Shown: positions 1 to 64,000 of the stretch, piece after piece
How the letters are laid out: the number at the start of each line of letters is the position of its first letter
Position numbering within the stretch: position 1 is the first letter of the stretch
Origin: Dehalococcoidia bacterium UBA1141
GTDB lineage: Bacteria; Chloroflexota; Dehalococcoidia; Lucifugimonadales; UBA3495
DNA: 64,000 bases
Direction of reading: 5' to 3'
NCBI GenBank assembly: GCA_002311385.1
Contig: DCAE01000109.1
Coordinates: 118,385-182,384, forward strand
The notes under the pieces: model-generated
The model's database searches: none
What the model saw: the letters and a program-made list of their open reading frames with translations, nothing else
What the model was told of the DNA's origin: nothing
Position numbers and translations under genes: made by a program

Positions 1-209
1 AATAGGCTGCCCAATAGGCCGATTCCGCCTCTGATTCCACGGGTAAATGGCAATGCCTGTATCCACATCGATAAGAAATAAGCTGTCAAGAGAGCACAGA
101 ACACCAGCCAAATGGGTAAGCCGGCATCGCTCAAGTTTATGGCCGCAACAGCCACTGATATGGCGAGAAAAAACGCACAGGTTTCCAAGAGCAGACCTGC
201 ACTGGTCAC
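1..209 (-). CDS. membrane protein, N-terminal fragment (gene runs off the window edge)
   Basis: GTG at 209..207 lies four nt downstream of the DUF58 stop. The translation VTSAGLLLETCAFFLAISVAVAAINLSDAGLPIWLVFCALLTAYFLSMW... is strongly hydrophobic. It sits third in a MoxR-DUF58 operon. Function is not verifiable here. Confidence 0.35.
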   Translation of the reverse strand, partial: MTSAGLLLETCAFFLAISVAVAAINLSDAGLPIWLVFCALLTAYFLSMWIQALPFTRGIRGGIGLLGSL

Positions 210-213
210 GGCG

Positions 214-1467
214 CTAGCTCGCCAGAACTGACTCATCTTTCTCCAAGGCGTCCAGGGCATCGCCCACATGATGGATTTGTACGCCGGGGATTTCTAGACC
301 CGGGATATCTAGTCCGGGCATGCCCTGGGCCGATTGGCTGTCTCCAGAGTAAACAACAACAACGTGGTAGCCGCGGCCCTGCATCTCCTGTATTTCCGCA
401 GCAACGGCTTCGGTTAATGCCGAAGTCACCAGAACGACCGTGGAGCCGGGCGGTAATGACCTGCCCCCGTCCCTGAGGACGCTGGCCAAAGAGGTCATGG
501 TGAATGGGCCTGTCGTGGCCAAGGCTTCCAGAACCAGTGTTATCTGCGACGGTGACGCGCCAAGGGGCACGCTGATGTATCGTGCCGAGAACGTGGCCAC
601 GGCGTTGCTCACTAATCCGAAGGCATAACCACGCCGGGATGCGTAACTGGCAATCGATGCCGCCACGGTCACGGCGCGCTCGAACAAGCGCCGGTTGCTG
701 GTCTGCCACGGTTGTTCGCTGGTGGTGGCGTTAAGGGCCACCAGCACGTTCAAGGAAACAACCGGCTCGAAAAGCTTGGTTTGGAGACGAGAGGCCCGGG
801 CGGAGGCTTTCCAATCAATGAGTTTCATTGGATCGGTGTTTTGGTAGTCACGTTGACCCGCGAAACGGGTGGTGTCCCGAATCAATGGCCTCCTTCCCTT
901 GCTTTCGCCGAGAGGGTTCTCAGCCGGTATATTTAGTTGTTCCAGTTCTACCACCCTGGGATAAACCAGCAGATGGCTCATCTGATCGAACCTGGCTTCA
1001 CCAGAGCTAAAACCGAAGATGTCGCCACTGCGGACTCGCGCCGGGCCGATTCTATGGTAGCCACGGGTGTTACATACCAGGGTGTACTTCCAGGTGACTT
1101 GCTGGAAGGGCAACAGTGAGGTGGTGATTGTGTGCCGCCGGGTTCCTTCCATGGGATTGGGCTGGATGCCAGCGCCGGGCAGATCCAAGACTTCCGGAAA
1201 AGTGTCGTGAATATCGACCCAGATAAGGGGCAAAAGCTTGTCGTTGCGCAGGATGACTGAGTATTCCACCGTATCGCCGATAAATGCGCGGCTTCGGTTC
1301 AGGTAGCGTGAGTGGCTCACCCGGCGAAAAGCGTAACGGTTCCAAATCTTCGTGGCCAGCCAAATGAGGACCACCATGGAGCCCACAATCAACAGCAAGC
1401 TCTCGCTGGTTACCAATCCGATTAGAACCAACACTCCGCCAATCAAAATCCACAGGTCGTTCATCAT
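214..1467 (-). CDS. DUF58 domain protein (MoxR-associated, vWA-like)
   Basis: 417-aa ORF with two N-terminal TM helices followed by a typical DUF58 core (...YQNTDPMKLIDWKASAR...). It lies directly downstream of the MoxR-like ATPase. Confidence 0.75.
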   Translation of the reverse strand: MMNDLWILIGGVLVLIGLVTSESLLLIVGSMVVLIWLATKIWNRYAFRRVSHSRYLNRSRAFIGDTVEYSVILRNDKLLPLIWVDIHDTFPEVLDLPGAGIQPNPMEGTRRHTITTSLLPFQQVTWKYTLVCNTRGYHRIGPARVRSGDIFGFSSGEARFDQMSHLLVYPRVVELEQLNIPAENPLGESKGRRPLIRDTTRFAGQRDYQNTDPMKLIDWKASARASRLQTKLFEPVVSLNVLVALNATTSEQPWQTSNRRLFERAVTVAASIASYASRRGYAFGLVSNAVATFSARYISVPLGASPSQITLVLEALATTGPFTMTSLASVLRDGGRSLPPGSTVVLVTSALTEAVAAEIQEMQGRGYHVVVVYSGDSQSAQGMPGLDIPGLEIPGVQIHHVGDALDALEKDESVLAS

Positions 1468-1481
1468 AGCGGGAGGTTAAC

Positions 1482-2398
1482 CTACACTGGCACCTGAATC
1501 TGATCGAGGATTTGGATCACCACATCTTCAGCCGTTCGCTCCCTCAGCCGGGCCTGGGACTTGACTATCATTCGGTGGGCCAGAGTATACGGGGCTAGCA
1601 ACTTTATGTCGTCTGGAGAAACGTAGTCCCGGCCTTGAATGGCCGCCATTGTCTGGCTGCACCGGTAAAGACCCATGCTGGCTCTAGGGCTAGCGCCCAA
1701 ATCCAGGTCGCCATGGCCACGAGTTGCTTGTACGACCTGAACCAGATAGTTGCGCAACACCGGGTCCACGTACACCTCCCGAACCAAGACCTGACGGTGA
1801 ACCACATCCTGGCTGGACGCCACGGGCTGCAGATTGACCAGCGGGTCGGTCGACTGAAACCGGGCCAGCACATCTTCTTCTTCCGATTCCTCTGGATAAC
1901 CCAACTTGATGCGCATCAAGAGTCGGTCCAATTGGGCTTCGGGCAAAGGGAAAGTGCCCTCCAGTTCCACCGGGTTTTGCGTTGCGATTACCAGGAAAGG
2001 TGCTGGCAAAGGAATCGTGGTATCGTCCACGGTCACTTGCCTCTCGGCCATGGCTTCCAATAAGGCCGACTGGGTGCGAGGGGTCGCTCGGTTAATCTCG
2101 TCGGCCAGCACAACCTGAGCGATTATCGGGCCAGGCCGGAACTCGAATTCCCCCGATTTCTGGTTGTAGAAGTGGATGCCGGTGATGTCCGAGGGCATCA
2201 GGTCGGGTGTGAATTGGATGCGCTTGAATGTGCAATCTATCGAGTCTGCCAGGGAACGGGCCAAGGTTGTTTTGCCGATTCCGGGCACATCTCGATAACA
2301 GGGCCTTTGCCCACCAACACCTTCTCCACATTGACCCTGACATTTTCCGCAAGCTTAGCCACAGCGCCCGTCGGTTTTGAAGTAGTTGGTTGGGTCAT
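1482..2398 (-). pseudogene. moxR: MoxR-like AAA+ ATPase, disrupted just upstream of Walker A
   Basis: The ORF 1482..2288 begins at GTG directly in the P-loop (V-PGIGKTT). The true N-terminus (ATG 2398, [36 protein letters not shown]) is in another frame (offset 110 nt = 3n-1). About 15 residues expected between the VIE segment and the P-loop are absent. Confidence 0.7.
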
Positions 2399-2467
2399 CT
2401 AATTTGCCATCAGTTCAAGCAATCCTGCCACCGGATGTGAGCCATCTTATCGCGTTGTTCTCCGGAC

Positions 2468-3172
2468 CTAGGCTTGGCTGGCAATCCCAGCCTCAGCCTC
2501 CCTAAGATCTTTGAACGAGTCTACGCTACGCCAAAAAGCCCTGGACTCAAAGGCTGATATTCTGCCCGAATGGGCCAACTGGGGAAATGTGCTGGTCTCG
2601 TGGTCACCCAATGCCGGAAGTTCCGAAGCAATATTGCGCTCCAGAATATATACGCCAGCATTGATCCAGTAGGGCATCTCAACCTTTTCCCGGAAGTCCA
2701 CCACGTCCCCCGCCTGGTTCATCTCCACCAGGCCATATGGGCTGACCATGGGCACCACCATGATAGTCGCCATGTGGGACGGATTTTCGTCGATTTTTTC
2801 TTGATGGCGCTCTAACAACCCTTTGGGGTCCTCAAAACAGATGACATCTCCGTTCAAGACAGCGACTGGTCCCGAGTCTTTGGGGACTAGAGAAAATCCC
2901 TTGCGGATTGCTCCCCCTCTGCCCAAGGGCGAGTCTTCCACGCTGTAGAGTGCTCTAACGCCGAAAGCGCTGCCGTCGCCAAAATGGTCTTTGATGGCTT
3001 CCCAGCGGTACCCGGCCAGGAACACCACGTCGCTCACTCCAATGGACTGCAACCACTCTATCTGTCGTTCCAATATGGGCTTTCCGCCCACGGGCACCAT
3101 CGGTTTCGGCAAGTTGTCAGTTAGTGGCCTGAGCCGCTCCCCTTGGCCTCCAGCCAGGATCAGTGCATACAT
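2468..3172 (-). CDS. sugar-phosphate nucleotidyltransferase (NDP-sugar pyrophosphorylase family)
   Basis: The N-terminus MYALILAGGQGERLRPLTDNLPKPMVPVGGKPIL is the canonical G-rich NTP-transferase signature. 234 aa. Confidence 0.85.
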   Translation of the reverse strand: MYALILAGGQGERLRPLTDNLPKPMVPVGGKPILERQIEWLQSIGVSDVVFLAGYRWEAIKDHFGDGSAFGVRALYSVEDSPLGRGGAIRKGFSLVPKDSGPVAVLNGDVICFEDPKGLLERHQEKIDENPSHMATIMVVPMVSPYGLVEMNQAGDVVDFREKVEMPYWINAGVYILERNIASELPALGDHETSTFPQLAHSGRISAFESRAFWRSVDSFKDLREAEAGIASQA

Positions 3173-3354
3173 GATTTAATTACCTACTTGCGGAACTTGA
3201 AACACACCAACACACTTTTAATCAATATAACCGCGGAAGCGGTGATAGTCCAACAGCATTGCATGTTCCTTTAGTCATGACCGTGGGCATACTAAAGGAT
3301 TATTCTATGTGAACCATCAAAGCGTCGGAATTCAAAGCCAAATGCCTAAAAATT

Positions 3355-3537
3355 ATGGATGAGGTAGCAGAGACGGGCGAGCCAGTTCTCATAACCAAGA
3401 ATGACGTTCCAGTTGCAGAACTGGTTTCGGCTCGGCGCAAGCCTAAAGTTCTCTTCGGTTTGATGAAGGGGTCGGTTACCTACATCGGTGACATCATCTC
3501 TCCCGCAGAGGTGGAATGGGAAGCCGAAAGTGGATGA
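3355..3537 (+). CDS. Phd/YefM-type antitoxin (N-terminus problematic, see findings)
   Basis: MDEVAETGEPVLITKNDVPVAELV... matches the Phd/YefM core. The conserved first strand TIKASEFKAKCLKI is encoded in frame upstream (3313..3354) but is preceded by ATG-TGA (3307..3312). The gene overlaps the downstream PIN toxin. Confidence 0.7.
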   Translation: MDEVAETGEPVLITKNDVPVAELVSARRKPKVLFGLMKGSVTYIGDIISPAEVEWEAESG

Positions 3538-3940
3538 CCCTCTCGTTCTTGACACCCATACCCTTGTTGGGCTTGTGGAAGGTGAATCTCGATTGGGTCG
3601 AAAATCCCGTGAATTGGCTCAAGCGGCACTACAGTCAGACGTGCTGGCGGTTTCGGCGATTTGCTTTTTGGAGATTGCAATGCTCGTCAAGTCGGGGCGG
3701 CTGGGACTAGCCATGCCTACATCCGAATGGCACAGAGGATCCCTGAAACTAGGCATATTGGAAGCGCCAGTGACAGGGCAAATCGGGATTCTAGCCGAGG
3801 AGTCAGCTGGATTGCCGGGCGATTCAGCCGACCGAATCATAACCGCGACGGCGATAGTGCTAAATGCGACCTTGCTCACGGCAGATCAGCGCATCCTCAA
3901 TTGGCCGGTTAACTTGACGCGATTCGATGCCCGTGACTGA
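3530..3940 (+). CDS. vapC: PIN-domain ribonuclease toxin, VapC type
   Basis: GTG 3530 overlaps the antitoxin stop by 8 nt. The translation VDDPLVLDTHTLV...FLEIAMLV...DRIITATAIVLNATLLTADQRI shows the PIN acidic residues. Confidence 0.8.
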   Translation: MDDPLVLDTHTLVGLVEGESRLGRKSRELAQAALQSDVLAVSAICFLEIAMLVKSGRLGLAMPTSEWHRGSLKLGILEAPVTGQIGILAEESAGLPGDSADRIITATAIVLNATLLTADQRILNWPVNLTRFDARD

Positions 3941-4065
3941 ACTAGAGAATTGGGTGAAATGGGAGCAAATGGCGGCTCGTTTTGTTCCGGTGGATTGAAG
4001 TTACGAATCCTCCAAGTCCCTACCGTGGGTCGAATTCCCGTAATCTGGGAATATATGCGAACGTT

Positions 4066-4139
4066 TGGCTGCCCCGCCTGGGCTCGAACCAGGGATTTCA
4101 GCTCCAAAGGCTGACGTGCTACCACTACACCACGGGGCA
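4066..4139 (-). tRNA. tRNA-Gln (anticodon UUG), CCA encoded
   Basis: Hand-folded cloverleaf: acceptor UGCCCCG/CGGGGCA, D stem GUGU/GCAC, anticodon stem UCAGC/GCUGA with loop CUUUGGA, T arm CCUGG-UUCGAGC-CCAGG, discriminator G, CCA. 74 nt. Confidence 0.9.
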
Positions 4140-4342
4140 TCGAAAGGGACCATCGCTGAAATACCGGGCTGGAGTTGCCCGTGCAGCGTTGGCCCACCTA
4201 TATTCTGCGATGCCCACCGGAAAGCGTCAAGGGGGCCGCCAAACAACGTTCCAAGCTTTCCTCTCCGTTAGACGCTGGGTGACCAGTATGAGTCGGCAAA
4301 TGGCGGGCTGATATAATTGCCAGCGTGCCCGATACTATCAAC

Positions 4343-5116
4343 ATGAACAGGCTTCGCATTTCGCTGCTGCACGTGGCGCCGGTCCTCAATCAGATTAGCC
4401 ACAACCGCATCTTGCTTGAGACTGCGCTAAAGACTGCTGCGAAAGAGGGCGCAAATTGGGCAATTACCCCGGAGTTGTGGGTGAGCGGATACATGTTTGA
4501 CAGCCATATTGGCTCGGACTGGATTCTACCTCAACCCGACCCTTGGATGCTCAGTTTCTGCCAACTTGTGAAGGCCCTGGAAATGACGGTTTTCCTATCT
4601 CATCCCGAGAGGGATTTGGAATCGGGCAAACTATACAACTCGGTGTTCGTAATCAACGGTCAGGGGGAAATCGTAGGCAAGCACCGAAAAATCAAGGCGC
4701 TACACGGGGCCGAAGCCTGGTCCAGCCCAGGTTGGGAAATTGAGCCCATAGAGGCCGATGGCATCAAAGCGGGAATCTTAGTTTGCGCCGACGGGTATAA
4801 GAACGATGTGGCCAGTGTGCTGAAAGACAAAGGCGCTCAAGTGTTGGTTTCGCCTTCGGCTTGGGGGCCGGGGGAATGCGGTCCTGACGGCGAGTGGGTG
4901 CAGCGCACGAAGGACACGGGGTTGCCCATGATGGTGTGCAACCGTTCCGGAGGCGAGGGCGACGATCTGGACTATAGCCTGGCCGAGAGCGTGGTGGCCC
5001 ATGGTGGTGAGACGCTGCTCTTGGCGACCAGCAAGCGGTCAGTTGTCCTCAGCTTCGACTGGGATATGGTCAACATGAAACTCTTGTCGTCGGAGTTCAG
5101 TAAGACGTATTTTTAG
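4343..5116 (+). CDS. carbon-nitrogen hydrolase (nitrilase superfamily)
   Basis: MNRLRISLLHVAP... then ...WAITPELWVSGY (catalytic Glu), ...HRKIKAL (Lys) and ...GILVCADG (Cys), giving the C-N hydrolase triad context. ATG 4343 is preferred over GTG 4325. Confidence 0.8.
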   Translation: MNRLRISLLHVAPVLNQISHNRILLETALKTAAKEGANWAITPELWVSGYMFDSHIGSDWILPQPDPWMLSFCQLVKALEMTVFLSHPERDLESGKLYNSVFVINGQGEIVGKHRKIKALHGAEAWSSPGWEIEPIEADGIKAGILVCADGYKNDVASVLKDKGAQVLVSPSAWGPGECGPDGEWVQRTKDTGLPMMVCNRSGGEGDDLDYSLAESVVAHGGETLLLATSKRSVVLSFDWDMVNMKLLSSEFSKTYF

Positions 5117-5123
5117 CTACTGC

Positions 5124-5165
5124 CGGTTTGGATTGCCCGGCTTGGATTGCGCGGTTTGGATTGCG
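5124..5165. repeat. three tandem 14-nt repeats (CGGYTTGGATTGCS)
   Basis: cggtttggattgcc / cggcttggattgcg / cggtttggattgcg, in the convergent spacer between the C-N hydrolase and ruvX. Confidence 0.9.
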
Positions 5166-5187
5166 AAAAGAAAGAGCTCAAGACTCA

Positions 5188-5607
5188 TCAGGCCCCGCCA
5201 GCCTCAACGTCACGGCTTTCCAGAAAACGCCGCAGAATCAAAACCGCCGCGGCCTCATCCACCGACCCTTTTTCCCGGGAGGGTTGCCTCGCCGCCTCTC
5301 GCAACAGCCCTTCGGCCTCCACGGAGGTGAACCGCTCATCGACGGTGTACACCGGCATGCCGGATCCTTTGCGCAGGGCACGCACAAACCCCTGGACTTT
5401 CTTGGCTTGAGGTCCTAATTTTCCTTCTTGGTTGTAGGGAATGCCTACGACAACGCTCTCCGCGCCTCGGTCCTTGGCGACTTCCAGAACTCGCTCCATG
5501 TCTTGGGCAAGCTTAGCCCTCACGATATGACCTGCAGGGAAAACCAGGTCAGTCCCGTCGCTACCCACTGCCAAGCCGACGCGGCGGTCACCTAGGTCAA
5601 GAGCCAA
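5188..5607 (-). CDS. ruvX: Holliday junction resolvase-like nuclease RuvX/YqgF
   Basis: (M)ALDLGDRRVGLAVGSD... and C-terminal ...VDERFTSVEAE are typical of YqgF. TTG start. Lies immediately downstream of alaS, a common arrangement. Confidence 0.85.
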   Translation of the reverse strand: MALDLGDRRVGLAVGSDGTDLVFPAGHIVRAKLAQDMERVLEVAKDRGAESVVVGIPYNQEGKLGPQAKKVQGFVRALRKGSGMPVYTVDERFTSVEAEGLLREAARQPSREKGSVDEAAAVLILRRFLESRDVEAGGA

Positions 5608-5670
5608 GTATTTCAGGGTTTCACCTGCTGGGGTATAAAAATAAGTGGGATCCTCACTCGTGCCTAGCGC

Positions 5671-8607
5671 TCAGGACAGGCTCTGTCTGACAAACTCCGG
5701 GATGCTATCCAGCGCTTCGTCCAGTTTTTGAACGCTCTTCCCGCCTGCTTGGGCCATCTCGGGACGGCCGCCGCCGCCGCCGCCCATAATCTTGGCGGCA
5801 TCACGCGCCAGGTTGCCCGCATGAATGCCCCGATCCACCAAATCCGGCGTGGCCATGGCCACCAGCATTGGATTGCCATCGACAACCGCCGCCAGCACAA
5901 CTACCACGGAGGACAGCTTGGCTTTGAGAAAATCACCCATCTCCCGCATGGCGTCTGGGCCCGAGGCCGAAGTGCGCCCGGCCACTACTTTGACTCCATC
6001 AACGTCGGCAACATTCGCCAGCATCTGCTCGGCTTCCGTGCGCAAGGCGGTTCTTTCCAAAGCCCCTAGGCGACGATGCAGGTCTTCGGTGTCCTGCATG
6101 AAACTCTCCAAGCGGGTTTCCAGGTCGGCCACCGGAGTTTGCAGCCTTCGGGACAGGCTCTCCAACTTGGCTGATTGCTCTACAAAGAGCTCTTCCGCAA
6201 CACGGCCGGTAACCGCCTCTATGCGTCGCATGCCTCCACCGATGCTGGACTCGCCCAACACAAACAATGTACCCACTTGTCCCGTGGCGGCAACGTGGGT
6301 GCCACCGCATACTTCGATGCTGAACGACTCGCCGTTGGACATGGCCACCACTCTGACCACATCACCGTAGCGGTCACCGAAGAAAGCTAATGCTCCTTCC
6401 CGGACCGCCTCGGTATAGGTTGTCTCGTGGGAACGCACCATTAGATTGTCCCGCACCCTTTCGTTGGCCAAACCCTGAACAGAGGTGATTTCATCCGGGG
6501 TGAGGGCGCTGACATGACTAAAGTCGAACCGCAAGCGGTCGGGGGAAACGAATGAACCAGCCTGACGCACATGAGGGCCCAAAACCGACCTGAGTGAAGC
6601 ATGGAGCAGGTGGGTGCCGCTGTGATTCCGGGAGGCGTCCATACGGCGGGAAGGCTCCACTTGGGCCGTGACCAGTTCGCCTAGGGAAATATCGCCCTGC
6701 TGAACGACGCCCCGGTGAATTATCAATCCAGCCACTGGGCTTTGGGTATCCTGAACGGTAACCACTCCGTTGGGGCCGGTGATGGTACCGTGGTCGCCCA
6801 ATTGACCACCGCCCTCGGCGTAGAAAGGAGTCTCGGCAAGGACAATCTCAACCTGCTGGCCCTTAGTGGCCACTCCAAAAGGCTCTAGGGTTCCTTGGCT
6901 CTCGGACTCTGTTTGGCTGGAGTTGTCCGTTTGGCCGGAATTGAATGAAGGATTCACCAGTATGGCGGCCACCGTGGTTTCTTTAAGAAGCCCATCGTAG
7001 CCAACGAAGGAGGAGCGGTCCAAGCCCAGGTCCTCATAGGCGGTAACCACCTCCATGCTCCCTTCGAAGCCGTGGCCGGAGCGGGACTTTTCCCTCTGCG
7101 CAGACATTTCCTTTTCGAAGCCTTCCATATCTAGGTCTAAGCCGTTCTCCCGAGCCATCTCGGCCGTCAACTCGGGCGGGAAGCCGTAGGTATCGTAAAG
7201 GACAAATGTCTCGTTACCGGTGATGGATTCCAACCAAGGCCATACTCGCTCCCCAAAACTTCGAACATCGTCCTTTGGAGTTAATGCGGCGTGGGCTAGG
7301 TAAGCGCCTGTATTCTCATCTTCGTTGGTACCGACGGTTGTACCGGGATAGAACACGCTCCCATTCGGGTCCAGAATCGTCTCCATATCTCGCGAAACTA
7401 TCGCCCGATATTTGAACATTCCGTCCAGGATTGCAATCCCCCTTTCGAAAGCCTCACCGAACCGCTCTTCCTCCAGGCGAATCACACGGAGGATAAAGTC
7501 GTGATTCTCAGACAGTTCTTTGTAAACACCGCTAAACCGGGGCAGCACCGTTTCGGCCACTTGAGCCAAAAACAGACCGTTTAAGCCCAGCCTGCGGCCA
7601 TAGCGTATGGCCCGGCGGATAACCCGCCGCAGCACGTAGCCGCGTCCGGCTTTGCCGGGAACCACACCATCGCCGATTAGGAATGAAGCGGCACGAGCGT
7701 GCTCGGCTACCACCCGCAGTGCAAAGTCGGTGTCCGTGTCGGCTCCATAAGTCTTTCCCGACAGGCGGCAGGCCTCGGCTATGATTGGCTGGAAAAGGTC
7801 CGTCTCGTAGATGTTGTCCTTTCCCTGAAGTACTACGGCGGCCCTTTCCAGGCCCATGCCGGTGTCGATGCTGGGAGCTGGAAGCGGCACGCGGGTTCCT
7901 TGAGCGTCCTGGTAAAACTGCATAAATACCAGGTTCCACAACTCCACGAACCGTTCACAATCGCAGTTGGGATGGCAACCAGGGACGTCCGGAAACCCAG
8001 ACTTAACACCAGCGTCCCGGTCCGCCCGCAAGATGGCGGTCAGGTCATCGGGCGAAACCATGTCTTGGCAGCCCTTTTCCCGTCCACCGTCGTAATGAAT
8101 CTCCGAGCAAGGGCCGGTTGCGCCCTCGTTGCCCGCAGGCCCCCACCAGTTGTCGCTATCTCCATAGCGGTAGATGCGCTCTACCGGCACTCCCACTTGG
8201 TCACGCCAAATCTTGAATGCGTCATCGTCATCTAAATGGATAGTAACGAAAAGTTTATCCGGGTCCAAGCCGAACTTCTTGGTGACCAACTCCCAGGCGA
8301 ATTCGATAGCGCCCTCTTTGAAGTAATCACCAATGCTGAAATTTCCCAGCATCTCAAAGAAGGTCAGGTGTTTGTGGTCGCCCACCTCGTCGATATCGGT
8401 GGTGCGAAAGCTCTTCTGGCTGCTGGTCATCCTAACCCGGGGCGGCGTCTGTTCGCCGGTAAAAAAGGGCTTGAAAGGGACCATGCCAGCGCTGGTGAAC
8501 AGGAGGGTCGGGTCGCCTGCGGGTATCAACGAGGCACTGGGCATGTGGAGGTGCCCCTTCTCTTCAAAGTAACCGATGAATAGGTCTCTAATTTCGTCGC
8601 CGTTCAT
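5671..8607 (-). CDS. alaS: alanine--tRNA ligase
   Basis: 978 aa. Contains the class II motifs (FTSAGMVPFKPFF, HHTFFEMLGNFS-like), the editing-domain HSGTHLLH and CGGTH, and a C-terminal DHHA1-like GGGGGRPEMAQAGG. Confidence 0.97.
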   Translation of the reverse strand: MNGDEIRDLFIGYFEEKGHLHMPSASLIPAGDPTLLFTSAGMVPFKPFFTGEQTPPRVRMTSSQKSFRTTDIDEVGDHKHLTFFEMLGNFSIGDYFKEGAIEFAWELVTKKFGLDPDKLFVTIHLDDDDAFKIWRDQVGVPVERIYRYGDSDNWWGPAGNEGATGPCSEIHYDGGREKGCQDMVSPDDLTAILRADRDAGVKSGFPDVPGCHPNCDCERFVELWNLVFMQFYQDAQGTRVPLPAPSIDTGMGLERAAVVLQGKDNIYETDLFQPIIAEACRLSGKTYGADTDTDFALRVVAEHARAASFLIGDGVVPGKAGRGYVLRRVIRRAIRYGRRLGLNGLFLAQVAETVLPRFSGVYKELSENHDFILRVIRLEEERFGEAFERGIAILDGMFKYRAIVSRDMETILDPNGSVFYPGTTVGTNEDENTGAYLAHAALTPKDDVRSFGERVWPWLESITGNETFVLYDTYGFPPELTAEMARENGLDLDMEGFEKEMSAQREKSRSGHGFEGSMEVVTAYEDLGLDRSSFVGYDGLLKETTVAAILVNPSFNSGQTDNSSQTESESQGTLEPFGVATKGQQVEIVLAETPFYAEGGGQLGDHGTITGPNGVVTVQDTQSPVAGLIIHRGVVQQGDISLGELVTAQVEPSRRMDASRNHSGTHLLHASLRSVLGPHVRQAGSFVSPDRLRFDFSHVSALTPDEITSVQGLANERVRDNLMVRSHETTYTEAVREGALAFFGDRYGDVVRVVAMSNGESFSIEVCGGTHVAATGQVGTLFVLGESSIGGGMRRIEAVTGRVAEELFVEQSAKLESLSRRLQTPVADLETRLESFMQDTEDLHRRLGALERTALRTEAEQMLANVADVDGVKVVAGRTSASGPDAMREMGDFLKAKLSSVVVVLAAVVDGNPMLVAMATPDLVDRGIHAGNLARDAAKIMGGGGGGRPEMAQAGGKSVQKLDEALDSIPEFVRQSLS

Positions 8608-9024
8608 TCCTGTTCATTCCCATTGCTCGCCTAGATTGCGATTCTAGATTTTTAAATATTAGGGCTCGTCCTCGAGCCCTAGGTAGACTAATTAGCGTTG
8701 TTTATAAAATGGGATTGCGTGCCTGACGGGATTAACGGGCTTTTCTGCCAGACCGGCGTGCGTGAATCGGCGTGTTTGAACCGGCTTGTTTAAAATTGTA
8801 TTCCAACGCTATATGGTGGTCAATTGAAATGGAACACGGAGTACTAGAAATTATCGGCGCAGGTGGATAATGTTGACTTGGACCAGGATGCCAGCCCATA
8901 TTGACCCTCATGCAGCATGACCGTACAATAAGGGCGTTAAGAAAGATGAAAGGTAGAGTGATACGCAAGGGGTAACAAAGGTTATAGACGTACAGACAGG
9001 GAATTTTCTTGTGGGGGGACGTAG

Positions 9025-9279
9025 ATGAACTCCAGCATCATCGGGAAGATAGACAAGGCCCGGAGATACGCAGAAGAGAAAGACCGAGTCGCTATCACCA
9101 GTCTAAGATCTACATTCAAAGGCGATCACAATCAATACGATGTTTCGTTAGACGCTGGCAATTGGAATTGTCAGTGTCATTTTTTTAGCACCCGGGGTGT
9201 CTGCAGCCATATCATGGCCCTCCAGAGAATCCTGGAGGAAATGCTCACCACCCAACCTGAAGCAGTTCAAGCCACATAG
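9025..9279 (+). CDS. small SWIM zinc-finger protein
   Basis: 84 aa with a CxC-x9-CxH signature (NCQCHFFSTRGVCSH). Confidence 0.6.
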   Translation: MNSSIIGKIDKARRYAEEKDRVAITSLRSTFKGDHNQYDVSLDAGNWNCQCHFFSTRGVCSHIMALQRILEEMLTTQPEAVQAT

Positions 9280-9432
9280 CGTAAGCGAGAGCTGATTGGG
9301 GCGAGAATCGGCCAGGACAGTGGCTGAAAATTAGGCGCGTTACTGGCCTGATGTTGGGGCTTGGATTGGGGGTCAAGTGAGAGTCCATAGGCTCACTATG
9401 AACTACGACGCCCAAAGACTCGACTATCTTTT

Positions 9433-9460
9433 GAACCTTAGCTTCTGAACCTCAGCTTCT
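9433..9460. repeat. tandem 14-nt repeat x2
   Basis: gaaccttagcttct / gaacctcagcttct in the alaS-hemA intergenic region. Confidence 0.85.
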
Positions 9461-9672
9461 GCCTCGCCTATCTCGCTTAAAACTTTGCGGTCGAGCGGGC
9501 GTGTCTCTTACCGCGCCGTTTGGTAGGCTCTTTGGTCAACATATCGACCGGAAATTGGTGATGACCGGCGCGAACCGGACCTCGGAAAGCGCGTTTCCGA
9601 CGACCGGGTCAACGTTGACAGCACAGTGCGTCCAGATTACACTCCGAACCGGCGAGCCAAATGTTTCAAGGG

Positions 9673-9698
9673 CCAATATATTCGCCCAATATATTCGC
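9673..9698. repeat. perfect tandem 13-nt duplication (CCAATATATTCGC x2)
   Basis: Two identical copies lie directly upstream of the probable hemA start. Each contains a TATATT -10-like hexamer. Confidence 0.9.
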
Positions 9699-9712
9699 TA
9701 GGTGTACCGTTT

Positions 9713-11080
9713 TTGGAATTCCTGTTAATAGGCTTAAATCACCGCACTTCCCCTCTGGATGTGCGTGAAAAATTAACCCTGACCAAGTCCCAGTGGCCCC
9801 AAGCGCTTAGTGACATGGCGGAATACGGGGTACCGGGCGTTATCCTCTCCACCTGCAACCGTTCCGAGTTTTATGCTCTGGAACCGGCCAACCCACAAAC
9901 CACGGAACAATCCTCAAAACTTAAATGGAAAGGTTCCGGCGAAGACCGCATCAAGCAGTTCTTGGTTGATAAATTCGACGTTTCCCTGCTGGACGTGGAC
10001 CGTTTCCTTTACGTTCACCGGGAACGCGATTGCGTTAACCACCTGTTCCGGGTAGCTTCCAGCCTAGATTCCATGATTCTCGGGGAAGAGCAAATCATCG
10101 GCCAGGTCAGGGAAGCCTTCGATATTGCCTCCCAATCGGAAAATCTTCCCAGTTCTTTGTCCTTTCTGTTCCAGCGGGCATTGCGAGTGGGAAGGCGGGT
10201 GCGGCGGGAAACCGGCATTGGCCGCAACGCAATGTCCGTCAGCAAAGCCTGCGTGGAGTTGGCCAAAAACGCCTTGGGCGACCTTAAGGGCCGAAGGGCG
10301 ATGGTGGTTGGCGCTGGCGACGCAGGAGAGTTGGCTGCCCAAGTGTTGTCCCGTTCCGGGGTGGACCAAATAACCGTGACCAACCGCACTTATGCGAGAG
10401 CCTTGGAATTGGCTAGAGGGCTTTCCGGCCAGGCAATACCTTTCCAAGAATTCCCGGACGCCTTGAAAACCTCCGACATTGTTATCGGATGCACCGGTTC
10501 CCCAGGCTATGTCCTGGAAGCCAGCGCCGTCCGCACGGCCATGGCTGCCAGGCCCGACAGGCCACTATTCTTGCTGGATATCGCCGTGCCCCGGGACATT
10601 GACCCGGAGGCCGGAAAAATCGAAAACGTGTTCCTCCATGACGTAGACGACCTTGAATCAGTTTCAGAAGCCAGTCGTGTAGAAAAAGCTGAAGAAGCCC
10701 GCAGCGCCGAAGATGTGGTGAACAAGGAATCGGAGTTGTTTCTAGATTGGTGGCGCACCTTGGAAGTGCTGCCCACGGTGATTAACCTGCGCCACAAGGC
10801 AGACCAAATCCGGGAGAAAGAACTGAACAAGACCCTCAAGCGCTTGAATGGCAAACTCTCTGCCGAGGAGATTGGTTCCATAGACTCAATGACCCAAGCA
10901 ATCGTTAATAAGCTGCTTCATGAACCCACGTTGTTTTTGAAGAATCGGCCTTCATCCACCGAGTTAGACCTGGCTAGAGAATTGTTTGGTTTATCTTCCC
11001 CATTGCCACAAGAACCCATTTCTCGGGACCACGTAAACCAGGACCACATAAATAATGAAAGTTCAGATGCTATTGATTGA
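9713..11080 (+). CDS. hemA: glutamyl-tRNA reductase
   Basis: (L/M)EFLLIGLNHRTSPLDVREKL..., catalytic LSTCNRSE and the NAD-binding VVGAGDAGE. The start is uncertain: the ORF track gives ATG 9626, but I prefer TTG 9713 (AGGTG lies 9 nt upstream), because the 13-nt tandem repeat would otherwise be coding. Confidence 0.85.
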   Translation: MEFLLIGLNHRTSPLDVREKLTLTKSQWPQALSDMAEYGVPGVILSTCNRSEFYALEPANPQTTEQSSKLKWKGSGEDRIKQFLVDKFDVSLLDVDRFLYVHRERDCVNHLFRVASSLDSMILGEEQIIGQVREAFDIASQSENLPSSLSFLFQRALRVGRRVRRETGIGRNAMSVSKACVELAKNALGDLKGRRAMVVGAGDAGELAAQVLSRSGVDQITVTNRTYARALELARGLSGQAIPFQEFPDALKTSDIVIGCTGSPGYVLEASAVRTAMAARPDRPLFLLDIAVPRDIDPEAGKIENVFLHDVDDLESVSEASRVEKAEEARSAEDVVNKESELFLDWWRTLEVLPTVINLRHKADQIREKELNKTLKRLNGKLSAEEIGSIDSMTQAIVNKLLHEPTLFLKNRPSSTELDLARELFGLSSPLPQEPISRDHVNQDHINNESSDAID

Positions 11081-11754
11081 TGTCCTTAGTTGAGAAATAC
11101 GCCCTTCTGCCCGACGAAATCGACCGGGAAAGCCTCAAAATGGTTGAGGCCAGCCTGCCCGGCGGGCTTTCCTTGTCCAAAACCGAGCACTACGTAATGT
11201 GCCGCATCGTCCGCGCTGAAGGGGATCCCGAAATTTCTTTGGACGTGGAATTTAGTGAAGGGGCAGTGACAACAGGTATTGCCGCGCTATTATCCGGTGT
11301 GGACGTGGTCACCGATGTGCGGATGGTGGAAGTGGGGATATCCAGAGCCCTGCTCTCCAAACTAGGGACGAATACCAGGTGTCAAATCGACACCCGCCAG
11401 GTTGCAGAACGAGCGATACAAGAAAGGACCACCAGGTCGGTGGCCGCCATAAGGGAGTTGTCTCCTCATTTAAATGGCGCAGTAGTCGCTGTGGGCAACG
11501 CCCCGACGGCGCTGTTGGCCCTGCTGGACTTGGTGAGTGAAGGACTGGTAAGACCAGCCTTGGTGGTGGGTATGCCGGTGGGGTATGTCGCTTGCGCCGA
11601 ATCCAAGGAAGAACTAACCCGTAGCGATGTCCCATACATCACAATCAAAGGCCGCAGAGGTGGTAGTTCCGCCGCCGCAGCCACCGTTAATGCTTTGCTT
11701 ACCCTTGCTCTAGAAGGGAATAAACCCGAAACCGGCGAAGCGGAAAAGGCCTAA
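11080..11754 (+). CDS. cbiC: cobalt-precorrin-8 methylmutase
   Basis: Contains GNAPTALLALLDLV, VVGMPVGYVACAESKEEL and KGRRGGSSAAAATVNAL signatures. The start overlaps the hemA stop (TGATG). Confidence 0.85.
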   Translation: MSLVEKYALLPDEIDRESLKMVEASLPGGLSLSKTEHYVMCRIVRAEGDPEISLDVEFSEGAVTTGIAALLSGVDVVTDVRMVEVGISRALLSKLGTNTRCQIDTRQVAERAIQERTTRSVAAIRELSPHLNGAVVAVGNAPTALLALLDLVSEGLVRPALVVGMPVGYVACAESKEELTRSDVPYITIKGRRGGSSAAAATVNALLTLALEGNKPETGEAEKA

Positions 11755-11759
11755 AAGCG

Positions 11760-12674
11760 ATGACACAAACAACCAACGGCTCAGCCGCCACCGGCGGTCA
11801 GCCCAGCGATTCGGATTGGGGAGTGGTGCTCATCGCCCACGGCAGCCAGCGGGGTACTGATCGCACCGAGTGCTCTTGCGCATGGGAGCAAACCGGTTCT
11901 CAACGCCCGAATTGGTGCCTGGAATGCCCCAGCACGCCAGAGGGGCTGATTGACGCCACCGGCAGATTTCGCTCGCATCTAGGCTTGTCGGAACATCAGG
12001 TCGTCTTATCTTGCCTAGAGTTCATCGAGCCGTTCCCCAAACAGGCGGTCGGCATACTGAAAGACAGAGGATTTCGTCAGGTGGCCTTGGTACCTTTCCT
12101 TTTGGGCAGCGGCAAACACGCCACATTGGAAATGGAAGAAGTGTTGCAGGAAGTGCAGGAAGACGCACCGGACGTTCGCATGCACCTGGCAGAGGGTCTG
12201 GGCAGCGACCCGCTCCTGGCTGAACTGGTAGTTCAAAGAGTACAAGGGCTGGCTGACAAACAGGAATTCCAGCCATCGGGGGAGAAAACCTCCGGAATCG
12301 TTTTGGTCAAGGCTGGCACCAAGACAATCTACGATGATTGCGTATGGCTTAAGGAACTAGGGGAACTGGTGGAAGAGCGGCTTGGTCCAGGATATGCCGT
12401 GTCGGTGGGCCAGTCCCATTACGGCGACCCTACCATGGAAGCAGCTACAGAGGTTTTGGTCAGACAGAGAAATGTATCTTCTCTCATGTACGTGCCCTAT
12501 CTATTTTTCCCAGGCATCATCTTGAAAAGGAACGTACTGGGCACTATGAGTGAATTGCAAAACACCTATCCAGGGATACCCATGACGGTCACACCCCCGT
12601 TGGGAGCAGGCGGTCAAGCGGTGGCAGTGGCGGCGCAGCGCGTCCAGCGGCTCTGGACTCAGACCCAAGGCTAA
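11760..12674 (+). CDS. cbiX: sirohydrochlorin cobaltochelatase, two-domain CbiX type
   Basis: Two CbiX-like halves (VVLIAHGSQRG...; IVLVKAGTK...) and its position in the cbi operon. The N-terminal half carries a Cys-rich insert, TECSCAWEQTGSQRPNWCLEC. Confidence 0.7.
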   Translation: MTQTTNGSAATGGQPSDSDWGVVLIAHGSQRGTDRTECSCAWEQTGSQRPNWCLECPSTPEGLIDATGRFRSHLGLSEHQVVLSCLEFIEPFPKQAVGILKDRGFRQVALVPFLLGSGKHATLEMEEVLQEVQEDAPDVRMHLAEGLGSDPLLAELVVQRVQGLADKQEFQPSGEKTSGIVLVKAGTKTIYDDCVWLKELGELVEERLGPGYAVSVGQSHYGDPTMEAATEVLVRQRNVSSLMYVPYLFFPGIILKRNVLGTMSELQNTYPGIPMTVTPPLGAGGQAVAVAAQRVQRLWTQTQG

Positions 12675-12961
12675 TTCAATTCGAAACAACCATCCTGCTA
12701 ACCCCTAACCTGATTAGCTTCGCTGGCCAAGCTCTTGTCAACGGCCAAACTGCCTCAGAAATCGCCCTGGTTAATTTCAACAAACCCACAGATTGTTTCT
12801 TTTGAGCAAATTCCGGTGGGCAAATTCCGGCTCGTGGCGTTCCGTCAGACGGTATTCCCGGCCCCGGTGCGATATACTGGTTCTACACGAATCCCCTGGC
12901 CTTGGTTTCAGCGGCTATCGCTGAGAATATTTGGCCTATATTTGGACACAACAGCAAGATT

Positions 12962-14215
12962 ATGAGTAGCGTTCAACCACCGGAAAATCATGAAGAAAGC
13001 GACTACAGCCGCCAGACGGTGACACGTAAGGGCATGCGCACCGGTTACACCACCGGGTCTTGCGCAGCAGCAGCAGCAAAGGCCGCAACCCTGAGCTTGC
13101 TGACCGGTAATTCGGTTGAGAAAGTCACTATTCACTTGCCTGTTGGAAAAGATGTCACTTTTACTCTCAACCGGTGCCAGCAGATAGACGGTGGAACCAG
13201 TGTTCTGTGCTCAGTGATAAAAGACGGAGGCGACGACCCGGATGTCACCCACGGCGCTGAAATATGCGCCACCGTCTCCCGCACGCCAGCCTTTTTGGAA
13301 CAACCTCCCACTACCGAAGAGAAAAATCCCACGACCGGACAAAGAATCTCCATAACCGGCGGAATTGGCGTCGGCACGGTGACCCGCCCCGGAACGGGCA
13401 TCGAAGTGGGCCAGCCAGCGGTGACCCGAGTGCCCCGCCGGATGATAATCGAATCGATGGAGCAAGCAGGAAACGAGTGCGGCCTGGAGCCCGATGCTTG
13501 CCTGACCGTGGAACTCTCCGTGCCCACCGGCGCGGAAATCGCACTAAAAACAACCAATTCGCGCCTGGGTGTCATGGGTGGAATCTCAATCTTGGGCAGC
13601 ACAGGCGTGGTCCAACCCTATTCCACCGCCGCCTGGCGGGCGAGCGTGCACTTGGCCATAGATGTGGCCGCCGCCAATAATCTGGAGCACCTGATACTAT
13701 CCACCGGAACACAGAGCGAGATATTCACCAAGCGTCGATTGGACCTGCCGGACATGGCCTATATCGAGGCCGGCATATTCAGCGGCCCCGCTCTGAAACG
13801 TTGCGTCACTCGGGGCATCGGTCGGGCGACTCATGTGGGCATGGTCGGCAAATTCTCCAAGATGGCAATGGGCTACTTCGTTACCCACGTGGCGGGCAAC
13901 AAGGTGGACACCGAATTCCTTGCTTCTCTGGCCGCCCAATGCGGCGCAACGGCTGAACTGCAAGAGGAAATGAAGGGCGCCGCCAGTGGCCGCCACTTCC
14001 AGGAAATCGCCCAGGCAGCAAATATTGAAGCGGTATTCCCTCTCATGTGCCGCCTAGTCTGCGAAGAAAGCCACATGCTTCTGGGTGACGACGCCGATAA
14101 ATTGATTGTCGACGCCCTGTGTTTCGATTTCGACGGTGCTTTACTGGGCCAAGCCTCCACCTCTCCCGAGGGCATCACATTGTTAGCGCCTTCAGGGTCG
14201 GCCACCATTGGGTGA
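12962..14215 (+). CDS. cbiD: cobalt-precorrin-5B (C1)-methyltransferase
   Basis: GMRTGYTTGSCAAAAAKAATL... and GDDPDVTHGAEI are typical CbiD motifs. ATG 12962 is preferred over GTG 12902. Confidence 0.9.
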   Translation: MSSVQPPENHEESDYSRQTVTRKGMRTGYTTGSCAAAAAKAATLSLLTGNSVEKVTIHLPVGKDVTFTLNRCQQIDGGTSVLCSVIKDGGDDPDVTHGAEICATVSRTPAFLEQPPTTEEKNPTTGQRISITGGIGVGTVTRPGTGIEVGQPAVTRVPRRMIIESMEQAGNECGLEPDACLTVELSVPTGAEIALKTTNSRLGVMGGISILGSTGVVQPYSTAAWRASVHLAIDVAAANNLEHLILSTGTQSEIFTKRRLDLPDMAYIEAGIFSGPALKRCVTRGIGRATHVGMVGKFSKMAMGYFVTHVAGNKVDTEFLASLAAQCGATAELQEEMKGAASGRHFQEIAQAANIEAVFPLMCRLVCEESHMLLGDDADKLIVDALCFDFDGALLGQASTSPEGITLLAPSGSATIG

Positions 14216-14858
14216 GGTATCCTCCCAACCTGCCGATTCTGACCGCAAAACCGACGCGGCAATCATCCTCCCTCGGGCTCTGGGTTTGCCAGACAGCGCT
14301 TTTGAGCAACGCACGCCCTTGCGAGGCCAAATCACCAAAAGGGAAGTGCGGGCAGTCTCCCTGTATGCCTTGGGCCTGAGGCCGAGTAGCGTTGTTTGGG
14401 ACGTAGGCTCTGGCACAGGGTCCGTGGCGGTGGAAGCCGCCTTGATTGCCCACCGAGGGACTGTGTACGCCATTGAACGTGACGAAGCAAGCATCAATTT
14501 GCTAAAAGCCAACGTGGACAAGTGGGGCTCAGGAAACATCCGGGTGATGGCTGGCGAGGCCCCTGGGATCTTGGACAATCTGGAAGACCCTGACTCGGTG
14601 TTTATCGGCGGCAGCGGCGGCAGACTCGCCGACATCCTGGATGTTGCGGCCAGGCGGGTAAAGTTGGATGGCCGCATAGTGGTGAACCTGGCGGTGCTCG
14701 AACGGACTCTGGACACGATTAAAAAAATGAAAGAACTGGGGTTCGCTACGGAGTTGTCCATGGTCAGTTCATCTCGAGGTAGAGAGATGCCCGATGGCGC
14801 CACTCGTCTGGAAGCTCTGAACCCGGTGTTCGTCGTGTCCGCCCAGCGAGATTCCTAG
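14208..14858 (+). CDS. cbiT: cobalt-precorrin-6B C15-methyltransferase (decarboxylating)
   Basis: Class I SAM fold VWDVGSGTGSVAVEAA with a CbiT-type N-terminus (TKREVRAVSL). Overlaps the cbiD stop by 8 nt. Confidence 0.8.
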   Translation: MGEVSSQPADSDRKTDAAIILPRALGLPDSAFEQRTPLRGQITKREVRAVSLYALGLRPSSVVWDVGSGTGSVAVEAALIAHRGTVYAIERDEASINLLKANVDKWGSGNIRVMAGEAPGILDNLEDPDSVFIGGSGGRLADILDVAARRVKLDGRIVVNLAVLERTLDTIKKMKELGFATELSMVSSSRGREMPDGATRLEALNPVFVVSAQRDS

Positions 14859-14860
14859 CC

Positions 14861-15607
14861 TTGAGCACCGGTCCGGGAACCAACGCATCCGGATCAACCC
14901 CTGTGGGGACACTCTTCGGCGTCGGGGTAGGTCCCGGCGACCCGGAGCTATTAACACTAAAGGCCCTACGCATCATCCGGGCCGCAGCCGTGATATGTGC
15001 TCCACAATCGGAAACGAGACCGGATAGTTATGCGCTGGGTATCATCCGGGAATACCTGGATGCCGATAATCAGGAAGTTCTGCGGCTGACCTTCCCGGTG
15101 GACGACCCCGAAGGCGCAGCGGGAGTGTGGCGGTCAGGGGCCGATACTTTGGCCCAAAGACTGTATGGCGGGCAGGATGTGGCATTCATCACCGAAGGCG
15201 ACCCCATGTTGTTCAGCACATTCATCTATATGCTGGAAGCCATGACTGCGGAGCACCCATCAATACCTGTGGAAATAATCCCGGGGGTTTCCTCGGTCAT
15301 GGCTGCGGCGGCCAGCAGCAAAGTGCCCCTGGCCACCCATGGACAACGGTTGGCGGTGCTGCCCACAGTTTACGGGATTGACGACCTTTCTGAGGCTATT
15401 GCCAGCTACGATACTATTGTACTGATGAAGGTGAACCGGGAATTGTTGGGTGCCTTGGAAAACCTGGACGGCCTGGGTCTCGCCGGCAAGTCGGTGTTTG
15501 TGCGCCGGGTGAGCACCCCAAGTGAAAAGGTCGTAAGCGACGTAAAACAGTTGACCCAAGAAGACGTGGATTATTTCTCCCTGCTCATTGTTAAAAGAGA
15601 CGGTTAA
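14861..15607 (+). CDS. cbiL: cobalt-factor II / precorrin-2 C20-methyltransferase
   Basis: Tetrapyrrole methylase signature LFGVGVGPGDPELLTLKALRII, in the operon context. Confidence 0.8.
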   Translation: MSTGPGTNASGSTPVGTLFGVGVGPGDPELLTLKALRIIRAAAVICAPQSETRPDSYALGIIREYLDADNQEVLRLTFPVDDPEGAAGVWRSGADTLAQRLYGGQDVAFITEGDPMLFSTFIYMLEAMTAEHPSIPVEIIPGVSSVMAAAASSKVPLATHGQRLAVLPTVYGIDDLSEAIASYDTIVLMKVNRELLGALENLDGLGLAGKSVFVRRVSTPSEKVVSDVKQLTQEDVDYFSLLIVKRDG

Positions 15608-15657
15608 AAGGGACGGATAGCACCGTTAAGAACCCTAATTCTTATAAGGTTGGCCCA

Positions 15658-16542
15658 ATGACCACTGCAAAAGGCAAGGTTTATTTCGTTGGCGGAGGCC
15701 CCGGCGACCCGGATTTATTGACCATCAAGGCCAAGCGGATTATCGAGTCCGCCGACGTAATAATCTATGCCGACTCCTTGGTCCATCCATCCATCGTCGA
15801 GTTCGCCAAAGACGGAGCAGAGGTCCACGGCAGCAAAGAGATGACGCTGCCAGAAATGATGCGGTTGGCCGTGGATTCCGTGGCCCAAGGTAAGACGGTG
15901 GCGCGGGTGCAAAGCGGCGACCCGGCAATCTACGGCGCAATGATTGAGCAGATGAGGGTGCTCGAATCCGAGGGCATTGAATACGAGGTGATTCCGGGGG
16001 TAAGCTCTGCATTTGCCGCCGCAGCCGTCCTAAAGGCGGAGCTAACCGTGCCCGAGATTTCCCAGACCGTGATCCTGACCCGGGCTGAGGGCCGGGTGGC
16101 CATGCCGCCCAAGGAGCAACTAAAAGACCTGGCGGCCCACGGTTGCACGGTGGTCATTTTCATGAGCATAACGAGGACAACTCGGATCGTCAGGGAATTC
16201 AGGGCCGCCGGTTACTCCAAGGACACCCCGGTGGCGGTGGTTTACCGCGTGGGCTGGCCCGACCAGAAAGTAATCCGCGGCACCTTGGCCGATATTGCCG
16301 CCAAGGTCCGGGAGGCCAAGATTACCTTGCAGGCCTTAGTCATGGTGGGTCGGGCATTGGACCCGGCGTTGAGGCAACCCGAGCAGCCTGGGGTCGGCTC
16401 GGCGACCTCCCACCTGTATTCCGCCGAGTACACTCATCTGTACCGAAAATCCCAGAGCAGGACCAAGCCAGCGGGCTCCAGACTAACTAAAGCCAAAGAA
16501 GAATCCGGCGAAAGCAAGACGACCGGCGCCAAAGCCAGCTGA
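15658..16542 (+). CDS. cbiF: cobalt-precorrin-4 C11-methyltransferase
   Basis: KVYFVGGGPGDPDLLTIKAKRIIESADVIIYADSLV and RVQSGDPAIYGA are CbiF/CobM-like. It has a roughly 45-aa charged C-terminal tail. Confidence 0.85.
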   Translation: MTTAKGKVYFVGGGPGDPDLLTIKAKRIIESADVIIYADSLVHPSIVEFAKDGAEVHGSKEMTLPEMMRLAVDSVAQGKTVARVQSGDPAIYGAMIEQMRVLESEGIEYEVIPGVSSAFAAAAVLKAELTVPEISQTVILTRAEGRVAMPPKEQLKDLAAHGCTVVIFMSITRTTRIVREFRAAGYSKDTPVAVVYRVGWPDQKVIRGTLADIAAKVREAKITLQALVMVGRALDPALRQPEQPGVGSATSHLYSAEYTHLYRKSQSRTKPAGSRLTKAKEESGESKTTGAKAS

Positions 16543-16552
16543 CGGTCTGCCT

Positions 16553-17761
16553 ATGACCAGCAACCCCACCAACACTTCTCGTAGCACAGCAATCGTCGCT
16601 ATATCCAGTCGTGGGGCGGTAATGGCCCGAAGATTGGTGGACCGTCTGGAAGGTCCGGTGGAATTGCATGTGTCCCGACGATACTCTCAGCCAGCCGGTT
16701 CTGAAACTTCCTTCGAACTGCCAGCACGGCCTGTTGTTCAAGAATTGTTCAACACAGCGAAAAGTTTAATCTTGTTCATGCCCGTCGGCGCGGCCGTCCG
16801 GCTTTTGGCCTCGTCCCTAGATGACAAACACTCCGACCCGGCAGTCGTCTGCGTCGATGACGGCGGCCGGTTCGCTGTGAGCCTGGTTTCCGGGCATCTG
16901 GGTGGCGCGGACGCCTTGGCCCAAGAAGTAGCGGCGGCTCTGGGAGCCACCCCCGTGATAACATCGGGATCCCACGCATTGGGTGTGTTCGCCGCCGACA
17001 TGCTGGGCCGTGAATTTGGCTGGACCATCGAAACTCGACCGGGCCACCTGACCCGCGCCAGCGCCGCAGTGGTGAACGGTGAGGCAGTGGGACTGTTTCA
17101 AGACGCAGGACAGACGGATTGGCAATCGGCTGACCAAGAACTTCCAAATAACATGACGATTTTCTCGTCGATCGGCGCAGTCATGGGCTCCGACTGCGCC
17201 GCAGCGTTGATCATCACCGACCGAAACGACTCAGAATTATCAGACTTGAAATCAATCGAAGATGAGGCCTCGAACAAGGCTGTGGTAGTCTACCGGCCCA
17301 AGACTTTAGTGGCCGGTATGGGTTGCCGCAAAGGCGTCTCTGCGGATCATCTGTTAGAGCTTCTAACCAAGGCCTTTGAAGCCAACGATCTGTCGTTAAG
17401 CAGCCTCAGTTGCATCGCTACGGCGGATTTGAAACGAGATGAACCCGGCTTGATTGAACTGGCGGCCAAATACGATGTGCCGCTCCGCTGCTACAGCACA
17501 GGCGAGCTAAATTCGGTGTTCGGCGAAGAAAGTTCAAACGCGACAACTGGAATCGGCAATACGGTCGCAACCGCCCGACCAAGGGTGCACGGCCTGCTGG
17601 GTGTTTGGGGAGTTTCAGAGCCTGCCGCCCTGTTGGCCGCAGGGAGCAGGGAACTACTGGCGGAAAGAATCAAGACGGACCGGGCTACGATTGCTATAGC
17701 CCGTATTGGACACCTTCAGATTTTATCGGCCTCCTCGTCAACCGCCGGGAAAAGCGAATAG
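16553..17761 (+). CDS. cbiG: cobalt-precorrin-5A hydrolase
   Basis: N-terminal CbiG domain (AIVAISSRG...), a middle domain, and the C-terminal LVAGMGCRKG...IATADLKRDEPGL segment. Confidence 0.8.
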   Translation: MTSNPTNTSRSTAIVAISSRGAVMARRLVDRLEGPVELHVSRRYSQPAGSETSFELPARPVVQELFNTAKSLILFMPVGAAVRLLASSLDDKHSDPAVVCVDDGGRFAVSLVSGHLGGADALAQEVAAALGATPVITSGSHALGVFAADMLGREFGWTIETRPGHLTRASAAVVNGEAVGLFQDAGQTDWQSADQELPNNMTIFSSIGAVMGSDCAAALIITDRNDSELSDLKSIEDEASNKAVVVYRPKTLVAGMGCRKGVSADHLLELLTKAFEANDLSLSSLSCIATADLKRDEPGLIELAAKYDVPLRCYSTGELNSVFGEESSNATTGIGNTVATARPRVHGLLGVWGVSEPAALLAAGSRELLAERIKTDRATIAIARIGHLQILSASSSTAGKSE

Positions 17762-17763
17762 CG

Positions 17764-18972
17764 ATGCCCACGACCGAGAGCAAACTTCTGGGGCCAAAGG
17801 GCTGGTCTTTCCCTGATGACCCAGCGGACATACGGTTAGCTCTCCTGGCCAAAATCGACGGTCTGAAAGAAACGCTGGAGGCCGGAGTAGACGAAGGAGA
17901 ACAAAACAGCACCCTGGCATCTGGGGTGGTTGACGCCTTGTATGACGCCGGGCTCTTTGCGATAAAATTACCCCGAGAGTTGGGCGGGGCAGAGGCCGAT
18001 TTGGTCACCCAGATGGAAGTGATAGAGGCGCTGAGCCGCATTGAGCCCTCTGCCGGATGGTGCACCATGATTGGGGCCACAGGGATCGGCCTTATCGGCG
18101 CCCACCTTCCAGATGAGGCAATCTCCCAAATCTTCCCCGGAGGCAGTGTTCCTAGGAGCGCCGGGGCTTTCATGCCCATGGGCAAGGCTGAGACCGTTGA
18201 TGGAGGTTACTTGGTCAACGGACGCTGGTCTTTTGCCAGCGGAATCCGTCACTCCCACTGGTTGTCGGCGGGCGCCCTTGTGGTCAAGGACGGGAAGACA
18301 ACCGATGAGTACATCAGGGCGGTGTTCCCAACTTCGGATGCAGTGATTCACGACAACTGGGATGTCGCTGGCCTCAAAGGCACGGGCAGCTGCGATTTTT
18401 CAGTATCAGGCCTCTTCGTTCCTCAGGAGTTCACCTACCCCCGGGCGGCCGCTGAGCCCAAACGAGGAGGCTCCTTATACCGCCTGGGATGGCCCGGTTT
18501 CGTCGCCTATGAGCATGCCGCATTTGCATTGGGAGTAGGCAGGCGAGCATTGGACGTGATTGTTGCGGAGGCCAGCGCGAAAATCCGTGGAATGCAACCG
18601 TCGCGTTTGGCTTCAAGGCCTTCGTTCCAAAAGTCCCTCGGCGAGTGCGACCTGAGATTGAAGGCCGCCAGGACGTTGGTGATCCACCTTTTGGAGGAGG
18701 CCTGGGATCAGGCCAGTCAAGGAGTCATCCCGGGGCCTCAACTTCAAGGGGAAATGCGTAGCTCCGCCACCTTCGCTACTTCGGTGGCTCTAGATGTTGT
18801 GACCACCGCTTTTCGCTACGGTGGTGGTTCGGCTCTTTATACCACCAGCGTTCTACAGAGGTGCCTGCGGGACCTGAACGCCGCTGCTCAACACCTGATG
18901 GTTAGCGATTCCGCATACGAAAATCATGGGCAGTTCATGTTGGATATCCCTGACGCTGACCCCATGGGTTGA
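17764..18972 (+). CDS. acyl-CoA dehydrogenase-fold flavoprotein (type-2 ACAD / group-D flavin monooxygenase-like)
   Basis: ATG 17764 lies 2 nt after the cbiG stop. Contains ...GLFAIKLPRELGGAEADLVTQMEVIEALSRIEPSAGWC... and DNWDVAGLKGTGSCDFSVSGLFVPQEF. Paralogous to 38449..39633. Confidence 0.8.
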   Translation: MPTTESKLLGPKGWSFPDDPADIRLALLAKIDGLKETLEAGVDEGEQNSTLASGVVDALYDAGLFAIKLPRELGGAEADLVTQMEVIEALSRIEPSAGWCTMIGATGIGLIGAHLPDEAISQIFPGGSVPRSAGAFMPMGKAETVDGGYLVNGRWSFASGIRHSHWLSAGALVVKDGKTTDEYIRAVFPTSDAVIHDNWDVAGLKGTGSCDFSVSGLFVPQEFTYPRAAAEPKRGGSLYRLGWPGFVAYEHAAFALGVGRRALDVIVAEASAKIRGMQPSRLASRPSFQKSLGECDLRLKAARTLVIHLLEEAWDQASQGVIPGPQLQGEMRSSATFATSVALDVVTTAFRYGGGSALYTTSVLQRCLRDLNAAAQHLMVSDSAYENHGQFMLDIPDADPMG

Positions 18973-19071
18973 AGGATTCCAGCGGTCGACTCTGCGAATT
19001 GGCCGTTGGCTTCCAGGTTTGGACCTACGATCTTATCAACCAACTTAGTAAATAAGTTTAGGAACGTAAAA

Positions 19072-19848
19072 ATGACCAACCGGGAATCACTTGGAAAATT
19101 ATATTTGGTAGGTTTGGGGCCAGGGGGGCTTGAGCATCTGACCCCAGCGGCGAAGGAGGCTCTGCAAAGGGTCGACTCTGTTGTGGGATACGGGCCCTAC
19201 GTTGAGCAAGTTGGTTCCTTGGTACAAGGCAAGAACCTGGTAACCATGGATTTGGGCCAAGAACTGGAGAGGGCAGCCAAGGCTGTGGAGTTGGCCTACA
19301 GTGGGCATCAGGTCGCCGTCGTGTCTTCCGGTGACGCGGGCATCTACGGAATGGCAGGGCCGGTTTTTCGGGTCCTAGTGGACCGTGGTTGGGACGGTGA
19401 AAATCCTCCACTGGAGGTCGTGCCCGGAATCTCGGCTATGCAATCCGCCGCCGCCATACTGGGCTCGCCGCTGATGCAGGACTTTTGCGCCATCAGCTTG
19501 AGTAACCTGCTCACGCCCTGGGAAACAATAAGGCGCCGCTTGGAAGCCGCCGCCCAAGGCGACTTTGTGGTCGCCTTATATAACCCCCGCAGCCGGAAGC
19601 GGAATCAGCAACTGCAGGAAGCCCGCAGCATCTTGCTGGAACACCGTTCCGGTCAAACCCCGGTAGGCATCGTTCGGGATGCCTACCGCTCCGGCCAAGG
19701 CGTAACCCTCACTGACCTAGAGCACTTGATTGAACATGTGGAATCGGTGGACATGGTGACAGTGGTTTTAATCGGCAACTCTACCAGCTTCATCCACCGG
19801 GAACACATGGTCACCCCCAGAGGCTACGAGGTAAAACAGGCTCCTTAG
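19072..19848 (+). CDS. cbiH: cobalt-factor III / precorrin-3B C17-methyltransferase
   Basis: KLYLVGLGPGGLEHLTPAAKEALQRVDSVVGYGPY and VSSGDAGIYGMAG. ATG 19072 is preferred over the upstream alternative start. Confidence 0.85.
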   Translation: MTNRESLGKLYLVGLGPGGLEHLTPAAKEALQRVDSVVGYGPYVEQVGSLVQGKNLVTMDLGQELERAAKAVELAYSGHQVAVVSSGDAGIYGMAGPVFRVLVDRGWDGENPPLEVVPGISAMQSAAAILGSPLMQDFCAISLSNLLTPWETIRRRLEAAAQGDFVVALYNPRSRKRNQQLQEARSILLEHRSGQTPVGIVRDAYRSGQGVTLTDLEHLIEHVESVDMVTVVLIGNSTSFIHREHMVTPRGYEVKQAP

Positions 19849-19876
19849 TTCTATCAAAAAATTGGACCAGTGTGAT

Positions 19877-19910
19877 AAAGCGCCCCAGCTAAAAACTAGG
19901 GCGCTTTTCG
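19877..19910 (+). terminator. rho-independent terminator after cbiH
   Basis: AAAGCGCCC - 13-nt loop - GGGCGCTTT followed by a T run. Confidence 0.75.
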
Positions 19911-20194
19911 TATTTGAACGTATCAAAAAATTGTCGGTTTGCTGTGCTTAAAACGCACTTCAGCCCTCTTGTTGCCATCACCAGCGAATGCAAAAGGTCC
20001 GACTGCAAGTCAACACCGCAATAACCTAGGGATAACACGCTGTTTAGCGGTCTTTTCCCTTGTTAATCTAGAACCATACGTACAGATTAGTCCTATAGAA
20101 CCTAGTTCTAGGCCGCACAACGGGATTGTTTGGGTGACATCAACTTTACTTTGGACGGTCCAAGGGATAGTTCAAGTCTAATTAGGAGGCTGCT

Positions 20195-20467
20195 ATGTCC
20201 ACTGCGCTATTGGGACGGCGCCGGTCCGCGGTTGAAATCGTCCACGAGATTCTTGCTTTATGTAATGACGGCGGCCTGAACAAAACAGCCATCATGTACC
20301 GCAGCAACCTAAGTTACGATCAGCTGAAGAAATACCTGGGAGCTCTGTGCGAAGACGATTTGCTGTTCAAGAATTATGTTGGATACTACGAGACCACAGC
20401 CAACGGAAGGAAAGTCTTCAAGAGCATGAACAGCGCTGTCAAAGCACTCCGGGCGCTGAAAAGCTGA
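20195..20467 (+). CDS. small winged-helix DNA-binding protein
   Basis: 90 aa with AGGAGG 7 nt upstream. The pattern RRSAVEIVHEILALCNDGGLNKTAIMYRSNLSYDQLKKYLGALCEDDLL resembles, from memory, small archaeal-type wHTH proteins. Confidence 0.6.
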   Translation: MSTALLGRRRSAVEIVHEILALCNDGGLNKTAIMYRSNLSYDQLKKYLGALCEDDLLFKNYVGYYETTANGRKVFKSMNSAVKALRALKS

Positions 20468-20515
20468 ATCAAGCAACCCGTATTTCCCTGTGACTCGGCT
20501 GGTGGCTATAAATCG

Positions 20516-21415
20516 CTAAATGGTGATGCGGGGTTTGGCCGCTGCGTGCTGCTGATCGGCATGGTATGAGCTTCTCACCAGCGGACCTGAGGCCACGTGC
20601 TTGAATCCCATCTCTTCCCCAGCCTTGCGCAACTCGGCAAACTCGTCTGGATGGTAGAACCGGTCAATGGGCAGGTGCTTGGCCGATGGGCGCAGGTACT
20701 GTCCAATGGTTAGTAGATCGCAGTCCACCGTTCGAAGGTCTCTCATAGTCTCCAGTATCTCTTCTTTGTCCTCACCCATTCCCACGATGATTCCGGATTT
20801 GGTCACCGTGGCGGGATCCATCTCTTTAGCCTTGGCCAGCAAATCCAAAGACAATTGGTAGTCGCCTCTAGCCCGTACCTTTGGGAACACCCTTTTGGTG
20901 GACTCTATATTATGGTTGAGCACCTCCGGCCGAGCATCAATCACCTTCCTGAGGGCCGTCCATGATCCATCAAAGTCGGGAATCAGCACCTCCACTTTGC
21001 AGCCGGGTGCCTGTTCCCTGATTTTCTTGATACATGAAGCGAAGATAAACGCGCCACCGTCGGCGAGGTCGTCCCGGTTGACCGAGGTAATCACGCAGTA
21101 TTGGAGGTTCATGCTCACCACCGTGTCCGCCAACCTGGCAGGCTCCCCCAAATCGATGCCCACGGGCTTCCCGGTGGTCACGGCGCAGTAGCGGCAGGCT
21201 CTGGTGCAAATCTCTCCCAGAATCATGAATGTGGCAGTGCCCAAATCCCAGCACTCACCTATATTCGGGCAATGGGCTTCCTCGCACACGGTGTGCAAAG
21301 ACTGGCCCCGCATCACTTGTTGTAGCTCGATGTAGCGTGGGCTGCCTGGAGCAGTTACTTTGAGCCATTCGGGCAACCTGGGCCTGGCAGCAATCTGGGT
21401 TGTTTCCTCTGCCAT
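20516..21415 (-). CDS. lipA: lipoyl synthase
   Basis: CEEAHCPNIGECW and the radical-SAM CTRACRYC motifs. ATG 21415 with an AGGAG SD is preferred. The track start at 21517 would overlap gmk. Confidence 0.95.
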   Translation of the reverse strand: MAEETTQIAARPRLPEWLKVTAPGSPRYIELQQVMRGQSLHTVCEEAHCPNIGECWDLGTATFMILGEICTRACRYCAVTTGKPVGIDLGEPARLADTVVSMNLQYCVITSVNRDDLADGGAFIFASCIKKIREQAPGCKVEVLIPDFDGSWTALRKVIDARPEVLNHNIESTKRVFPKVRARGDYQLSLDLLAKAKEMDPATVTKSGIIVGMGEDKEEILETMRDLRTVDCDLLTIGQYLRPSAKHLPIDRFYHPDEFAELRKAGEEMGFKHVASGPLVRSSYHADQQHAAAKPRITI

Positions 21416-21458
21416 TTGTTCTCCTGCGGCGCTCTGCCTTAGTAGTTCAGCCTTTGGA

Positions 21459-22085
21459 TTATGTAAAGTTAATAGTTCGGGGCGTAACCCGGCACTTCTC
21501 TGCGGCAATGATAGCATCTATGTCGGCAATCGCGCGGTCCAAGCCACCGTCCTCATTGACCACTCGATAATCGAACATTTCGACCATTGCCATCTCTTCT
21601 TTGGCGGTGTTTAGTCGCAATTCCATCTCCGGAGAGCTTTCCGTCAAGCGTAGAGACAGCCTGTCTCGCAACTCGTCCGGGCTGCCCGGCACCATGAAAA
21701 TAAACACCGCTTGCGGCGCTAGGTGGCGGACCGTTTCAGCGCCTTGGACGTCTACCTTGAGAATCACGTCATTGCCAGCTTCAAAACCGACAGTTACCTG
21801 GCTGCGGGGAACCCCATACCAGCGGCCATATACCTCGGCAAATTCCAAGAATTCCCCGGAATCTTTCATCTGGACGAATTCGTCATCGCTCAAGAATATG
21901 TACTCTACGCCGTCTCGTTCCGTTGGCCGCTGTGGCCTGGTGGTTGCCGTGACAACGAAGTGCCAGGGTCGGTCCAGCTTCTTCAGGGAATCCAACGCAG
22001 CGTCTTTGCCCACACCGGAAGGCCCGGATAGCACCACCAACAATGGAGGTGTGGGTGAATGGTGTGGGAACGCAGTGGGGGCCAT
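21459..22085 (-). CDS. gmk: guanylate kinase
   Basis: P-loop LSGPSGVGKD and TTRPQRPTERDGVEYIF. Confidence 0.93.
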   Translation of the reverse strand: MAPTAFPHHSPTPPLLVVLSGPSGVGKDAALDSLKKLDRPWHFVVTATTRPQRPTERDGVEYIFLSDDEFVQMKDSGEFLEFAEVYGRWYGVPRSQVTVGFEAGNDVILKVDVQGAETVRHLAPQAVFIFMVPGSPDELRDRLSLRLTESSPEMELRLNTAKEEMAMVEMFDYRVVNEDGGLDRAIADIDAIIAAEKCRVTPRTINFT

Positions 22086-22093
22086 CCTGTAGC

Positions 22094-23401
22094 CTAGGCC
22101 TGGCTCTGCTGAGTGCCTGAAAGCTGGGCCAAGCTCTCCCAGAAGGTTGGGTAGGACACAGATGCGGCGCCAGCGTCCAAAATGGTGGTTTCGCCTTTAG
22201 CCAGAAGACCGGCAACGGCCAAGGACATTGCCAACCGGTGGTCTCCACAGCTATCGCAAACAGCCCCAGTAAGACTTCCCGTACCGTGTATGACCATTCC
22301 GTCTTCCGTGGCCTGTATGTCCGCTCCCAAACGAAGCAGTTGGGTGACTGTGGTCTGTATGCGGTCCGTCTCTTTAACCCGGAGTTCGGCGGCGTCTCGG
22401 ATTACCGTGGTCCCTTCAGCAAAACAAGCCGCCACCGCCAACACCGGCAATTCATCTATGATTCTGGGAATGATATCTCCGCCAATCTCGGCGCCCTTAA
22501 GCTGGCAAGACCGGGCCATCAAATCGGCAACCGGCTCACCGCCAACAACCCGCTCATTCTTCAGCGCCAAGTTATTACCTGCGCCCATCGCTTGCAGAGC
22601 CTCTAAGATTCCGGTGCGGCTGGGGTTTAGGCCCACCCCGGTGACCAGCACATTGGCGTTGGGATGGCATAGTCCGGCGACCAGCCAAAAGGCTGCGGAA
22701 CTGATGTCTCCCGGCACCGCCAAATCAACACATCTAAGGGATCCCGGTCGTAGCGTCAGGCTCAAGCCATCGGTATCTACCGTCACGCCCATGGCTGAAA
22801 GCATGCGCTCGGTGTGGTCCCGTGATGGCGCTGGCTGATGCAATATCGTGTTGCCCTGAGCGGAAAGGCCAGCCAGCATGATGCTGGATTTAACCTGGGC
22901 GCTGGCCACGGGCATGGTATATTCGATGCCCCGCAGGCTTCCGCCCCGCAAAGTGAGGGGGGCAAGGGTATCCCCTTTTCGGCCCAATATATCGGCGCCC
23001 ATCTCTTTCAATGGCTCCACCACCCTGCTCATCGGTCGGGAACGTAGAGAACAGTCGCCGGTCAAAACGGAGGTGAAATCTTGTGAAGCCAATAGCCCGC
23101 ACAGAAGCCGCATCGAGGTCCCGCTGTTGCCCGCGTCCAATATGTCTTGGGGTTCCCGCAGGGCTGAACCTGAGCCATTAATCTTCACCGTGCCAGGTTG
23201 ATTGCCCTCTTCGATTTCGGACCCCAAGGCCCTCATACAAGCCATGGTGGAGACCACATCCGCGCCACCGGAAAGACCAGTCACTGTCGCCGAACCTGTA
23301 GCTATCGAATTTAGAATAAGCGCCCTATGCGATATGGACTTATCCCCCGGAACGGAGATTACTCCAGTGAGGGAATCCGGATTGCTAACCACTTGCTCCA
23401 A
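22094..23401 (-). CDS. aroA: 3-phosphoshikimate 1-carboxyvinyltransferase
   Basis: 435 aa with PGDKSISHRALIL, LDAGNSGTSMRLL and other EPSP synthase motifs. Confidence 0.95.
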   Translation of the reverse strand: MEQVVSNPDSLTGVISVPGDKSISHRALILNSIATGSATVTGLSGGADVVSTMACMRALGSEIEEGNQPGTVKINGSGSALREPQDILDAGNSGTSMRLLCGLLASQDFTSVLTGDCSLRSRPMSRVVEPLKEMGADILGRKGDTLAPLTLRGGSLRGIEYTMPVASAQVKSSIMLAGLSAQGNTILHQPAPSRDHTERMLSAMGVTVDTDGLSLTLRPGSLRCVDLAVPGDISSAAFWLVAGLCHPNANVLVTGVGLNPSRTGILEALQAMGAGNNLALKNERVVGGEPVADLMARSCQLKGAEIGGDIIPRIIDELPVLAVAACFAEGTTVIRDAAELRVKETDRIQTTVTQLLRLGADIQATEDGMVIHGTGSLTGAVCDSCGDHRLAMSLAVAGLLAKGETTILDAGAASVSYPTFWESLAQLSGTQQSQA

Positions 23402-23487
23402 TTCTATTAAATCTTTGATTTTTGGTGACCCACTATTATTGACCCGTTCTTGTAAAACGAAACCTGCGGAAATCCCGGTGAACTAGG

Positions 23488-24495
23488 CTATTTGTCCTTT
23501 TGGGATGCGTCCTTCGAGCCGGCAAAGAACCGTTTTTGGGCTTCCATGGCCTTTCTGCCCATGAACATCTCCCCCATGTTTTCCGAAAACGATGGAATCT
23601 CCGCTGCCGAGGTGTTCTGACGGGACACAATTCCGGCCTGCCACTTGGCCCTGGCAAGAGAGGCATCTTCAAAGACTTGGTGAAGTTCCTCGCCACGGGG
23701 TCCGTCGCTATCGTCAAGCATTTTCCGCACATCGTAAAGTTCGCGAATAAAAGCGTCTATCCAAGCAACTATCGGCTGTGGGTTTGAAACGCAGATATCA
23801 CGGTGCATCACCGTGTCTCCCGAAGCGAGACGGCTCAGGTCTCTGAAACCGGAAGATGCCAGTTGGGCGATATCCTCCCAGTTGGCGCTTTTTGAGGCAG
23901 TGTTCACCAGAGCTACCGACATCATGAATGGCAAGTGGCTCACCGCTGCGACGAAGCTGTCATGTTCTTCGACCCCGATGAAAAAAGGCCGTGCGCCCAC
24001 TGCTTCAGCTAGGCTGGTGATTTCCGAAACCGCTATCTTGTCAGCTGTGGGGCTGGGCACGATGCAGTAGGTCTTGTCCTTGAACAGATTACCGTCGGCT
24101 GTCTCCGGTCCAGATGTTTCTTTGCCGGCCATGGGATGTCCACCAACGAAATGCACCCGCTTGGGCAAAACTTCCTCGGCCCATTCCAAGACCACTTTCT
24201 TGGAACTCCCGACGTCGGTGACGACACAGCCGTCGGGCAGGTCAGGAGCTATCGTCGATAAAAGGTCTCGCATAGCCATCACTGGGGTGGCGACTATCAC
24301 AATGTCCGCGTCACGGACAGACGGTGTCAGCCGGTTCTCCATGCGATCGAACACCTTCCTCTTGGCTGCCCCGGCCCTGGCTGAGCTGTTCTGATCGGTA
24401 CCCACCAATTCCAGGTTTTTTATTCCGGCATTCCTCAAGGCCAATGCCATTGAGGTGCCGATTAAGCCGGTTCCGATAATGGAGATTCTAGCCAT
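23488..24495 (-). CDS. tyrA: prephenate (arogenate) dehydrogenase
   Basis: Rossmann ISIIGTGLIGTSMALAL and HFVGGHPMAGKE, adjacent to aroA. Confidence 0.88.
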   Translation of the reverse strand: MARISIIGTGLIGTSMALALRNAGIKNLELVGTDQNSSARAGAAKRKVFDRMENRLTPSVRDADIVIVATPVMAMRDLLSTIAPDLPDGCVVTDVGSSKKVVLEWAEEVLPKRVHFVGGHPMAGKETSGPETADGNLFKDKTYCIVPSPTADKIAVSEITSLAEAVGARPFFIGVEEHDSFVAAVSHLPFMMSVALVNTASKSANWEDIAQLASSGFRDLSRLASGDTVMHRDICVSNPQPIVAWIDAFIRELYDVRKMLDDSDGPRGEELHQVFEDASLARAKWQAGIVSRQNTSAAEIPSFSENMGEMFMGRKAMEAQKRFFAGSKDASQKDK

Positions 24496-24707
24496 TCAAC
24501 GCATCTCCCGCTTATGGTTAACAAAAGCGTGGTTTCAAAAAAGCTGTTTAGCGAGGGCCGGTGATTAGGATAATTTTACACTATCGCGGATATGACGGCG
24601 AACTCAAATCTAAAGCTGGCCAATCCTGGCAGAATTTACCCCGGCTCCAATTTTGCAGATCGGACCCGTTTTGCGGCCCAGGTAATAACCTTGGGGTCCG
24701 AGACAGA

Positions 24708-25652
24708 TCAGGCGACGGCAGCTTTAGCGAATTCGGGCCTCACCACCTTGCTGTAGGGCTGAGGTTGTTGGGCCAGGCCGGCCCCGATAAGTATATTCTG
24801 CAGACCTTGGTATTCCGGCTCCTCCAACCTGGGGTCAGATGGCCAAGTTCCATGATCTTTGTACCGCTCCACCGACTTGAGGACCAGTTCTGGGATTACT
24901 CCCGAGAAGAACTCAGCCACCTGTCCGGTTATCGCCGCAGCATCATTGCTGGCAATCCATTCCAGGCCTTTGGCGAACCCGCGAACAAAGCTGTGGGCCA
25001 CCTCCGGTTTGGCATTCAAGAAGCCGTTGGTAGCTGCGAAAGAACTGTAGGCTATGTGCCCGTTCTCGGGACCCAAGGCGACAGCCAGATGAGCTTGGCC
25101 CTTTGCCATAAGTTCCTCGGCGACCGGCTGAGGCAGATGGATGAAATCCCCTTCTCCGGCCAAGAAAGCATCCCGGGCTTGTAGCAGACCCAATCCAGGA
25201 ATCAGGCGCAGTTTGGCAGGGTCTATGCCGTGCTTCCGAAGAGCGAATTGAAAAGACGCCCAGGGCATGGCGGTGAAGCCCACGGGAATTACCGTGGAAC
25301 CACGGAGCGACTCCCAATCAAAGCCTTCTTGGGACAAGTTCTGTTGCGGCTCCCGGCTGAGAACGAAGAAACCGTCCCTGGCATTAATCTTCGCAATGTG
25401 GGCTGGAACGGACTCGGCCCCCCAGTCGGAAGCGATGATGCTGCGCATGATGCCGCTTTGGGCTATGTCGACAGCCCCTTCATTGAGTGCGGCGAAGGCG
25501 TGGGGATACGGAGGAGCGCAGGTAGAAAAGGTGACATCAAGACCTTCACTTTCCCAAAAACCACCCGCCACCGCGACGTATATCGGAGTGTAGAAAACGA
25601 TGCGGAAGGCTTCCATCACTCGAACTGTTTGACGATTGTTACTGCTGGTCAC
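24708..25652 (-). CDS. NMT1/THI5-like substrate-binding-fold protein (no obvious signal peptide)
   Basis: 314 aa with ...IVFYTPIYVAVAGGFWESEGLDV..., typical of NMT1/SsuA-like periplasmic-binding folds. Confidence 0.6.
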   Translation of the reverse strand: MTSSNNRQTVRVMEAFRIVFYTPIYVAVAGGFWESEGLDVTFSTCAPPYPHAFAALNEGAVDIAQSGIMRSIIASDWGAESVPAHIAKINARDGFFVLSREPQQNLSQEGFDWESLRGSTVIPVGFTAMPWASFQFALRKHGIDPAKLRLIPGLGLLQARDAFLAGEGDFIHLPQPVAEELMAKGQAHLAVALGPENGHIAYSSFAATNGFLNAKPEVAHSFVRGFAKGLEWIASNDAAAITGQVAEFFSGVIPELVLKSVERYKDHGTWPSDPRLEEPEYQGLQNILIGAGLAQQPQPYSKVVRPEFAKAAVA

Positions 25653-25762
25653 TGACGCTCCCTACGAGTGCGACTAAATTGATTCCTTAGGTTTGATTCT
25701 TCAAGTTTGATTACACAAAATTGAAGTCCAACGGGTATTTCGGATAGAAAATCCGTCATTAT

Positions 25763-26557
25763 TCAGCCTTCAAGAAAGGGAATAAGCGCACCCACGAATA
25801 GTTCCGGGTCTTCGATTTGAGGTATGTGGCCCAATCCCGGCAGTACCTTCTTGCTGGCGTTAACGATATTGTTGCGCAACAGTTCCTCTCCCGTGCGCAG
25901 CCGGTCTACCTCGCCATACATCACCAGGGTGGCGCTGGCCTGAATGCGCGGCAAGCGGGACATTAAGTCGTAGTAGGCCAGAGCTTGCATCAACTTGCCT
26001 ACCCATACTCCTGCCTGAGCCCGGGTGCCATTATTAGCCTCGACCCATTCCGGCTTAGGGTCGGCAAAGGTGGTGGCGGCCTTCAACTCTTCCAATGTGC
26101 GGGGTATAGGCAAACCCTCGCTGTCGTATTGTCCGGCCATGTCTTCCAGGCGCTGCGGAGCATCGAAGGGCTCGAACACCGGGCAACCCACCAAGACCAG
26201 CTTATCCACCCTCTCGGGAAAGCTGGCGGCCGTCTCCGTGGCCAGCACTGCGCCCACCGAGTTGCCGACGTAGTGGGCTCTATGAATGTTCAGCACTTGG
26301 CAAGCATGGTCTAGTGCTCGGGCATAGTCGGGCAGATTGAAGTGGCGGGTGGGCTTGTCCGACTCACCGTGCCCGAGCATGTCGAAGGCGTAACAGGTGT
26401 AATGCTGGCTGAGGGAATCTATGACTGAGTGCCATGCCCAAGTGGATGTGCCTAGAGGATGGAGCATCACCAAGGGATAACCGCTACCCTGCTTTACGAA
26501 ATGCATCCGGCCTTCCGGAGTAGGTACAAAATCCGTAAGGTCTCGCCGCACGAACAT
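25763..26557 (-). CDS. alpha/beta hydrolase
   Basis: HPLGTSTWAWH..., the nucleophile elbow VGNSVGA and a C-terminal GHIPQIE. Confidence 0.8.
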   Translation of the reverse strand: MFVRRDLTDFVPTPEGRMHFVKQGSGYPLVMLHPLGTSTWAWHSVIDSLSQHYTCYAFDMLGHGESDKPTRHFNLPDYARALDHACQVLNIHRAHYVGNSVGAVLATETAASFPERVDKLVLVGCPVFEPFDAPQRLEDMAGQYDSEGLPIPRTLEELKAATTFADPKPEWVEANNGTRAQAGVWVGKLMQALAYYDLMSRLPRIQASATLVMYGEVDRLRTGEELLRNNIVNASKKVLPGLGHIPQIEDPELFVGALIPFLEG

Positions 26558-27008
26558 TATGCCTCCTGAGAATCTTTGTTTGATTTAGTTGTGAACCGGT
26601 TGGTCTTGAAAAGCCAGCATAGCATTGGCCAAATCGCCGGAAATAGTACCTGGACGAAGACCGAATTTACCTATTTACTAAATCAGCCTTGAATTGGGCT
26701 ATCGTAATGGCCGTTCTCGCCTCTGTCAATTTGCACTTTACGCCTAGGGTTAGTTGACCTTTGGTTGGTATTATGAAAGAATTATCGGCAGTTCCACTCT
26801 CCCAGCCTCAAGAAATTCTCAATCCCAACGAGATTCGTTGGCCACAAGAATCTTCCCAATTTCCTCCGATCAATAGTTAATAAAGATAGCGAAAACAAGA
26901 GTCGCCGATTAGTCTTGGTTTAAGCCTGATTAACCCGGTCTCGCCAACCAGAAATTCTAAACGTGGTATCAAAATCAGGTCGAATCTGGTGCTGGCACTG
27001 GAAGTATT

Positions 27009-28523
27009 TTGATTACTAAAGCGCCCGTATGGGACAAAGAAGCGCTGAAACGGTTGGCTCAGCGGGAGCTTGGCGACTTCAAGCTGGTAATTGTCTCCAA
27101 TCGCCAACCATATATTCACGAGCTTATTGAAGGGAAGCTCAGCTACGCCGTGCCCTCCGGTGGGCTCACAACGGCTCTCGACCCCCTGATGCAGGAATGC
27201 GGCGGCACCTGGATTGCATATGGAGGCGGCAAAGGCGATTGGGCTGCCGTTGACGAGAAGAACCGAATCATGGTCCCCCCAGACGACCCGGCCTACACCC
27301 TGCGTTTGGTCTGGTTGACCGAGGAACAGGAGCAAGGTTACTACTACGGGTTCTCCAATGAAGGACTGTGGCCGCTGTGCCACAATGCCTACACCGAACC
27401 GGTTTTCGACACCAAAGCCTGGGAAACCTATAAAGACGTTAATCAGGACTTCGCAAACCAAGTTCTGGACGAAATAGATGGTCGGCCAGCTGCGGTATTC
27501 ACCCAGGACTATCACCTCGCCCTGCTGCCCCGCCTCATCAGAAATGCCGAACCGGATATAATCACCGGCCAGTTTTGGCACATTCCTTGGCCCAGCCCGG
27601 AGATTTTCCGTATTTGCCCTTGGCAGGAGGAACTCCTGGACGGCATGTTGGGCAATGACCTCATGGGGTTCCACATCGGCGACCACTGCAACAATTTTCT
27701 CAGTACCGTGGCCCGCTGCCTAGACGCCCAGACCGACCAAGAGTACAACTTGGTTAAGTACCGCGGGGATTCCACACTGGTCAGACCCTTCCCAATCAGC
27801 GTGGATTTTGAGCAGATAAACCAGGATGCTCAGAGCCGGTACGTTACTGAAGAGATGGACCGGCTCACCGATGAGTTGGACTTGGGCGGCATGATTATGG
27901 GCTTGGGAATAGACCGGATCGACTACACAAAGGGCATTCCACACCGTCTGAGAGCCTTTGGGCGATTTTTGGGAAAGTATCCCGAGTACTTGGGCAAGGT
28001 GGTCTTTATCCAGGCTGGGGTGATGAGCCGGACCGGGATAGACGCCTATCAGTTGCTGTCTGACCAGATTGACCAACTTCTGGACGATATTAACAGCCGC
28101 TTCGGCTACGCAGGTTGGAAACCCATCATCTATTTGCCAAACGACCTGCCCAACGTAACGCTGATGGCGTTGCGCCGGATGGCCCGCTTTTGCGTGGTAA
28201 GCTCCCTCCACGACGGCATGAACTTGGTTGCCAAGGAGTATGCGGCCAGCCGTTTCGACGAGGATGGGGTTCTAATATTGAGTCCCTTCACGGGGTCGGC
28301 GCTTGAATTGACCGACGCTTTGATTGTCAATCCCTACGCTACCGAGCAATTCGCCGACGCAATCTGTGACGCCGTAGAGATGCCATTGGAGAGCCGGAGA
28401 GCCCGCATGATAAACATGCGCTCAATCGTCCGAGAGAACAACATCTATAAATGGGCCGCCCGCATGCTGGTTGATTTGATGCAGGGTTCCAGGCGTTCAA
28501 GAAGGCCGATGGCAGGCCGTTAG
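27009..28523 (+). CDS. otsA: alpha,alpha-trehalose-phosphate synthase (GT20)
   Basis: LVIVSNRQPY..., GGLTTAL, FSNEGLWPLCH, QDYHLALLP and SSLHDGMNLVAKEY. Confidence 0.92.
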   Translation: MITKAPVWDKEALKRLAQRELGDFKLVIVSNRQPYIHELIEGKLSYAVPSGGLTTALDPLMQECGGTWIAYGGGKGDWAAVDEKNRIMVPPDDPAYTLRLVWLTEEQEQGYYYGFSNEGLWPLCHNAYTEPVFDTKAWETYKDVNQDFANQVLDEIDGRPAAVFTQDYHLALLPRLIRNAEPDIITGQFWHIPWPSPEIFRICPWQEELLDGMLGNDLMGFHIGDHCNNFLSTVARCLDAQTDQEYNLVKYRGDSTLVRPFPISVDFEQINQDAQSRYVTEEMDRLTDELDLGGMIMGLGIDRIDYTKGIPHRLRAFGRFLGKYPEYLGKVVFIQAGVMSRTGIDAYQLLSDQIDQLLDDINSRFGYAGWKPIIYLPNDLPNVTLMALRRMARFCVVSSLHDGMNLVAKEYAASRFDEDGVLILSPFTGSALELTDALIVNPYATEQFADAICDAVEMPLESRRARMINMRSIVRENNIYKWAARMLVDLMQGSRRSRRPMAGR

Positions 28524-28622
28524 GGTTAACCGTGATAGATGCACCGGCAAGCCTTGGTTTCCGCTCACTCGAGCATCAACTCCGGCAAATACACAACATT
28601 CCAACAAGTCACCTGCCCCATC

Positions 28623-29465
28623 ATGCCTAAGCACCTACTAGCCGTTTGGCCTCAGATTCAACAAAGCCTTCAAGGAGTTGGCCAGGTTGTCTTGCTTTTG
28701 GATTACGACGGCACCCTGGCTCCCATCGTCGATCGCCCTGATTTGGCCAGAATGCCTAGGCAAACCCAAGAAGCCCTGGTTGAACTGAAGGCGCTAACAT
28801 CTCCGGAGCCTGATTTAGTTATAGGCATAATCACCGCTCGCAGCCTGGAGGATGTTAGCGCCAGGGTTGGAATTGACGGGCTGCTTTACGCTGGCAACCA
28901 CGGCCTGGAAATACGGGGACCCAACTTGGAGTTCGTCCATGCCAAAGCTCTGAAAATCAAAGGCAGCGTAGACCAAGTTTACCTGCGGCTGAAGGAAGAA
29001 TTGGCTATCCACCCCGGAGCATTTGCCGAGCACAAAGGTTTGAGCTTAACGGTCCATTACCGCTTGGTTGACGATGAGCGCGTAGCGGCGGTCAAAGACA
29101 CTGTTGATAAGACAGTTCGGACCGCTGTGGCGATTGGCGATTTGGTTGTTTCACCGGGGAAAATGGCCCTGGAGATTCGCCCCAATATTGCCTGGGACAA
29201 GGGGAGCGCCATAACGGCCATTGTGGCGGCGCTTGGCACACAACCACCAGATAGCAACCCGCCGGTCAGGGACGGATTGGTTATGTATTTTGGCGACGAC
29301 CTACCCGATGAAGCCGGGTTCGCCGCCGCACAGGATACCGGAGGCATGGGGATTTTCGTTGGGACCTCTGAGCAGTCAACCAGCGCCCATTACCGGCTGG
29401 ATTCACCCCAACAGGTCGGGCAAACGCTCCACTTGATAAGGCAGATATTCCGCCAGAGCGCTTGA
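28623..29465 (+). CDS. otsB: trehalose-phosphatase
   Basis: HAD motif I LLLDYDGTLAP and the terminal YFGDDLPDE. ATG 28623 preferred. Confidence 0.85.
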   Translation: MPKHLLAVWPQIQQSLQGVGQVVLLLDYDGTLAPIVDRPDLARMPRQTQEALVELKALTSPEPDLVIGIITARSLEDVSARVGIDGLLYAGNHGLEIRGPNLEFVHAKALKIKGSVDQVYLRLKEELAIHPGAFAEHKGLSLTVHYRLVDDERVAAVKDTVDKTVRTAVAIGDLVVSPGKMALEIRPNIAWDKGSAITAIVAALGTQPPDSNPPVRDGLVMYFGDDLPDEAGFAAAQDTGGMGIFVGTSEQSTSAHYRLDSPQQVGQTLHLIRQIFRQSA

Positions 29466-29627
29466 TAAGTGATTGCCTGCCGGATGAAGCACTGGAAGCA
29501 TCGGGATTCACAACCGAACCGGCTTATGTTAGAATGCCTGCGCCTAGGCTAGAGAAGAGCCGAAGCCTAAACACGAGCAAACACCAATAAAAAAACACCT
29601 GAATCCCCGGTACTTGGGATTCGCATA

Positions 29628-30398
29628 ATGACGAAAATCATTCCTTGGAGTGACCCCTGCCCTGTGTCCCACATGATCAAAGCCATATCATTCGATTTTT
29701 ACAACACACTAGTCAGGTTCTGGCCTGCATTAGACGAAATCCAACAGGCCGCATGCCAAGAAATGGGCATCAACGTGTCAAAAAGTGGAATAGATAAAGG
29801 CTATTCCGTGGCTGACGTGTACTTCAACGAAGAGAACGCCAACGGTCCGATAGCTTTGCGAACCGATAGTGAGCGGTTGGATTTCTTCTCCAAGTATCAG
29901 CAGATGATAATGGAAGGGGCAGGCGTGCCGGTGTCCAAGGACCTGGCCAGGCAGATATGGACCATGGCCATGACCGTCCCCAAGGACTTCACTCCATTTG
30001 ATGAGGTAATTCCGGTGCTGGAGCAGCTAAAGTCCCAAGGTTACCGCCTTGGCGTCCTTTCCAACCTGAGAAGGGACATGTTGGAGCTCTGCGGCAGAAT
30101 CGGCCTCGCCAATTATCTTGATTTCTTCGTCAGTTCGGCAGATGTGGGCGCAGAAAAACCTCATGAGCCAATCTTTCTTGCGGCCCTTGAGAAAATGTCT
30201 GCGGAGCCTGGAGAAACCGTGCATGTGGGAGACCAATATTGTGCGGACGTAGTGGGGGCACGGGCCGTGGGAATGCATCCGGTGTTGATAGACCGGGGCG
30301 GCTGGAATGAGGCCATCGAAGACTGCCCCAAGATATCCAGCCTTTCCGAATTGCCTGGTCTTCTGGAGAAAGCCCCCGGCTCTCTTCTGACCAGCTAG
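29628..30398 (+). CDS. HAD-superfamily hydrolase with DxYxT motif I (haloacid-dehalogenase-like variant)
   Basis: ISFDFYNTLV, LSN, EKP and HVGDQ. The second Asp of motif I is replaced by Tyr. The start may be ATG 29673. Confidence 0.7.
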   Translation: MTKIIPWSDPCPVSHMIKAISFDFYNTLVRFWPALDEIQQAACQEMGINVSKSGIDKGYSVADVYFNEENANGPIALRTDSERLDFFSKYQQMIMEGAGVPVSKDLARQIWTMAMTVPKDFTPFDEVIPVLEQLKSQGYRLGVLSNLRRDMLELCGRIGLANYLDFFVSSADVGAEKPHEPIFLAALEKMSAEPGETVHVGDQYCADVVGARAVGMHPVLIDRGGWNEAIEDCPKISSLSELPGLLEKAPGSLLTS

Positions 30399-30797
30399 GT
30401 CAAATTCACGCCACCAAAGATTGTTCTCCAACCTCTCTTTCCTAGGCGTCTCCATTCTCGCCTATCCGCCTAACCCTATGCGTAACATCAACTCTTAAGC
30501 TGGCTTCAACTTGGCGCCAATCCGGCGCGAGTTCGCTTCTTTGTCAGTTATTAATTATGCATTAATTCGGCCTTCGCCCCCTCTCTAATCCCCATCCAAC
30601 GGCTGAATTCGCTGTCTTATGTGCCTACACCCATAGAACCGCTATGGGAAGACACTCTTACGTGGTGCGCTGGCTGGGTTCATCATGGGATAACGCGTAA
30701 TTGATACCTATGCGTTTTGATTGGAGCCCGGTTTTAGACGCCTCTGTACTCGCCTATCATGTTTGGATTCAGGCATAGAGGCATTTCTATAAAAGAA

Positions 30798-30831
30798 TGG
30801 GGCCATAAATCGATTGGGGCCATGAATCAAT
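30798..30831. repeat. tandem 17-nt repeat x2 upstream of the histidine kinase
   Basis: tggggccataaatcgat / tggggccatgaatcaat (15 of 17 identical). Confidence 0.85.
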
Positions 30832-30852
30832 AGTGAGCGAGAGTTGAGTAGG

Positions 30853-30891
30853 ACCAACCGCCGGATGAGTCGTACCAACGCAGGATGAGTC
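30853..30891. repeat. tandem 18-19-nt repeat x2 (ACCAAC..GGATGAGTC)
   Basis: accaaccgccggatgagtc / accaacgcaggatgagtc, ending 7 nt before ATG 30898. Confidence 0.8.
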
Positions 30892-30897
30892 TTAGCT

Positions 30898-32241
30898 ATG
30901 ATTGACCTAGAAATACCCTCGACATCCGCTGCCCTCATGGCTGAAGAGAGGCTGCTACTGGATTACGGCGTGGACACTGCCAAAATCATGGTGCGCTGCG
31001 TAGCCCATGACTTTAATAACCTTATCGCCGTAGTTCGCGGCTATGCCTCGGTTCTCCAAGGTAGGCCGGTGCTGGATCAAGACTCACGGGAATTGGTGGG
31101 CTTGATTGAACAAGCCGGCTCGGAGCTTGCCGCATTAACCGAACAAATGGCCAAGTTCGCGGATACCAGGGATAGCGATTTTTCATGGTACAACCTGAAT
31201 TCGGTGATATCAGAGATTGTGAATGAAGACCGGGACCAATCAACCCAGGGAATAGAGGTGGAATCCAAGCTGAACGACGACGTGCCCGAGTTATGGGGTG
31301 ACCCACAACTCATTGGAGACATGTGCCAAAAGTTGTGGCTAAACGCTCTAGATTCCGTGGCCGACGGAGGTCGGATTACTTTTGAAACCAGGCTTAGGTA
31401 TTACGATGACCAGAAGCAAAACAGGAATACCAGTGAAACCAGCCTAAAGTATTACGATGACCAGAAGCAAAACAAGAAGACAAATATAGTAAAAGTAGGT
31501 TCCCCGGACTCCATCAGTTCCAACGGAGCCGATGGTCAGACGAGTTCTCTAACCAATGGCATCAGCAAGACGGCCTATGCGCTGCTGCGAGTGACAGACA
31601 CCGGTGAAGGAATGGATGAGAAGACCCGCCTGAACATGCTGCGGCCATTTTTCACCACGAAAGCTGGCAGAGGCCGAGGCATGGGCGCCACGGTGGTTTA
31701 CGAGACGGTGAAGTCACACGGTGGCCACTTGCACGTGACCAGCGAACTCGGAAAAAGGACCAGCGTCGAAATTTATCTGCCGTTGCCAGAGGGAAACAAA
31801 GACCAACCTGTTGAGGAAAACAACCGGTCCAACGACTGTTCCTACGACTGTACCAACGACAGTTCAATCGAAACCCACCGGGCTACTTTGCTGGTGGTAG
31901 ACGACGATGACATGGTCAGAGTCACCATTCAAAGGATGCTGGCCCACCTTGGATATGACGCCATTACCGCCACAAGCGGGGAAGAGGCATTGGCCCTCTT
32001 TGAGGCCTCACGGCAAGACATATCCGGAGTGATTATGGACGTGACCATGCCAGGTTTAGGTGGCGTGGGAACCTTCCACCGCTTGAGAGAAATCGACGGA
32101 CAGGTCAAGATCATCGTGTCCAGCGGCGACCCTGGCAGCTTTGCCGTGGAAGAGCTTCTGGGATTTGGCGCATCTTCTTTGCTGGCGAAACCTTTCCCCA
32201 CCGAGGAATTATCCCGGGCGGTCGATAGCATTCTGCAATGA
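30898..32241 (+). CDS. hybrid sensor histidine kinase / response regulator (soluble)
   Basis: H-box VAHDFNNLIAVVRGY, N box LWLNALDS, G boxes DTGEGMD and GRGRGMGATVVY, then REC LLVVDDDDMV...VIMDVTMPG...AKPF. Confidence 0.88.
   Translation: MIDLEIPSTSAALMAEERLLLDYGVDTAKIMVRCVAHDFNNLIAVVRGYASVLQGRPVLDQDSRELVGLIEQAGSELAALTEQMAKFADTRDSDFSWYNLNSVISEIVNEDRDQSTQGIEVESKLNDDVPELWGDPQLIGDMCQKLWLNALDSVADGGRITFETRLRYYDDQKQNRNTSETSLKYYDDQKQNKKTNIVKVGSPDSISSNGADGQTSSLTNGISKTAYALLRVTDTGEGMDEKTRLNMLRPFFTTKAGRGRGMGATVVYETVKSHGGHLHVTSELGKRTSVEIYLPLPEGNKDQPVEENNRSNDCSYDCTNDSSIETHRATLLVVDDDDMVRVTIQRMLAHLGYDAITATSGEEALALFEASRQDISGVIMDVTMPGLGGVGTFHRLREIDGQVKIIVSSGDPGSFAVEELLGFGASSLLAKPFPTEELSRAVDSILQ
31384..31485 (+). 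repeat. in-frame 51-bp tandem duplication inside the HATPase domain
   Basis: The two units encode ETRLRYYDDQKQNRNTS / ETSLKYYDDQKQNKKTN. By my count 44 of 51 nt are identical, including a 26-nt perfect core. Confidence 0.9.
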
Positions 32242-32509
32242 CCTTAGGCGCATTTCTAACCCCATAGTTCCAGGGTGGCCAGTGAGCCAACCCAATCTCC
32301 AACGCCGTTTCCCTACACGCTTCAGTCATTCCCCATCTGACAATATTGGCCTGCTGGACAGCGGCCATCTAACCTCACGCCCGTTGGTTGACGCTGGTAA
32401 ATGGGGCTGATAGACTCGAACCAACCCAAGATTCCTCGGAGATTGAGCACAAGATTAGCTTTAATAAACCGACCGAGGAGTCCGGTAAACAAAGTGCGGG
32501 AGTCGAAAG

Positions 32510-33163
32510 ATGACCCAGCCAGTTCAGCCCTGGGAGCAAGGTACTAGCCCTGTTAGGGTAGCCGTATGGTACGACTACATTTGACCCTGGTGCTACGTCG
32601 GCCTGGAAAGAGTCGACAAGCTGGCCAAAGAGTACGATATCAAGGTGGAGGGGCGGGCCTACCTCCTGCGTCCCGATACCCCCAAAGAGGGATCGCCTAG
32701 GCCACCCCGGCCCGGCGAAACCGAGGATGAATTGTCCGACCCACTGCGCAGTCAAGCCAGTGAAGCTGGCCTAATCATGCGCCCTCCCTCGGTAACCCCC
32801 AACACAATGTATGCGCTTCAGGCCACCGAGTATGCCCAGCAGCAAGGCTTGTTCATGGAGTTTCACCACGCCGCCTACGTGGCGTTCTGGGAGAACCGCC
32901 AGGACTTGGGCGATTTGGCCGTTATAGAAGAAGTGGGGCGGGAGGTTGGGTTAAATACCAAGGAAATGATGGAGCGGTTGGAAAGCAACCACTACGAAGA
33001 AGCAGTGATGGGCCAGTACCAGGAAGCATTGCAGTACGGCATCAGCGGCATTCCTACTTTTTTGGTCGGGAATCTGATGTTCACCGGTGCCCACCCCTAC
33101 GACATTTTCAAATCCGCCATGGGGCGGTTGCTGTCGCCCGAGGAACCGCCGGCGTCAAGCTAG
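32510..33163 (+). CDS. DsbA/FrnE-like thiol-disulfide oxidoreductase, candidate selenoprotein (U-P-W-C)
   Basis: ATG 32510 (GGGAG upstream) is in frame with ORF 32645..33163 through a single TGA at 32582..32584. The context VAVWYDYI-U-PWCYVG is the DsbA-family CxxC strand. The C-terminus carries GISGIPTF. Confidence 0.75.
32597..32617 (+). promoter_or_regulatory. SECIS-like hairpin 12 nt after UGA
   Basis: GUCGGC - CUGGAAAGA - GUCGAC, 6 bp including one G-U pair. Confidence 0.45.
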
Positions 33164-33192
33164 TTTCGGTAACCAAAGCGCGGATCGAATCT

Positions 33193-33236
33193 AAAAAATA
33201 GGGGCGCCCAACGGATGTGGGGCGCCCCTATTTTAT
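33193..33236. terminator. bidirectional rho-independent terminator
   Basis: AAAAAATAGGGGCGCC - loop - GGCGCCCCTATTTTATT, between convergent genes. Confidence 0.85.
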
Positions 33237-33269
33237 TATCTTGGCTCTGGTCTGAGTTTACTTGATGAA

Positions 33270-35183
33270 TCAGTCGTCACTGGCCGAGGCAGGAACCAGC
33301 CCCCCTCCCGAGCCCGATAGGCCAGCATGGGTCAGACCGTAGTTCACCGCATGAAGCCTGGCGTAAACACCGCCCGACTCAAGTAATTCTTTGTGGTTCC
33401 CAACCTCTGCCACGCGTCCTTTGTCTAGGACAACAATCTTGTCTGCATTGCGAATGGTGGATAGGCGGTGGGCAATGACAATGGATGTTCTGCCCTTTAA
33501 GATGCGCTTTAAAGCATCCTGGATAAGCAACTCAGTCTGGGTGTCTATGTTGGCGGTGGCCTCATCCAGGATGATAACCCTGGGGTTCCCAACGATGGCC
33601 CGGGCGAAGCTCAATAGCTGACGCTGACCCACGCTGAGGTTCACACCGCGCTCCGCCAGCACCGTATCGTAGCCGTCTTCCAGTCCCATGATGAACTCAT
33701 GGGCCCCAACGGCTTTGCCCGCCGCTATCACTTCCTCATCGGTTGCATGTTGAACGCTGTATCGAATATTGTCGCTGATGGTGCCGGAAAACAGATAAGG
33801 CTCTTGGAGCACCATGCTCATCTGCCTAACCATCGACTGGCGATTCACCTGACGTATGTCATAACCGTCCATGGTGATTCTGCCCTTGGTGACATCAGCG
33901 AATCGGTGAATCAGGGTGACCATAGTGGTCTTTCCGGCTCCGGTTGAGCCGACTAAGGCGACATTTTCTCCGGGTTTAATATCGAGGTTTATGTCAATCA
34001 ATACGTCCACTTCTGGGACGTAATGAAAGGTCACATCCTCAAACCTGATGTGGCCTTTTATGGGGGGCATGTCTTCGGCGTCTTCTTCGTCGATGACCTC
34101 GGGCTTCAGGTCCAATACCTCGAAGATTCGGACTCCTGCGGCCATAGCCCGTTGCAATTGGCTGTACTGCATCGTCAGGTGGCGGACAGGTTCGAAAAAC
34201 CTCTGTATCCACAGAGCGAAGGCAACCAAGACGCCCCACTCCAGGCTTCCGCCTTGGGCCATGATGCCCCCAACCAGCACCACACCGAAGCCCATGCCGA
34301 TCCCTATCAGTATCTCCACCATGGGTTGTAGCCCACCGGAGAACCGGCTGGCTTCCAAGTTCGCGTCCAAGTGCTCTCGATTCAAGCTTTCGAAGTGCTT
34401 CAGGTTCACGTCCTGGCGGTTTAGACTCTCCACCACGCGGACACCGGTGATGTTTTGGTTGTACTCACCATTTACCATGGCGATCGCGCGGCGTATCCGC
34501 ATGAAGGAGTGGCGAGCGAACTTCTGCCAGTACCCCAGGATAAAGAACAGCACAGGCACGATACTCATGCTCACCAGAGCCAATCGCCAATCGATGAACA
34601 GCATCATGACGACAATTCCCAACAGGCTGAGAATGTCCGAGAAACTTTGGACAATCAGCTCAAAAGTTTCTTGTAGTTGAAGCACATCGCTCTGGCTGCG
34701 GGACATGATGCGGCCCACGGGGGTCCGGTGGAAAAATGAGGGAGACAATGTCTGAAGGTGGTTAAACATGGCAGTGCGGAGGGAATACAAGATCCCTTGC
34801 CCCACCTTGGGCATGTAGACCAACTGGACATAGTTGGCCAAGAAGTGCATCACCGTGACCCCAACAAAGATGCCGCCCACTACGTGCAGCCGCCACAATT
34901 CCCCTTCGTTGATGGCCCAGTTGATGCCCAGCATCATGAGCAGGGGAATACTCACGTTCCCCACTGTGTACAACAAGACCGCCAAAAGGCTAATAATAAC
35001 GTCTCGTTTATAGGGCTTTATGTAGCTTAGCAACCTGATCACAACTTTGTGGTCGTATACATTCCCGACGATGGTCTCATCGGTGAGGTTGTCCATGTTG
35101 GGTGTGTTTATGCCCCCGGCCTGAAGCCCGCGCATTCCGCCCATCATGCCGCCAAATCCGCCTCCCGGGCCTGCCGCGCGCAT
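33270..35183 (-). CDS. ABC exporter, fused permease/ATPase subunit (type I exporter)
   Basis: Six-TM region, then Walker A GSTGAGKTT, signature LSVGQRQ and Walker B IILDEATA. Gly-rich N-terminal tail. Confidence 0.9.
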   Translation of the reverse strand: MRAAGPGGGFGGMMGGMRGLQAGGINTPNMDNLTDETIVGNVYDHKVVIRLLSYIKPYKRDVIISLLAVLLYTVGNVSIPLLMMLGINWAINEGELWRLHVVGGIFVGVTVMHFLANYVQLVYMPKVGQGILYSLRTAMFNHLQTLSPSFFHRTPVGRIMSRSQSDVLQLQETFELIVQSFSDILSLLGIVVMMLFIDWRLALVSMSIVPVLFFILGYWQKFARHSFMRIRRAIAMVNGEYNQNITGVRVVESLNRQDVNLKHFESLNREHLDANLEASRFSGGLQPMVEILIGIGMGFGVVLVGGIMAQGGSLEWGVLVAFALWIQRFFEPVRHLTMQYSQLQRAMAAGVRIFEVLDLKPEVIDEEDAEDMPPIKGHIRFEDVTFHYVPEVDVLIDINLDIKPGENVALVGSTGAGKTTMVTLIHRFADVTKGRITMDGYDIRQVNRQSMVRQMSMVLQEPYLFSGTISDNIRYSVQHATDEEVIAAGKAVGAHEFIMGLEDGYDTVLAERGVNLSVGQRQLLSFARAIVGNPRVIILDEATANIDTQTELLIQDALKRILKGRTSIVIAHRLSTIRNADKIVVLDKGRVAEVGNHKELLESGGVYARLHAVNYGLTHAGLSGSGGGLVPASASDD

Positions 35184-36985
35184 TAGGCGTCACCTCCGTC
35201 GTCACTGGCTATAGCAGCGTCCAAGAGAAGCTCTTCTTGGGGCCGCAGTTGTAGTTCGTAGATGTCCCGATACATGCCGCCCTGAACCATCAGCGCTTCG
35301 TGGGTGCCCTGCTGTGCCACTACGCCATCTTTCAACACCACGATAAGGTCGGCATCCCGCACGGTGCTCAAACGGTGGGCAATAACAAAAGTGGTGCGGC
35401 CTTTCATGACCCCGATCATGGCTTCATGAATCTGACGCTCGGTTTCCACATCGACGCTGGATGTGGAGTCGTCTAGAATCAATATTGGCGGATTCAAAAG
35501 TATGGTGCGGGCGATGGACAAACGTTGCCTCTGACCACCGGACAGGGTCGTTCCCCGCTCACCGACACTGGTGTCATAACCGTCCGGCAACGACATGATG
35601 TGGTCGTGAAGTTGGGCCACTTTGGCGGCCGCTTCAATCTCCTCTAAAGAGGCATCCACGACGCCATATGCTATATTGTCGCGAATATTTCCGCCAAAGA
35701 GGAACACATCTTGTTGCACGATTCCCACGTTGCGGCGTAGCGAAGCAAGGGTGAAATCCCGTATGTCCCGGCCGTCTATGGTGATTCGGCCCTCGGTCAC
35801 GTCATAAAACCTGGGCAGCAGATTGACCACGGTGGTCTTGCCGCTGCCGGGCGCTCCGAGAATGGCCGTGACCTGGCCCGGTTCGGCATCGATGCTCAGG
35901 TGTTTCAAGGCAGGAAGCCTTGCTTCATAGGCGAATGAGAGGTCTTCAAACCTTACGTGGCCTTTAGACCGGTCCAAGTCGTCAGCCTCTTTCTTCTCTT
36001 CCACAGGCGAAACTGCGTCCAAAACATCGAAGAGCCTCTGGCCGGAAGAGATGGCCCGGGAGAAGCTATTGATGATGAATGCGGACATGCGTATGGGGAA
36101 GGTGAGCTGGTTCAAATACAGAATGAACATGGTCAGCTGACCAGGAGTTATGTCTCCCCTGATTACCTCCCAGCCTCCCACCCACAGAATCAAAGCCAAT
36201 GCCAAGGTGAAGTAGAAGGTCATCCATGCGCTGTTGGTTCCCTGCAACCGTTCGGATTGGAAGTACTCCCCCCGCAACCGTTGGGCGCTTTCAGCGAACT
36301 TTTCCTTCTCAAACTCCTCGGAGCCGAATGCCTTCACCACATGAATGCCCACCAGGTTCTCTTGCAAAACGGTGACCGTCTCACCCATCACTTCCTGGAC
36401 TCGGGTCCACATTTCCCGGAGGCGGCCCATGACCAAGGTGGTGCGAAAGACCAAGAATGGCACGAAGGCAAGGCTAATCAGGGCCAGTTTCCAATCTATG
36501 ACCACCAGGATGGCCGTGATGGCCACTATTCGCAACACTACTTCCAACGAGCGAACCAACCCCATGTTCACGAACCGGCGTACCGCCTCAACATCGGCGG
36601 TTGCCTTGGACATCAAGTTACCGGTGTGCTCTTTGTCGTGATAGGCGAAGCTGAGGTGTTGCAGCTTGTCGTAGAGTTGATTGCGGAAATCATAGGAGAC
36701 CAATTGGGACAGGGAGTCAACCGCGTAGGTGCGAGCAAAATCCAAGAAGCCGCGGACCAAGCTGGCGCAAAGGATAGCGGTGGCCAATAACACCAGGGTG
36801 GAACGGGCTACATCCTTACCGCCTATGCCTTCATCGGTGACGGACACCAACCGGTCAATTGAGGTTCCGAAGAGGTAGGGTATAAGCAGGGAAACGCCAA
36901 CGGCGCCGAGGAAAGTTAGGTAGGCCAAAGTAAGGCGGGTTGGGTACCGCCAGGCCATACGGGTGATGCGGATCAGGATTTGCAT
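35183..36985 (-). CDS. ABC exporter, fused permease/ATPase subunit, partner of 33270..35183
   Basis: Walker A GAPGSGKTT, LSGGQRQR and ILILDDSTS. Its stop overlaps the partner start (TAATG). Confidence 0.9.
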   Translation of the reverse strand: MQILIRITRMAWRYPTRLTLAYLTFLGAVGVSLLIPYLFGTSIDRLVSVTDEGIGGKDVARSTLVLLATAILCASLVRGFLDFARTYAVDSLSQLVSYDFRNQLYDKLQHLSFAYHDKEHTGNLMSKATADVEAVRRFVNMGLVRSLEVVLRIVAITAILVVIDWKLALISLAFVPFLVFRTTLVMGRLREMWTRVQEVMGETVTVLQENLVGIHVVKAFGSEEFEKEKFAESAQRLRGEYFQSERLQGTNSAWMTFYFTLALALILWVGGWEVIRGDITPGQLTMFILYLNQLTFPIRMSAFIINSFSRAISSGQRLFDVLDAVSPVEEKKEADDLDRSKGHVRFEDLSFAYEARLPALKHLSIDAEPGQVTAILGAPGSGKTTVVNLLPRFYDVTEGRITIDGRDIRDFTLASLRRNVGIVQQDVFLFGGNIRDNIAYGVVDASLEEIEAAAKVAQLHDHIMSLPDGYDTSVGERGTTLSGGQRQRLSIARTILLNPPILILDDSTSSVDVETERQIHEAMIGVMKGRTTFVIAHRLSTVRDADLIVVLKDGVVAQQGTHEALMVQGGMYRDIYELQLRPQEELLLDAAIASDDGGDA

Positions 36986-37448
36986 TCAGTCGATCGCGCT
37001 CTGGTCTCTTACCATAAAGTTGCTTTCGGCCCAATTAAGCAATCGCTGGCCACTCTGGCGTTCCGGCCACTCTCGCATCAATGAAAGATAAGGCTTTGCG
37101 GTCACAAGTCGCGCCTAACCATATTGCTCCCAGGCAGTCCTCAACTAAAGCAAACCATTAAGGCGTCCCGCAATGATAAATCGGCAGGTATTGGCGGATA
37201 ATGGTAGTTAATCAAAGGCCAGGATTGGGAATCGGAAGGCGATTTAGGCTATTGGTAAGAAACTAGTCCTAGTGAAAATCTGTGGCTATTAAGGCCATAA
37301 TAACCCCATTTAGCAGCCAGTTCAAGGGAAAAGGACGGGTGGGACGGTCCATTAAGCCTAGCTGAAAACCCTTCTTCTGCGAAGCAAACGGTCTGGGGAG
37401 CTTGTGAACGACCGGGGCAAACCCATATCGGCTTGGCCAGGCCGGAGG

Positions 37449-38182
37449 TTATTTTCGGGCCAGAACTTCTACCGCTACCACGGCCTGATTCTTCGTGCGA
37501 GCGTTTCGGAATGTGCGTAGTACGGCAGCGTCTTTGAAGCCTGCTTGGCGGAACTCCTGAAGGAAGACTACGCCCTCCTTGGCTCCAGCCACTCAAGCAA
37601 ACCAATTCTCAGGTGTTGGTTCTACTTTCTCTGAACCGGCTTCCCGCAGAACAAGCTCCGCCGCAAATACGCATCCTCCAGGCTTCACCACTCGGGCAAG
37701 CTCTGTGAATATCTTTGAACGTTCCGAGTTCAAGTTGAATATCCCATTAACCAACGCCACATCTACGGAGAGATCTTCCAAGGGCAGGCTTTCTGCGTCA
37801 GAGTGAAATATCTTGATATTGGTGGCCCCGGATTCCAGCACGGCCTGTTCCATGCTCGATAGCATCGCCGAACTAAAATCCACAGCCAGTACTTGACCTT
37901 GGGGCCCAACACGCCCAGCGGCAATGATGGAGTCCAATCCTGCGCCGGAGCCCAAATCCAATACCGTCGCTCTTGATGGAATCTCCGCCAACAAGGACAG
38001 GTTAGAGACGCCAGCGAATGCGTCTACAGCCACCGCGGGCAACCCCCTGGCGGGATAGCGCCGACACTCTCGGCTAAATCCCGGCCAACGGGGAACGGAT
38101 GGTCCTCATCAGGGTGTTGAGCAGCCCTGCTATATGCTTCTCGAACGCCCTCTCTAAGACCCGAAACATTTATTTCATTCAT
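37449..38182 (-). CDS. ArsM-like class I SAM methyltransferase, candidate selenoprotein, also carrying a one-base frameshift
   Basis: The track ORF 37593..38042 continues in frame past TGA 37595..37593 for 47 codons to TAA 37451..37449 (PENWFA-U-VAGAKEGVVFLQEFRQAGF...). The N-terminal 47 codons from ATG 38182 (MNEINVSGLREGVREAYSRAAQHPDEDHPFPVGRDLAESVGAIPPGG) are shifted at a G5 run (38043..38047 on the + strand). SAM motif VLDLGSGAGLD. Confidence 0.7.
37560..37580 (-). promoter_or_regulatory. SECIS-like hairpin 12 nt after UGA
   Basis: AAGGAGG - GCGUAGU - CUUCCUU, 7 bp including one G-U pair. Confidence 0.5.
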
Positions 38183-38266
38183 TTCCAACAGACCCGGCGA
38201 TAAAATCCTTACTCTGTCGATAATAGGCGTAAATTTTTAGTCAATCAATTGCATTTTGTTTATTTC

Positions 38267-38290
38267 ATCGATAAAGTGGCGTTTATCGAT
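38267..38290. promoter_or_regulatory. perfect 9-bp inverted repeat, operator-like (ATCGATAAA-N6-TTTATCGAT)
   Basis: Lies in a visibly AT-rich spacer upstream of the ArsM-like gene. Further CGATAA half-sites occur at 38198..38204 and 38217..38223. Confidence 0.5.
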
Positions 38291-38448
38291 AATTTTCCTA
38301 AATAAATATCATAATGCATGGTTTATGTAATAAGAGTCGAACATGATTGAGGCAGGGAGAAGATTTCAGCAGGGTAATTGTGGGCCGACCCGGTCGAGCC
38401 TGTGCTGATGAGCCGGTGTTGCTGAGCCAGGGGTGTGGGCCAACAGGC

Positions 38449-39633
38449 TCAGAAACTGCCCTGGGGTTCCAACCCCAGATAAAACTGGCCAGCAGTCTCG
38501 TAGTTGGTGAGGCGGCCTTGGATGTGCTGGGTAATCACCCGGACATCCTGAAACTGGCGCTGAATAGGGTTGCTGGCAAAAATCGCGCTGGAGCCGCACA
38601 GGTTATAGGTGATATCAACTACCTCCGCCGCTTTACGTATTGCGAAGGTGGCTGCTAGGCGTAATTGAATGCGCTCTTCGGTGGAAACAGCTTGGTTCTC
38701 ACATGCGCTTTTCCAGATTGACGAGACACTCTGGCCAAGAAAGGCGTCGGCCGACTGCAGAATCGCTTCCCCTTCGCCTATGAGCCTTTGGGCCGTGGAT
38801 TGGTCTTGTAAAAGATTGGATGTCCTGAGAGGATTTTTCGTCTGCGAAAGTTCGATTGCGGTTATCAAGCTGGAGCGAGCGATGCTAAGGGCCACGGTTG
38901 CATCACCCGAGGCGAAAAGCAGGGTCCTGGGAATAACGTACAGGGGTCCGTCTTCCCGCCGAGGGTCTGCCAGGTCATAGGTCCGCCCACTGGGTACGAA
39001 CAAGTTATCCACCTGAAAGCTGAAGCTGCCAGTACCCCGGAGTCCGCTTACCTGCCAAGAATCTTCCAGAAAGGTTGCTTCAGACTTAGGAATGAGCATC
39101 ACTCTGGGATTTTCGCCCGCCGCCAGACCGCTTTGCTGTTGATTCACGGGGTTGATGGGAGCGAGGGCGGCCAGCCAATTGGCATGGCCGCTGCCGGTGC
39201 TGAAATCCCAGGTGCCGCTTAATCGATATCCCCCATCCACCGGAACGGCGTTCACCGACGAAGTGGGAGGACCGTTTGCTACGACGGCTCGGCTCTCGCC
39301 CCAAATCTCTCCTGCGATTTTCTCCGGCATAATGACCGAGGCTGTTGCGAATACATTATTCTGGTTTACACACCATGCAGTACTGCCATCGACTCGGGCG
39401 AATGTTCTCACGACTTGCAGAAAGTCCGGGAGACTCAACTCCGTACCCCCTAATGAGCGTGGCACAAGAAGGCGGAATAGGCCTCGCTCGGCCATTTCGC
39501 CTACCAAATCCGGGGGTAACCGACGCTCGCAATCGATGCGGTCCGTTTCTTGGGCGATGCGGTCGGCTAACTGCCGGGCAGCTTGGAGTAGCTCGCCCTG
39601 GTCGGTTTCTGAGTTGTTTTGTTTGATTGGCAT
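38449..39633 (-). CDS. acyl-CoA dehydrogenase-fold flavoprotein (type-2 ACAD / group-D monooxygenase-like)
   Basis: ERGLFRLLVPRSLGGTELSLPDFLQVVRTFARVDGSTAWC and DSWQVSGLRGTGSFSFQVDNLFVP. Paralog of 17764..18972. Confidence 0.8.
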   Translation of the reverse strand: MPIKQNNSETDQGELLQAARQLADRIAQETDRIDCERRLPPDLVGEMAERGLFRLLVPRSLGGTELSLPDFLQVVRTFARVDGSTAWCVNQNNVFATASVIMPEKIAGEIWGESRAVVANGPPTSSVNAVPVDGGYRLSGTWDFSTGSGHANWLAALAPINPVNQQQSGLAAGENPRVMLIPKSEATFLEDSWQVSGLRGTGSFSFQVDNLFVPSGRTYDLADPRREDGPLYVIPRTLLFASGDATVALSIARSSLITAIELSQTKNPLRTSNLLQDQSTAQRLIGEGEAILQSADAFLGQSVSSIWKSACENQAVSTEERIQLRLAATFAIRKAAEVVDITYNLCGSSAIFASNPIQRQFQDVRVITQHIQGRLTNYETAGQFYLGLEPQGSF

Positions 39634-39777
39634 CAGCCGTCCGAACGGTGAGTCTTGCGCTGCGGAAACACTATCTGATAATGCTGCGCACTTAAAGGCC
39701 GATGTCCCGTTAACTGGGACATCGGCCGATTCTGGTCATAGGAGCCCGATGGATCCTGGGCAAATCGACAAGAGGTA

Positions 39778-40242
39778 TTAGGCCTCTATCAACCCCTGTT
39801 CTATGGCCTTCGAAATCAGGTCTTTTCCCTCATCCAAGCGCGCATAGATAGCTTCCGAAGCGGCCGCAACCAACTCTTGGTCAAGGAGCTTGGCTTCTTC
39901 AGGAAAGCCCGCTTCCGCCAGCAACTCCTGGCCATTATCCCGTATCTGATTCAAGCCCCAAGCTATTTGAGACTCAGTATCCCTCACATCATCGGGGAAC
40001 TCAGTATGGGAACCTCCGGCTCCAAGTTTGTCGTAGCCGCCCTTGTGCCAATGCCCTCGTGGGCCGTGGGTATCGTAACGAATGGCTTCTTCGCCTCTGA
40101 CATCAACCCCAAATGTTGGCCCTCCCATCTTGCTTTTCAGGCACCTGACGGGCCAGAGATAAATCTTGATATCGCCTGATTCAGTCAACGGTCGCACCAG
40201 AACCTTTCCCAGATACGACTCACCATCAATCATCGTAGCCAT
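39778..40242 (-). CDS. hypothetical protein (His/Gly-rich central motif)
   Basis: 154-aa ORF with clean ends and coding-like composition. Contains RYDTHGPRGHWHKGGYDKLGAGGSHTEF. I recognise no family. Confidence 0.55.
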   Translation of the reverse strand: MATMIDGESYLGKVLVRPLTESGDIKIYLWPVRCLKSKMGGPTFGVDVRGEEAIRYDTHGPRGHWHKGGYDKLGAGGSHTEFPDDVRDTESQIAWGLNQIRDNGQELLAEAGFPEEAKLLDQELVAAASEAIYARLDEGKDLISKAIEQGLIEA

Positions 40243-40561
40243 TCAAATTCTCTCCTTGAATATTTTAAGAGCGCTGCACTTAGGGTACGCCCTCACAGGA
40301 GATATTAACACAGAGTCCCAGCCTCAAGTCAGTGGACAAGCATCTCCGCCGACGCTACCATGCCTTCACATTGGCTACTGGAGATTAGATCGCAGGCTGA
40401 AGAATACTGGCCGGAGAATCCAGCCGGGAACGGGTGTAAGATCCAGCACTTCCCAACACCGGCCATGATTCTTGCTTTCAATACCAATCCCACTGGCCGA
40501 TCCTGCCGTAAGAAATGTTGAAATAATATTGCCCCAAATTTTCGATAACAGGAGCGATGCA

Positions 40562-41662
40562 ATGGGAAGTTCCATAAGAGGTAATCGTAGTATCACAGCC
40601 GTTTTGTTACTGGTGCTCTTTGGGCTATTCTTGGGAATAGCGTGCACGGGTCCGGCGGGTCCGGCAGGTGTCCAAGGGCCCCAAGGGGCTGCCGGCGAGC
40701 AGGGGCCTCAGGGTATCGCCGGTCCCCAAGGGCCAGCAGGAGTTGCGGCACAGGCAAGCGCCGCAATTTCTAATCAGCAATCGCAGCAATCCGAAGAAAC
40801 CGAAAACGAGAACGAAAATTCAGCATATGGTAAACCGACTATCTGGGGGGATCAGCCGGCCTACGGGATAAGCTTCAGCTCCCCCAATGGAATTGCGATA
40901 GATTCATCGGACAACGTATACGTCACCGAATTTCGCGGGAACCGGGTGCAAAAATTTAGTTTCGATGGAGTCTTGGTAGGGCGGTGGGGCTCGGAAGGAA
41001 GCGAAGATGGTCAATTTCAGAATCCAACGGGAATCGCCATTGATGGCGAAGGCAACGTTTATATCTCCGAGAGCGGCAACCACCGTGTGCAGAAATTCGA
41101 CTCAGACGGCAATTGGATCACTTCATGAGGGTCGCAAAGGTCGGGCGAAGGAGAATTTCTTTCTGCGATGGTTATAGCTATCGATTCCGATAGCCGCCTC
41201 TAGGTGAGCGATTGGGGAAATGACCGTATTCAAGTTTTTGATTCCAATGGCGCATATTTGGATAGCTGGGGGTTGAGTGGAAAAGAGGAAGGCCAGTTGT
41301 TCACCCCCACTGGGGTCAAGGTAGATAGCGAGGGCAATGTTTGGGTCGTTGACCGAGGCAACAACCGGGTCCAGAAATTTACCCGGGATGGCGAGTTTCT
41401 GGCCACGTGGGGCGCCGCAGGCGACGACCAAGGCCAATTTGGAGTTCCAACCAGCATCGCCTTTGATAGCGACGGCAACTTTTATGTCTCCGAGGTGGAG
41501 AATTCACGGGTGCAGATATTCAATTCGGAAGGGGAATACATATCCGATCTTGCTTCGGCGTCACTCTCCAATCCCCACGGCTTGGCTTTCGACAGCAATG
41601 GAGACCTCTATGTGGCTGATACGGGAAACAATTTCATAAAGAAATTCAGCTTGGCAGATTAG
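40562..41662 (+). pseudogene. secreted collagen-like (Gly-X-Y) / NHL-repeat protein interrupted by two in-frame stops
   Basis: ATG 40562 (AGGAG upstream), signal peptide ...LLLVLFGLFLGIAC, GPAGPAGVQGPQGAAGEQGPQGIAGPQGPAG, then NHL repeats. One frame runs throughout, with TGA 41126..41128 and TAG 41201..41203 inside repeat consensus positions. Confidence 0.7.
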
Positions 41663-41698
41663 CCAAAGCTTCCGCAAACCTTCAAGGAGGGTTCAAGC

Positions 41699-42283
41699 AT
41701 GACCACCAGTCCAATAGACCCGAACCGAGTGCTATTGACCGGAGAGAACCCATATATCCGTCTGAGCGAAACAGACAACGGCCCGGTTACCACGGATGCC
41801 AGCTTTTGGCGGATCCTGTTTTCACCGGGTGGTCCCGGTCACGTCCTGTTCTTGCAGAGCGAACTAACTGATAACCAACCCCGGATATATACCGACAATA
41901 TAGCGATGACCCGCTGGTTGCAAAAAGAGATTCAAGGCACAATTAATCCAACATTCGGTAACTTGGAACTTGCGGAGGTTGAGTCGAGCTTCGCCAGTTC
42001 CGGGAACCTCAGGACGTCTTGGACGGAGACGGTAACTGCCAAGAACGAAATAATTGCTCTGACTTGGGAGTCTCTGGGAGAATCCTTTCTGAGCCATAGC
42101 TTTCCGGGGAGCAACCCTGACCGGCCACACGGTGTTTCCACGGTTTTGATTCCTGCAAACGCAGCCAAAGTCATTATTAACGGAAAAACAGCATCGGGAC
42201 GGCCATTTCCTCGTCAGCGAGATAGCCGAGAGCATAGCACTTGCGCCCTGGCATTTTCAGAATCTTGGCTACTTCCTTACTAA
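41699..42283 (+). CDS. hypothetical protein
   Basis: 194-aa ORF with GGAGG upstream. No motif I recognise. Confidence 0.55.
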   Translation: MTTSPIDPNRVLLTGENPYIRLSETDNGPVTTDASFWRILFSPGGPGHVLFLQSELTDNQPRIYTDNIAMTRWLQKEIQGTINPTFGNLELAEVESSFASSGNLRTSWTETVTAKNEIIALTWESLGESFLSHSFPGSNPDRPHGVSTVLIPANAAKVIINGKTASGRPFPRQRDSREHSTCALAFSESWLLPY

Positions 42284-42344
42284 CTAAGGCCGGACTAACA
42301 AAAGCCGGATTAGCAACCAGACACGAAGAATTTTTAGAGGTTGA

Positions 42345-43919
42345 ATGAAATACGACGTTGTTATCGTCGGCGGTGGCGCTGCCGGATCGGTGTTGGCCAG
42401 CAGGCTAGCCGCAAACGCGAATACCTCAGTTCTTTTGTTGGAAGCAGGGCCGGATTATCCCGACCCTGCCAACCTGCCCGACGAAATCAAGTTCGGCCAC
42501 ACGAGATTTGCGGAAGCTCCGGACTCGGAACACAACTGGGCTCTGCGAGGAACCATCACAGAGGAGCAGGGGGAGATTCACGTGGCCCAAGGCAAGGTGA
42601 TTGGCGGAGGCTCGTCAATCAACGGTCAGGCTATGCAAAGAGGGTTCCCCGAGGATTTTGACGCTTGGTCGTCTATGGGCAACGATGAATGGTCCTACGC
42701 CAAGATTCTGCCTTACTTTAGGAAGTCGGAGCAGGACTTGGACATTCGTGATGATTTCCATGGGACGGATGGGCCAATGCCGGTCAGGCGCCGTCAGTCG
42801 GGCCCCATGCCGGATATCCAGAAGGCCTTCCACGAGGCATGTTTGCAAGAGGGCTACGGAGCGACGGAAGATACCAATGGCCCAAATCCATCGGGCATCG
42901 GCGTGTCCCCATCAAACAACCTAGACGGCGTTAGAATGAGCGCGGCTATGACCTATCTCGGGCCAATGCGCCACTGCCTCAATCTCACCGTGAGGGGAGG
43001 AGTTTCCGTCCGGAAGGTCCTGTTCCAAGATCTTAAGGCCGTGGGTGTTGAGGCCGAAAGCGGCGGCGAGGTCTTCACCGTTGAAGCAGACCGGGTGGTC
43101 TTGAGCTCCGGGGCCATAAAGTCGCCCCACCTGCTAATGCTCTCAGGAATCGGCCCCCAAGACCAGCTTCAGGAATTTGACATACCGCTGGTCCATGAGC
43201 TCCCCGGAGTGGGACAAAGCCTATGGAACCACCTCAGCGCCCAAGTCGCCTTCAAGGTCAAGAACGGGGCCACCCTCGTTGGCGACGTTGATGCGGTGCA
43301 CTTTAGCCTGCATTACACGTCACAAGGCTCCAGCGAAGCCAACGATATGCTACTGAGGACCAGCTCGGTGGTCGACGAAAGGGTGGAAAAGGTGCCCGGC
43401 CTGCGCACGATGTACCTGGCCGGAGGAGTCTCGCCAGAAGAGATGGGAAGAATATCGTGTACTCTTGGGTTGCCCGAAGGTTCAGGATACGTCAAGTTGG
43501 CATCCGCCGACGCAAGCGAACAGCCGTCATTTAACTACTGCTTTCTACAACATCCAAACGACATTCGGCGGGTGAGGGAAGGCGTGCGTATGTCGGTAAA
43601 ACTTCTAGAGTCAGACCCCTACAAAGACGTGGCCGATTACAGAATACAGCCAACGGATGAGGTTCTGTCCGACGACGACGCTCTGGATTTGTGGATACGT
43701 CAAACCGTGGGCACAGCCAGACACGTATCCGGCACCTGCAAGATGGGACCCGATTCAGACCCCATGGCCGTGGTTGATCAATACTGCAGAGTCAAAGGGG
43801 TAGAGCGATTGTGGGTGGTTGATGCGTCGGTGATGCCGAGAGTTCCCAGGTCCGGAGGCTGTCACGCCACTGTCCTCATGATTGCGGAACGGGCTGCCGA
43901 CTGGATTGGGGCAAGTTAG
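42345..43919 (+). CDS. GMC-family FAD oxidoreductase (choline dehydrogenase-like)
   Basis: YDVVIVGGGAAGSVLASRLA, GKVIGGGSSINGQ and the C-terminal GTCKMGP...LWVVDASVMP. Confidence 0.9.
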   Translation: MKYDVVIVGGGAAGSVLASRLAANANTSVLLLEAGPDYPDPANLPDEIKFGHTRFAEAPDSEHNWALRGTITEEQGEIHVAQGKVIGGGSSINGQAMQRGFPEDFDAWSSMGNDEWSYAKILPYFRKSEQDLDIRDDFHGTDGPMPVRRRQSGPMPDIQKAFHEACLQEGYGATEDTNGPNPSGIGVSPSNNLDGVRMSAAMTYLGPMRHCLNLTVRGGVSVRKVLFQDLKAVGVEAESGGEVFTVEADRVVLSSGAIKSPHLLMLSGIGPQDQLQEFDIPLVHELPGVGQSLWNHLSAQVAFKVKNGATLVGDVDAVHFSLHYTSQGSSEANDMLLRTSSVVDERVEKVPGLRTMYLAGGVSPEEMGRISCTLGLPEGSGYVKLASADASEQPSFNYCFLQHPNDIRRVREGVRMSVKLLESDPYKDVADYRIQPTDEVLSDDDALDLWIRQTVGTARHVSGTCKMGPDSDPMAVVDQYCRVKGVERLWVVDASVMPRVPRSGGCHATVLMIAERAADWIGAS

Positions 43920-43949
43920 TACCGGCTTAACCGATGCGCAAAAACACCA

Positions 43950-43976
43950 AGGCGCTTCCCGGACCGGGAAGCGCCT
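43950..43976. terminator. bidirectional terminator hairpin
   Basis: AGGCGCTTCCCGG-A-CCGGGAAGCGCCT, flanked by A/T runs on both sides, between convergent genes. Confidence 0.8.
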
Positions 43977-44008
43977 ATTATTATTCCCATAGCAGACTGT
44001 TTATATTG

Positions 44009-44611
44009 CTAGTCTTTCGGCACCATCAGCCATTTTTGTTGGGCGGCGGCTGGGCTTAGCCACCGCTCATGGGCCTCTTGCCTGCCTGGCGGCACCTCCA
44101 CCCCCAGTCCGTCAGCCAAACGCGTCATGAAATTGAACTGGCATGTAATTAGGGCCACCGATAGTATTTCCTCATCGCTTAAGCCAAGGGCTCGAAGCGC
44201 TTCCACGTCCGAGCGCTGCATCGAAGTGGGATCTCTGGTAAGTTTCGACGCATAATCCAACATTCCTCGGGTTTGAGGGTCTAGTTCAGCATCGTTATAG
44301 TCGTGCATCACGTGGCTGGCCAACTCGGGGTCGTCGGAGTGCTGACGGAGGAACCCTCCGTGAGCCATCGTTCAATATCGGCATTTGTTTATCACCGAAA
44401 CCACCGTGGCGATGGCTTCTTCCTGAACTCTGGTCAGATTTGAGCCCCCAAAGAACAAGGCCTGGCTGAGGTTAAGCACCGATTCCATCGCTTTCGGGTT
44501 GATGGACATGACCTTAATCACCGGGGGCGGATCGCCGGATTTTGGCTCTGTTTCTCGTATCCAAGACATATCGTCACCATCCGGATGGTAGATTTGGTGA
44601 GATAGTACCAA
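44009..44611 (-). CDS. AhpD/carboxymuconolactone-decarboxylase-family peroxidase-related protein, candidate selenoprotein (C-R-Y-U)
   Basis: Track ORFs 44372..44611 and 44009..44368 are one frame joined by TGA 44374..44372: ...VVSVINKCRY-U-TMAHGGFLRQH.... This matches the CMD-family CxxC-x3-H motif. The start may be ATG 44569 (MSWIRE). Confidence 0.75.
44345..44361 (-). promoter_or_regulatory. SECIS-like hairpin 10 nt after UGA
   Basis: ACGGAGG - GUU - CCUCCGU, a perfect 7-bp stem. It can be extended by 3 more pairs across a C-C mismatch. Confidence 0.55.
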
Positions 44612-44793
44612 AAATTCGGAACCGAATGGAGTTTGTCACCGGCAGTTTAGCTGGTTGCTGCAAATAATCAATCGGCAGCGGTTATACCGGTGGAAACCAG
44701 CATGGTCTTTTGAAACTGGTAATTTAGCTGTGAGTATGCTGGTCGGGGATGAAGCCGCGGCAGATACGCAACTGCCGATCAAGAGTGGTTGGA

Positions 44794-46473
44794 TTACATA
44801 CGCTCGGGGGCGGTCATACCCATTAGTTCCAACGCACGGCGAAACACGATCTGGGCCGACTCCACCAACTTCAACCGCGCCAAGGAGACATCCTGGTCTT
44901 CGGGGTTGGCAGAGAGTACGCGGCAGTTCTCATAGAACCAATGGAATGCCGTGGCTAGGTCCATGGTGTAGTGGGGCAGGTGGTGTGGTTCCAGCGTTGT
45001 GGCCATGTGGGCGACTAGCTCCGGGAGCCGCAGCATATACCGTATCAGACTCAGTTCGGAGGGATGGGTCAGAAGGGAGACATCGCCTTTAGACCAGTCA
45101 ATCTCCTGGCTACGGGCCAAGGTCAGTATGCTGGCATTTCTGGCGTGGGCGTACTGAACGTAGTAGACAGGGTTTTCCGACGACTGTTCTTTGGCCAACT
45201 CTAAGTCGAATTCCATCTGGGTCGACGGGGTTCTGGCCAAGAAAAAATACCGGCAGGCGTCAGTGCCCACTTCATCGGCCAACTCTCTGAGGGAAACAAA
45301 GTCCCCAGTGCGCTTTGATGCCTTTACCAGTTCCTGACCTCGTTTTAACGTGACCATCTGGGAAATTAGGATGGTCAGTTTGTCCGAATCTACACCTAGA
45401 GCGGCCACCGCCAGCTTCATGCGAGGGACATGACCTTGATGGTCCGCACCCCAGATATTCACCACAGCGTCGAAATCGCGCTCGATAAATTTGTTGTAGT
45501 GGTAGGCGATATCCGACGCAAAGTAGGTGGGTTCGCCACTGGAGCGGACCACCACATTGTCCCGGTCGTCGCCCATCACACTGGAGTTAAACCAAAGGGC
45601 TCCGTCGCGCTGCGAAAGGTAGTTGTTCTCCCTCAGAAGCTCCAATGCTTTATCGTATTCACCGTGCTGAAACAGGGTTCCCTCGCTGAACCAGTTGTCG
45701 AATTCCACGCCTATCAGCGATAGATCGGCGCGAATCAAATCGACCATCTTCTCCCTGGCCAGATTGCCGATTTCTTTGACGCCTTGCTCTTCATCCATAT
45801 GAGCAAATCTAGCACCTTCGCTAGCCAGAATTTCGCCAGCTAAATCTAGGATGTAATCGCCGACGTAGCCATTGGAGGGCATCTCGGCTTCCTGACCTTG
45901 GGCCTGCATGTACCTGGCGAAAACGGACCGGTAGAAGACGTCCATCTGGGTGCCAGCGTCATTGATGTAGTACTCTCTGGTCACGTTAAAGCCCGCTGCG
46001 TCCATTATGCTGGCCAAAGCGCTGCCTAATACGGCGCCCCTGGTGTGGCCAACGTGGACCGGCCCGGTGGGGTTCACGCTGACGAACTCAATCATCACCT
46101 TTCGACCGCGGCCCATGGTCACGCTGCCGAAACCCATACCCGCTTCCCGCACCGCTTCCACCTGTTGTTGAACCCAACTGTCCCTTAGGTAGAAGTTGAT
46201 GAAGCCCGGTGGGGCCACCACGACTCGGTCCACCTCTTCTCCAGGTTTGATCCTGTTGGCGAGCTCTTGAGCCAGTTCCAGTGGGTTGATGCGGGTGGCG
46301 CGGGCCAAACGCAGCGGAAGGTTGGTAGAAAAGTCACCATTCTCTGGATTGCCGGGGCGCTCCACCATGATGTCCGGCATGGTATCTAGTTGAATCAGTC
46401 CGTCCGCTCGGGCCTGCTCCAAGGCATTGGCCACCAATTGGGTTATCGAATCCAAAACTAGGGCGGTTTCCAT
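44794..46473 (-). CDS. argS: arginine--tRNA ligase
   Basis: Class I HIGH-type SVNPTGPVHVGH, a KMSKS-like region and the anticodon-binding C-terminus ...RLKLVESAQIVFRRALELMGMTAPERM. ATG 46473 preferred. Confidence 0.93.
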   Translation of the reverse strand: METALVLDSITQLVANALEQARADGLIQLDTMPDIMVERPGNPENGDFSTNLPLRLARATRINPLELAQELANRIKPGEEVDRVVVAPPGFINFYLRDSWVQQQVEAVREAGMGFGSVTMGRGRKVMIEFVSVNPTGPVHVGHTRGAVLGSALASIMDAAGFNVTREYYINDAGTQMDVFYRSVFARYMQAQGQEAEMPSNGYVGDYILDLAGEILASEGARFAHMDEEQGVKEIGNLAREKMVDLIRADLSLIGVEFDNWFSEGTLFQHGEYDKALELLRENNYLSQRDGALWFNSSVMGDDRDNVVVRSSGEPTYFASDIAYHYNKFIERDFDAVVNIWGADHQGHVPRMKLAVAALGVDSDKLTILISQMVTLKRGQELVKASKRTGDFVSLRELADEVGTDACRYFFLARTPSTQMEFDLELAKEQSSENPVYYVQYAHARNASILTLARSQEIDWSKGDVSLLTHPSELSLIRYMLRLPELVAHMATTLEPHHLPHYTMDLATAFHWFYENCRVLSANPEDQDVSLARLKLVESAQIVFRRALELMGMTAPERM

Positions 46474-46836
46474 TGACAGTCCTTTTCGTGGTGATCGCCT
46501 GGTTAGTCGCCGGGCTAAAGTGAGAACCAATTACAGTTACGGAAGAGCCGCAACATTAGCTGACTCATCTCGGCATAGTGTTTCCAGCAAATGTATTAAA
46601 CGCAGAAAAAGCCGGGCCGTTTGTTTCAGGTATCCGGCGTGACTGGGCCTTAATGAAATAATCCTACCATAATCATATTGACCGAACTAATAGATTTCAA
46701 TTAGATTTCGATCGGTTGCATGGCGGGTTCGTTACCATATCCGCCCATAGGATTTCGTCATCTGATGGCCAAAAACGGTTGACATGGTATCCATCAGTCG
46801 TAGAATTTCGGACGGCACTAGATACAATAACCATAA

Positions 46837-48890
46837 ATGAGAGGTTACGTTAATCCCATGAGATTCAAGTTTCCGATACTCGCCCTATTGATGACACTGG
46901 CAGTAGGTATACTTGCCGCTTGCGGCGGCGATGCCACCGCCACGCCGACCACCGTTGAGGTGGAAAAAATCGTAGAAGTTGAAAAGATTGTCGAGGTCGA
47001 AAAGATTGTAGAAGTAACGCCGACCCTCGTGAGTTGACCGTCTCAGTGGGTTCCGGCCGAGACACTGAGGTAGTTATAGCTTTCTTGCCTTCGATGCTCA
47101 GCGTTCGAGCCGGGGACACCGTTACTTGGAAGCTGAACGCAGATGAGATTCACACCGTTTCGTTCTTGAGCGGCGCACCAACACCGAGGTTTGAAAGGCC
47201 AATTCCGGATGCCGGACCCACTGACTTTATGCTAAACCCCCAGGCTGCGTTCCCCACACGGGCGCCCGGAGCCCCTGTGGAGACTTGCAGCGGCACCGGA
47301 TTCGCCAGCTCGGGCACGATGTCCGATGTTCCCCCGGCTCCGGGAGCACCACCCAACAATGAGTTTAGCCTAATATTTGACACCCCTGGAACCTACGATT
47401 TCGTTTGCATCATCCACCCGTTCCAGATCGGAACGATTGAAGTCTTGGCCTCAAACGCCCAAGACGTGCCTTCGCAGGCTGACATAGACGCCCAAGCAGA
47501 GGCGCAATTAGCGCCGTTACTTGTGGAGTTGGAGCAGATCAAGCAAAGCTCCCCGATCGCGGTCACCCAAGAGGCCGGTCCCAATGGCACTACTATATGG
47601 CACGAGCAAGCAGGAACTCGTGGCCTCAGCAATTTCACCGAAGTTTTCGAATTCTTGGCCAAGGACATCACAATTCAGGAAGGGGATACGGTAGTCTGGA
47701 CCTCACCCACCTTCCACACTGTGACATTCCATCCCGGACAGGACGCACCTGAGTTTGTGGTTCCAGAACCACAAGATGCCGGACCTCCATTGCTTAGGAT
47801 AAATCCGGCCGTGTTATTCCCGGTGAAGCCGGCCTCCGAATTTAATGGAACCGGATATTGGAACTCTGGCACCATCGGTCTGGCCGCACCTTTTGGCACA
47901 AACTTTAGCATGACGTTCAGTCAAACCGGGTCATTCGATTATATCTGCGCTCTGCACGTGTCGATGGGCATGGAAGGCTCAGTCACTGTGGTCGAGCGCC
48001 AAGCGCCCCACACAGCGTTGCTGGACGCGAATTTATTCGAATACCCCGAAGGTCTGGCTATTGACGGCGAAGGCAACATCTACGCTGGCATGGCTCCCGC
48101 CGGCGAGATTAAGAAAATCACCCCGTCTGGCGACGTAGCCACCTACGCCCAGTTGCCAGCTCCTGGAGCCGGTTTCTTGGTTGGCATGGACTTCGACGCC
48201 GCGGGCGACCTTTATGCCGCCATGTCTTCCTTCGACCCCGAGACCCATGGGATATGGAAGATTTCAGATGACGGCGCCACCACCGAGTTATTCGACAGCC
48301 TACCGGTAGCAGGATTCCCCAACGTTCTCGCATTTAATAGCGATGGCGAGATGTTCGTCACCGACACCATCGGTGGAGGTATATGGCAGGTAGATTCGCA
48401 AGGCAACGTCAGCACGTGGGCCATGGACGAATCCATGATTGGGGCCATTCCCCCAGGCCCGCTGGGTTTCCCCATAGGCGCAAATGGCCTAGCCTTTGAC
48501 GAAGGCAAGACATACGTTTACGTCAGTGTTACCGATAAGAGCCGCATCGTCCGCATTCTCGTAGAAGAGGACGGCTCCGCAGGCGATGTTGAGGTCTTCG
48601 TTGAGGACACGGCCAACCTGGGCGGCCCCGACGGCCTGACGTTTGGCCCATCTGGCACTCTATACGTCGCCCTCTTCGGAAGCGACGGGGTGGCGATGGT
48701 GTCCCCAAGTGGTGAAATCAGCCCAATCGTGTCCGGAGGACGACTACAGAATCCTTCTGACGTCAAGTTTGGCATTGGCGATGACAGTAACACGCTGTAT
48801 ATCGCCAACTTCGCAGCGGCCCGCCTACTCGGCTTGGTGCCCGGCACGCCCCTGCCCGGAGTGCTAATGACGCATATAGCCACTCCTTAG
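46837..48890 (+). CDS. lipoprotein with two cupredoxin-like domains and an SMP-30/strictosidine-synthase-like beta-propeller; signal peptide separated by a frameshift
   Basis: ORF 46837..47037 encodes a signal peptide plus lipobox (LAVGILAACGG) and (VEVEKI)n. It is offset by one nt from ORF 47034..48890. Type-1 Cu-like ligand patterns are CIIHPFQIG and CALHVSMGMEGS. The C-terminal half has propeller-like repeats. Confidence 0.65.
46954..47016 (+). repeat. 18-nt coding tandem repeat, 3.5 units (VEVEKI)
   Basis: GTTGAGGTGGAAAAAATC / GTAGAAGTTGAAAAGATT / GTCGAGGTCGAAAAGATT / GTAGAAGTA. The units differ at several codon positions, yet each full unit encodes the same hexapeptide VEVEKI. Confidence 0.9.
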
Positions 48891-48922
48891 GGTTCCACAA
48901 ATGGTTGTTAGATAGTCCCATA

Positions 48923-48965
48923 GGGCGGCCTCGTGAGCGTGCGAGGCCGCCCTACCCTTTTATTT
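48923..48965 (+). terminator. rho-independent terminator
   Basis: GGGCGGCCTCG - loop - CGAGGCCGCCC followed by TACCCTTTTATTT. Confidence 0.8.
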
Positions 48966-48990
48966 GAAACACGTGATAGAACAAAGCTTG

Positions 48991-51900
48991 ATGAAAGAAC
49001 GACAGCAACAAGCTCCGATGCAGACTGAGCAAAACATTACTCCATCGATCAAAACCATACGCTTCGCCCTTGGCGCTGCCGCTGTGGTCGTGTTTTTGGC
49101 CTTGGCTTTGCTGGCTACCTGCGGCGGAGATTCTCTTGATACAAACGCCGACTTACTTCCCACGCCGGCCAGCACGCTGACCGAGGCAACCATTACGCCT
49201 AGCGCCGAACCGACACCCCACCAGGTTAATACGCCGGGTCCAAGTGCTCATGAAGGCGACGAAGGACTGGTCTTGGGCCAAGAGACCGGCGAGAGCGTTT
49301 ACCAAGGCGCCAGTTGCCAGGCTGATGCGCCGGTCAGGAACTTCGACGTAGCGGCGATAAACATCGAGATTTCCCTAAACCGTTTCCTGGATTTCGACCC
49401 TATAGGCCGAATGTACGTCTTGGAACAGGACCTGCAGCGGGCAAGGGGAGAGGAAGCCCAAAACCGGACGGCCAGGCAAGACCAAGCGGAGCCTGCAGTA
49501 TCAGTTGGATTGCAGGGAGACGCCATCCAGCCATTGACTTTGCGGGTCAATCAAGGTGATTGCCTGAGGCTCACCCTTCGCAACGGATTGGAAGACGGAC
49601 AGGCTGCCAGTCTGCACCTCCACGGTTCTTCGCAGCACATGGCCGATAGTGGCGCTCCGGCAGTGGCGGCCAACACGGAGGCGGTGGCTCTTCCCGGCGC
49701 ATCGGTGACCTACGAATGGATGGTGGAAGACGACCAACAGGAGGGGACCCACTATTTTCATAGCCACGGCGATACGCGCGAGCAGACCAGCCATGGCTTG
49801 TTTGGGGCGGTAATCGTGGAACCCAAGGACTCTCTCCACTTGGATCCGCTGACCGGAGGAGAATTGAGAAGCGGCTGGTCAGCCGTGATTAGGGACAGCA
49901 CGGGTAGTGATTTCCGGGAGTTCGCAATCTACTACCATGAGATTGGCAACGAAGCCTTCACCATCCAGAACAAAGACGCATCCCGAGGGTTCGGCCTCCG
50001 CGGGCGTGCGGTTCCCTTCGTTGACGGCCTGACTGGCGCCTACAAACCCGGCGGCAGGGCCATGAACTATCGCAGCGAGCCCTTCCTCAACCGCATGGAA
50101 TTGCAGAAAGACACCGTGGGCAGCTTCGACCCTTCCCAGGCCTATATCTCCTACACATTTGGCGACCCGGCCACCCCCATAGCCAGAAGCTACTTGGGAG
50201 ACCCGGTAAAACAGCGGGTGATTCATGGCGGATCAGAGGTGTTTCATGTGCACCACGTCCACGGCGGAGCGATACGGTGGCGACGGCAACCCGGTGTTGA
50301 ACCGACCAACTTCGACACCGGCCTGAACAAGTTTCCGCCCCTGCTGCCTGAAGCAACAGCCCGGATAGACTCCCAAGCCGTGGGGCCAGCGGAAAATTAC
50401 GATGTGGAAAACGAGTGCGGCAGCGGCGGTTGTCAGCAGAGTGTGGGCGACTTCTTGGCCCATTGTCATGTGGCCCACCACTATGTTGCTGGAATGTGGA
50501 TGATTTGGCGAGTCCAGAACACATTGCAAGACGGCATCGTGTCCCAAGACGGTCTTCCTCCGTTGATCGAGTTGCCGGACCGAAACGGTCTGGTTGCGCC
50601 CGCTGTGACGTCGGACAAGCTGGCAGATTGGATCGAAGCTCAACTGCCTCCGCCAGGGAAACCTAAGGGCTACGACGCCTCTGTGTTGGACTGGGCAAAG
50701 GATGGTGACCTATATCTGAATGAACCGGATACGGAACTAGAGTGGGCCTATTTTAAGTCTCCCAACCCTGGACAGCGGCCCGCCTTGTACTTCCACCCGC
50801 TAACCGGCAAGCTGGCTTATCCATATCTAAGGCCCCATCTCGGCAAACGGCCCCCCTTTGCGCCCAACCACGGTCCGGCGCCATTCTTGGAACCCTTCCG
50901 CAATGGTACCGACCCACCGGAGCCGGGGCAGAACGGCCCGTGGAGTCTTTGCCCTTCGGGAACTAAACAAAAAGAATTCGCCATTCACGCAATCAACTTG
51001 CCCATCATTCTAAACCAGAGAGCCAACCTGGTGGACCCGGTGGGTCAACTCTACGTGCTCAAGGAGCAAGAAGCGGCGGTGCGGGCCAACAACCGGCTTA
51101 AGCAGCCCCTGGCAATCCGGGCCAACGCTGGCCAAGACTACGTGGATGTGGTTTTCAAGAGCGAGCTGGAAGACACGGGTGAGAACAATTTTTTCAGCAA
51201 GGTGAATATTCACATCCACTTTGTGCAGTTCGACATCCAGGGCAGCGACGGCGTGAACACCGGCTTCAATTACGAAACGTCGGTCCGCCCGTTCACCGTG
51301 GAGGGAGAGACCCTGTCCTCGCTAGTTCAGGCCGGAGAAGATACTTTGGCCCTGGGCAGTGCTGACCGGTTCCAACCTAGCGCATTGGTGGGTGTGGGTA
51401 TGGACCAAGACCGGACTTTTGAAGCCCGCCGGATTCGGGCCATTGAGAATAATTCGCTCACTTTTGAAGAACCCCTGAAGTTTGACCATGACCGGGGTGA
51501 GATTGTTAGCACCGAGTTTGTGTGGTACCGATGGTTCCCTGACGTCCAATTCGGCACTGCCTATTTCCACGACCACGTCGCAGGGCTGACGTCGTGGCGG
51601 CATGGCCTCTTCGGTGCGCTGATTGCCGAACCCCCGATGCTACCTATCACGACCCAAAGACCGGCGAGGAGTTGTCCAGCGAACCTTTGGTGGACATCCG
51701 GACCAATCAGCCCGTTTCCGTAGACCTGACGGGAAGCTTCCGGGAAGCGGTGCTGTTTATCCAAGACGACAACCCGTTGACCAATGTCGGCCTCTCCAGC
51801 GGCAGCGCCTACAACCTTCGGGTGGAGCCTATGGAGAGAAGAGGCGGCGTGCCTTCGGAGCTATTCAACAGCCGGGTCCACGGTGACCCGGAGACACCCA

Positions 51901-53308
51901 TCATCGAGGCGAATCTGGGTGACACAGTGGTCATCAGGGGCTTGGTTGCGGCGACCAATGACGTACACACTTTGCACTTGGATGGACATTGGTTTCGGAC
52001 AGAGACGTTCAGCGCCACTTCGCCTCCAACCAACAACGTCCATATCGGTATCTCGGAACGGTACGATCTGACGATAGCCGCTGCGGGCGGCCCTCAAAAC
52101 ATGCCTGGGGACTATCTCTACTACAGCGGGCGGTCTTTCAAGCTGGAAGAAGGGAGTTGGGGCATCTTGCGGGTGAATGGCCCCGATGCCGGGATCAGTC
52201 TCCAAAATCTGCCTGGCCGGGAAAACCTGATGGAACCCGCTGCATCAGTGTGTCCTGCGGACTCTCCAAGTAGAGAGTTCGCAGTATCTGCTGTGGAGAC
52301 TTCCCTTGATATGCTGGGCGGGGAAACAGGGAAAATCTATGTGTTAGACCACCAAAAAAACGCAATTACGTCGGGCGTGGCAGAGCCGGAGCCCCTAGTT
52401 CTGTCGGTAAACGTTGGAGACTGCGTGACAGTTAAACTAACCAACGGCACCCTGGCAGGGCCGGTATCCTTCCATGCCGACATGTTGGCCTACGACCCGG
52501 CAGACAGCATGGGCAAAACCTCGGATTTAACCAAGCGCCGGGCGCTGACCAAACCGTCCCTGTGGGTGAGTCCCGAATCTACACGTTCTACGCTCACCCG
52601 AAGGTTGGCGAGACCGTGGCATTGATACGGGACTGGGGAAACGTGCTGGAAAACCCAGGGTTGGGCCTATACGGGGCAATCATCGTTGGACCGCTCGGAG
52701 CTACTTACCCCGACCCCGTCACCGGGCAGGACGCATCGGCAGATTCCGGTTGGCGAGTGGACGTGCATCCGCTTTCCGGCGAGAGCTACCGGCGCTTCGC
52801 CCTGTTTTTCCAGGATGAAGACGAAGTAATAGGAACCCACATCATGCCCTACACCGAGGCGGTTGCATGGACCCTGGGCATCAACTACCGCACTGCGCCA
52901 CTAGCTACGCGGGTCGGCGCTGAATTCAGCCCATACCAGGTTTACGACAGCCGCCTGCACGGTGATCCGAAGACGCCGCTGTTGGAGGCATTTGCCGGGG
53001 ACCCGGTGAAGATACACGTTCTTGCGCCCTACAGTGAGCAGGCCCACGTGTTCACCGTTGAAGGACATCAGTGGCCCTTGGAACCGGGACTAAAGGGCAC
53101 GGACCTGTTGGATTCTATACAACTGGGCGGACTGGATGCCCTCACGCTGGTCTTGGATGGTGGGGCCGGAGGACGACACGCACTCCCCGGAGACTACGTA
53201 TACGGCGATCACCGGGAGGCCTACCGAGAGGGCGGGTTGTGGGGGCTATTCAGGGTATATCCTTCGGAGCAACAAGGGACAGGGCTCCGGCCATTTCCTG
53301 ACCGTTAA
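48991..53308 (+). pseudogene. giant multicopper oxidase lipoprotein (three tandem two-cupredoxin units, about 1439 aa) broken by two one-base frameshifts
   Basis: Track ORFs 48964..51723, 51594..52625 and 52562..53308 join seamlessly at 51631..51636 (...GLFGALIAEPP|DATYHDPKTGE...) and 52509..52516 (...DPADSMG|QNLGFNQAPG...). Lipobox LLATCGG. Cu-ligand patterns are HYFHSHG, HVHHVHGG and HCHVAHHYVAGMW. Three units each open with R/K-x-F-A/D-V/I..A. Confidence 0.75.
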
Positions 53309-53656
53309 CTTTTGGTCAGGCTTTCTCTGCCTTCTCCAACGGGCTTGGTCCGTTTGCGGGGTCACCAAGATTAGCTGCTAGCAGATTATTGGCCAACTCG
53401 CCGATAGCCCAGGCGCTTTTGGCGCTGTCACCAATGTGTCGCAGTTCGACGCCAGGCTGTTAAAATAGCTCTTGCCTGGGTATGCGCTCTAGGACCTCCG
53501 TTTACATGAGCGCTTCCAAGAGTTTTCCCTCGGCGAGTCTAATCCCCGCGTTGCCAATTTATATTTCCGGACTCGATTCTCGAAGAAAGGCCTCAGGATT
53601 AAAAGTTTCTGAAACAGCGATATTAGAGCCCGGTCAATGGCTAGCTCAGGGAAAAT

Positions 53657-55093
53657 ATGGACCAGCAAACCAACATTGAACCAGAACAAAAGCCGGAACA
53701 AGAACCAGAATCTCTACCAGAGTCTCTAGCGGAAGCTCAGACCTCGCCTCGCGAGGAACTTGTTCAAGCCATTGTTCTGAATATTCGCCAGCTTTTTGAA
53801 GAAGCCTCCAATGACCAGGTCTTGGCCCGTTTCCGCCAGGTGCACCCGGTTGACCAAGGCGAGGCGCTTACCAGTTTGTCCGAAGATATCCGGCGTCTCC
53901 TGTTGGAAAACCTCATCCCTGCCGAAACGGCCGATATCCTGGAAGAGCTTGAGCCTGAAGAGGCCGTGGAGGTCTTTCAAGGTCTTGGGAACCAAGAATT
54001 GGCGGGTATCCTGGATCAAACCAGCCGGGACGTATCGGCGGACATACTCCAGCTTCAGTCCCAAGAGAGACAGGAAGCGATATTAGCTATAATGACCGAT
54101 CCCCAGGAAGTGGTAACGCTACTCCAGTACCGGGAAGACAGCGCCGGCGGCTTGATGACCCTGGATTACCCAGTGGTCCGGGAAACCCTTTCCACTCCCA
54201 ATGCCATGGACCAATTGAGGCTGCTGGGGCCGGAAGCAGAGAACATCAACTCCATCTTGGTAGTGGACGACGGCAATCGTTTGGTGGGCACGCTCAGCAT
54301 AACCAGGCTGGCTCTAGCCCGCCCCACTGCGGTGATTGGCGACATAGCCGACCGGGACACCATCTCGGTGACTGCGGACACCGACCAGGAAGAGTGCGTG
54401 CGCTTAATGGAACGGTACAACCTGATTCAGCTCCCGGTTGTGGATAACGATGGCAAATTAACGGGGGTGATTCTGGCCGAGGACATGGTGGATGTGGTGG
54501 AAGAGGAAGCCACGGAAGACATGTACCGGATTGCCAGTGTTGCTGGCGAACGGGTCATGGGACCGCTGCGCAATTCACTGCGTCGGCGGCTGCCTTGGCT
54601 GTATATCAACCTGGGCACGGCTCTTTTCGCCGGTCTGATGATTAGCTTTTTCGAATCGACTATCACCAAGGTTGTAGCCTTGGCCATATTCCTGCCCGTG
54701 GTCGCCGGACAAGGTGGCATCGGCGGGACCCAAACAGTCACGCTGGTTGTTCGCAGCATGGCCTTGGGGGACGTTCCCAGGCACTTGGGTATCCGACTCT
54801 TGGTCCGGGAGATGTCACTGGGGCTGATTAACGGTGCTCTTTTGGGAGTGGTGGTAGGCCTGGTGGCCTACGCCTGGAAGGGAAATGGAACATTGGGGAT
54901 TGTCTTGGGCTTGGCGATGCTGGGCAATATGGTGGTGGCCGGTCTGGCAGGGGCAGGAGTGCCCTTGCTGTTGAGGCGCTTCGGCATGGACCCTGCCGTG
55001 TCTTCGGCGGTTTTCGTGACTACGTTTACTGACGTAATCGGCTTTCTGATGTTCCTGGGCTTGGCGGCGGCTTTTATCAACTACCTGGTATAA
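53657..55093 (+). CDS. mgtE: magnesium transporter MgtE
   Basis: MgtE N-domain, a CBS pair (...VVDDGNRLVGTLS..., ...VVDNDGKLTGVI...) and a five-TM C-terminal domain with ...FLPVVAGQGGIGGTQ.... Confidence 0.92.
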   Translation: MDQQTNIEPEQKPEQEPESLPESLAEAQTSPREELVQAIVLNIRQLFEEASNDQVLARFRQVHPVDQGEALTSLSEDIRRLLLENLIPAETADILEELEPEEAVEVFQGLGNQELAGILDQTSRDVSADILQLQSQERQEAILAIMTDPQEVVTLLQYREDSAGGLMTLDYPVVRETLSTPNAMDQLRLLGPEAENINSILVVDDGNRLVGTLSITRLALARPTAVIGDIADRDTISVTADTDQEECVRLMERYNLIQLPVVDNDGKLTGVILAEDMVDVVEEEATEDMYRIASVAGERVMGPLRNSLRRRLPWLYINLGTALFAGLMISFFESTITKVVALAIFLPVVAGQGGIGGTQTVTLVVRSMALGDVPRHLGIRLLVREMSLGLINGALLGVVVGLVAYAWKGNGTLGIVLGLAMLGNMVVAGLAGAGVPLLLRRFGMDPAVSSAVFVTTFTDVIGFLMFLGLAAAFINYLV

Positions 55094-55184
55094 ATCTTGC
55101 GTGAACGCCGCATTGACAACAATTCTTGCCGAAGAGCTTAATCAGCCAGGTGGACAGAAATTTTACTGAATCGAGAGGCGAAGT

Positions 55185-55883
55185 ATGGCGGGAGAATTAG
55201 CCTTGGTGGGTGGCGAAGAATTCCGGTCCGGCTGCGAAGAGATGGATATTGAAATCATGAAGGCATCGGGCCAAAGCCCGGCTCGAGTCTTGATAATCCC
55301 CACTGCCGCTGTAACCGGACCGGCCAAAGCAGCCAACGACGGCGTGGTCCATTTCGCCAAGCTGGGCGGCAAATCCAGTCAATTGATGGTGCTTGATCGT
55401 TCCCAGTCCGATGATGCCGCTTTTGTTCAGTCGAGTTTCGAACCGGGACAAGCTCCAGGTGTGGTCTACTTCACCGGCGGTAGCCCGGACCACCTACTGG
55501 AGACTTTGGCTGGCTCACAACTCTTGCGAAACATCATAGAAGCAGTTGCCGCAGGAGCCGTGCTGGCTGGCTCAAGCGCCGGAGCAATGGTCATGGGGTC
55601 GTTGATGCGGCGACCAAGAAGCGGGGGATGGATCGAAGCCTTGGGAATCGTGCCCGGCGTGGCTGTATTGCCCCATCACGAAGGGAGCGACCCTAAGGAG
55701 ACTTCCAAGCAGCTACAAGCCCAAGTGCCAGCAGATATCACGGTGTTGGGCATAGATGCTCGTAGCGGCTGCTTGGGGCGTCCGGGAAGCTGGCGGGCAG
55801 TAGGCTCAGGCAATGTCACGGTTTACCGGGGCACGGACTGGCAAGTATATAGCGCTGGCCAAAACCTTCCAGCAGAAATTTAA
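55185..55883 (+). CDS. peptidase S51 / cyanophycinase-like class I amidotransferase-fold protein
   Basis: ...VLIIPTAA..., VYFTGGSPDHLL and the nucleophile context LAGSSAGAMVMG. Confidence 0.65.
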   Translation: MAGELALVGGEEFRSGCEEMDIEIMKASGQSPARVLIIPTAAVTGPAKAANDGVVHFAKLGGKSSQLMVLDRSQSDDAAFVQSSFEPGQAPGVVYFTGGSPDHLLETLAGSQLLRNIIEAVAAGAVLAGSSAGAMVMGSLMRRPRSGGWIEALGIVPGVAVLPHHEGSDPKETSKQLQAQVPADITVLGIDARSGCLGRPGSWRAVGSGNVTVYRGTDWQVYSAGQNLPAEI

Positions 55884-56222
55884 ACTGCGAGGCAGGATAT
55901 AATCTCGTAGCTAAGGTGTAGCGTCGATAAATGGGACAACGCCCCCCAGCGTAGTCCGCCTTATGATTATCCTCAGAGTCCTGAGCAGCGCTACTCCACG
56001 CTATCCTCAGTTTGCCTCCTAGTCCTGTACTGACCACAGTACCGCCTCCTTGCTATTAACCCCAGGCAAATTGTGCCTGCTGCTCGATGGTTTTTCACAT
56101 TAGCCAACAGGTGCGAATTCTCTTGAACTTAAATCTCACCCACACTTAACTGTATATAGCCGCTTAATGGCTGTGCCTATCGGCCACAACAAGGTAAGCA
56201 TTTTGATGCGATTGGAGAGTAT

Positions 56223-58345
56223 TTGGTAAAGCGTCCCAAACGAGGCGTGATTCTATTTGGCTCAGCCAGTATATTTTCAGCCTTGGTACTAGTCGCGGTC
56301 GTAACATCTTTGATTCTGGCATCTAGGGTCAACGATACAATCTCTAACCTGGAACTACATTACGCTGCGATGGATTCAGGCACGACTGCTCCACCAGCAG
56401 AGTCCCATTCATTGCCTTCCCTGACTCGGCAAATTGGCAAACTTCGCCCCATAACCTACGGAATATTCGGTGGCTCATTGCTTACGCTTTTTGGCACCTT
56501 GTTGGTATTGGTTTGGATTGATCGTCAACGTCATGAACAAGCCAAGCAGGCTATCGCCAGCGCAAGTCTAGCCGAAGAGTTGAGGATTGCGGAGGAGTCC
56601 GCGAGGGAAAGGAATCAAGAACTGGCGCTGTTGTTTGACATCAGCGGCACATTTGCCGAAGGCGGCACCATTGAACAGATGTCCCAGAGGATTGTACAAA
56701 GGCTCAAGTTTTGCCCGGCGCCGACTGGGTCACCCTAAGGCTCCCTGATGAGAATGAGAATCTACTGCGGCTCGTGGCGGCTGCAGGGACAGTCACGGAA
56801 GACTTTCCGCCCTTGGTTTCTCTAAGTTCCCGGGAAACCCAGGCCAATCTGGCTTTTTCCAGCGGTCAGCCCGTAATAGTCAATGATTACCCCGCAGAGC
56901 CCAACGCCTCTCCAGCGATTGTTCAACTGGGAATGAAGTCTATGGCCCTGATCCCTATCATCGCGAGTGGCCGCACACTTGGGCTGGTAAATGTTATTTC
57001 CAGAGATGCTGGAAACTTTCCGCCGGAGCGGGTGCGAATATTCACGACCGTCGTGGATGGCATAGGGCCATTGTTTGAGATTGCGAGATTGGAAGGACAG
57101 AGGCGCTTGGAGCAAGAACAACTCCAAGAGACGATAAGGTTATCTTCGATTGGCGAGCTGGCGGCAGGAGTGGCCCACGAGCTCAATAACCCCCTTACCA
57201 GTGTACTGGGCTACTCGCAGATGTTGCTGGATTCGGAGATTCCAGAATCAGTGAAGAGCAGCCTGCGCATAGTGGTTTCCGAAGGCCAGCGGGCCGCCAA
57301 AGTGATTAAGAATTTTCAATCGTTTGCCCGAAGGTCTGGCCCAGAAAAAGCCTTTACAAGTGTGAATGCTGTCTTACAGATGGCAGTCGACTTAAAGCGG
57401 AATGACTTTGAACAATCCAATATAAAGTTATGTTGCGATTTCGACGAGGATGTTCCGAAAACGATGATAGACGAAAATCAGGTGATTCAGGTAATCATCA
57501 ATATCTTCACCAACGCCCAACAGTCATTGGAAGGATCGGGGCAACAATCAGAGGGAGAATCAGAAGGAGATCCAAGGGAACTGGGGCAAGTATGGATTAG
57601 TTCAACATCATCCCCCGGCAAGATCAGAATTTGCATCGAAGACAACGGAGTCGGAATCCCCAAAGATAAACTGGGCAAGGTATTCGAGCCTTTTTTCACC
57701 ACCAAAGAGGTCGGTTTTGGAACAGGTCTCGGTCTAAGTATCTGTTATGGGATTGTCAAGCAAAACGGTGGTGAACTCTGGGCAGACAGCATTGAGGGGC
57801 GCGGGGCAATCTTTCACATCGAATTCCCGATTTTGTCCGAGGAGGACAATGTCGGAAAGACCGAAGGCACATCAGAGACTAGCTAGCTCTATAGCTCCCT
57901 CAAACACGTTCTGGCCGTTGATGACGAGCCGGAGATTAGAGAACTGCTCCGCACTACTCTTGAGCAGGGTAGATTCTCTGTGGACCTGGCTGGAGACGAG
58001 GTGGAGGCCTGGCAAATGCTACAGAATATAACCTACGACTGCATTCTCCTCGACCTAAAGATGCCTAGGATGAACGGCCAAAAATTGTACCAACTGATTC
58101 AAGGGTCTTCTGAAGCCTTGGCAGACAAAGTCATCTTCATGTCAGGCGACACGGTAACTTCCACCACCTATGATTTCGTATCTTCAACCGGAAACCGCTT
58201 ACTGAATAAGCCCTTCCAGATAGCCGACCTTCGGACTCAAGTAGGACAACTAATTAAACAGTCAGGGGATCAATGCCGGACGGCAGATTCTGATTTAATT
58301 GAATCCGGCATAGTTGAATCAGGTATCGTGGCCCTTGAAATTTAG
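56223..58345 (+). pseudogene. membrane GAF-histidine kinase-receiver hybrid, disrupted by a frameshift and an in-frame TAG
   Basis: ORFs 56223..56738 and 56711..57886 are offset by one nt at a T4 run (56709..56712). The REC domain (HVLAVDDEPEIREL...DCILLDLKMP...NKPF) follows TAG 57884..57886 in the same frame, with no start codon before its acidic pocket. The intact paralog at 58453..60459 supplies the expected architecture. Confidence 0.75.
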
Positions 58346-58452
58346 CGTGCCGGACAGTCTTCTGTTTATAGCGGCTATAGAATGGGTTTCCCAGCTGGAT
58401 AGCGCCCAATAATCCAAAAATTCCATCCTTTGGCCCCAAAGCCGGAAAATGT

Positions 58453-60459
58453 ATGCAATCAACTAACCGAAGGTTTCTACGCGCTACGATATTTAGCTTC
58501 GCGCTATTGATTATGGCGGCAGTGGCCGCATCGTTACTGCTTCACCAAAAGGTAGATAACGTTGCAGTCGCAGTGTCGGAGCACGCCCAAAAAATGAATG
58601 TCGACTCCAAATCAACTTCACTTGAGCTGAAATTTGTGACCGTTTTGGTCAGCGAGATTAACGGTCTTCAGTCTATCTCCTACGGATTGGCTGGCGGAGC
58701 TTTTGCAACACTGTTCGCAGCGCTCATGGCCGCATTGTGGGTCAGCCATAAGATAGATTTGCAAGAAAGGCTTGTAGAAGGCTACAAGCTGGCTGAGGAA
58801 TCCGATAGGCGGAGGAAGAGAGAGTTTGAAGCGTTATGTAACATCAGCTGCGCATTGGCGGGCAATGGGGATTTTGAATATAAAGCGACCCGCTATGTTG
58901 AGGAATTTGCTCGAGTGGCTGAAGCAGAGTGGTTATCCTTGAGAATGCCGGACAACCGTGGCGAAGGCCTGCGATTCGTGGTGGTTGGAGCAGGACTGGC
59001 CAAATCCATCCCCGCTGCTTTGCTCAATGACTCCGGATCTTTGGGAGAAGAGGCACTGAGAGACGGTCTCAATATTGTGGTCAATGACTATTCGGCCCAT
59101 TCGGAATCTGAAACGGACATAACCCGATTGGGGGTTAATTCAGTTGCGCTCCTACCCATATTTTCCAAAGGGGGGACTTTAGGCCTGGTCACAGTATTCT
59201 CCAAACAGATTGACCACTTCAACGAGGCTCGGGTCAAGCTGTTGAGCGATGTGCTGGATGGTGTGTGGCCACTGTTGGAAAATGCCCTATTGGAAGATAA
59301 CCAAAAGCACACAGAGGAGCGGCTTCGAGAGACTGCCCGTCTGGCGTCTATCGGGGGGCTTGCCGCCGGAGTGGCCCACGAAGTTAACAACCGCCTTACG
59401 AATATCTTGGGCTATTCACAGATGCTCTTGAATGAGGATCATCCAGAAACCTTCAGGGAAGACCTTGAAACAGTGATTTCCGAATCTCAGCGCGCAGCGA
59501 AAATAATTCGTAACCTCCAGCTTTTCGCCAGAAGAAGCGTCACCGATATGAATCCGGCCCACATAAACGAGATTCTAAGCAGGGCTCTGGACCTTAAGCA
59601 GCATGAGTTCGTAAAGAGCGAAATAAGTGTTGATTTGGATTTGGCCGAGGATCTTCCCAAGGTACTGATTGATGAACATCAGCTAATCCAGGTCATCGTA
59701 AACATTCTCACGAATGCTCAGCAGGCTATGGAATCAATCCAACGGACTCGGGAGCTCTCGGTCCGCACGACCATCTCAGGCGAGAAAGTGCGTATCAGAA
59801 TTCAAGACTCGGGCCCCGGCATACCCCCAGGGCGGAAGAAGTTGATTTTCGAGCCATTCTACACAACAAAGGAAGTAGGAATGGGTACCGGACTAGGGTT
59901 GAGCATCTGCCACGGAATAATCCAAGAGCATCAGGGCGCCATTTGGTCCAGCAGTTTGCCAGGCCAGGGCGCCACTTTCAACATCGAGCTTCCTGCCTGG
60001 TATGGACAGGAAGAGGAGCAGGTCTCGGGAAGACAGCCTTCTGCGGCGACCGTCCGCCACGGCCATGTTCTGGCTGTGGATGACGACCCGCAGATGCGTA
60101 ACCTACTACAGAGGTCATTGGAGCAGGACGAATACGAAGTGGACCTGGCTGAAGACGGCGCAGAAGCGTGGAAGCTAATCCAGGCCAATACATACGACTG
60201 CGTTCTATTAGACCTGAAAATGCCCGAGATGAACGGGAAGGAATTGTTCCGGCTGATGCAAGGGAGTCCAAAGGGGATGGCGGATAAGGTTATCTTTATA
60301 ACAGGAGACACGGCTGATATGGATTCCCAAGAGTTTGTCGCCTCATATAACAACCCGGTCATGCAAAAGCCATTCCAGCTTGATGACCTAATGTCCGTGG
60401 TTCACGAAGTCACAGCCGAGCCTACCAGAACCTGGGCCGAGAGTCGCTATGAGTCTTGA
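58453..60459 (+). CDS. membrane GAF-histidine kinase-receiver hybrid sensor
   Basis: 668 aa with two TM segments, a GAF-like region, H-box AAGVAHEVNNRLTNILGY, a HATPase domain (DSGPGIP, GMGTGLGLSICHG) and REC (VLAVDDDPQM...DCVLLDLKMPEMNG...QKPF). Confidence 0.9.
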   Translation: MQSTNRRFLRATIFSFALLIMAAVAASLLLHQKVDNVAVAVSEHAQKMNVDSKSTSLELKFVTVLVSEINGLQSISYGLAGGAFATLFAALMAALWVSHKIDLQERLVEGYKLAEESDRRRKREFEALCNISCALAGNGDFEYKATRYVEEFARVAEAEWLSLRMPDNRGEGLRFVVVGAGLAKSIPAALLNDSGSLGEEALRDGLNIVVNDYSAHSESETDITRLGVNSVALLPIFSKGGTLGLVTVFSKQIDHFNEARVKLLSDVLDGVWPLLENALLEDNQKHTEERLRETARLASIGGLAAGVAHEVNNRLTNILGYSQMLLNEDHPETFREDLETVISESQRAAKIIRNLQLFARRSVTDMNPAHINEILSRALDLKQHEFVKSEISVDLDLAEDLPKVLIDEHQLIQVIVNILTNAQQAMESIQRTRELSVRTTISGEKVRIRIQDSGPGIPPGRKKLIFEPFYTTKEVGMGTGLGLSICHGIIQEHQGAIWSSSLPGQGATFNIELPAWYGQEEEQVSGRQPSAATVRHGHVLAVDDDPQMRNLLQRSLEQDEYEVDLAEDGAEAWKLIQANTYDCVLLDLKMPEMNGKELFRLMQGSPKGMADKVIFITGDTADMDSQEFVASYNNPVMQKPFQLDDLMSVVHEVTAEPTRTWAESRYES

Positions 60460-60507
60460 GAGTCTGGCGTTTGACTCTCAGGTATTGTGCCCAGAAATGA
60501 CGCTGGT

Positions 60508-61128
60508 TTATCTTCTCCGGCTTCTCAGTTCGTCCCAGACCGCATTAGGGGTCACTCCGGAAGCAGCTAACAGCACCATTGAGTGGTACAGCAGATCGGC
60601 AATCTCTTTGGGCAAGTTTTCAGTGTCACCTTGAACTGCGGCGATTGCCGATTCTCCTGCTTCTTCAATCACTTTTTGAGCGATGCGCCCGATGCCTTCC
60701 TGAAGCAGTTTTGCAGTGTAGCTGTCCTCGGGCTGGTCCCGTTTACGGTCGCGGATTATCCCGAACAACTCGTCCAAAATTCCCGCTCCCGACTCCGTAA
60801 GTTCATATTCATCCGGCAGGCCGTCCAAGGCCGTGAAAAAACAAGATGTCTCGCCGGTGTGGCAAGTAGGTCCGTCAGGTTCGACCTTTAGCAGAATCGT
60901 GTCCCCGTCGCAGTCCAGCCAGGCTTCTCGCAGGTTCAGATAATTCCCTGAAACTTCGCCCTTGTGCCACAGGTCTTCGCGGCTTCGGCTATAGAACCAA
61001 ACTTGAACTCCCTCCACCGTTCGCTTCAGTGAACCCGGATTCATGTAGCCCAACATGAGCACCTGACCCGTGTTGATATCTTGAGCGATAGCCGGAAGCA
61101 GTCCTTGTTCATTCAGTTTTACTTTCAT
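60508..61128 (-). CDS. hisIE: bifunctional phosphoribosyl-AMP cyclohydrolase / phosphoribosyl-ATP pyrophosphatase
   Basis: LLPAIAQD...GQVLMLGYMN...WFYSRSR..LW.KGE.SGN and a C-terminal MazG-like EEAGE...DLLYH. Confidence 0.92.
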   Translation of the reverse strand: MKVKLNEQGLLPAIAQDINTGQVLMLGYMNPGSLKRTVEGVQVWFYSRSREDLWHKGEVSGNYLNLREAWLDCDGDTILLKVEPDGPTCHTGETSCFFTALDGLPDEYELTESGAGILDELFGIIRDRKRDQPEDSYTAKLLQEGIGRIAQKVIEEAGESAIAAVQGDTENLPKEIADLLYHSMVLLAASGVTPNAVWDELRSRRR

Positions 61129-61170
61129 TATCTATCGTCCTCACTGCTTTAGTGGATAGTGTGGGGATGG

Positions 61171-61878
61171 TTATTTGGATGGCCAATTTTCCAACAGTGC
61201 GGGCAACTCCAACAAACTGCTGATTTGGTATGCGGGTTTTGGCAAGTCCGGGTGTGCCGGATTATCCGAGCGATTAATCCAAACAGGGTGCATACCCAAT
61301 TCTAAAGGTCCTTTGACGTCTTCCAACTGCCGGTCTCCCACGTAGACCACCTCACCAGGAGTTACCTTCAGAGTATCCAACATTTGACTAAACAACCCGG
61401 GCAAGGGTTTATATACCTGGGCCTGCTCGGAGGAGAGGACCGCTTCGAAATCCAGTCCCAATAACTCTAGATTTGGCAGCAAGTAATCATCATCCGCATT
61501 GGAAAGCACTGCGGTGCGCCACTTTAACTGAACAATCTTCAAGGCTTCATTCGTCTCCGGAAATGGGTCTCTGTGGGAAATAAACTTGATAAAGCTTCTG
61601 GAGGCGGCATCGGGGTCGCCGTCCAGATGAAGTTTTTCGAAAGACCGAATGAAGCAATCACGCCACCCTTGGAAATAGCTTTGGAAAGGTACCCCTGGCC
61701 GGACCCGACTGTCGCGAAATTCCGTCTCTCCTAGTGTCCATTCTTCCCAGAGCAGTTCCGGAGTCGTGTCCAGAGATTGTTCTTGGATAATATCCTGTAC
61801 ACCCACTCTCCATAGATTGTGGGGGTTTTGCACAAGGGTTTCATACATGTCGAATAATACGGTGGTGATTGGACTCAT
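61171..61878 (-). CDS. HAD-superfamily hydrolase with DxYxT motif I
   Basis: VLFDMYETLV, VLSNADD, YKP and YVGDRQ. Lies between hisF and hisIE. Confidence 0.7.
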   Translation of the reverse strand: MSPITTVLFDMYETLVQNPHNLWRVGVQDIIQEQSLDTTPELLWEEWTLGETEFRDSRVRPGVPFQSYFQGWRDCFIRSFEKLHLDGDPDAASRSFIKFISHRDPFPETNEALKIVQLKWRTAVLSNADDDYLLPNLELLGLDFEAVLSSEQAQVYKPLPGLFSQMLDTLKVTPGEVVYVGDRQLEDVKGPLELGMHPVWINRSDNPAHPDLPKPAYQISSLLELPALLENWPSK

Positions 61879-62031
61879 GTTGCAGGGGCTCAGCTTCCTA
61901 GCTTATTTATCTGTAAACGATTTCAGGGGACAAGCAATTGCCAGACAGTCACTGTGCAGCTGGGGCAAGAAATCCGCTCACCGGCGCGCTGCAATTAATC
62001 GAGCAAATAGGCAGACGGAAGAGTAACTGGC

Positions 62032-62859
62032 CTACGTTGACGCCTGAACGATTGGGCGCATGGGAATTCCCCTACCAGCCAAGTAATCTTTGGCTTGGGC
62101 AATGGAATAAGTGCCGAAATGAAAGATGCTGGCCGCCAACACCGCATCGGCTTCCCCTTCGGTGAATGCATCGTAAAGATGGTCCACCACACCAGCGCCA
62201 CCGCTGGCAATCACCGGCACCTCCACGGACCGGGAAATCGCCCGGGTCACACCCAAATCGTAACCGGTTAGCTGCCCATCGGCATCCATGCTGGTCAACA
62301 GTATCTCCCCGGCCCCCAATTCGACCACCCGCTGGGCCCACCTGACGGCGTCGATACCCGTTGACGTCCGGCCTCCATGGGTAAACACCTCCCACCCCGA
62401 ATCGCCGGAAAGGGCCAATCCGTCCCGGTTCGATTGCCCCCGGATAGTGTCCCCGCTAACCCTCTTGGCGTCGATTGCCACAACGATGCATTGATTACCG
62501 AATTGCGCTGCGCCCTGAGAAATCAAATCCGGGTTATTGACGGCGGCGGTATTCACGGAGACTTTATCTGCCCCAGCGCGCAACATACGCCGCATGTCTT
62601 CAACGCTTCGGATGCCCCCGCCTACCGTCAAGGGAATGAACACCTCTTCGGATACCCGCCGCACCACATCCACCATCGTGTCCCGGGAGTCTGAGCTCGC
62701 GGTAATGTCCAAAAACACCAACTCGTCTCCACCTTCTTGGTTGTAAAAAGCAGCCAACTCGGCTGGGTCGCCCGCGTCCCTCAAGTTTACGAAACTTGTG
62801 CCTTTGACCACCCGGCCAGAGTCTACATCCAGGCATGGAATTATTCTTTTAGTCAACAT
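62032..62859 (-). CDS. hisF: imidazole glycerol phosphate synthase, cyclase subunit
   Basis: [20 protein letters not shown]..., ...LTVGGGIRS... and ...VIASGGAG.... ATG 62859 preferred. There is an insert of about 25 aa relative to typical HisF ([20 protein letters not shown]). Confidence 0.93.
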
Positions 62860-63085
62860 GGATTCTTGTTCTTTTATTAAGAAATAGGGGTTTTGGTGTG
62901 ACTGCTTACCCAGGTTGCAGTATATCACCGGACGTGTGGGATTCTAAGCGCTTAAGACCGAGCTAGAAGCGGTATTGATATTCGGAGGGATTTGGGATTG
63001 GCTAAGAGCAAGACCTAGGATAGAATGTGCCGATTAGCCCGGAACCACATGGTGAAACATTCAAATATCACAGAGGAGGCTTAAC

Positions 63086-63481
63086 ATGGCTATTTCTTTG
63101 GCGGAAGCAAACCGGATGATTGAGGGCGCCATCGCCCATGCCCAAACCCTGAACATCAAGATTAACGTTGCGGTGGTTGACGCAGGCGGGCGGCTAATCG
63201 CTTTCAACCGCATGGACGGAGCAATCTGGGCCGGTGTTTATGGTTCTCAGGGGAAGGCTGTGGCTTCTGCCGCATTCGGCCGGACCAGCGGCGAACTCAC
63301 AGAGCGGGCAGACCAACCCACTCCACGTGGCATCGCGTTGGCGGAAGGTGGCCACATGATTATGGGCCAGGGAGGAGCGCCGGTAATCACTGACGGCGGC
63401 ATAGAAGGAGCCGTGGGCGTCGGCGGCGGAACCAGCCAAGAAGACGAAGACTGCGCCAAGGCGGGTATCGCTAAGAGATAG
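63086..63481 (+). CDS. GlcG/HbpS-like (DUF336) heme-binding protein
   Basis: 131 aa with ...VAVVDAGGRLIAFNRMDGA... and ...GGIEGAVGVGGGTSQEDEDCA.... Confidence 0.8.
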   Translation: MAISLAEANRMIEGAIAHAQTLNIKINVAVVDAGGRLIAFNRMDGAIWAGVYGSQGKAVASAAFGRTSGELTERADQPTPRGIALAEGGHMIMGQGGAPVITDGGIEGAVGVGGGTSQEDEDCAKAGIAKR

Positions 63482-63508
63482 CCGGACTGGCAAAACTTAG
63501 AACCATGC

Positions 63509-63543
63509 AGGGCGTCCCGAAATAATCAGGACGCCCTTTTTTA
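63509..63543 (+). terminator. rho-independent terminator
   Basis: GGGCGTCC - loop - GGACGCCC followed by TTTTTT. Confidence 0.8.
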
Positions 63544-63563
63544 ATGTCAGACCGACTGAAGGG

Positions 63564-64000
63564 CTAGGGTAGGAAGGCCAACACCGATGCCGGAGAACCG
63601 GTTCCCCCTCGCAACAGCAATATGCCTATCACCAGGGTTGTACCCGTGGCAGGCAACTGGTCCAGATTCCATAGGTTTTCCAGGACTATTCGCCGTTGTT
63701 CCAAAGCCATACGGTTGACCGTAAAGTCCGAGTCGATTCCCGGTTCCACCCCTGGCGTATCGATTCCTATTCCGCCCGCGCCTCTATCATCGAGCAAGGA
63801 ACGAACTGCCTCAGGCCCAAATCCGGGGAAGTGGAGTCTGCCGTCGGCCCCTGCGCCCAGATACTGCTCCGCACTGCTCCATCTGTCCTGCCATCCGGTT
63901 TGTAGCAGAACCACGGACCCGGCAGACACCAGGCCGTTTCGGGCCTCCCAGATGGTCAGATCATCAACGGTCAATGCGTAGTCCGGGTTGGCTTGAACCC
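63564..64000 (-). CDS. cyclase-family protein (kynurenine formamidase-like), 5' end outside window
   Basis: ...GSVVLLQTGW..., HFPGF and GIGIDTPGVE. The frame stays open upstream of the TTG called by the track (..VQANPDYALTVDDL). Confidence 0.7.
   Translation of the reverse strand, partial: VQANPDYALTVDDLTIWEARNGLVSAGSVVLLQTGWQDRWSSAEQYLGAGADGRLHFPGFGPEAVRSLLDDRGAGGIGIDTPGVEPGIDSDFTVNRMALEQRRIVLENLWNLDQLPATGTTLVIGILLLRGGTGSPASVLAFLP

Follow-up and report, generated by a model that had tools for sequence, protein, structure and literature searches.

A DsbA/FrnE-like gene of Dehalococcoidia with a conserved in-frame UGA that very probably encodes selenocysteine

Bacteria that insert selenocysteine (Sec) by the standard pathway use a dedicated elongation factor, SelB, which binds to a hairpin in the mRNA and brings in Sec-tRNA(Sec), competing with release factor 2. 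The type example of this hairpin, the bacterial SECIS element, is that of Escherichia coli fdhF. Among oxidoreductases with a DsbA-like fold, FrnE of Deinococcus radiodurans lacks an N-terminal signal peptide but has a C-terminal tail with an additional pair of Cys residues in communication with the active site. The 2-hydroxychromene-2-carboxylate (HCCA) isomerases perform glutathione chemistry.

A 'DsbA-like protein' (COG2761) with a UXXC motif and a predicted SECIS element was described as a new bacterial selenoprotein family in the Sargasso Sea metagenome (Zhang, Fomenko and Gladyshev, 2005; PMC1088965). DsbA-like selenoproteins were later found in 41 organisms out of about 5,200 genomes (Peng et al., 2016; PMC5029168). 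A 2026 review has an entry for 'DsbA-like protein form 1, PF01323, UxxC' (PMC13188914). The published criteria for bacterial SECIS elements are a loop of 3–9 nt, an upper stem of 4–16 bp, a G in loop position 1 or 2, a distance of 16–37 nt from the UGA to the loop and a minimum free energy (MFE) of −7.5 kcal/mol or lower (PMC13188914). We found little literature on selenoproteins of SAR202 or sponge Chloroflexi; the papers bearing on the topic are PMC1088965, PMC13188914, PMC5029168, PMC13326102 and PMC5649159.

Here we describe a gene in a 64,000-nucleotide stretch of a Dehalococcoidia genome (the whole stretch is called the window below). Positions 32510–33163 very probably encode one 217-residue cytoplasmic thiol-disulfide oxidoreductase of the DsbA-like/FrnE type (COG2761, PF01323), in which UGA codon 25 is decoded as Sec. 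Like DsbA-like selenoprotein form 1, the predicted protein has a PF01323 domain, Sec as the first residue of UxxC, a SECIS-like element right after the UGA and an origin in marine uncultured bacteria. It differs from form 1 in nothing of kind, with subfamily membership assigned by domain and motif, not by alignment to the published sequences AACY01178397 and NIP15863.1. The gene adds a member to a known selenoprotein family; neither the mechanism nor the family is new.

The frame from the ATG is 217 codons long and has one in-frame TGA, which takes the place of the first Cys of C-P-W-C. Its translation reads MTQPVQPWEQGTSPVRVAVWYDYI, the TGA, PWCYVGLERVDKLAKEYDIKVEGRAYLLRPD and onward through GISGIPTF to a final ASS before the TAG. 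A mechanical list of open reading frames gives only GTG 32645..33163 (172 aa). A sequence-only reading of this DNA, made before our analysis, had claimed that the list catches only this fragment, without the active site; that the same frame opens upstream at an ATG preceded by GGGAG and runs into the TGA; that the rest of the gene, GISGIPTF included, looks intact; and that a hairpin (32597..32617) begins 12 nt past the TGA. The sequence agrees on all of these. When Cys is placed at the TGA, the product matches PF01323 (DSBA) over residues 17–204 (E = 4e-36, 125 bits with a cutoff of 25.6), so the domain match spans the stop codon. Coordinates of the gene and of other features of the window are listed in Table 1.

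Table 1. Features of the DsbA/FrnE-like gene and related elements, in window coordinates
Feature	Position	Strand	Description and basis
Shine-Dalgarno-like GGGAG	32498..32502	+	7-nt spacer to ATG 32510; seen in the sequence
DsbA/FrnE-like CDS, predicted selenoprotein	32510..33163	+	217 codons, predicted Sec at codon 25, TAG at 33161-33163; translation, PF01323, frame kept from the start codon through the TGA in 79 species
In-frame UGA, predicted Sec (U25)	32582..32584	+	nucleophilic first position of the U-P-W-C redox motif
TGC, Cys28	32591..32593	+	resolving Cys of U-P-W-C and the protein's sole Cys; Cys in 78/78 aligned sequences
SECIS-like hairpin within the CDS	32592..32621	+	lower stem 32592-32594/32619-32621; upper stem 32597-32604/32609-32617 with A 32611 bulged; apical loop GGAA 32605-32608, starting 20 nt past the UGA
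G-I-P-T-F, conserved Pro loop facing the active site (thioredoxin/DsbA fold)	33047..33061	+	G180-I181-P182-T183-F184 invariant in the alignment; pairs with 'tGvPfF' of FrnE
GC-rich inverted repeat AGGGGCGCCC...GGGCGCCCCT with A-run and T-run flanks	33200..33240	.	sequence; terminator-like scan match to the inner part, 33217-33231 (consensus match only)
ArsM-like methyltransferase gene	about 37449-38182	-	TGA 37593-37595 in NWFA-U-VAGA; aligns with the conserved As-binding Cys of ArsM structures
AhpD-like / peroxidase-related gene	44009-44569	-	TGA 44372-44374 in C-R-Y-U; TIGR01926 131 bits (cutoff 81.8), match spans the TGA

The best solved relatives are D. radiodurans FrnE (5CNW/5CP1, E = 1e-15 over residues 13–213) and Streptomyces coelicolor SCO1869 (3GL5, E = 4e-11). 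The segments 'wsdiaCPWCyig' of FrnE (5CNW) and 'vrveiwsdiaCPWCyvg' of SCO1869 align in register with 'w-y-d-y-i-U-P-W-C-y-v-g' of the window protein, so the UGA corresponds to the nucleophilic Cys that opens the redox motif. We looked for homologues with Cys at this position by searching 1.84 billion cluster representatives exhaustively with the fragment downstream of the UGA. Four full-length Cys forms with 34–42% identity (P0122, P0136, P0145 and P0153) carry (D/S)Y(I/V)CPWCY(V/I)G at the site, and two further sequences (P0147 and P0150) have CPFC at the redox motif. The UGA column, where the sequence-only reading had expected a Cys in DsbA/FrnE homologues, is occupied by Cys in both solved relatives and in all four of these Cys forms.

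FrnE shares with the window protein the CPWC motif in register, the helical insertion and the G-(I/V)-P-x-F loop, whose Pro in G-I-P-T-F we take to be the cis-Pro of the thioredoxin/DsbA fold. FrnE has Cys rather than Sec and is 260 aa long. Given the shorter length here and Cys28 as the sole Cys, the window protein corresponds to the FrnE-like core and lies outside the D. radiodurans FrnE subtype. SCO1869 and the HCCA isomerase/kappa-GST-like structures 3FZ5 and 2IMD belong to the same DSBA-like fold family, but they are more distant (E = 4e-11 to 7e-6) and are all Cys forms. Periplasmic DsbA of E. coli is in the same Pfam clan and likewise combines a thioredoxin fold and helical insertion with a CxxC-type centre, but the window motif has PW rather than PH, and the window protein has no signal peptide. 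The window protein matches the FrnE branch of DSBA-like proteins, and canonical DsbA structures show weak similarity only (4PWP, E = 3e-5, C-terminal half only). Judged from the sequence, no signal peptide or lipobox is apparent: a polar N-terminus, MTQPVQPWEQGTSPVRV, runs directly into strand 1. Since there is neither a signal peptide nor a hydrophobic N-terminus, a cytoplasmic location, as for FrnE, is probable. Orthologues also have polar N-termini, which are variable.

We assessed conservation by scanning one genome per GTDB species with tblastn, whose alignments pass through the stop. The scan gave 80 loci, all from Dehalococcoidia, SAR202 or Chloroflexota MAGs: 78 read U-PWC (TGA-PWC), one reads U-AWC (TGA-AWC) and one is cut by a contig end. 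TGA occupies this codon in all 79 assessable species genomes, at 64–89% identity, and TGC, TGT, TAA and TAG were found there in none of them. The related loci comprise 78 distinct sequences and do not simply repeat a single one. The region compared, from 11 codons before the TGA to 178 after it, contains no other stop and no indel. Before the UGA, W-5, D-3 and Y-2 are invariant and codons vary synonymously (Y-2 is TAC in 39 sequences and TAT in 39; V-10 uses at least three codons). The peptides PVRVxVWYDYI, upstream of the UGA, and PWCYVGLERV, downstream of it, are both conserved with synonymous variation. The substitution pattern indicates that the peptide upstream of the UGA is translated and under protein-level selection. 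The Sec form appears to be fixed across the 79 SAR202/Dehalococcoidia species examined.

Existing protein predictions miss this part of the gene. The 120 nearest protein clusters in a 5.8-billion-sequence collection (67–97% identity) are all 158–184 aa long and cover 72–83% of the query. Their predicted starts are spread over four or more alignment columns, all past the CxxC position.

The hairpin downstream of the UGA has the core GUCGGC/CUGGAAAGA/GUCGAC. Numbered from the U of the UGA, positions 16–23 pair with 29–36 and positions 11–13 with 38–40. With an 8-bp stem containing one bulge, a spacing of 20 nt and a local MFE of −11.0 kcal/mol, it falls within every one of the published bacterial SECIS ranges given above. 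The orthologue hairpins have loops of 3–6 nt, upper stems of 7–9 bp in most cases and 20–21 nt from the UGA to the loop; their MFE ranges from −8.0 to −15.7 kcal/mol, and 78 of 78 are at −7.5 or lower. The loop sequence in the window is GGAA; most species have GAG or GGAG(C). This agrees with the bacterial SECIS consensus (the bSECISearch model) in being a hairpin within the coding sequence that has a small loop starting G(G/A), 20–21 nt past the UGA, and an MFE of −7.5 or lower. The predicted SECIS of the window shows no sequence similarity to the E. coli elements, and the hairpin has no match in Rfam. Folding positions 32582–32650 of the single window sequence gave a structure no stabler than shuffles (z = −0.02), so the hairpin's significance comes only from the cross-species comparison.

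That comparison shows constraint on the RNA itself. At codons +1 to +12, the ratio of observed to expected synonymous-codon diversity is 0.40, compared with 0.93 in the other 116 informative codons (Mann-Whitney p = 7e-5; expectation from gene-wide codon usage). The dip is limited to about codons −1 to +12, where individual codons are nearly invariant (GGC in 78/78, GTC in 58/61, CTG in 76/78 and GTC in 74/78). Stem pairing is kept in 93.4% of cells, compared with 19–48% when the partners are slid by 1–3 columns. Compensatory double changes (CG>GC and CG>UA) are found in five cells in three pairs. Two loci (L011 and L020) have GUG..CAC in place of GUC..GAC, which retains the pair but changes D to H in the protein. 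RNAalifold returns a 6-pair core only, and its covariation term is negligible; an element so close to frozen leaves little room for covariation. The synonymous-site footprint is a stronger argument for an RNA signal than covariation is, and the RNA-level constraint coincides with the hairpin. The SECIS element suspected by the sequence-only reading in the region after the UGA is supported by the published geometry and by conserved synonymous sites, with few compensatory changes. The invariance of the hairpin owes something to amino-acid conservation as well. The codons flanking the UGA, ATT and CCC, are likewise constrained across species, and the SECIS consensus model does not describe this.

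We infer that recoding follows the standard bacterial SECIS/SelB mechanism. With a ribosome at the UGA, the mRNA beyond a 12-nt spacer would fold into a hairpin whose 8-bp stem carries a small loop beginning GG. SelB would bind this hairpin, and Sec-tRNA(Sec) would be delivered against release factor 2. In the resulting protein, the U25-P-W-C28 centre is predicted to lie where helix 1 begins, in a thioredoxin fold that has the DsbA-type helical insertion. Its selenolate would attack substrate disulfides or oxidised thiols, and Cys28 would then resolve the intermediate, leaving an intramolecular selenenylsulfide. Because Cys28 is the only Cys, the redox couple of such a protein must be U25/C28, alternating between selenolate/thiol and selenenylsulfide.

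Genes for the Sec pathway are not close to the locus. We found no selA, selB, selD or tRNA-Sec in the window or within 10 kb on either side (Pfam-annotated gene calls, ARAGORN/Rfam). An Rfam scan of the whole window at gathering thresholds returned tRNA-Gln only, with no tRNA-Sec and no SECIS-type family. ARAGORN likewise detected no tRNA-Sec in the window or in 60 related loci, and those 60 loci contain no tRNA at all. The window does hold two further genes of known selenoprotein families with an in-frame TGA, one AhpD-like and one ArsM-like (Table 1). The hairpin of the AhpD-like gene has the loop GUU, starting 17 nt past the UGA. The best NCBIfam matches of the ArsM-like gene are ArsM selenoprotein models, and its hairpin has a folding energy of −24.2 kcal/mol (z = −2.2). 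In this strain the ArsM-like gene carries a frameshift.

The closest sequenced relative at the locus (L010, chromosome OY761986.2) has 89% protein identity and 77% DNA identity over 3.8 kb, with gene order kept. It belongs to 'Dehalococcoidia bacterium 10f4566d-ab44-49ae-b774-fc9f760c6436', an organism for which BSepDB gives 46 selenoprotein genes, placing it tenth of all bacteria in a 2026 survey (PMC13326102). BSepDB includes only species with at least two of SelA, SelB and SelD (PMC13326102). The organism of the window presumably has the Sec machinery too. Reassignment of UGA to a sense codon was considered and is ruled out: TGA ends 21 of the 56 genes called here, so the meaning of UGA has not been reassigned.

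Four other explanations of the TGA have to be weighed. A sequencing or assembly error for TGC or TGT has nothing in its favour beyond the prior possibility. The same TGA is present in contigs from six other samples (SRR5325066, ERZ1643211, ERZ27248910, ERR10542866, ERR15133361 and ERZ23486251; ENA and Logan assemblies), in which one or two neighbouring SNPs are the only differences. The 387,604-bp JGI metagenome contig 3300003702 PicMicro_10000009 contains the window, and gene calls on at least 23 contigs from other samples include the identical 172-aa fragment. Seven contigs, each from a different sample and produced by different assemblers, agree on the codon, as do 79 other species, and an error is excluded; TGA is shared by independent assemblies of the same organism. 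TGC or TGT at this codon, which by the sequence-only reading would have refuted its claim, turned up in neither the six assemblies nor the 79 species. Another explanation is a chance nonsense mutation at the catalytic Cys codon of a gene in decay. Gene callers do stop at the TGA, and the frameshifted ArsM-like neighbour shows that gene decay occurs in this strain, but a pseudogene is extremely improbable when 79 of 79 species have TGA at the same codon, with purifying selection on both sides and the compared region otherwise free of stops and indels. Decay would not preserve TGA alone, never TGC, TGT or TAA, nor would it damp synonymous change in only the next 12 codons. The sequence-only reading had preferred Sec recoding to a chance nonsense mutation, and this preference holds up, given the conservation of the TGA, the SECIS criteria and the Cys column. 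Every database entry, through automatic annotation, embodies a different view: translation stops at the UGA, and a separate 172-aa DsbA-like protein without the active site starts at GTG 32645. We consider this highly unlikely. Predicted starts scatter over several alignment columns, with none conserved; the stretch of 20 codons from the UGA to GTG 32645 shows protein-level conservation together with synonymous variation; and both the Pfam domain and the FrnE alignment begin upstream of the UGA. A thioredoxin fold without strand 1 and the start of helix 1 would also not be expected to fold. A conserved upstream peptide with synonymous codon variation rules out both a pseudogene and a separate downstream start.

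The remaining explanation accepts recoding but has Cys or another residue inserted at the UGA, either by a suppressor tRNA or by SelA/SelD using sulfur under selenium limitation. Cys is functional at this position, to judge from the Cys-form homologues, and neither the window nor the 10 kb on either side of it showed any Sec machinery. Nevertheless we hold this to be unlikely, if less so than the explanations above. In its geometry the downstream element matches a SelB-dependent bacterial SECIS; the three UGAs in the window all lie at redox or metal-binding Cys positions of known selenoprotein families; and the nearest relative is in a genome set selected for the Sec pathway. Were Cys intended, TGC or TGT would be expected in some of the 79 species. 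Decoding of the UGA as Sec by a functional DsbA/FrnE-like gene is the reading that we prefer.

The result is mainly an annotation correction, and it contributes one well-supported example to the view of marine Dehalococcoidia as selenoprotein-rich. It is mildly notable that the Sec form is seemingly fixed in 79 species, with constraint on the flanking codons ATT and CCC too, and that public gene calls cut the protein short without exception. Because all 120 nearest clusters are cut at the UGA and lack the active site, and two more such genes are hidden in the window, functional profiles of SAR202/Dehalococcoidia systematically undercount redox enzymes. A more speculative suggestion follows from the Sec form being fixed without Cys reversion in 79 species and from a signal that is nearly frozen, ATT-UGA-CCC included. 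A core cytoplasmic thiol-disulfide enzyme may depend strictly on selenium, and the lineage may use a recoding context beyond the canonical SECIS model; we think this doubtful. If it is true, then with about one selenoprotein gene per 20 kb in the window, selenium supply would be a real ecological constraint for SAR202, an abundant marine lineage.

The genes on either side give no functional clue. Upstream is a hybrid histidine kinase, and downstream is a convergent MsbA-like ABC exporter pair (33270–36985). We considered a functional link to this pair as CydDC, a thiol exporter, and claim none: the pair scores best against NCBIfam models of MsbA-like or generic type-1 exporters, and no match, CydD and CydC included, reaches its cutoff. 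The inverted repeat lies between the DsbA-like gene and the convergent ABC transporter gene, whose end is at 33270, and probably serves both as a bidirectional intrinsic terminator. The ABC exporter pair is syntenic in many relatives.

The AhpD-like / peroxidase-related gene listed in the table below is a candidate for the second selenoprotein in the window. Gene callers break it into pieces of 65 and 70 aa, neither of which has a match in Pfam. Read through the in-frame TGA, it is matched across that codon by TIGR01926 with 131 bits (cutoff 81.8), and the TGA would encode the U (selenocysteine) of a C-R-Y-U motif. A hairpin of 7+3 bp with the loop GUU starts 17 nt past the UGA on its 3' side. 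The CxxU form of AhpD-like proteins is an already known selenoprotein family (PMC1088965, PMC13188914).

Features of the window outside the DsbA/FrnE-like gene, in window positions
Feature	Position	Strand	Basis or context
ArsM-like SAM methyltransferase gene, in-frame TGA	~37449-38182; TGA 37593-37595	-	NCBIfam and ArsM structure alignment
AhpD-like / peroxidase-related gene, in-frame TGA	44009-44569; TGA 44372-44374	-	TIGR01926 match and C-R-Y-U motif
Cobalamin biosynthesis cluster	9713-19848	+	3' of hemA (GlutR)
PhdYeFM antitoxin / PIN toxin pair	3355-3940	+	adjoins tRNA-Gln (UUG)
tRNA-Gln (UUG), sole tRNA of the window	4066-4139	-	adjoins PhdYeFM/PIN pair

The ArsM-like gene is a candidate third selenoprotein. 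Its top NCBIfam matches are ArsM selenoprotein models, and when the protein is aligned to the ArsM structures 5EVJ and 4FR0, the U, within the motif NWFA-U-VAGA, falls on their conserved Cys. A strong hairpin (-24.2 kcal/mol, z -2.2) lies 3' of the UGA. Near 38040-38060, a 2-nt insertion and a 9-nt deletion in the window strain, also present in L001, L002 and L006, shift the frame of the N-terminal ~40 codons, whereas the 246-codon frame is unbroken in the strains L004, L005, L007 and L008. The window strain's copy may be a recent pseudogene.

At the DsbA/FrnE-like gene, the two codons that flank the Sec-UGA are frozen as well; both lie outside the downstream hairpin. Isoleucine at codon -1 (32579-32581) is encoded by ATT in all 67 species with Ile at that position, and proline at codon +1 (32585-32587) by CCC in 62 of 78 species. 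This constancy may reflect a context effect on recoding versus termination. Otherwise identical contigs of other samples differ by strain-level SNPs at 32494 (G/A, in the 5' UTR) and 32683 (C/T). Distant homologues (27-31% identity; P0127, P0128, P0133, P0138, P0139 and others) are 520-1160 aa long and carry 2-5 tandem DsbA/FrnE-like stretches per protein.

Elsewhere in the window, the cobalamin cluster comprises CbiC, CbiX, CbiD, a small methyltransferase, three TP_methylase genes and CbiG, with an acyl-CoA-dehydrogenase-like gene inside it (17764-18972).

Follow-up and report, generated by a model that had tools for sequence, protein, structure and literature searches.

In a stretch of 64,000 nucleotides (the window) from a marine, SAR202-type Dehalococcoidia bacterium, three in-frame TGA codons very probably encode selenocysteine (Sec) in three unrelated enzymes of redox or thiol type. 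The putative selenoproteins are a cytoplasmic DsbA/FrnE-like oxidoreductase with a UxxC motif, an ArsM-like methyltransferase with UxxG, and an AhpD-like peroxidase-related protein with CxxU. A sequence-only reading had proposed three Cys-aligned in-frame UGAs within about 12 kb, each followed 10–12 nt downstream by a hairpin. All three UGAs are present, their columns are occupied by Cys in solved homologues, and the hairpin geometry was found at all three sites and is preserved in relatives. The proposal that these catalytic-Cys columns are recoded as Sec was borne out by TGA at the same column in 59 of 59, 31 of 31 plus 4, and 74 of 80 related loci, with hairpins preserved across dozens of species. 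The related loci that have the TGA column show 47–89% protein identity, with coding conserved on both sides of the TGA, and independent assemblies of the same species agree on the TGAs. Bacterial Sec decoding by SelB and a SECIS element is established knowledge. By analogy, the hairpin in the coding sequence, starting 10–12 nt past the UGA and having a G-first loop, would serve as a bacterial SECIS element, recruiting SelB-GTP-Sec-tRNA(Sec) to the ribosome during translation, and Sec would be inserted where homologues have a reactive Cys. All three families have already been catalogued as selenoprotein families with these same motifs (PMC13188914, PMC1088965), so the genes, though real, are ordinary, and selenoprotein specialists will find no new family among them.

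TGA is an ordinary stop codon in this DNA. It ends 17 of the 50 window ORFs of at least 200 codons, hemA and cbiD among them, which agrees with the earlier statement that there is no global reassignment. Screening by codon-usage log-odds for in-frame stops flanked by coding sequence discriminated too weakly, missing two of the three sites, so ORF-extension and cross-species screens were adopted. The account of three UGAs must be corrected, in that the same 12-kb span contains a fourth in-frame TGA, at 41126–41128 in an NHL-repeat gene. This codon was rejected as a Sec codon: the orthologues have TGG (Trp), and there is no hairpin. It is, judging from the orthologous sequences, a lineage-specific nonsense mutation, and it serves as a negative control for the hairpin and orthologue criteria. 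Two other same-frame TGA junctions, that of alaS and ruvX at 5671 and that between 17605–18972 and 19006–19848, separate neighbouring genes and involve no recoding.

The DsbA/FrnE-like thiol-disulfide oxidoreductase gene lies at 32510–33163 on the forward strand, as supported by its translation, the Pfam DSBA match, alignment with FrnE (5cnw) and 59 relatives. It has 217 codons including the one for Sec, UGA at 32582–32584 (+), which falls in the column of the first Cys of CPWC in Deinococcus FrnE (5cnw), the nearest solved homologue; the UxxC motif reads U-P-W-C (WYDYI-U-PWCY). The protein belongs to the DsbA family, matching Pfam DSBA (PF01323) with 125 bits against a cut-off of 25.6, and no signal peptide was evident by eye. 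TGA occupies the Sec column in every one of the 59 relatives and also in two further loci, L270 and L271. The hairpin, GUCGGC-CUGGAAAGA-GUCGAC at 32597–32617 (+), follows the UGA after a 12-nt spacer and has a stem of 6 bp in the window and 7–8 bp in relatives. The stem is invariant across 52 distinct sequences, and its Gly, Leu and Asp codons, four- and six-fold sites included, show zero synonymous variation while the rest of the gene is highly variable; the alignment of relatives contains no covariation for this hairpin. The protein has the same DSBA domain as DsbA-like selenoprotein form 1 (PF01323, UxxC; PMC1088965, PMC13188914), with U-P-W-C replacing C-P-W-C. Unlike form 1 as described, the gene adjoins a pair of ABC exporter genes in 26 of 60 SAR202 loci, a neighbourhood of which we found no description in the literature cited.

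The ArsM-like SAM-dependent methyltransferase gene, at 37449–38188 on the reverse strand, was recognized by family profiles, alignment with ArsM structures and intact alleles elsewhere. Its single Sec codon, UGA at 37593–37595 (−), lies in the Cys224 column of CmArsM (4fr0/5eg5) and of 5evj, within the UxxG motif U-V-A-G (NWFA-U-VAGA). TGA stands at this column in 31 of 31 relatives from several phyla and in four close SAR202 loci (L270–L273), the latter obtained by protein search and contig look-ups rather than by the pattern-based scan; the subfamily homologues P0254 and P0255 have Cys there. The hairpin, AAGGAGGGC-GUA-GUCUUCCUU at 37560–37580 (−), begins after a 12-nt spacer and has 9 bp and the loop GUA. 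The family retains a 7-bp core in which double compensatory changes occur twice (in L153 and L169) and A-U to G-U changes six times; the covariation support is weak, and the outermost pair is unsupported in relatives and was dropped. Pfam matches were Methyltransf_31, Methyltransf_25 and Methyltransf_11, the best solved matches were the ArsM structures 5evj and 4fr0, and the protein has a SAM-binding Rossmann domain. It scored below every curated NCBIfam cut-off (ArsM_AhpD_UU, 160.8 versus 510; MTase_UXPK_star, 140.6 versus 460; PRK11873, 139.8 versus 263).

In CmArsM, As(III) is bound by Cys174 together with Cys224, plus Cys72 and Cys44. Comparison with this site failed to recover it in the window's methyltransferase, where the Cys224 column alone is retained, as the putative Sec. 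Val replaces Cys72 (FAGVSN) and Gly replaces Cys174 (VNGIFNL), both in the window and in every relative inspected, and the protein has no N-terminal Cys. An arsenite methyltransferase selenoprotein (NF008823, UxxG) and the NCBIfam fusions ArsM_AhpD_UU, MTase_UXPK_star and ArsM_DUF2284_UU have been described (PMC13188914). Like NF008823 and the ArsM selenoproteins, the window protein combines an ArsM-type SAM methyltransferase fold with a UxxG Sec position on the CmArsM Cys224 column; unlike the fusions, it is a single-domain protein with a single Sec and lacks a C-terminal UXPK. Near its 5′ end, upstream of the Sec codon, the gene carries a lesion at 38049–38061 (−) that shifts the frame after codon 41. 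Compared with two other assemblies, it has an insertion of 2 nt (38060–38061) and lacks 9 nt between 38049 and 38050. Those assemblies, of the same species and 99.6% identical, have an intact 246-codon allele (L176 and L178), and the frameshift is possibly an assembly artefact.

The AhpD-like 'peroxidase-related' gene, encoding a protein of the carboxymuconolactone decarboxylase fold, was placed at 44009–44569 (−) by TIGR01926 and by alignment with 2pfx and 3c1l. One of its 186 codons is the UGA at 44372–44374 (−), in the column of the second Cys of CxxC in 2pfx and 3c1l; the CxxU motif is C-R-Y-U (NKCRY-U-TMAHGG). TIGR01926 matched the protein with 131.4 bits against a cut-off of 81.8, and in the alignment with 2pfx the segment NKC-RY-U-TMAH pairs with inkCfyClvaH, in which a His comes after the CxxC-type motif. 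The column is TGA in 74 of 80 relatives. The hairpin, ACGGAGG-GUU-CCUCCGU at 44345–44361 (−), has a 10-nt spacer after the UGA, 7 bp and the loop GUU. Here the covariation support is strong: the closing pair is G-C in 46, A-U in 13 and C-G in 7 sequences, with 20 double compensatory changes, another pair shows 18 A-U to G-U changes, and the covariation score exceeds that of 500 of 500 shuffles. A lower extension of 3 bp is unsupported in relatives and was not retained. Five relatives with Gly at the Sec column provide a natural control, having lost the hairpin; they encode the same downstream peptide, HGGFLRR, with other codons that break the stem. The first description of the AhpD-like selenoprotein family (TIGR01926, CxxU) came from the Sargasso Sea metagenome (PMC1088965). 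The window gene is its SAR202 orthologue, having the same fold, family, CxxU with Sec at the second Cys position, and a hairpin with G in a small apical loop, and we see no difference of substance; the literature cited on the family does not mention Gly instead of Sec or Cys in a few relatives.

Taken singly, none of the three hairpins is exceptional, the fold z-scores being −1.0 to −1.7. Comparable hairpins follow 8.5% of the 1,964 TGA triplets in the window, and the chance that all three TGAs would have one is about 6 × 10-4. The stems are 6–9 bp long, and the first loop base is G, invariant in all three alignments. The hairpins are alike in geometry and not in sequence, and given this they were assessed by family-wise pair counts, which are more informative. 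The main weight of evidence is thus comparative, lying in the conservation of TGA and hairpin rather than in the folding of any one of them. Each gene has a stem-loop about 11 nt downstream of the UGA, a small G-bearing loop and the imprint of selection at the RNA level. In these respects the hairpins resemble the bacterial SECIS (E. coli fdhF type; bSECIS consensus of Zhang and Gladyshev), an intra-ORF hairpin that starts some 11 nt past the UGA and carries a conserved G in its small apical loop. Unlike one general bSECIS, they are family-specific in sequence, and SelB recruitment by them is putative. At gathering thresholds Rfam matched only a tRNA-Gln and assigned the hairpins to no family.

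As the sequence-only reading had said, the window contains no selA, selB, selD or tRNA-Sec gene, nor do the source-contig flanks for 10 kb on either side. E. coli SelA, SelB and SelD had no tblastn match in the window or any related locus, and ARAGORN found no tRNA-Sec in 1.06 Mb of loci. In Chloroflexi, a tRNA-Sec with an 8/4 acceptor/T-arm has been reported (PMC5389517). With SelA of E. coli and of Aquifex as queries, protein searches retrieved Enterobacterales and Aquificota only, and hence no SAR202 query. SelA, SelB and SelD COGs have been reported in the SAR202 bins bin90 and bin22 (PMC5649159, Table S4), and these two genomes carry TGA-containing orthologues of the AhpD-like (L026) and DsbA-like (L117) genes.

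Other explanations of the TGAs were weighed. Defects do occur in this assembly, including two nonsense codons in the NHL-repeat gene, the methyltransferase frameshift, and losses of 1 nt from homopolymers at 51631 and 52516, which are absent from five other assemblies, and the three TGAs might likewise be nonsense mutations or sequencing errors in genes that are pseudogenes or artefactually split. There is next to no chance of this, as it is effectively refuted by the conservation of the same TGA columns and hairpins across species at 47–89% identity; independent assemblies of the same species also have the same TGAs. It is also extremely improbable that each TGA is a genuine stop, with the hairpins causing attenuation or pausing and the segments beyond them separate or untranslated. 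Gene callers do yield such fragments, but the downstream parts continue the fold in frame: alignments with solved structures run across the TGA in the helices of AhpD, in the thioredoxin domain of DsbA and in the C-terminal segment of the methyltransferase. Products ending at the TGA would have no active site, and the upstream DsbA fragment would be 24 residues long.

A third possibility, which we regard as very unlikely, is that a near-cognate or suppressor tRNA decodes the UGAs as one of the standard residues Trp, Gly or Cys. Some database translations of methyltransferase homologues (P0252, P0258 and P0259) have W at the Sec column, five AhpD-like relatives have Gly, and the Sec machinery was not found directly in the window, its 10-kb flanks or about 1.1 Mb of related loci. 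The W residues, however, stand in translations of short JGI contigs and would most simply reflect TGA read under another code table, and the hairpin is lost where the codon is Gly. Further, TGA terminates one third of the long window ORFs, and the three UGAs coincide exactly with reactive Cys columns in known Sec/Cys families. The hairpins are placed like bacterial SECIS elements and share their G-first loop, and SelA, SelB and SelD are reported in SAR202 bins that have orthologues. Decoding of the three UGAs as Sec is the reading we retain.

Two of the genes are linked. Between the DsbA-like and methyltransferase genes, at 33270–36985 (−), lie two genes for half-size ABC exporters (637 and 600 aa, MsbA/Smd-like), and the order methyltransferase-ABC-ABC-DsbA recurs in L270–L273. 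The AhpD-like gene is on a separately rearranged block. The density of three genes in 12 kb is therefore part synteny and part juxtaposition, and the earlier suggestion, drawn from that density, of a selenoprotein-rich organism is only weakly supported. When about 0.84 Mb of flanking DNA from relatives was roughly screened, only five further selenoprotein genes turned up, which suggests roughly 6 selenoprotein genes per Mb of those flanks. Since the methyltransferase-ABC-ABC-DsbA-like order is retained in several deep-ocean and sponge-associated SAR202 genomes, the four genes could conceivably form one module, in which a non-arsenic soft substrate is methylated, the product exported and a redox step serviced, though we think this unlikely. 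If it were so, the Sec-methyltransferase, which has no other arsenic-binding Cys, would act for example on a selenium, tellurium or thiol compound, its product would leave the cell through a heterodimeric ABC exporter, and the redox step would fall to the Sec-DsbA-like oxidoreductase.

The prediction that standard annotation fragments such genes was correct. Public calls give 65 and 119 aa for the AhpD-like protein, 122–146 or 198 aa for the methyltransferase, and 177–181 aa for the DsbA-like protein, and most of the best 120 database homologues of the methyltransferase terminate at the Sec codon. Few bacterial groups are more abundant than SAR202 in the dark ocean and in sponge microbiomes. 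The clade appears to use Sec in at least six families of enzymes (AhpD-like, DsbA-like, ArsM-like, glutaredoxin-like, Prx/TlpA-like and deiodinase-like). Because public gene calls cut these genes at UGA, redox enzymes would be under-counted in metabolic reconstructions of SAR202, and the demand for trace selenium in the deep ocean may be under-appreciated.

Translation through stops gave a single in-frame TGA in each of three genes: a DsbA/FrnE-like gene (32510-33163, + strand; TGA 32582-32584, motif WYDYI-U-PWCY, where U is selenocysteine, Sec), an ArsM-like SAM methyltransferase gene (37449-38188, - strand; TGA 37593-37595, motif NWFA-U-VAGA) and an AhpD-like 'peroxidase-related' gene (44009-44569, - strand; TGA 44372-44374, motif NKCRY-U-TMAHGG). 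The family assignments were confirmed with Pfam and NCBIfam, and relatives of all three have selenoprotein models of their own in NCBIfam. The sequence-only reading had placed these UGAs on catalytic Cys columns, and alignment with solved structures bore this out, each TGA falling on a reactive Cys column: for the DsbA-like gene the leading Cys of the FrnE CPWC motif, for the methyltransferase the Cys224 column of CmArsM, and for the AhpD-like gene the second CxxC cysteine of 2pfx/3c1l.

Locus scans, using one genome per species, showed TGA at the aligned column in 74 of 80 AhpD-like loci, in all 59 of the 60 DsbA-like loci that cover the column, and in all 31 covering loci among 35 for the methyltransferase, these last from several phyla. 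Four closer SAR202 methyltransferase loci, reached via the protein database, all had TGA as well. Five AhpD-like relatives (loci L064, L076, L078, L079 and L080) carry Gly (GGG/GGA) in place of Sec, which makes their active site C-R-Y-G; their downstream peptide is nearly identical but is written in other codons that destroy the hairpin, a natural control. Two further AhpD-like loci are irregular, L077 having TAA at the Sec column and L045 an extra stop just ahead of it.

An uninterrupted hairpin lies 3' of each of the three TGAs, at 32597-32617 in the DsbA-like gene (6 bp stem, 9 nt loop), 37560-37580 in the methyltransferase gene (9 bp stem, GUA loop) and 44345-44361 in the AhpD-like gene (7 bp stem, GUU loop). 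The measured spacers of 12, 12 and 10 nt agree with the 10-12 nt originally proposed. Singly the hairpins are unremarkable, with fold z-scores of -1.0 to -1.7, and a comparable hairpin follows 8.5% of all 1,964 TGA triplets in the window; the chance of one at all three given TGAs is about 6e-4. By pair-by-pair counts, almost all aligned sequences keep the AhpD stem paired, one pair occurring as G-C (46), A-U (13) or C-G (7), and its covariation score exceeded those of all 500 shuffles. In the aligned methyltransferase hairpins, both bases of a pair changed in compensation twice, and A-U became G-U six times. The aligned DsbA hairpins showed zero variation in the stem, where the Gly, Leu and Asp codons have no synonymous variation in 59 sequences; equivalent codons outside the stem in the same gene vary freely. 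All three alignments have, without exception, a G as the first base of the loop.

Could the TGAs reflect a reassigned code or chance stops? Of the window's 50 ORFs with 200 codons or more, 17 end in TGA, among them hemA and cbiD, each with a stop codon that overlaps the start of the following gene; the earlier view that there is no global reassignment thus stands. A systematic ORF-extension screen of the whole 64 kb found no candidate beyond the three. Two TGAs that mimic read-through are ordinary gene junctions, one at 5671-5673 (-), where alaS is followed in frame by ruvX, and one at 18970-18972 (+), between a 455-aa gene and a precorrin-type methyltransferase. A fourth in-frame TGA of the 12-kb span (41126-41128) lies in an NHL-repeat, collagen-like lipoprotein gene (40562-41662, +), with a TAG 25 codons on (41201-41203). 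Both stops are found in three independent assemblies. In the two orthologues at 72-73% identity (L190, L191), a Trp codon (TGG) and a Tyr codon (TAT/TAC) stand at these positions, and a search for a hairpin after this TGA found none, so that it was ruled out as a Sec codon. This is a genuine pseudogene or split gene, and its TGA exemplifies a non-Sec in-frame TGA in this genome.

Assembly quality bears on the methyltransferase copy, in which the first 41 codons are in another frame than the remainder. The window derives from a SAR202-type Dehalococcoidia bacterium and is 99.99% identical to contig PicMicro_10000009 (387.6 kb) of JGI metagenome 3300003702, and its species is represented by at least five further independent assemblies at about 99.5-99.7% identity. 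Compared with two of these, L176 (ERZ27247699) and L178 (ERZ23486250), both 99.6% identical, the window has 2 nt inserted and 9 nt missing at 38049-38061 (-); in both assemblies, the methyltransferase is an intact 246-codon ORF with a single TGA. A large Cu-oxidase-like gene at about 48964-53000 (+), a single ORF of 1315-1430 aa elsewhere, is broken in the window by 1-nt deletions relative to five other assemblies, at 51631 (C5 vs C6 run) and 52516, which suggests indel errors of the window's assembly. The methyltransferase frameshift may therefore also be an artefact; it may instead be a strain-specific lesion.

Sec machinery was sought in the window, in 10 kb to each side on the source contig and in the related loci, and none was found; its absence from the window had been reported before. 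SelA, SelB and SelD COGs are listed for SAR202 bins bin90 and bin22 (Slaby et al. 2017, PMC5649159, Table S4), which is indirect support; these genomes (MPND01, MPMM01) carry TGA-containing AhpD-like (L026) and DsbA-like (L117) orthologues. For Chloroflexi, a tRNA-Sec of the unusual 8/4 form is on record (PMC5389517). Taken with the Cys columns and hairpins, we regard the three TGAs as Sec codons with high confidence, the residual doubt being that the evidence for the decoding machinery is indirect.

Standard annotation fragments such genes, as anticipated: in public gene calls the AhpD-like gene appears as two pieces, of 65 + 119 aa, and the other two genes are cut short. Most of the best 120 methyltransferase homologues in the database are 194-200 aa long, a length that corresponds to a cut at the UGA. 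Two full-length homologues (P0254, P0255) have Cys at the Sec column, and the full-length translations P0252, P0258, P0259 and P0300 have W (three) or R (one). The W-bearing homologues derive from short JGI contigs, and the W is probably TGA translated under genetic code 4.

Why three such genes lie within 12 kb is explained in part by gene order. The close relatives L270/L271 (OY761986.2), L272 and L273 share the arrangement ArgS, methyltransferase(U), two ABC genes, DsbA-like(U), with insertion sequences between the methyltransferase and the ABC genes in L270-L272; the ABC genes are 86-90% and the DsbA-like genes 87-89% identical to the window's. The same ABC pair adjoins 26 of 60 DsbA loci. 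The co-location of these two of the three genes is therefore conserved. Gene calls in L272 give two tandem methyltransferases, both of 201 aa, with fragments of 47 and 45 aa behind them, the TGA being confirmed in the first only. The window instead has some 6.5 kb of DNA between the methyltransferase and ArgS, which contains a flavin-monooxygenase-like gene, two unknown genes, the NHL pseudogene, a GMC oxidoreductase gene and the AhpD-like gene. L001, whose AhpD orthologue is the closest (86%), likewise has it beside that monooxygenase-like gene and one of those two unknown genes, but not beside ArgS; in genomes further removed, 0.3-3.6 Mb lie between the AhpD-like and DsbA-like genes.

Flanking DNA from relatives, about 0.84 Mb in all, was screened for in-frame TGAs that were conserved, or had a hairpin and a redox motif. 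The yield was five more selenoprotein genes in three further known families, all 1-3 kb from the relatives' AhpD-like gene: glutaredoxin/NrdH-like (VYTQPG-U-FSC; L014 nt 6182, L016 nt 6256, L019 nt 6279; - strand), Prx/TlpA-like (FFATW-U-PVC; L022 nt 4315) and deiodinase-like (FGSIT-U-PP; L070 nt 1327). A hairpin lies 10 nt past the TGA in the glutaredoxin-like genes, and one of like kind comes after the TGA of the Prx/TlpA-like and of the deiodinase-like gene. The proposal of a selenoprotein-rich organism thus receives weak support, and the density implied by three genes in 12 kb none, the flanks giving about 6 per Mb, a rough figure from an insensitive screen of possibly enriched flanks. A moderate selenoproteome of perhaps 10-25 genes per genome, again a rough estimate, is suggested. 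Separately, about 2.7-3.5 kb past the window's left end, L184 encodes (15892-16629) a 245-aa Thioredoxin_3/DUF7088 protein, called full length, of a thioredoxin-like lipoprotein type with selenoprotein relatives (NCBIfam Rcas_1661 family).

Judged by its sequence, the methyltransferase fits an arsenite methyltransferase only in part. It agrees with the catalogued family in its fold and in the UxxG motif that holds Sec, but it scores under every curated cut-off, has Val and Gly at the Cys72 and Cys174 columns, and lacks the N-terminal Cys, absences common to all methyltransferase relatives inspected; we therefore label it ArsM-like only. DsbA-like, ArsM-type and AhpD-like proteins are catalogued selenoprotein families (PMC1088965, PMC13188914), and the families themselves are not new. 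In sum, the finding is of modest interest for how broadly SAR202 uses Sec, for the conserved neighbourhood of methyltransferase, ABC and DsbA genes, and for a cysteine-poor ArsM-like subfamily.

Follow-up and report, generated by a model that had tools for sequence, protein, structure and literature searches.

A probable selenoprotein methyltransferase with an ArsM-like fold and a single selenocysteine, encoded by a frame-disrupted gene copy in a Dehalococcoidia genome

Introduction

The methyltransferase ArsM binds As(III) and MAs(III) through Cys174 and Cys224, the latter being a direct ligand of the substrate. Forms of this enzyme that contain selenocysteine (Sec) have been recorded repeatedly: a Sec-containing 'arsenite (S-adenosyl)methyltransferase' is present in the GOS selenoproteome (PMC2398784), a bacterial survey found a Sec-containing arsenite methyltransferase in 39 organisms (PMC5029168), and the protein is listed in reviews (PMC9312934, PMC13188914), one of which gives its motif as UxxG, with credit to Fomenko et al. 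2007 (PMC13188914). Catalogues have listed the Sec-containing 'arsenite methyltransferase' from 2007-2008 onwards, as a PRK11873-like bacterial selenoprotein with one Sec in UxxG. Methyltransferases are not mentioned in the deep-Sep and BSepDB papers.

Further Sec-containing relatives are represented by NCBIfam models. NF047649 is a methyltransferase/UXPK-star double selenoprotein (Haft & Tolstoy 2025, as cited in PMC13188914), and NF041537 and NF041536 are multi-Sec proteins in which ArsM is fused to AhpD or DUF2284.

The window analyzed here is a 64-kb stretch of DNA from a Dehalococcoidia genome. It contains a locus that is read, with good confidence, as a gene copy for an ArsM-fold, S-adenosylmethionine (SAM)-dependent selenoprotein methyltransferase of ~245 residues, a reading that includes both a putative single-selenol mechanism and a broken copy in the window.

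Results and discussion

Organization of the locus

The sequence features of the methyltransferase locus are all on the minus strand, where an ATG at 38182..38180 opens the first frame. The 5' segment (38060..38182, minus strand; codons 1-41, MNEINVSGLREGVREAYSRAAQHPDEDHPFPVGRDLAESVG) is in a frame that differs from that of the rest of the gene; its peptide, in which the family motif HPFPVGR occurs, matches the N-terminus of homologues P0001 and P0012. A frame-disrupting lesion, located by DNA alignment with loci L001 and L002, occupies 38049..38059 (minus strand). The central coding segment (37596..38057, minus strand; 154 codons, YPARGLPAVAVDAFAGVSN...NGIFNLN...PENWFA) forms a class I SAM methyltransferase core, for which the Pfam matches were Methyltransf_31, Methyltransf_25, Methyltransf_11 and Ubie_methyltran; i.e., generic class I methyltransferase domains only.

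The open reading frame at 38042..37593 (minus strand) terminates with ...PENWFA-TGA. This TGA (37593..37595, minus strand) is followed by a C-terminal extension (37449..37592, minus strand; VAGAKEGVVFLQEFRQAGFKDAAVLRTFRNARTKNQAVVAVEVLARK) of 47 codons and a TAA stop at 37451..37449, the peptide running VAGAKEG...EVLARK in the same frame as PENWFA. The initial annotation had described an in-frame TGA after PENWFA and 47 open codons up to the TAA, and its coordinates and strings were all correct. A SECIS-like hairpin lies within the extension (37560..37580, minus strand), 12 nt after the UGA, with its 5' stem at 37580..37573, its loop at 37572..37568 and its 3' stem at 37567..37560.

The in-frame UGA

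A protein search with the stitched window sequence returned 2872 matches, and the best 120 clusters were examined. The proteins stop exactly at ...W-F-A in 109 of these 120, and the Sec column is occupied by Trp in 3, Cys in 3, Gly in 1 and Arg in 1. The Cys-containing homologues are P0013, P0016 and P0020, and Cys codons (TGC/TGT) were found at the UGA column in loci L040 and L042. The Gly variant is real, its codon being GGG. Trp was rejected as a residue at this column: in P0010, the single Trp case for which the DNA was read, the codon is TGA and the Trp comes from its conceptual translation.

A scan of species-representative genomes yielded 37 loci, including members of the Chloroflexota, Planctomycetota, Acidobacteriota, Rokubacteria, Methylomirabilia and Thermodesulfobacteriota, and all of the scanned loci that cover the site carry TGA followed by [IVT]-[AGST]-G-A. 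The orthologous TGA set comprises 35 loci besides the window (including L001, L002, L003-L033 and L044) from at least six phyla; the family is Sec-dominant (>90% of clusters). In 29 of the 35 loci compared, namely the window and 34 orthologues, the extension is 47 codons long, and its pairwise diversity at the three codon positions is 0.26/0.20/0.59, which indicates that it is translated and constrained by purifying selection. Chance is an unlikely explanation, as the TGA, the extension and the hairpin recur together in the 35 orthologous loci.

The recurrence of the in-frame TGA, the constraint on the extension, the conservation of the hairpin and the existence of rare homologues with Cys at the site together argue that the UGA at 37595..37593 encodes Sec. 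The initial annotation's assignment of a Sec codon is therefore upheld by Sec/Cys homologue pairs as well as by the conserved extension and the conserved SECIS-like hairpin, and orthologues without the first two ArsM cysteines, for which it had proposed a search, were found in both the Sec and the Cys form (Cys in the 3 clusters given above).

The hairpin in the window (AAGGAGGG / CGUAG / UCUUCCUU) has 8 bp, including two G-U pairs. It was found at 37580..37560, where it had been described as a 7-bp stem with a 7-nt loop, a pairing that is also possible. The 71-nt hairpin region had a folding energy of -31.2 kcal/mol vs -22.1 +/- 3.5 for shuffled sequences (z = -2.6), and RNAalifold applied to 34 aligned sequences predicted a single 7-bp helix that closes a 5-nt loop and begins 13 nt past the UGA. 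Pairing was seen in 87.5% of cells, compared with 39-66% when the 3' arm was slid by 1-3 nt, and every sequence has a G at loop position 2. In bacterial SECIS elements, an upper stem-loop with a G in its loop lies at a distance of at least ~11 nt from the UGA; by analogy, the position and shape of the hairpin fit such an element.

Compensatory changes were found at one base pair, which has changed twice independently from A-U: to U-A in L011, where Glu becomes Asp and Phe becomes Ile together, and to G-C in L031. Double changes occur at this pair only, and the covariation score was equalled by 7 of 500 shuffles. The covariation support is thin because the helix falls inside the highly conserved peptide K-E-G..A-F-L, and protein constraint could explain much of the hairpin's conservation. 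One Cys homologue, L042, retains the hairpin, whereas another has only a degraded form of it, as does the Gly variant. Rfam gave no SECIS match in the 300-nt region around the UGA (e-value search) or in the whole 64-kb window (gathering threshold); the SECIS prediction that had been suggested for this locus produced a conserved helix by RNAalifold and no matching Rfam family. In the proposed mechanism, the hairpin, 12-13 nt downstream of the UGA and within coding sequence, would direct Sec insertion as a bacterial-type SECIS, presumably recognized by SelB. Read-through would then be expected to fall if the stem were opened by the change AAGGAAGG -> AAGCUUGG.

Fold and active-site residues

The active site was compared with that of ArsM by phmmer alignment against the PDB. 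AFAGVSN of the window protein aligned with KFWGCGN of algal ArsM structures, VNGIFNL lay opposite SNCV[IC]NL of the same structures, and WFA-U-VAGA lay opposite LGEC[L][AG]GA (ArsM motif GEC[LV][AG]GA). This alignment places the Sec at CmArsM Cys224, with Val in place of Cys72 and Gly in place of Cys174. The initial annotation had assigned the Sec to the third As(III)-binding Cys position and had noted that the other two ArsM cysteines are missing, and alignment with solved ArsM structures showed its mapping of all three positions to be correct. AGVSN and NGIFNL are both present in the window protein, and the replacements that they contain are family-wide: of the 120 best homologues, 117 contain F[AST]GVS[NSD] and 117 contain NG[ILV][FL]N, and the Cys72 and Cys174 positions are V and G in all 120. 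Given V and G at both sites, the earlier deduction that a canonical multi-thiol As(III) site is unable to form is sound, and the different substrate or mechanism that the initial annotation had suggested is plausible. The titles of the PDB entries for the ArsM matches name C72A and C224A mutants and an arsenic binding site.

No conserved N-terminal Cys (the counterpart of Cys44) was present among the 120 best homologues. A single Cys is near-invariant among the homologues; it belongs to the glycine-rich SAM motif, where the window protein has Ser instead. As Cys44, Cys72 and Cys174 are absent family-wide, the selenol is, as far as the alignments indicate, the only conserved chalcogen nucleophile of the family.

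The fold was examined by modeling the Cys homologue P0013 with AlphaFold2 (pLDDT 93.3, pTM 0.91). A Foldseek search with this model returned ArsM or AS3MT as all of the best 13 PDB matches, with TM-scores of 0.60-0.71. The residues that follow the Cys are modeled as a helix (206-215) and two strands (220-227 and 237-245), and the extension is thus predicted to complete the Rossmann-like fold with a final helix and the last two beta strands. As these residues appear integral to the fold, termination at the UGA would leave an incomplete domain. The pLDDT of the block 191-200 averages 61, and the Sec loop is a lower-confidence and probably mobile part of the model.

The window family and the ArsM/AS3MT enzymes (NF008823/PRK11873; PDB 4FS8, 6CX6, 5EVJ and 8XT7) share the class I SAM fold, an ArsM-type N-terminal extension and a chalcogen nucleophile at the Cys224 position in the same x-x-G-A context. 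Unlike these enzymes, the window family lacks Cys44, Cys72 and Cys174, has motifs of its own (HPFPVGR, FAGVSN, NGIFNLNP and RNARTKN) and was seen in no ars gene context. The window protein, at ~245 aa, also has no ArsM C-terminal domain, whereas the solved algal ArsM chains are 370-390 residues in length. It is ArsM-like in fold and lacks the defining cysteine features of ArsM.

Position among described families

The best NCBIfam matches for the window protein were NF041537 with 158 bits (157.7; cutoff 510) and NF008823, the ArsM model, with 139 (139.3; cutoff 263); NF047649 (135.2 bits; cutoff 460) and NF041536 (129.4; cutoff 575) also matched, and all four scores were under the cutoff. The closest layout was found in NF047649. 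A truncated member of that family, P0241 (368 bits over profile positions 1-203), ends ...NWFQ at the Sec site; it has GVGNP and SNGVFNL, is without Cys at positions 72 or 174, and has its Sec at the same site as the window protein. The window protein differs from NF047649 in lacking a second Sec or a C-terminal U-x-P-K (it ends ...EVLARK-TAA, and there is no second TGA in the extension), and its final 22 residues fall outside the profile match. NF041537 was the best NCBIfam match for the methyltransferase part, and the ends of truncated sister sequences fall at profile positions 201-203 of NF041537/NF041536, indicating an equivalent Sec site in those families. The window protein differs from both in having no AhpD or DUF2284 domain, in having one Sec, and in ending 47 codons past it.

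A profile search of 1.8 billion representatives gave 776 clusters at E <= 1e-30. Many sister clusters have GVGNP and SNGV[LF]NL and stop exactly 45 residues past the NG motif, which corresponds to the same Sec site. The window-family profile scored its own members at 200-320 bits and sister sequences at 170 or less. By these sequence comparisons the window family is a separate sibling of NF047649, with no NCBIfam model above cutoff, and a layout with a lone Sec and the other cysteines gone already exists in the described family NF047649.

The novelty implied by the initial annotation does not survive this comparison: P0241 shares the layout, and ArsM-type proteins with Sec in UxxG have long been catalogued (PMC2398784, PMC5029168, PMC13188914). 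The window protein has U-V-A-G at the same position and, going by the description of the catalogued entry, its family may be lumped into it. In database naming, NCBI uses 'methyltransferase domain-containing protein', and JGI uses 'arsenite methyltransferase' for several homologues. One homologue, P0122, is a fusion of a canonical ArsM domain with a Cys-less, Sec-terminated sister domain. Gene callers cut these proteins short at the Sec codon (>90% of database entries) or render the UGA as Trp; none of the NCBIfam models corrects this, and a dedicated model would mend thousands of annotations.

Gene neighborhood

The neighborhood survey covered 32 loci. A short Cation_efflux protein is encoded directly upstream on the same strand in 6 of the 32, MerR-type regulators lie downstream in 4, and an ArsR-rhodanese gene is present in 2, one of which is the Cys form L040, where the methyltransferase gene directly follows the ArsR-rhodanese gene and a cysteine-desulfurase-like gene. 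No neighbor is shared across phyla among the 32 loci, these partners being lineage-limited, and no ars genes recur beside the gene in the 32 loci among the 25 of 40 neighbor families listed. The Cation_efflux, MerR and ArsR-rhodanese neighbors are weak functional hints.

Disruption of the window copy

The break in the reading frame was located by DNA alignment with L001, the closest relative (93% amino acid identity). L001 reads GGC TAT CCC GCC GAT TTG CTC AGG GGG TTG, and the window reads GGC gc TAT CCC GCC AGG GGG TTG at the same site (20-nt stretch GGCGCTATCCCGCCAGGGGG). The lesion consists of an extra GC at 38059..38058, after which TATCCCGCC encodes Y-P-A already in the downstream frame, and of the absence of 9 nt between 38049 and 38048, which encode D-L-L in relatives; the net change is -7 nt. 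The D-L-L lost in the window is present in every aligned homologue, and the G-Y-P motif, invariant in the family, is restored by the +2/-9 nt join.

The initial annotation had attributed the frameshift to a G5 run, which is present at 38047..38043, and had counted the first 47 codons as out of frame. The alignment with L001 instead puts the break at 38059..38049. The first codons are indeed out of frame, but with the +2/-9 nt join they number 41. Repair of the G run by one added G was considered and rejected: it gives ...SVGAIPPGGLP..., in which the invariant G-Y-P is destroyed. No further stop or frameshift occurs elsewhere in the window gene. The window copy is either a recent pseudogene or the carrier of an assembly error; as written it is probably non-functional, and the full protein cannot be made from it.

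Alternative readings and proposed function

Other explanations can be offered for the UGA and for the frame break. Were the UGA a true stop, the product would be a 197-residue methyltransferase, and the 47 codons would be untranslated or belong to a small ORF starting at GTG 37592. This would agree with the point at which gene callers end >90% of the database entries and with the GTG directly 3' of the TGA, but in different phyla the downstream codons keep their frame and vary in the manner of coding sequence, the Cys homologues continue through the site, and the shortened product would, on the P0013 model, be without the fold's final helix and last two strands; a true stop is thus highly improbable. 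The break at 38049..38059 is more finely balanced. An assembly or sequencing artefact, with the gene intact in the organism, would be consistent with the otherwise uninterrupted frame, with the 93% identity between the window protein and the intact environmental copy P0001, and with the retention of both the SECIS hairpin and the extension. Against this, the lesion is compound (+2 nt, -9 nt) and lies outside a homopolymer, unlike the usual read errors, and the 9-nt loss removes the DLL found in every aligned homologue, which favors a genuine mutation over a read error. An artefact is accordingly a possibility, though not the favored one, and the same guarded standing applies to the true sequence that it would imply at the lesion, GGCTATCCCGCC(N9)AGGGGG.

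The family is tentatively proposed to be a distinct class of selenoenzyme: stand-alone, single-selenol methyltransferases on an ArsM scaffold that would act not on arsenite but on a substrate held by one Se-X bond, or else through a Se-methyl-selenocysteine intermediate. The Sec occupies the place of the third arsenic-binding Cys of ArsM (CmArsM Cys224), where the selenolate could attach a substrate, a soft metalloid or chalcogen, by one covalent Se-X bond. Candidate substrates would be one-ligand species such as dimethylarsenite, or a selenide- or sulfide-derived Se-Se or Se-S adduct. The Se-X bond would position the lone pair of the substrate against the SAM methyl group, and the product might be released or reduced via an external thiol or a thioredoxin-type partner. 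The family represents a natural experiment in which the ArsM scaffold has been reduced to one selenol. The identity of the substrate would reveal what the Cys224 position contributes alone, and could bring to light a previously unrecognized way in which metalloids or chalcogens are methylated by bacteria of soil and water, such as Acidobacteriota, Chloroflexota and Planctomycetota.

This proposal competes with two others. The proteins could be orthodox ArsM enzymes that simply use Sec, methylating As(III) for arsenic detoxification; their best structural and sequence matches are indeed ArsM and AS3MT, JGI labels several homologues as arsenite methyltransferases, the Sec 'arsenite methyltransferase' of the literature shares the UxxG motif (PMC13188914), and in P0122 a canonical ArsM domain is fused to one that has no Cys and terminates at Sec. 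Orthodox arsenite methylation is nevertheless unlikely because Cys174 is missing, and it becomes quite improbable given that V and G replace Cys72 and Cys174 in all 120 close homologues without a conserved N-terminal Cys, that the NF008823 score is below its cutoff, that the ArsM C-terminal domain is lacking and that, among the neighbor families listed, ars genes do not recur beside the gene. A Sec that binds no substrate is somewhat easier to entertain, yet still unlikely: it could be a redox or regulatory switch, or relay the methyl group via Se-methyl-Sec. Selenolate is an excellent nucleophile towards SAM, the Sec sits in the lower-confidence, probably mobile loop of the model, and redox domains of the AhpD type occur as fusion partners in sister families (NF041537; P0122). 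However, there is no conserved partner Cys with which a selenenylsulfide could form, the near-invariant Cys of the SAM motif being Ser in the window, and the aligned Cys of ArsM binds substrate directly.

A second candidate selenoprotein gene

A DsbA-like gene at 32511..33163, 5 kb from the methyltransferase gene, has an in-frame TGA at 32582..32584 (...WYDYI-U-PWCYVG...). The TGA (U-P-W-C) is kept in the related genome L002, and the UxxC that it would encode is the motif of a known selenoprotein family. When the window was scanned for other TGA-split genes, only the methyltransferase and the DsbA-like gene were convincing. Because this second UGA-containing gene lies within 5 kb and its TGA is kept in L002, the host Dehalococcoidia lineage probably decodes Sec. 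No selA, selB, selD or tRNA-Sec was found in the 64-kb window (Aragorn, Rfam, and NCBIfam on 19 large ORFs), a result that is uninformative at that size. What the window mainly shows is a host Dehalococcoidia lineage apparently using Sec, with two such genes, of which this methyltransferase copy is disrupted.

The window is syntenic with L002 across ArgS, the methyltransferase, two ABC exporters, the DsbA-like gene, a histidine kinase/response regulator and a HAD hydrolase, and a comparison of AlaS puts the window in the Dehalococcoidia, with 79% identity to OY761986.2, the contig on which L002 also lies.

Variation at the selenocysteine position of the methyltransferase family

Three homologues from JGI protein predictions (P0010, P0017 and P0018) carry tryptophan at the selenocysteine (Sec) column of the methyltransferase. 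In P0010 (locus L044), the only case of tryptophan in which the DNA was read, a TGA codon underlies the residue. JGI evidently predicted this gene with a code in which UGA specifies tryptophan, which masked the selenoprotein. A true glycine codon (GGG) occupies the Sec position in the homologue P0022 (L045 / L046), and the hairpin is degraded. Next to this Gly-form gene lie a radical SAM gene and genes for HdrB/C-like CCG-domain and ferredoxin-domain proteins. The homologue may represent a neofunctionalised or inactive branch.

A search of representatives also found a fusion protein of 608 amino acids (P0122), in which an AhpD-like domain (SPCC) is followed by a canonical ArsM domain with the motifs GCGNP, NCVINL and WSCCLGGA, and then by a second methyltransferase domain. 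The latter lacks Cys174 (SNGALNL) and ends at the Sec site (...IDAWAT). P0122 joins a canonical ArsM and a Sec-type domain within one polypeptide.

Genomic context of the methyltransferase homologues

At locus L040 (4171..6738), a Cys-form homologue (codon TGC) lies directly 3' of genes for an ArsR-HTH/rhodanese fusion and a class-V, cysteine-desulfurase-like aminotransferase. As the three genes abut or overlap, they hint at sulfur or selenium trafficking. In Acidobacteriota and Rokubacteria, a short Cation_efflux-family membrane protein (roughly 140-220 amino acids, without a cytoplasmic domain) is encoded approximately 100-300 nt 5' of the Sec methyltransferase and on the same strand (loci L006, L007, L008, L013, L014 and L022). 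The L013 protein ends in ...GRTCCRD, and MerR-type regulators come after the methyltransferase in L006, L007, L008 and L022.

In the window, only 464 nt separate the methyltransferase from the ABC exporter pair, whereas in the related Dehalococcoidia genome (L002) two transposase ORFs (DUF772 / DDE_Tnp_1; 11164..12864) are inserted between them.

Other genes in the window

A second selenoprotein gene, DsbA/FrnE-like, is located at 32511..33163 (+), with an in-frame TGA at 32582..32584; ORF callers picked up only 32645..33163. Translated with TGA as U, the product reads MTQPV...VAVWYDYI-U-PWCYVGLERV... and contains a UxxC redox motif. Near locus coordinate 17917, the relative L002 retains the TGA as well. 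The hairpin that begins 12 nt 3' of the UGA (GUCGGCCU GGAA AG-AGUCGAC) is weak and was no better than shuffles.

In the 218-aa ORF at 40472..41128 (+), a collagen-like triple-helix repeat occurs together with NHL/beta-propeller repeats. Two adjacent large ORFs occupy 47034..51723 (+). One encodes a 618-aa protein with a ScyD/ScyE-like part; this protein matches models of plastocyanin and amicyanin weakly, which suggests cupredoxin domains. The other encodes a 919-aa multicopper-oxidase-like protein with weak similarity to MnxG.

Follow-up and report, generated by a model that had tools for sequence, protein, structure and literature searches.

In-frame UGA in an AhpD-like gene of a Dehalococcoidia bacterium: a probable CxxU selenoprotein of the TIGR01926 family

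An "AhpD-like protein" of COG2128 carrying a CxxU motif entered the selenoprotein literature in 2005, as a new family with 27 Sargasso Sea sequences (Zhang, Fomenko & Gladyshev; PMC1088965). As "AhpD-like 1", again COG2128 with CxxU, it was later represented by 299 GOS sequences and ranked fourth in abundance (Zhang & Gladyshev 2008; PMC2398784), and a 2026 review tabulates an "AhpD-like protein, TIGR01926, CxxU" (PMC13188914). In BSepDB, which is restricted to genomes that encode two or more of SelA, SelB, and SelD, the Dehalococcoidia rank with the bacteria richest in selenoproteins (PMC13326102). The proton relay of M. tuberculosis AhpD consists of Glu118, Cys130, His132, Cys133, and His137; that of P. 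aeruginosa PA0269, an enzyme with weak H2O2-reducing activity, consists of Glu36, Cys48, Tyr50, Cys51, and His55 (PMC3141380). A mutant of D. radiodurans DR1765 is sensitive to H2O2, and variants of the CxxC cysteines complement it much less than the wild type does (PMC8945050).

The locus described here lies in a stretch of 64,000 nt (the window) from Dehalococcoidia bacterium UBA1141 (assembly GCA_002311385.1, contig DCAE01000109.1, positions 118,385–182,384 of the forward strand). Two minus-strand open reading frames, 44611..44372 and 44368..44009, share one frame, and only a TGA (44374..44372) and an ACG (Thr) codon intervene; sequence and translation agree with the initial annotation on this point. 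Translation reads ...EEAIATVVSVINKCRY up to the TGA and TMAHGGFLRQH...ADGLGV... beyond it, the peptide flanking the codon being ...QEEAIATVVSVINKCRY-[TGA]-TMAHGGFLRQH.... From ATG 44569 to TAG 44009 the sole interruption of the frame is this TGA, inside the motif C-R-Y-[TGA]-T-M-A-H. The start that ORF finders give to the second reading frame is ATG 44368, directly after the TGA and ACG codons.

The extent of the gene proposed in the initial annotation needs one correction. The frame does run from 44611, but the true start is most likely not TTG 44611, because full-length homologs open with M-[SAP]-W-I and ATG 44569..44567 gives MSWIRE.... The predicted coding sequence (44009..44569, minus strand) would comprise 186 residues followed by TAG, with the in-frame UGA as codon 66 (44372..44374). 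Its immediate neighbors are argS, on the same strand (44794..46530), and, convergent with it, a gene for a GMC oxidoreductase (42345..43919); ahpC is at neither of these two positions, the only ones that were looked at. A pattern scan places a bidirectional terminator-like hairpin at 43950..43976 (12 bp, nine of them G–C, with T-runs on both strands), 33 nt past the stop codon, which would be common to the AhpD-like gene and the convergent oxidoreductase gene. A GMC flavin oxidoreductase gene recurs as neighbor in about 20 of the 80 ortholog loci described below.

Profile searches in which the UGA was read as Cys bear out the earlier assignment to the AhpD/CMD group with its C-x-x-C-x3-H signature, since all three pertinent models score above their cutoffs. 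TIGR01926 (peroxidase-related enzyme) matches with 131.4 bits against a cutoff of 81.8 and is covered from profile position 19 to 175 of 178; TIGR00778, the AhpD core domain, gives 33.3 bits (cutoff 27.8). The Pfam CMD domain (PF02627; 41 bits, cutoff 23) is a superfamily-level match only, and it does not imply decarboxylase function because true gamma-CMD enzymes lack the CxxC relay (PMC3141380). Membership in NF041238 (AhpD_rel_CFYUT) was considered and rejected: the protein reaches 64.4 bits where the cutoff is 175, and it aligns only to model positions 176–344 of 357.

Five solved structures (2pfx, 3c1l, 2oyo, 6k40, and 2prr) match the conceptual protein over about 150 residues, with E values of 5e-28 to 2e-22. 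In all five the column of the TGA is occupied by cysteine, C-R-Y-[TGA]-T-M-A-H-G being aligned to C-x-Y-C-x-x-[AS]-H-G; the TGA therefore stands at the second Cys position of CxxC. Codons TGC or TGT at the same column in 25 metagenomic relatives likewise agree with the initial placement of the UGA. The segment E51-x11-C63-R-Y65-U66-T-M-A-H70 (44360..44419, minus strand) contains the entire AhpD proton-relay signature, E-x11-CxxC-x3-H. Its residues E51, C63, Y65, U66, and H70 correspond, with identical spacing, to the relay residues of M. tuberculosis AhpD and PA0269 listed above.

The TGA is not peculiar to UBA1141. A tblastn scan of one genome per GTDB species yielded 80 ortholog loci, all from metagenome-assembled genomes of Dehalococcoidia, SAR202, or Chloroflexota. 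The proteins are 60–86% identical, the closest relative (locus L001) at 86%, and the alignments span residues 1–185, across the TGA, in 80 genomes. Column 66 is TGA in 80 of 80 loci and never a sense codon, TAA, or TAG. One locus (L077) has an extra TAA in place of the Tyr codon that precedes the TGA, probably a case of true decay or else an error, and another (L038) has Arg in place of His70.

Differences among the orthologs are concentrated at third codon positions on both sides of the TGA. In the 50 codons before it, 2248 third-position differences are counted, compared with 1038 and 861 at the other two positions; in the 90 codons after it the figures are 3968, 1507, and 977. Judged by this excess, both flanks evolve as coding sequence. 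Taken together with the TGA in every ortholog, the coding signature on the two sides strongly implies one 186-residue polypeptide. A protein search returned dozens of database clusters of exactly 119 residues, 75–96% identical to the part that follows the TGA; from their length and sequence, these clusters are the signature of the same TGA split across many assemblies. The genetic code itself is standard, with UGA not reassigned, because TGA terminates 14 of the 48 long open reading frames in the window.

Relatives with another residue at the column fall at greater distances, with a few exceptions. Cysteine homologs do align to the TGA column, as the initial annotation had supposed they would, but the nearest full-length relatives, at 51–57% identity, carry glycine instead (C-R-Y-G), and a few have Glu or Thr. 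Cys-type relatives appear only at about 28–34% identity. The Gly-type paralogs possess neither Sec nor a second Cys, and the hairpin downstream of the column is partly decayed in them. Three closer full-length proteins have Trp (TGG), Arg (CGA), or Leu (TTA) at the column, each one base from TGA. Each is a singleton, comes from a contig of about 1 kb, and retains the hairpin; they surface only because their frame is open. These three variants are read as sequencing errors or recent mutations, and for the same reasons they were set aside as a guide to the meaning of the UGA. The TGA-type gene itself occurs at least twice on one contig (L001 and L008).

A perfect hairpin, ACGGAGG/GUU/CCUCCGU, begins 10 nt past the TGA (44361..44345, minus strand), just as first described. 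It is a SECIS-like structure with a 7-bp stem and the loop GUU at 44354..44352, and it overlaps the codons for H70-G-G-F-L-R75. With the T of TGA numbered 0, the stem can be extended in this sequence by G9–C33, C10–G32, and U11–A31 across a C·C mismatch. The three further pairs of the initial annotation do form here, but they are not conserved among the orthologs. Nor is the hairpin the strongest of the three candidate structures, as had been claimed: by folding energy that of a candidate methyltransferase gene at 37595, with a 9-bp stem, is stronger (−24.2 kcal/mol, z −1.74, versus −20.8 kcal/mol). The z score of the AhpD-like hairpin, −0.84 to −0.85, is no better than that of shuffled sequences, and single-sequence thermodynamics, uninformative at a z of about −0.85, was discarded as support. 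By chance, perfect 7-bp hairpins follow at a distance of 8–20 nt in 17 of the 1,965 TGA trinucleotides of the window (about 1%). The significance of the hairpin derives from cross-species conservation rather than from thermodynamics.

The conserved peptide H-G-G-F-L-R already fixes four of the seven stem pairs. What the alignment offers independently, at the level of the RNA, is three pairs at synonymous sites, the G of the loop, and two covarying pairs. The first base of the loop, a four-fold degenerate site, is G in 79 of 79 TGA-type sequences. Within the same set of 79, position +17, a Gly wobble, is restricted to A and G and therefore always pairs with U25; the Leu wobble at +26 is C or T, and the Arg wobble at +29 is T. 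Across 85 distinct sequences, 97.3% of the stem cells are paired, versus 42–63% when the partners are slid by one to three columns. Pair 17–27 is GC in 77, CG in 5, and GU in 3 of these sequences, and pair 20–24 is GC in 49, AU in 25, and CG in 4. The two-sided changes at these two pairs go with the amino acid changes G72 to A or E and F73 to L. Since compensatory changes accompany amino acid changes, RNA pairing has been preserved at the expense of the protein. Distant TGA-type clades from soil, with the peptides HAEFLR and HAEVLR, fold other hairpins at this distance, and there too the loop starts with G.

The Gly-type paralogs serve as the decisive control. They specify the same H-G-G-F-L-R peptide yet retain only three to six of the seven pairs. 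Position 26 is C or T in 57 of 57 TGA-type sequences but in none of 5 Gly-type sequences (p = 1.5e-7), and position 29 is T in 51 of 57 versus 0 of 5 (p = 7e-5), the strict Gly-type control comprising 5 distinct sequences. Cys-type relatives form a mean of 2.3 of the seven pairs at equivalent positions. Identification of the hairpin as a SECIS element is thus supported both by covariation and by the Gly-type paralogs. Rfam returned no match of SECIS type, either at gathering thresholds over the whole window or at E ≤ 10 over 44250..44450, where the only match was a meaningless one to a snoRNA.

The 64-kb window, too small a piece to be informative in this respect, contains no selA, selB, selD, or tRNA-Sec that could be found, and tblastn with E. 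coli SelA, SelB, and SelD gave no match in it. ARAGORN reports no tRNA-Sec in the window or in the 80 ortholog loci, and a regular expression for the SelD signature G[C/U]GCK found nothing in six frames of 1.77 Mb. When open reading frames of the window with the sizes of SelA, SelB, or SelD were compared with NCBIfam, only ABC exporters, histidine kinases, HemA, AroA, LipA, MgtE, and prephenate dehydrogenase emerged. E. coli SelA and SelD are also without match in the loci of the relatives; SelB alone matches, in two of them. One, a Dehalococcoidia locus (L055), encodes a full-length SelB (TIGR00475, 351.6 bits against a cutoff of 242.25) 7.3 kb from the orthologous TGA-type gene, and the other (L048) a truncated SelB. 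BSepDB counts "Dehalococcoidia bacterium 10f4566d-..." among the Sec users and credits it with 46 selenoproteins (PMC13326102). This isolate label is borne by the assembly that contains L001 and L008, and also by a second assembly, that of L038, so that the listing refers to one of the two.

Two other candidate selenoprotein genes lie in the window within 12 kb of the AhpD-like gene. One is DsbA/FrnE-like, with the motif U-P-W-C and a Cys-aligned in-frame TGA at 32582..32584. The second is an ArsM-like methyltransferase gene with the motif FA-U-VAGA and a likewise Cys-aligned in-frame TGA at 37595..37593, the best NCBIfam matches of which are models for arsenite-methyltransferase selenoproteins. 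In both, a hairpin with G first in the loop lies 12–15 nt downstream of the TGA. We infer the Sec capacity of UBA1141 itself from its relatives and from the three candidate genes of the window.

The evidence leads to the reading, to which we assign a probability of roughly 0.93, that 44569..44009 on the minus strand constitutes one gene, the product of which is an AhpD-like thiol/selenol oxidoreductase of 186 residues (TIGR01926/COG2128), and that its UGA codon 66 specifies Sec. Directly behind this reading stand the family assignment, the alignment of the UGA with Cys, the conservation of the UGA, the selection on the hairpin, and the SelB of a related genome. Were the TGA a true stop, the locus would represent either a decayed gene or two small genes, one for an N-terminal peptide of 65–79 residues and one for a 119-residue protein from ATG 44368. 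Gene callers do split the gene everywhere, hence the many 119-residue database entries; an ATG lies two codons past the TGA, and the window is devoid of Sec machinery. A pseudogene, however, would not hold TGA at the same column in 80 of 80 species with protein identities of 60–86%, nor would it preserve a coding signature on both flanks; real decay is exemplified by the single locus with the extra TAA. Division into two genes would sever the active site between C63 and H70, and the ATG in question is simply the codon for the conserved Met of T-M-A-H, which is Leu, Val, Ile, Thr, or Ser in some orthologs. We consider termination at this codon scarcely credible.

Recoding of the UGA by something other than Sec is also very improbable. 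It might take the form of near-cognate read-through promoted by the hairpin, with Trp, Cys, or Arg inserted, or of reassignment of UGA throughout the lineage. Hairpins behind stop codons can in general stimulate read-through, and the three rare full-length variants with TGG, CGA, and TTA might be taken to point the same way. But those variants are the short-contig singletons discussed above, one nucleotide from TGA and with the hairpin kept; TGA is an ordinary terminator in the window, the column holds a catalytic Cys in relatives, and SelB is encoded close to one ortholog. The remaining alternative accepts insertion of Sec and concerns the hairpin alone, which might for the most part simply follow from the H-G-G-F-L-R codons, with a different or larger structure serving as the functional SECIS. 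The four pairs dictated by the peptide, the unremarkable single-sequence energy, and the variable lower extension would all be explained in this way. Against it, TGA-type sequences hold fixed those synonymous sites by which the stem is completed, Gly-type paralogs let them vary although they encode the same peptide, the paired bases change jointly where the peptide changes at G72 or F73, and the distant HAEFLR and HAEVLR clades build new hairpins at the same distance. A by-product of the codons is accordingly a very improbable account of the structure.

If UGA codon 66 is indeed read as Sec, the hairpin, with its 7-bp stem and G-first triloop 10 nt behind the UGA, would act as a bacterial SECIS. 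SelB carrying GTP and Sec-tRNA(Sec) would bind it as the ribosome arrives at the UGA, and insertion of Sec at position 66 would compete with release factor 2. In the folded protein, U66 would pair with C63 in the manner of a CxxC motif, assisted by the Glu/Tyr/His relay of E51, Y65, and H70. The selenolate of U66 may attack a peroxide, or the oxidized Cys of a partner peroxiredoxin; C63 would then resolve the adduct to form an intramolecular selenenylsulfide, and a cellular thiol reductant would regenerate the enzyme. This chemistry, including the choice of substrate and reductant, is proposed on the precedent of three homologs: AhpD of M. tuberculosis, PA0269 of P. aeruginosa, and DR1765 of D. 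radiodurans.

Correct annotation has some practical consequence. Gene callers divide the gene into open reading frames of 79 and 119 residues, cut the active site in two, and leave the protein unnamed; reading it as a single selenoprotein makes the AhpD-type redox site whole again. Along with the DsbA/FrnE-like and ArsM-like candidates, the gene would mark UBA1141 as a selenium user, a point that bears on trace-element ecology in marine and subsurface Chloroflexota. No new question arises from it. The TGA-type clade has multiplied in Dehalococcoidia and SAR202. It is conceivable, though rather doubtful, that this clade gave rise to the C-R-Y-G paralogs through single-base changes of TGA to GGA, so that Sec gave way to Gly and a one-Cys enzyme of different chemistry resulted. 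With the same reserve, the pairing with a GMC oxidoreductase gene could identify the AhpD-like protein as the partner of an H2O2-producing oxidase, dedicated to scavenging its peroxide.

The Cys-type TIGR01926 structures (DR1765, which is 6k40, and 2pfx, 3c1l, 2oyo, and 2prr) share the fold family of the UBA1141 protein, as assigned from sequence, and the pattern E-x11-C-x-Y-C-x3-H-G; they differ in having Cys where the UBA1141 gene has UGA, and in lacking the downstream hairpin. PA0269 resembles the UBA1141 protein in the Tyr at the middle position of the relay, where M. tuberculosis AhpD has His, but its sequence is only distantly similar (2o4d, E = 0.0027). M. tuberculosis AhpD, to which the sequence search of solved structures returned no match, differs in chain topology, and the UBA1141 gene departs from the canonical AhpC-coupled AhpD of that type in having no ahpC beside it. 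With NF041238, and with the ArsM/AhpD domain selenoprotein model NF041537, it has in common an AhpD-type domain and a similar Sec motif, C-F-Y-U-T there and C-R-Y-U-T here; the N-terminal half of NF041238 is missing, however, and the UBA1141 protein is not fused to a methyltransferase.

The closest likeness is to the published AhpD-like selenoproteins. These too belong to TIGR01926, are of marine or environmental origin, and have CxxU with Sec at the second Cys position; they too have a stem-loop right behind the UGA with G in the apical loop (PMC1088965). The members from Dehalococcoidia and SAR202 display the local motif C-R-[YF]-U-[TA]. Compared by model, motif, and description rather than residue by residue, the UBA1141 gene shows no difference of substance from that family. 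It is a gene of an already known kind, correctly identified, for which the family, the CxxU motif, the oceanic abundance, and the wealth of selenoproteins in the Dehalococcoidia have all been published.

Among full-length proteins, the closest relatives of the AhpD-like selenoprotein (51–57% identity) carry glycine, encoded by GGA or GGG, at the column of its in-frame TGA (proteins P0034–P0106; DNA loci L084–L095, L097, and L119). Their motif reads C-R-Y-G-[AGS]-[ML]-T-H, and the CxxC/CxxU pair has therefore been lost in this group. The hairpin that follows the TGA is partly retained, with a mean of 4.5 of its 7 pairs. Because GGA lies a single base from TGA, it is possible, judging from the codons, that the Gly-type relatives were derived from the Sec type by Sec-to-Gly replacement. 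In three further variants, likewise full-length, the Sec column is occupied by TGG (Trp), CGA (Arg), or TTA (Leu) (L081, protein P0001; L082, P0002; and L083, P0009, respectively). In each of them the codon differs from TGA by one base and the hairpin is still present; all three are singletons, located on contigs of about 1 kb. Error or recent mutation is the probable origin of these variants, which gene callers then reported as intact proteins.

Some Dehalococcoidia MAGs hold at least two TGA-type paralogs per genome, and the AhpD-like selenoprotein has thus been duplicated within the lineage. Examples are L001, the closest relative of the window gene, with L008 (both on CAXXFI010000001.1), and L028 with L054 (both from MAG B71T1B5). 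Two TGA-type loci deviate from the pattern. At L077 (405–410) the Tyr codon immediately preceding the TGA is replaced by TAA (C-R-*-*), and this locus is likely to be a pseudogene or an error. L038 (10139–10200) keeps the TGA and maintains the hairpin through G–U pairs; its relay residue His70 is replaced by arginine and its N-terminus has diverged.

A genuine, full-length selB occurs in one Dehalococcoidia genome (L055, 885–2747, minus strand; TIGR00475, 351.6 bits versus a cutoff of 242.25); the AhpD-like gene of the TGA type is 7.3 kb away. A second Dehalococcoidia genome contains a truncated selB (L048, 1–1149, minus strand). Neither selA nor selD was detected within these same 20-kb loci.

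In the window the AhpD-like gene is adjoined by a GMC-family flavin oxidoreductase resembling choline dehydrogenase or MftG (42345–43919, plus strand). Such an enzyme is the neighbor in about 20 of the 80 TGA-type loci (for example L022, 10881–12419, and L009, L017, L018, L020, L047, L059, and L063). The two genes are commonly convergent, with a terminator common to both, as they are in the window. It is conceivable that the selenoprotein is functionally tied to this putative H2O2-producing oxidase. At L001 the immediately adjoining gene is a 71% identical copy of an HsaA-like flavin-dependent monooxygenase oxygenase subunit, of which the window has two (17605–18972, plus strand, and 38449–39633, minus strand; both match NF045629 below cutoff). 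Elsewhere in the window are NHL/ScyF-like ORFs (40472–41662) and a 618-residue cupredoxin/ScyE-like protein (47034–48890). The ORF leading into the latter has a lipoprotein-type signal sequence, after which comes a short tandem peptide repeat, VEVEKI VEVEKI VEVEKI (about 46980–47040, plus strand).

Two other window genes are candidate selenoprotein genes. A DsbA/FrnE-like thioredoxin-fold ORF (32510–33163, plus strand) has an in-frame TGA at 32582–32584. Its context, VWYDYI-[TGA]-PWCYVG, places the TGA at the first Cys position of CPWC (UxxC). A stem-loop with a GGAA loop begins about 12 nt 3′ of the TGA. In NCBIfam the ORF has a single match, a family of thioredoxin-like (seleno)lipoproteins, and this match is weak (45 bits versus a cutoff of 190). 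The third candidate, an ArsM-like SAM methyltransferase (about 38100–37455, minus strand), has its TGA at 37595–37593 within PENWFA-[TGA]-VAGAKEG. Its 9-bp hairpin, which starts 12 nt 3′ of the TGA and has a GUA loop, is stronger than that of the AhpD-like gene (−24.2 kcal/mol, z −1.74). The top NCBIfam matches of this candidate are the arsenite-methyltransferase selenoprotein models NF041537 (142 bits), NF047649, and NF041536, all scoring below cutoff.
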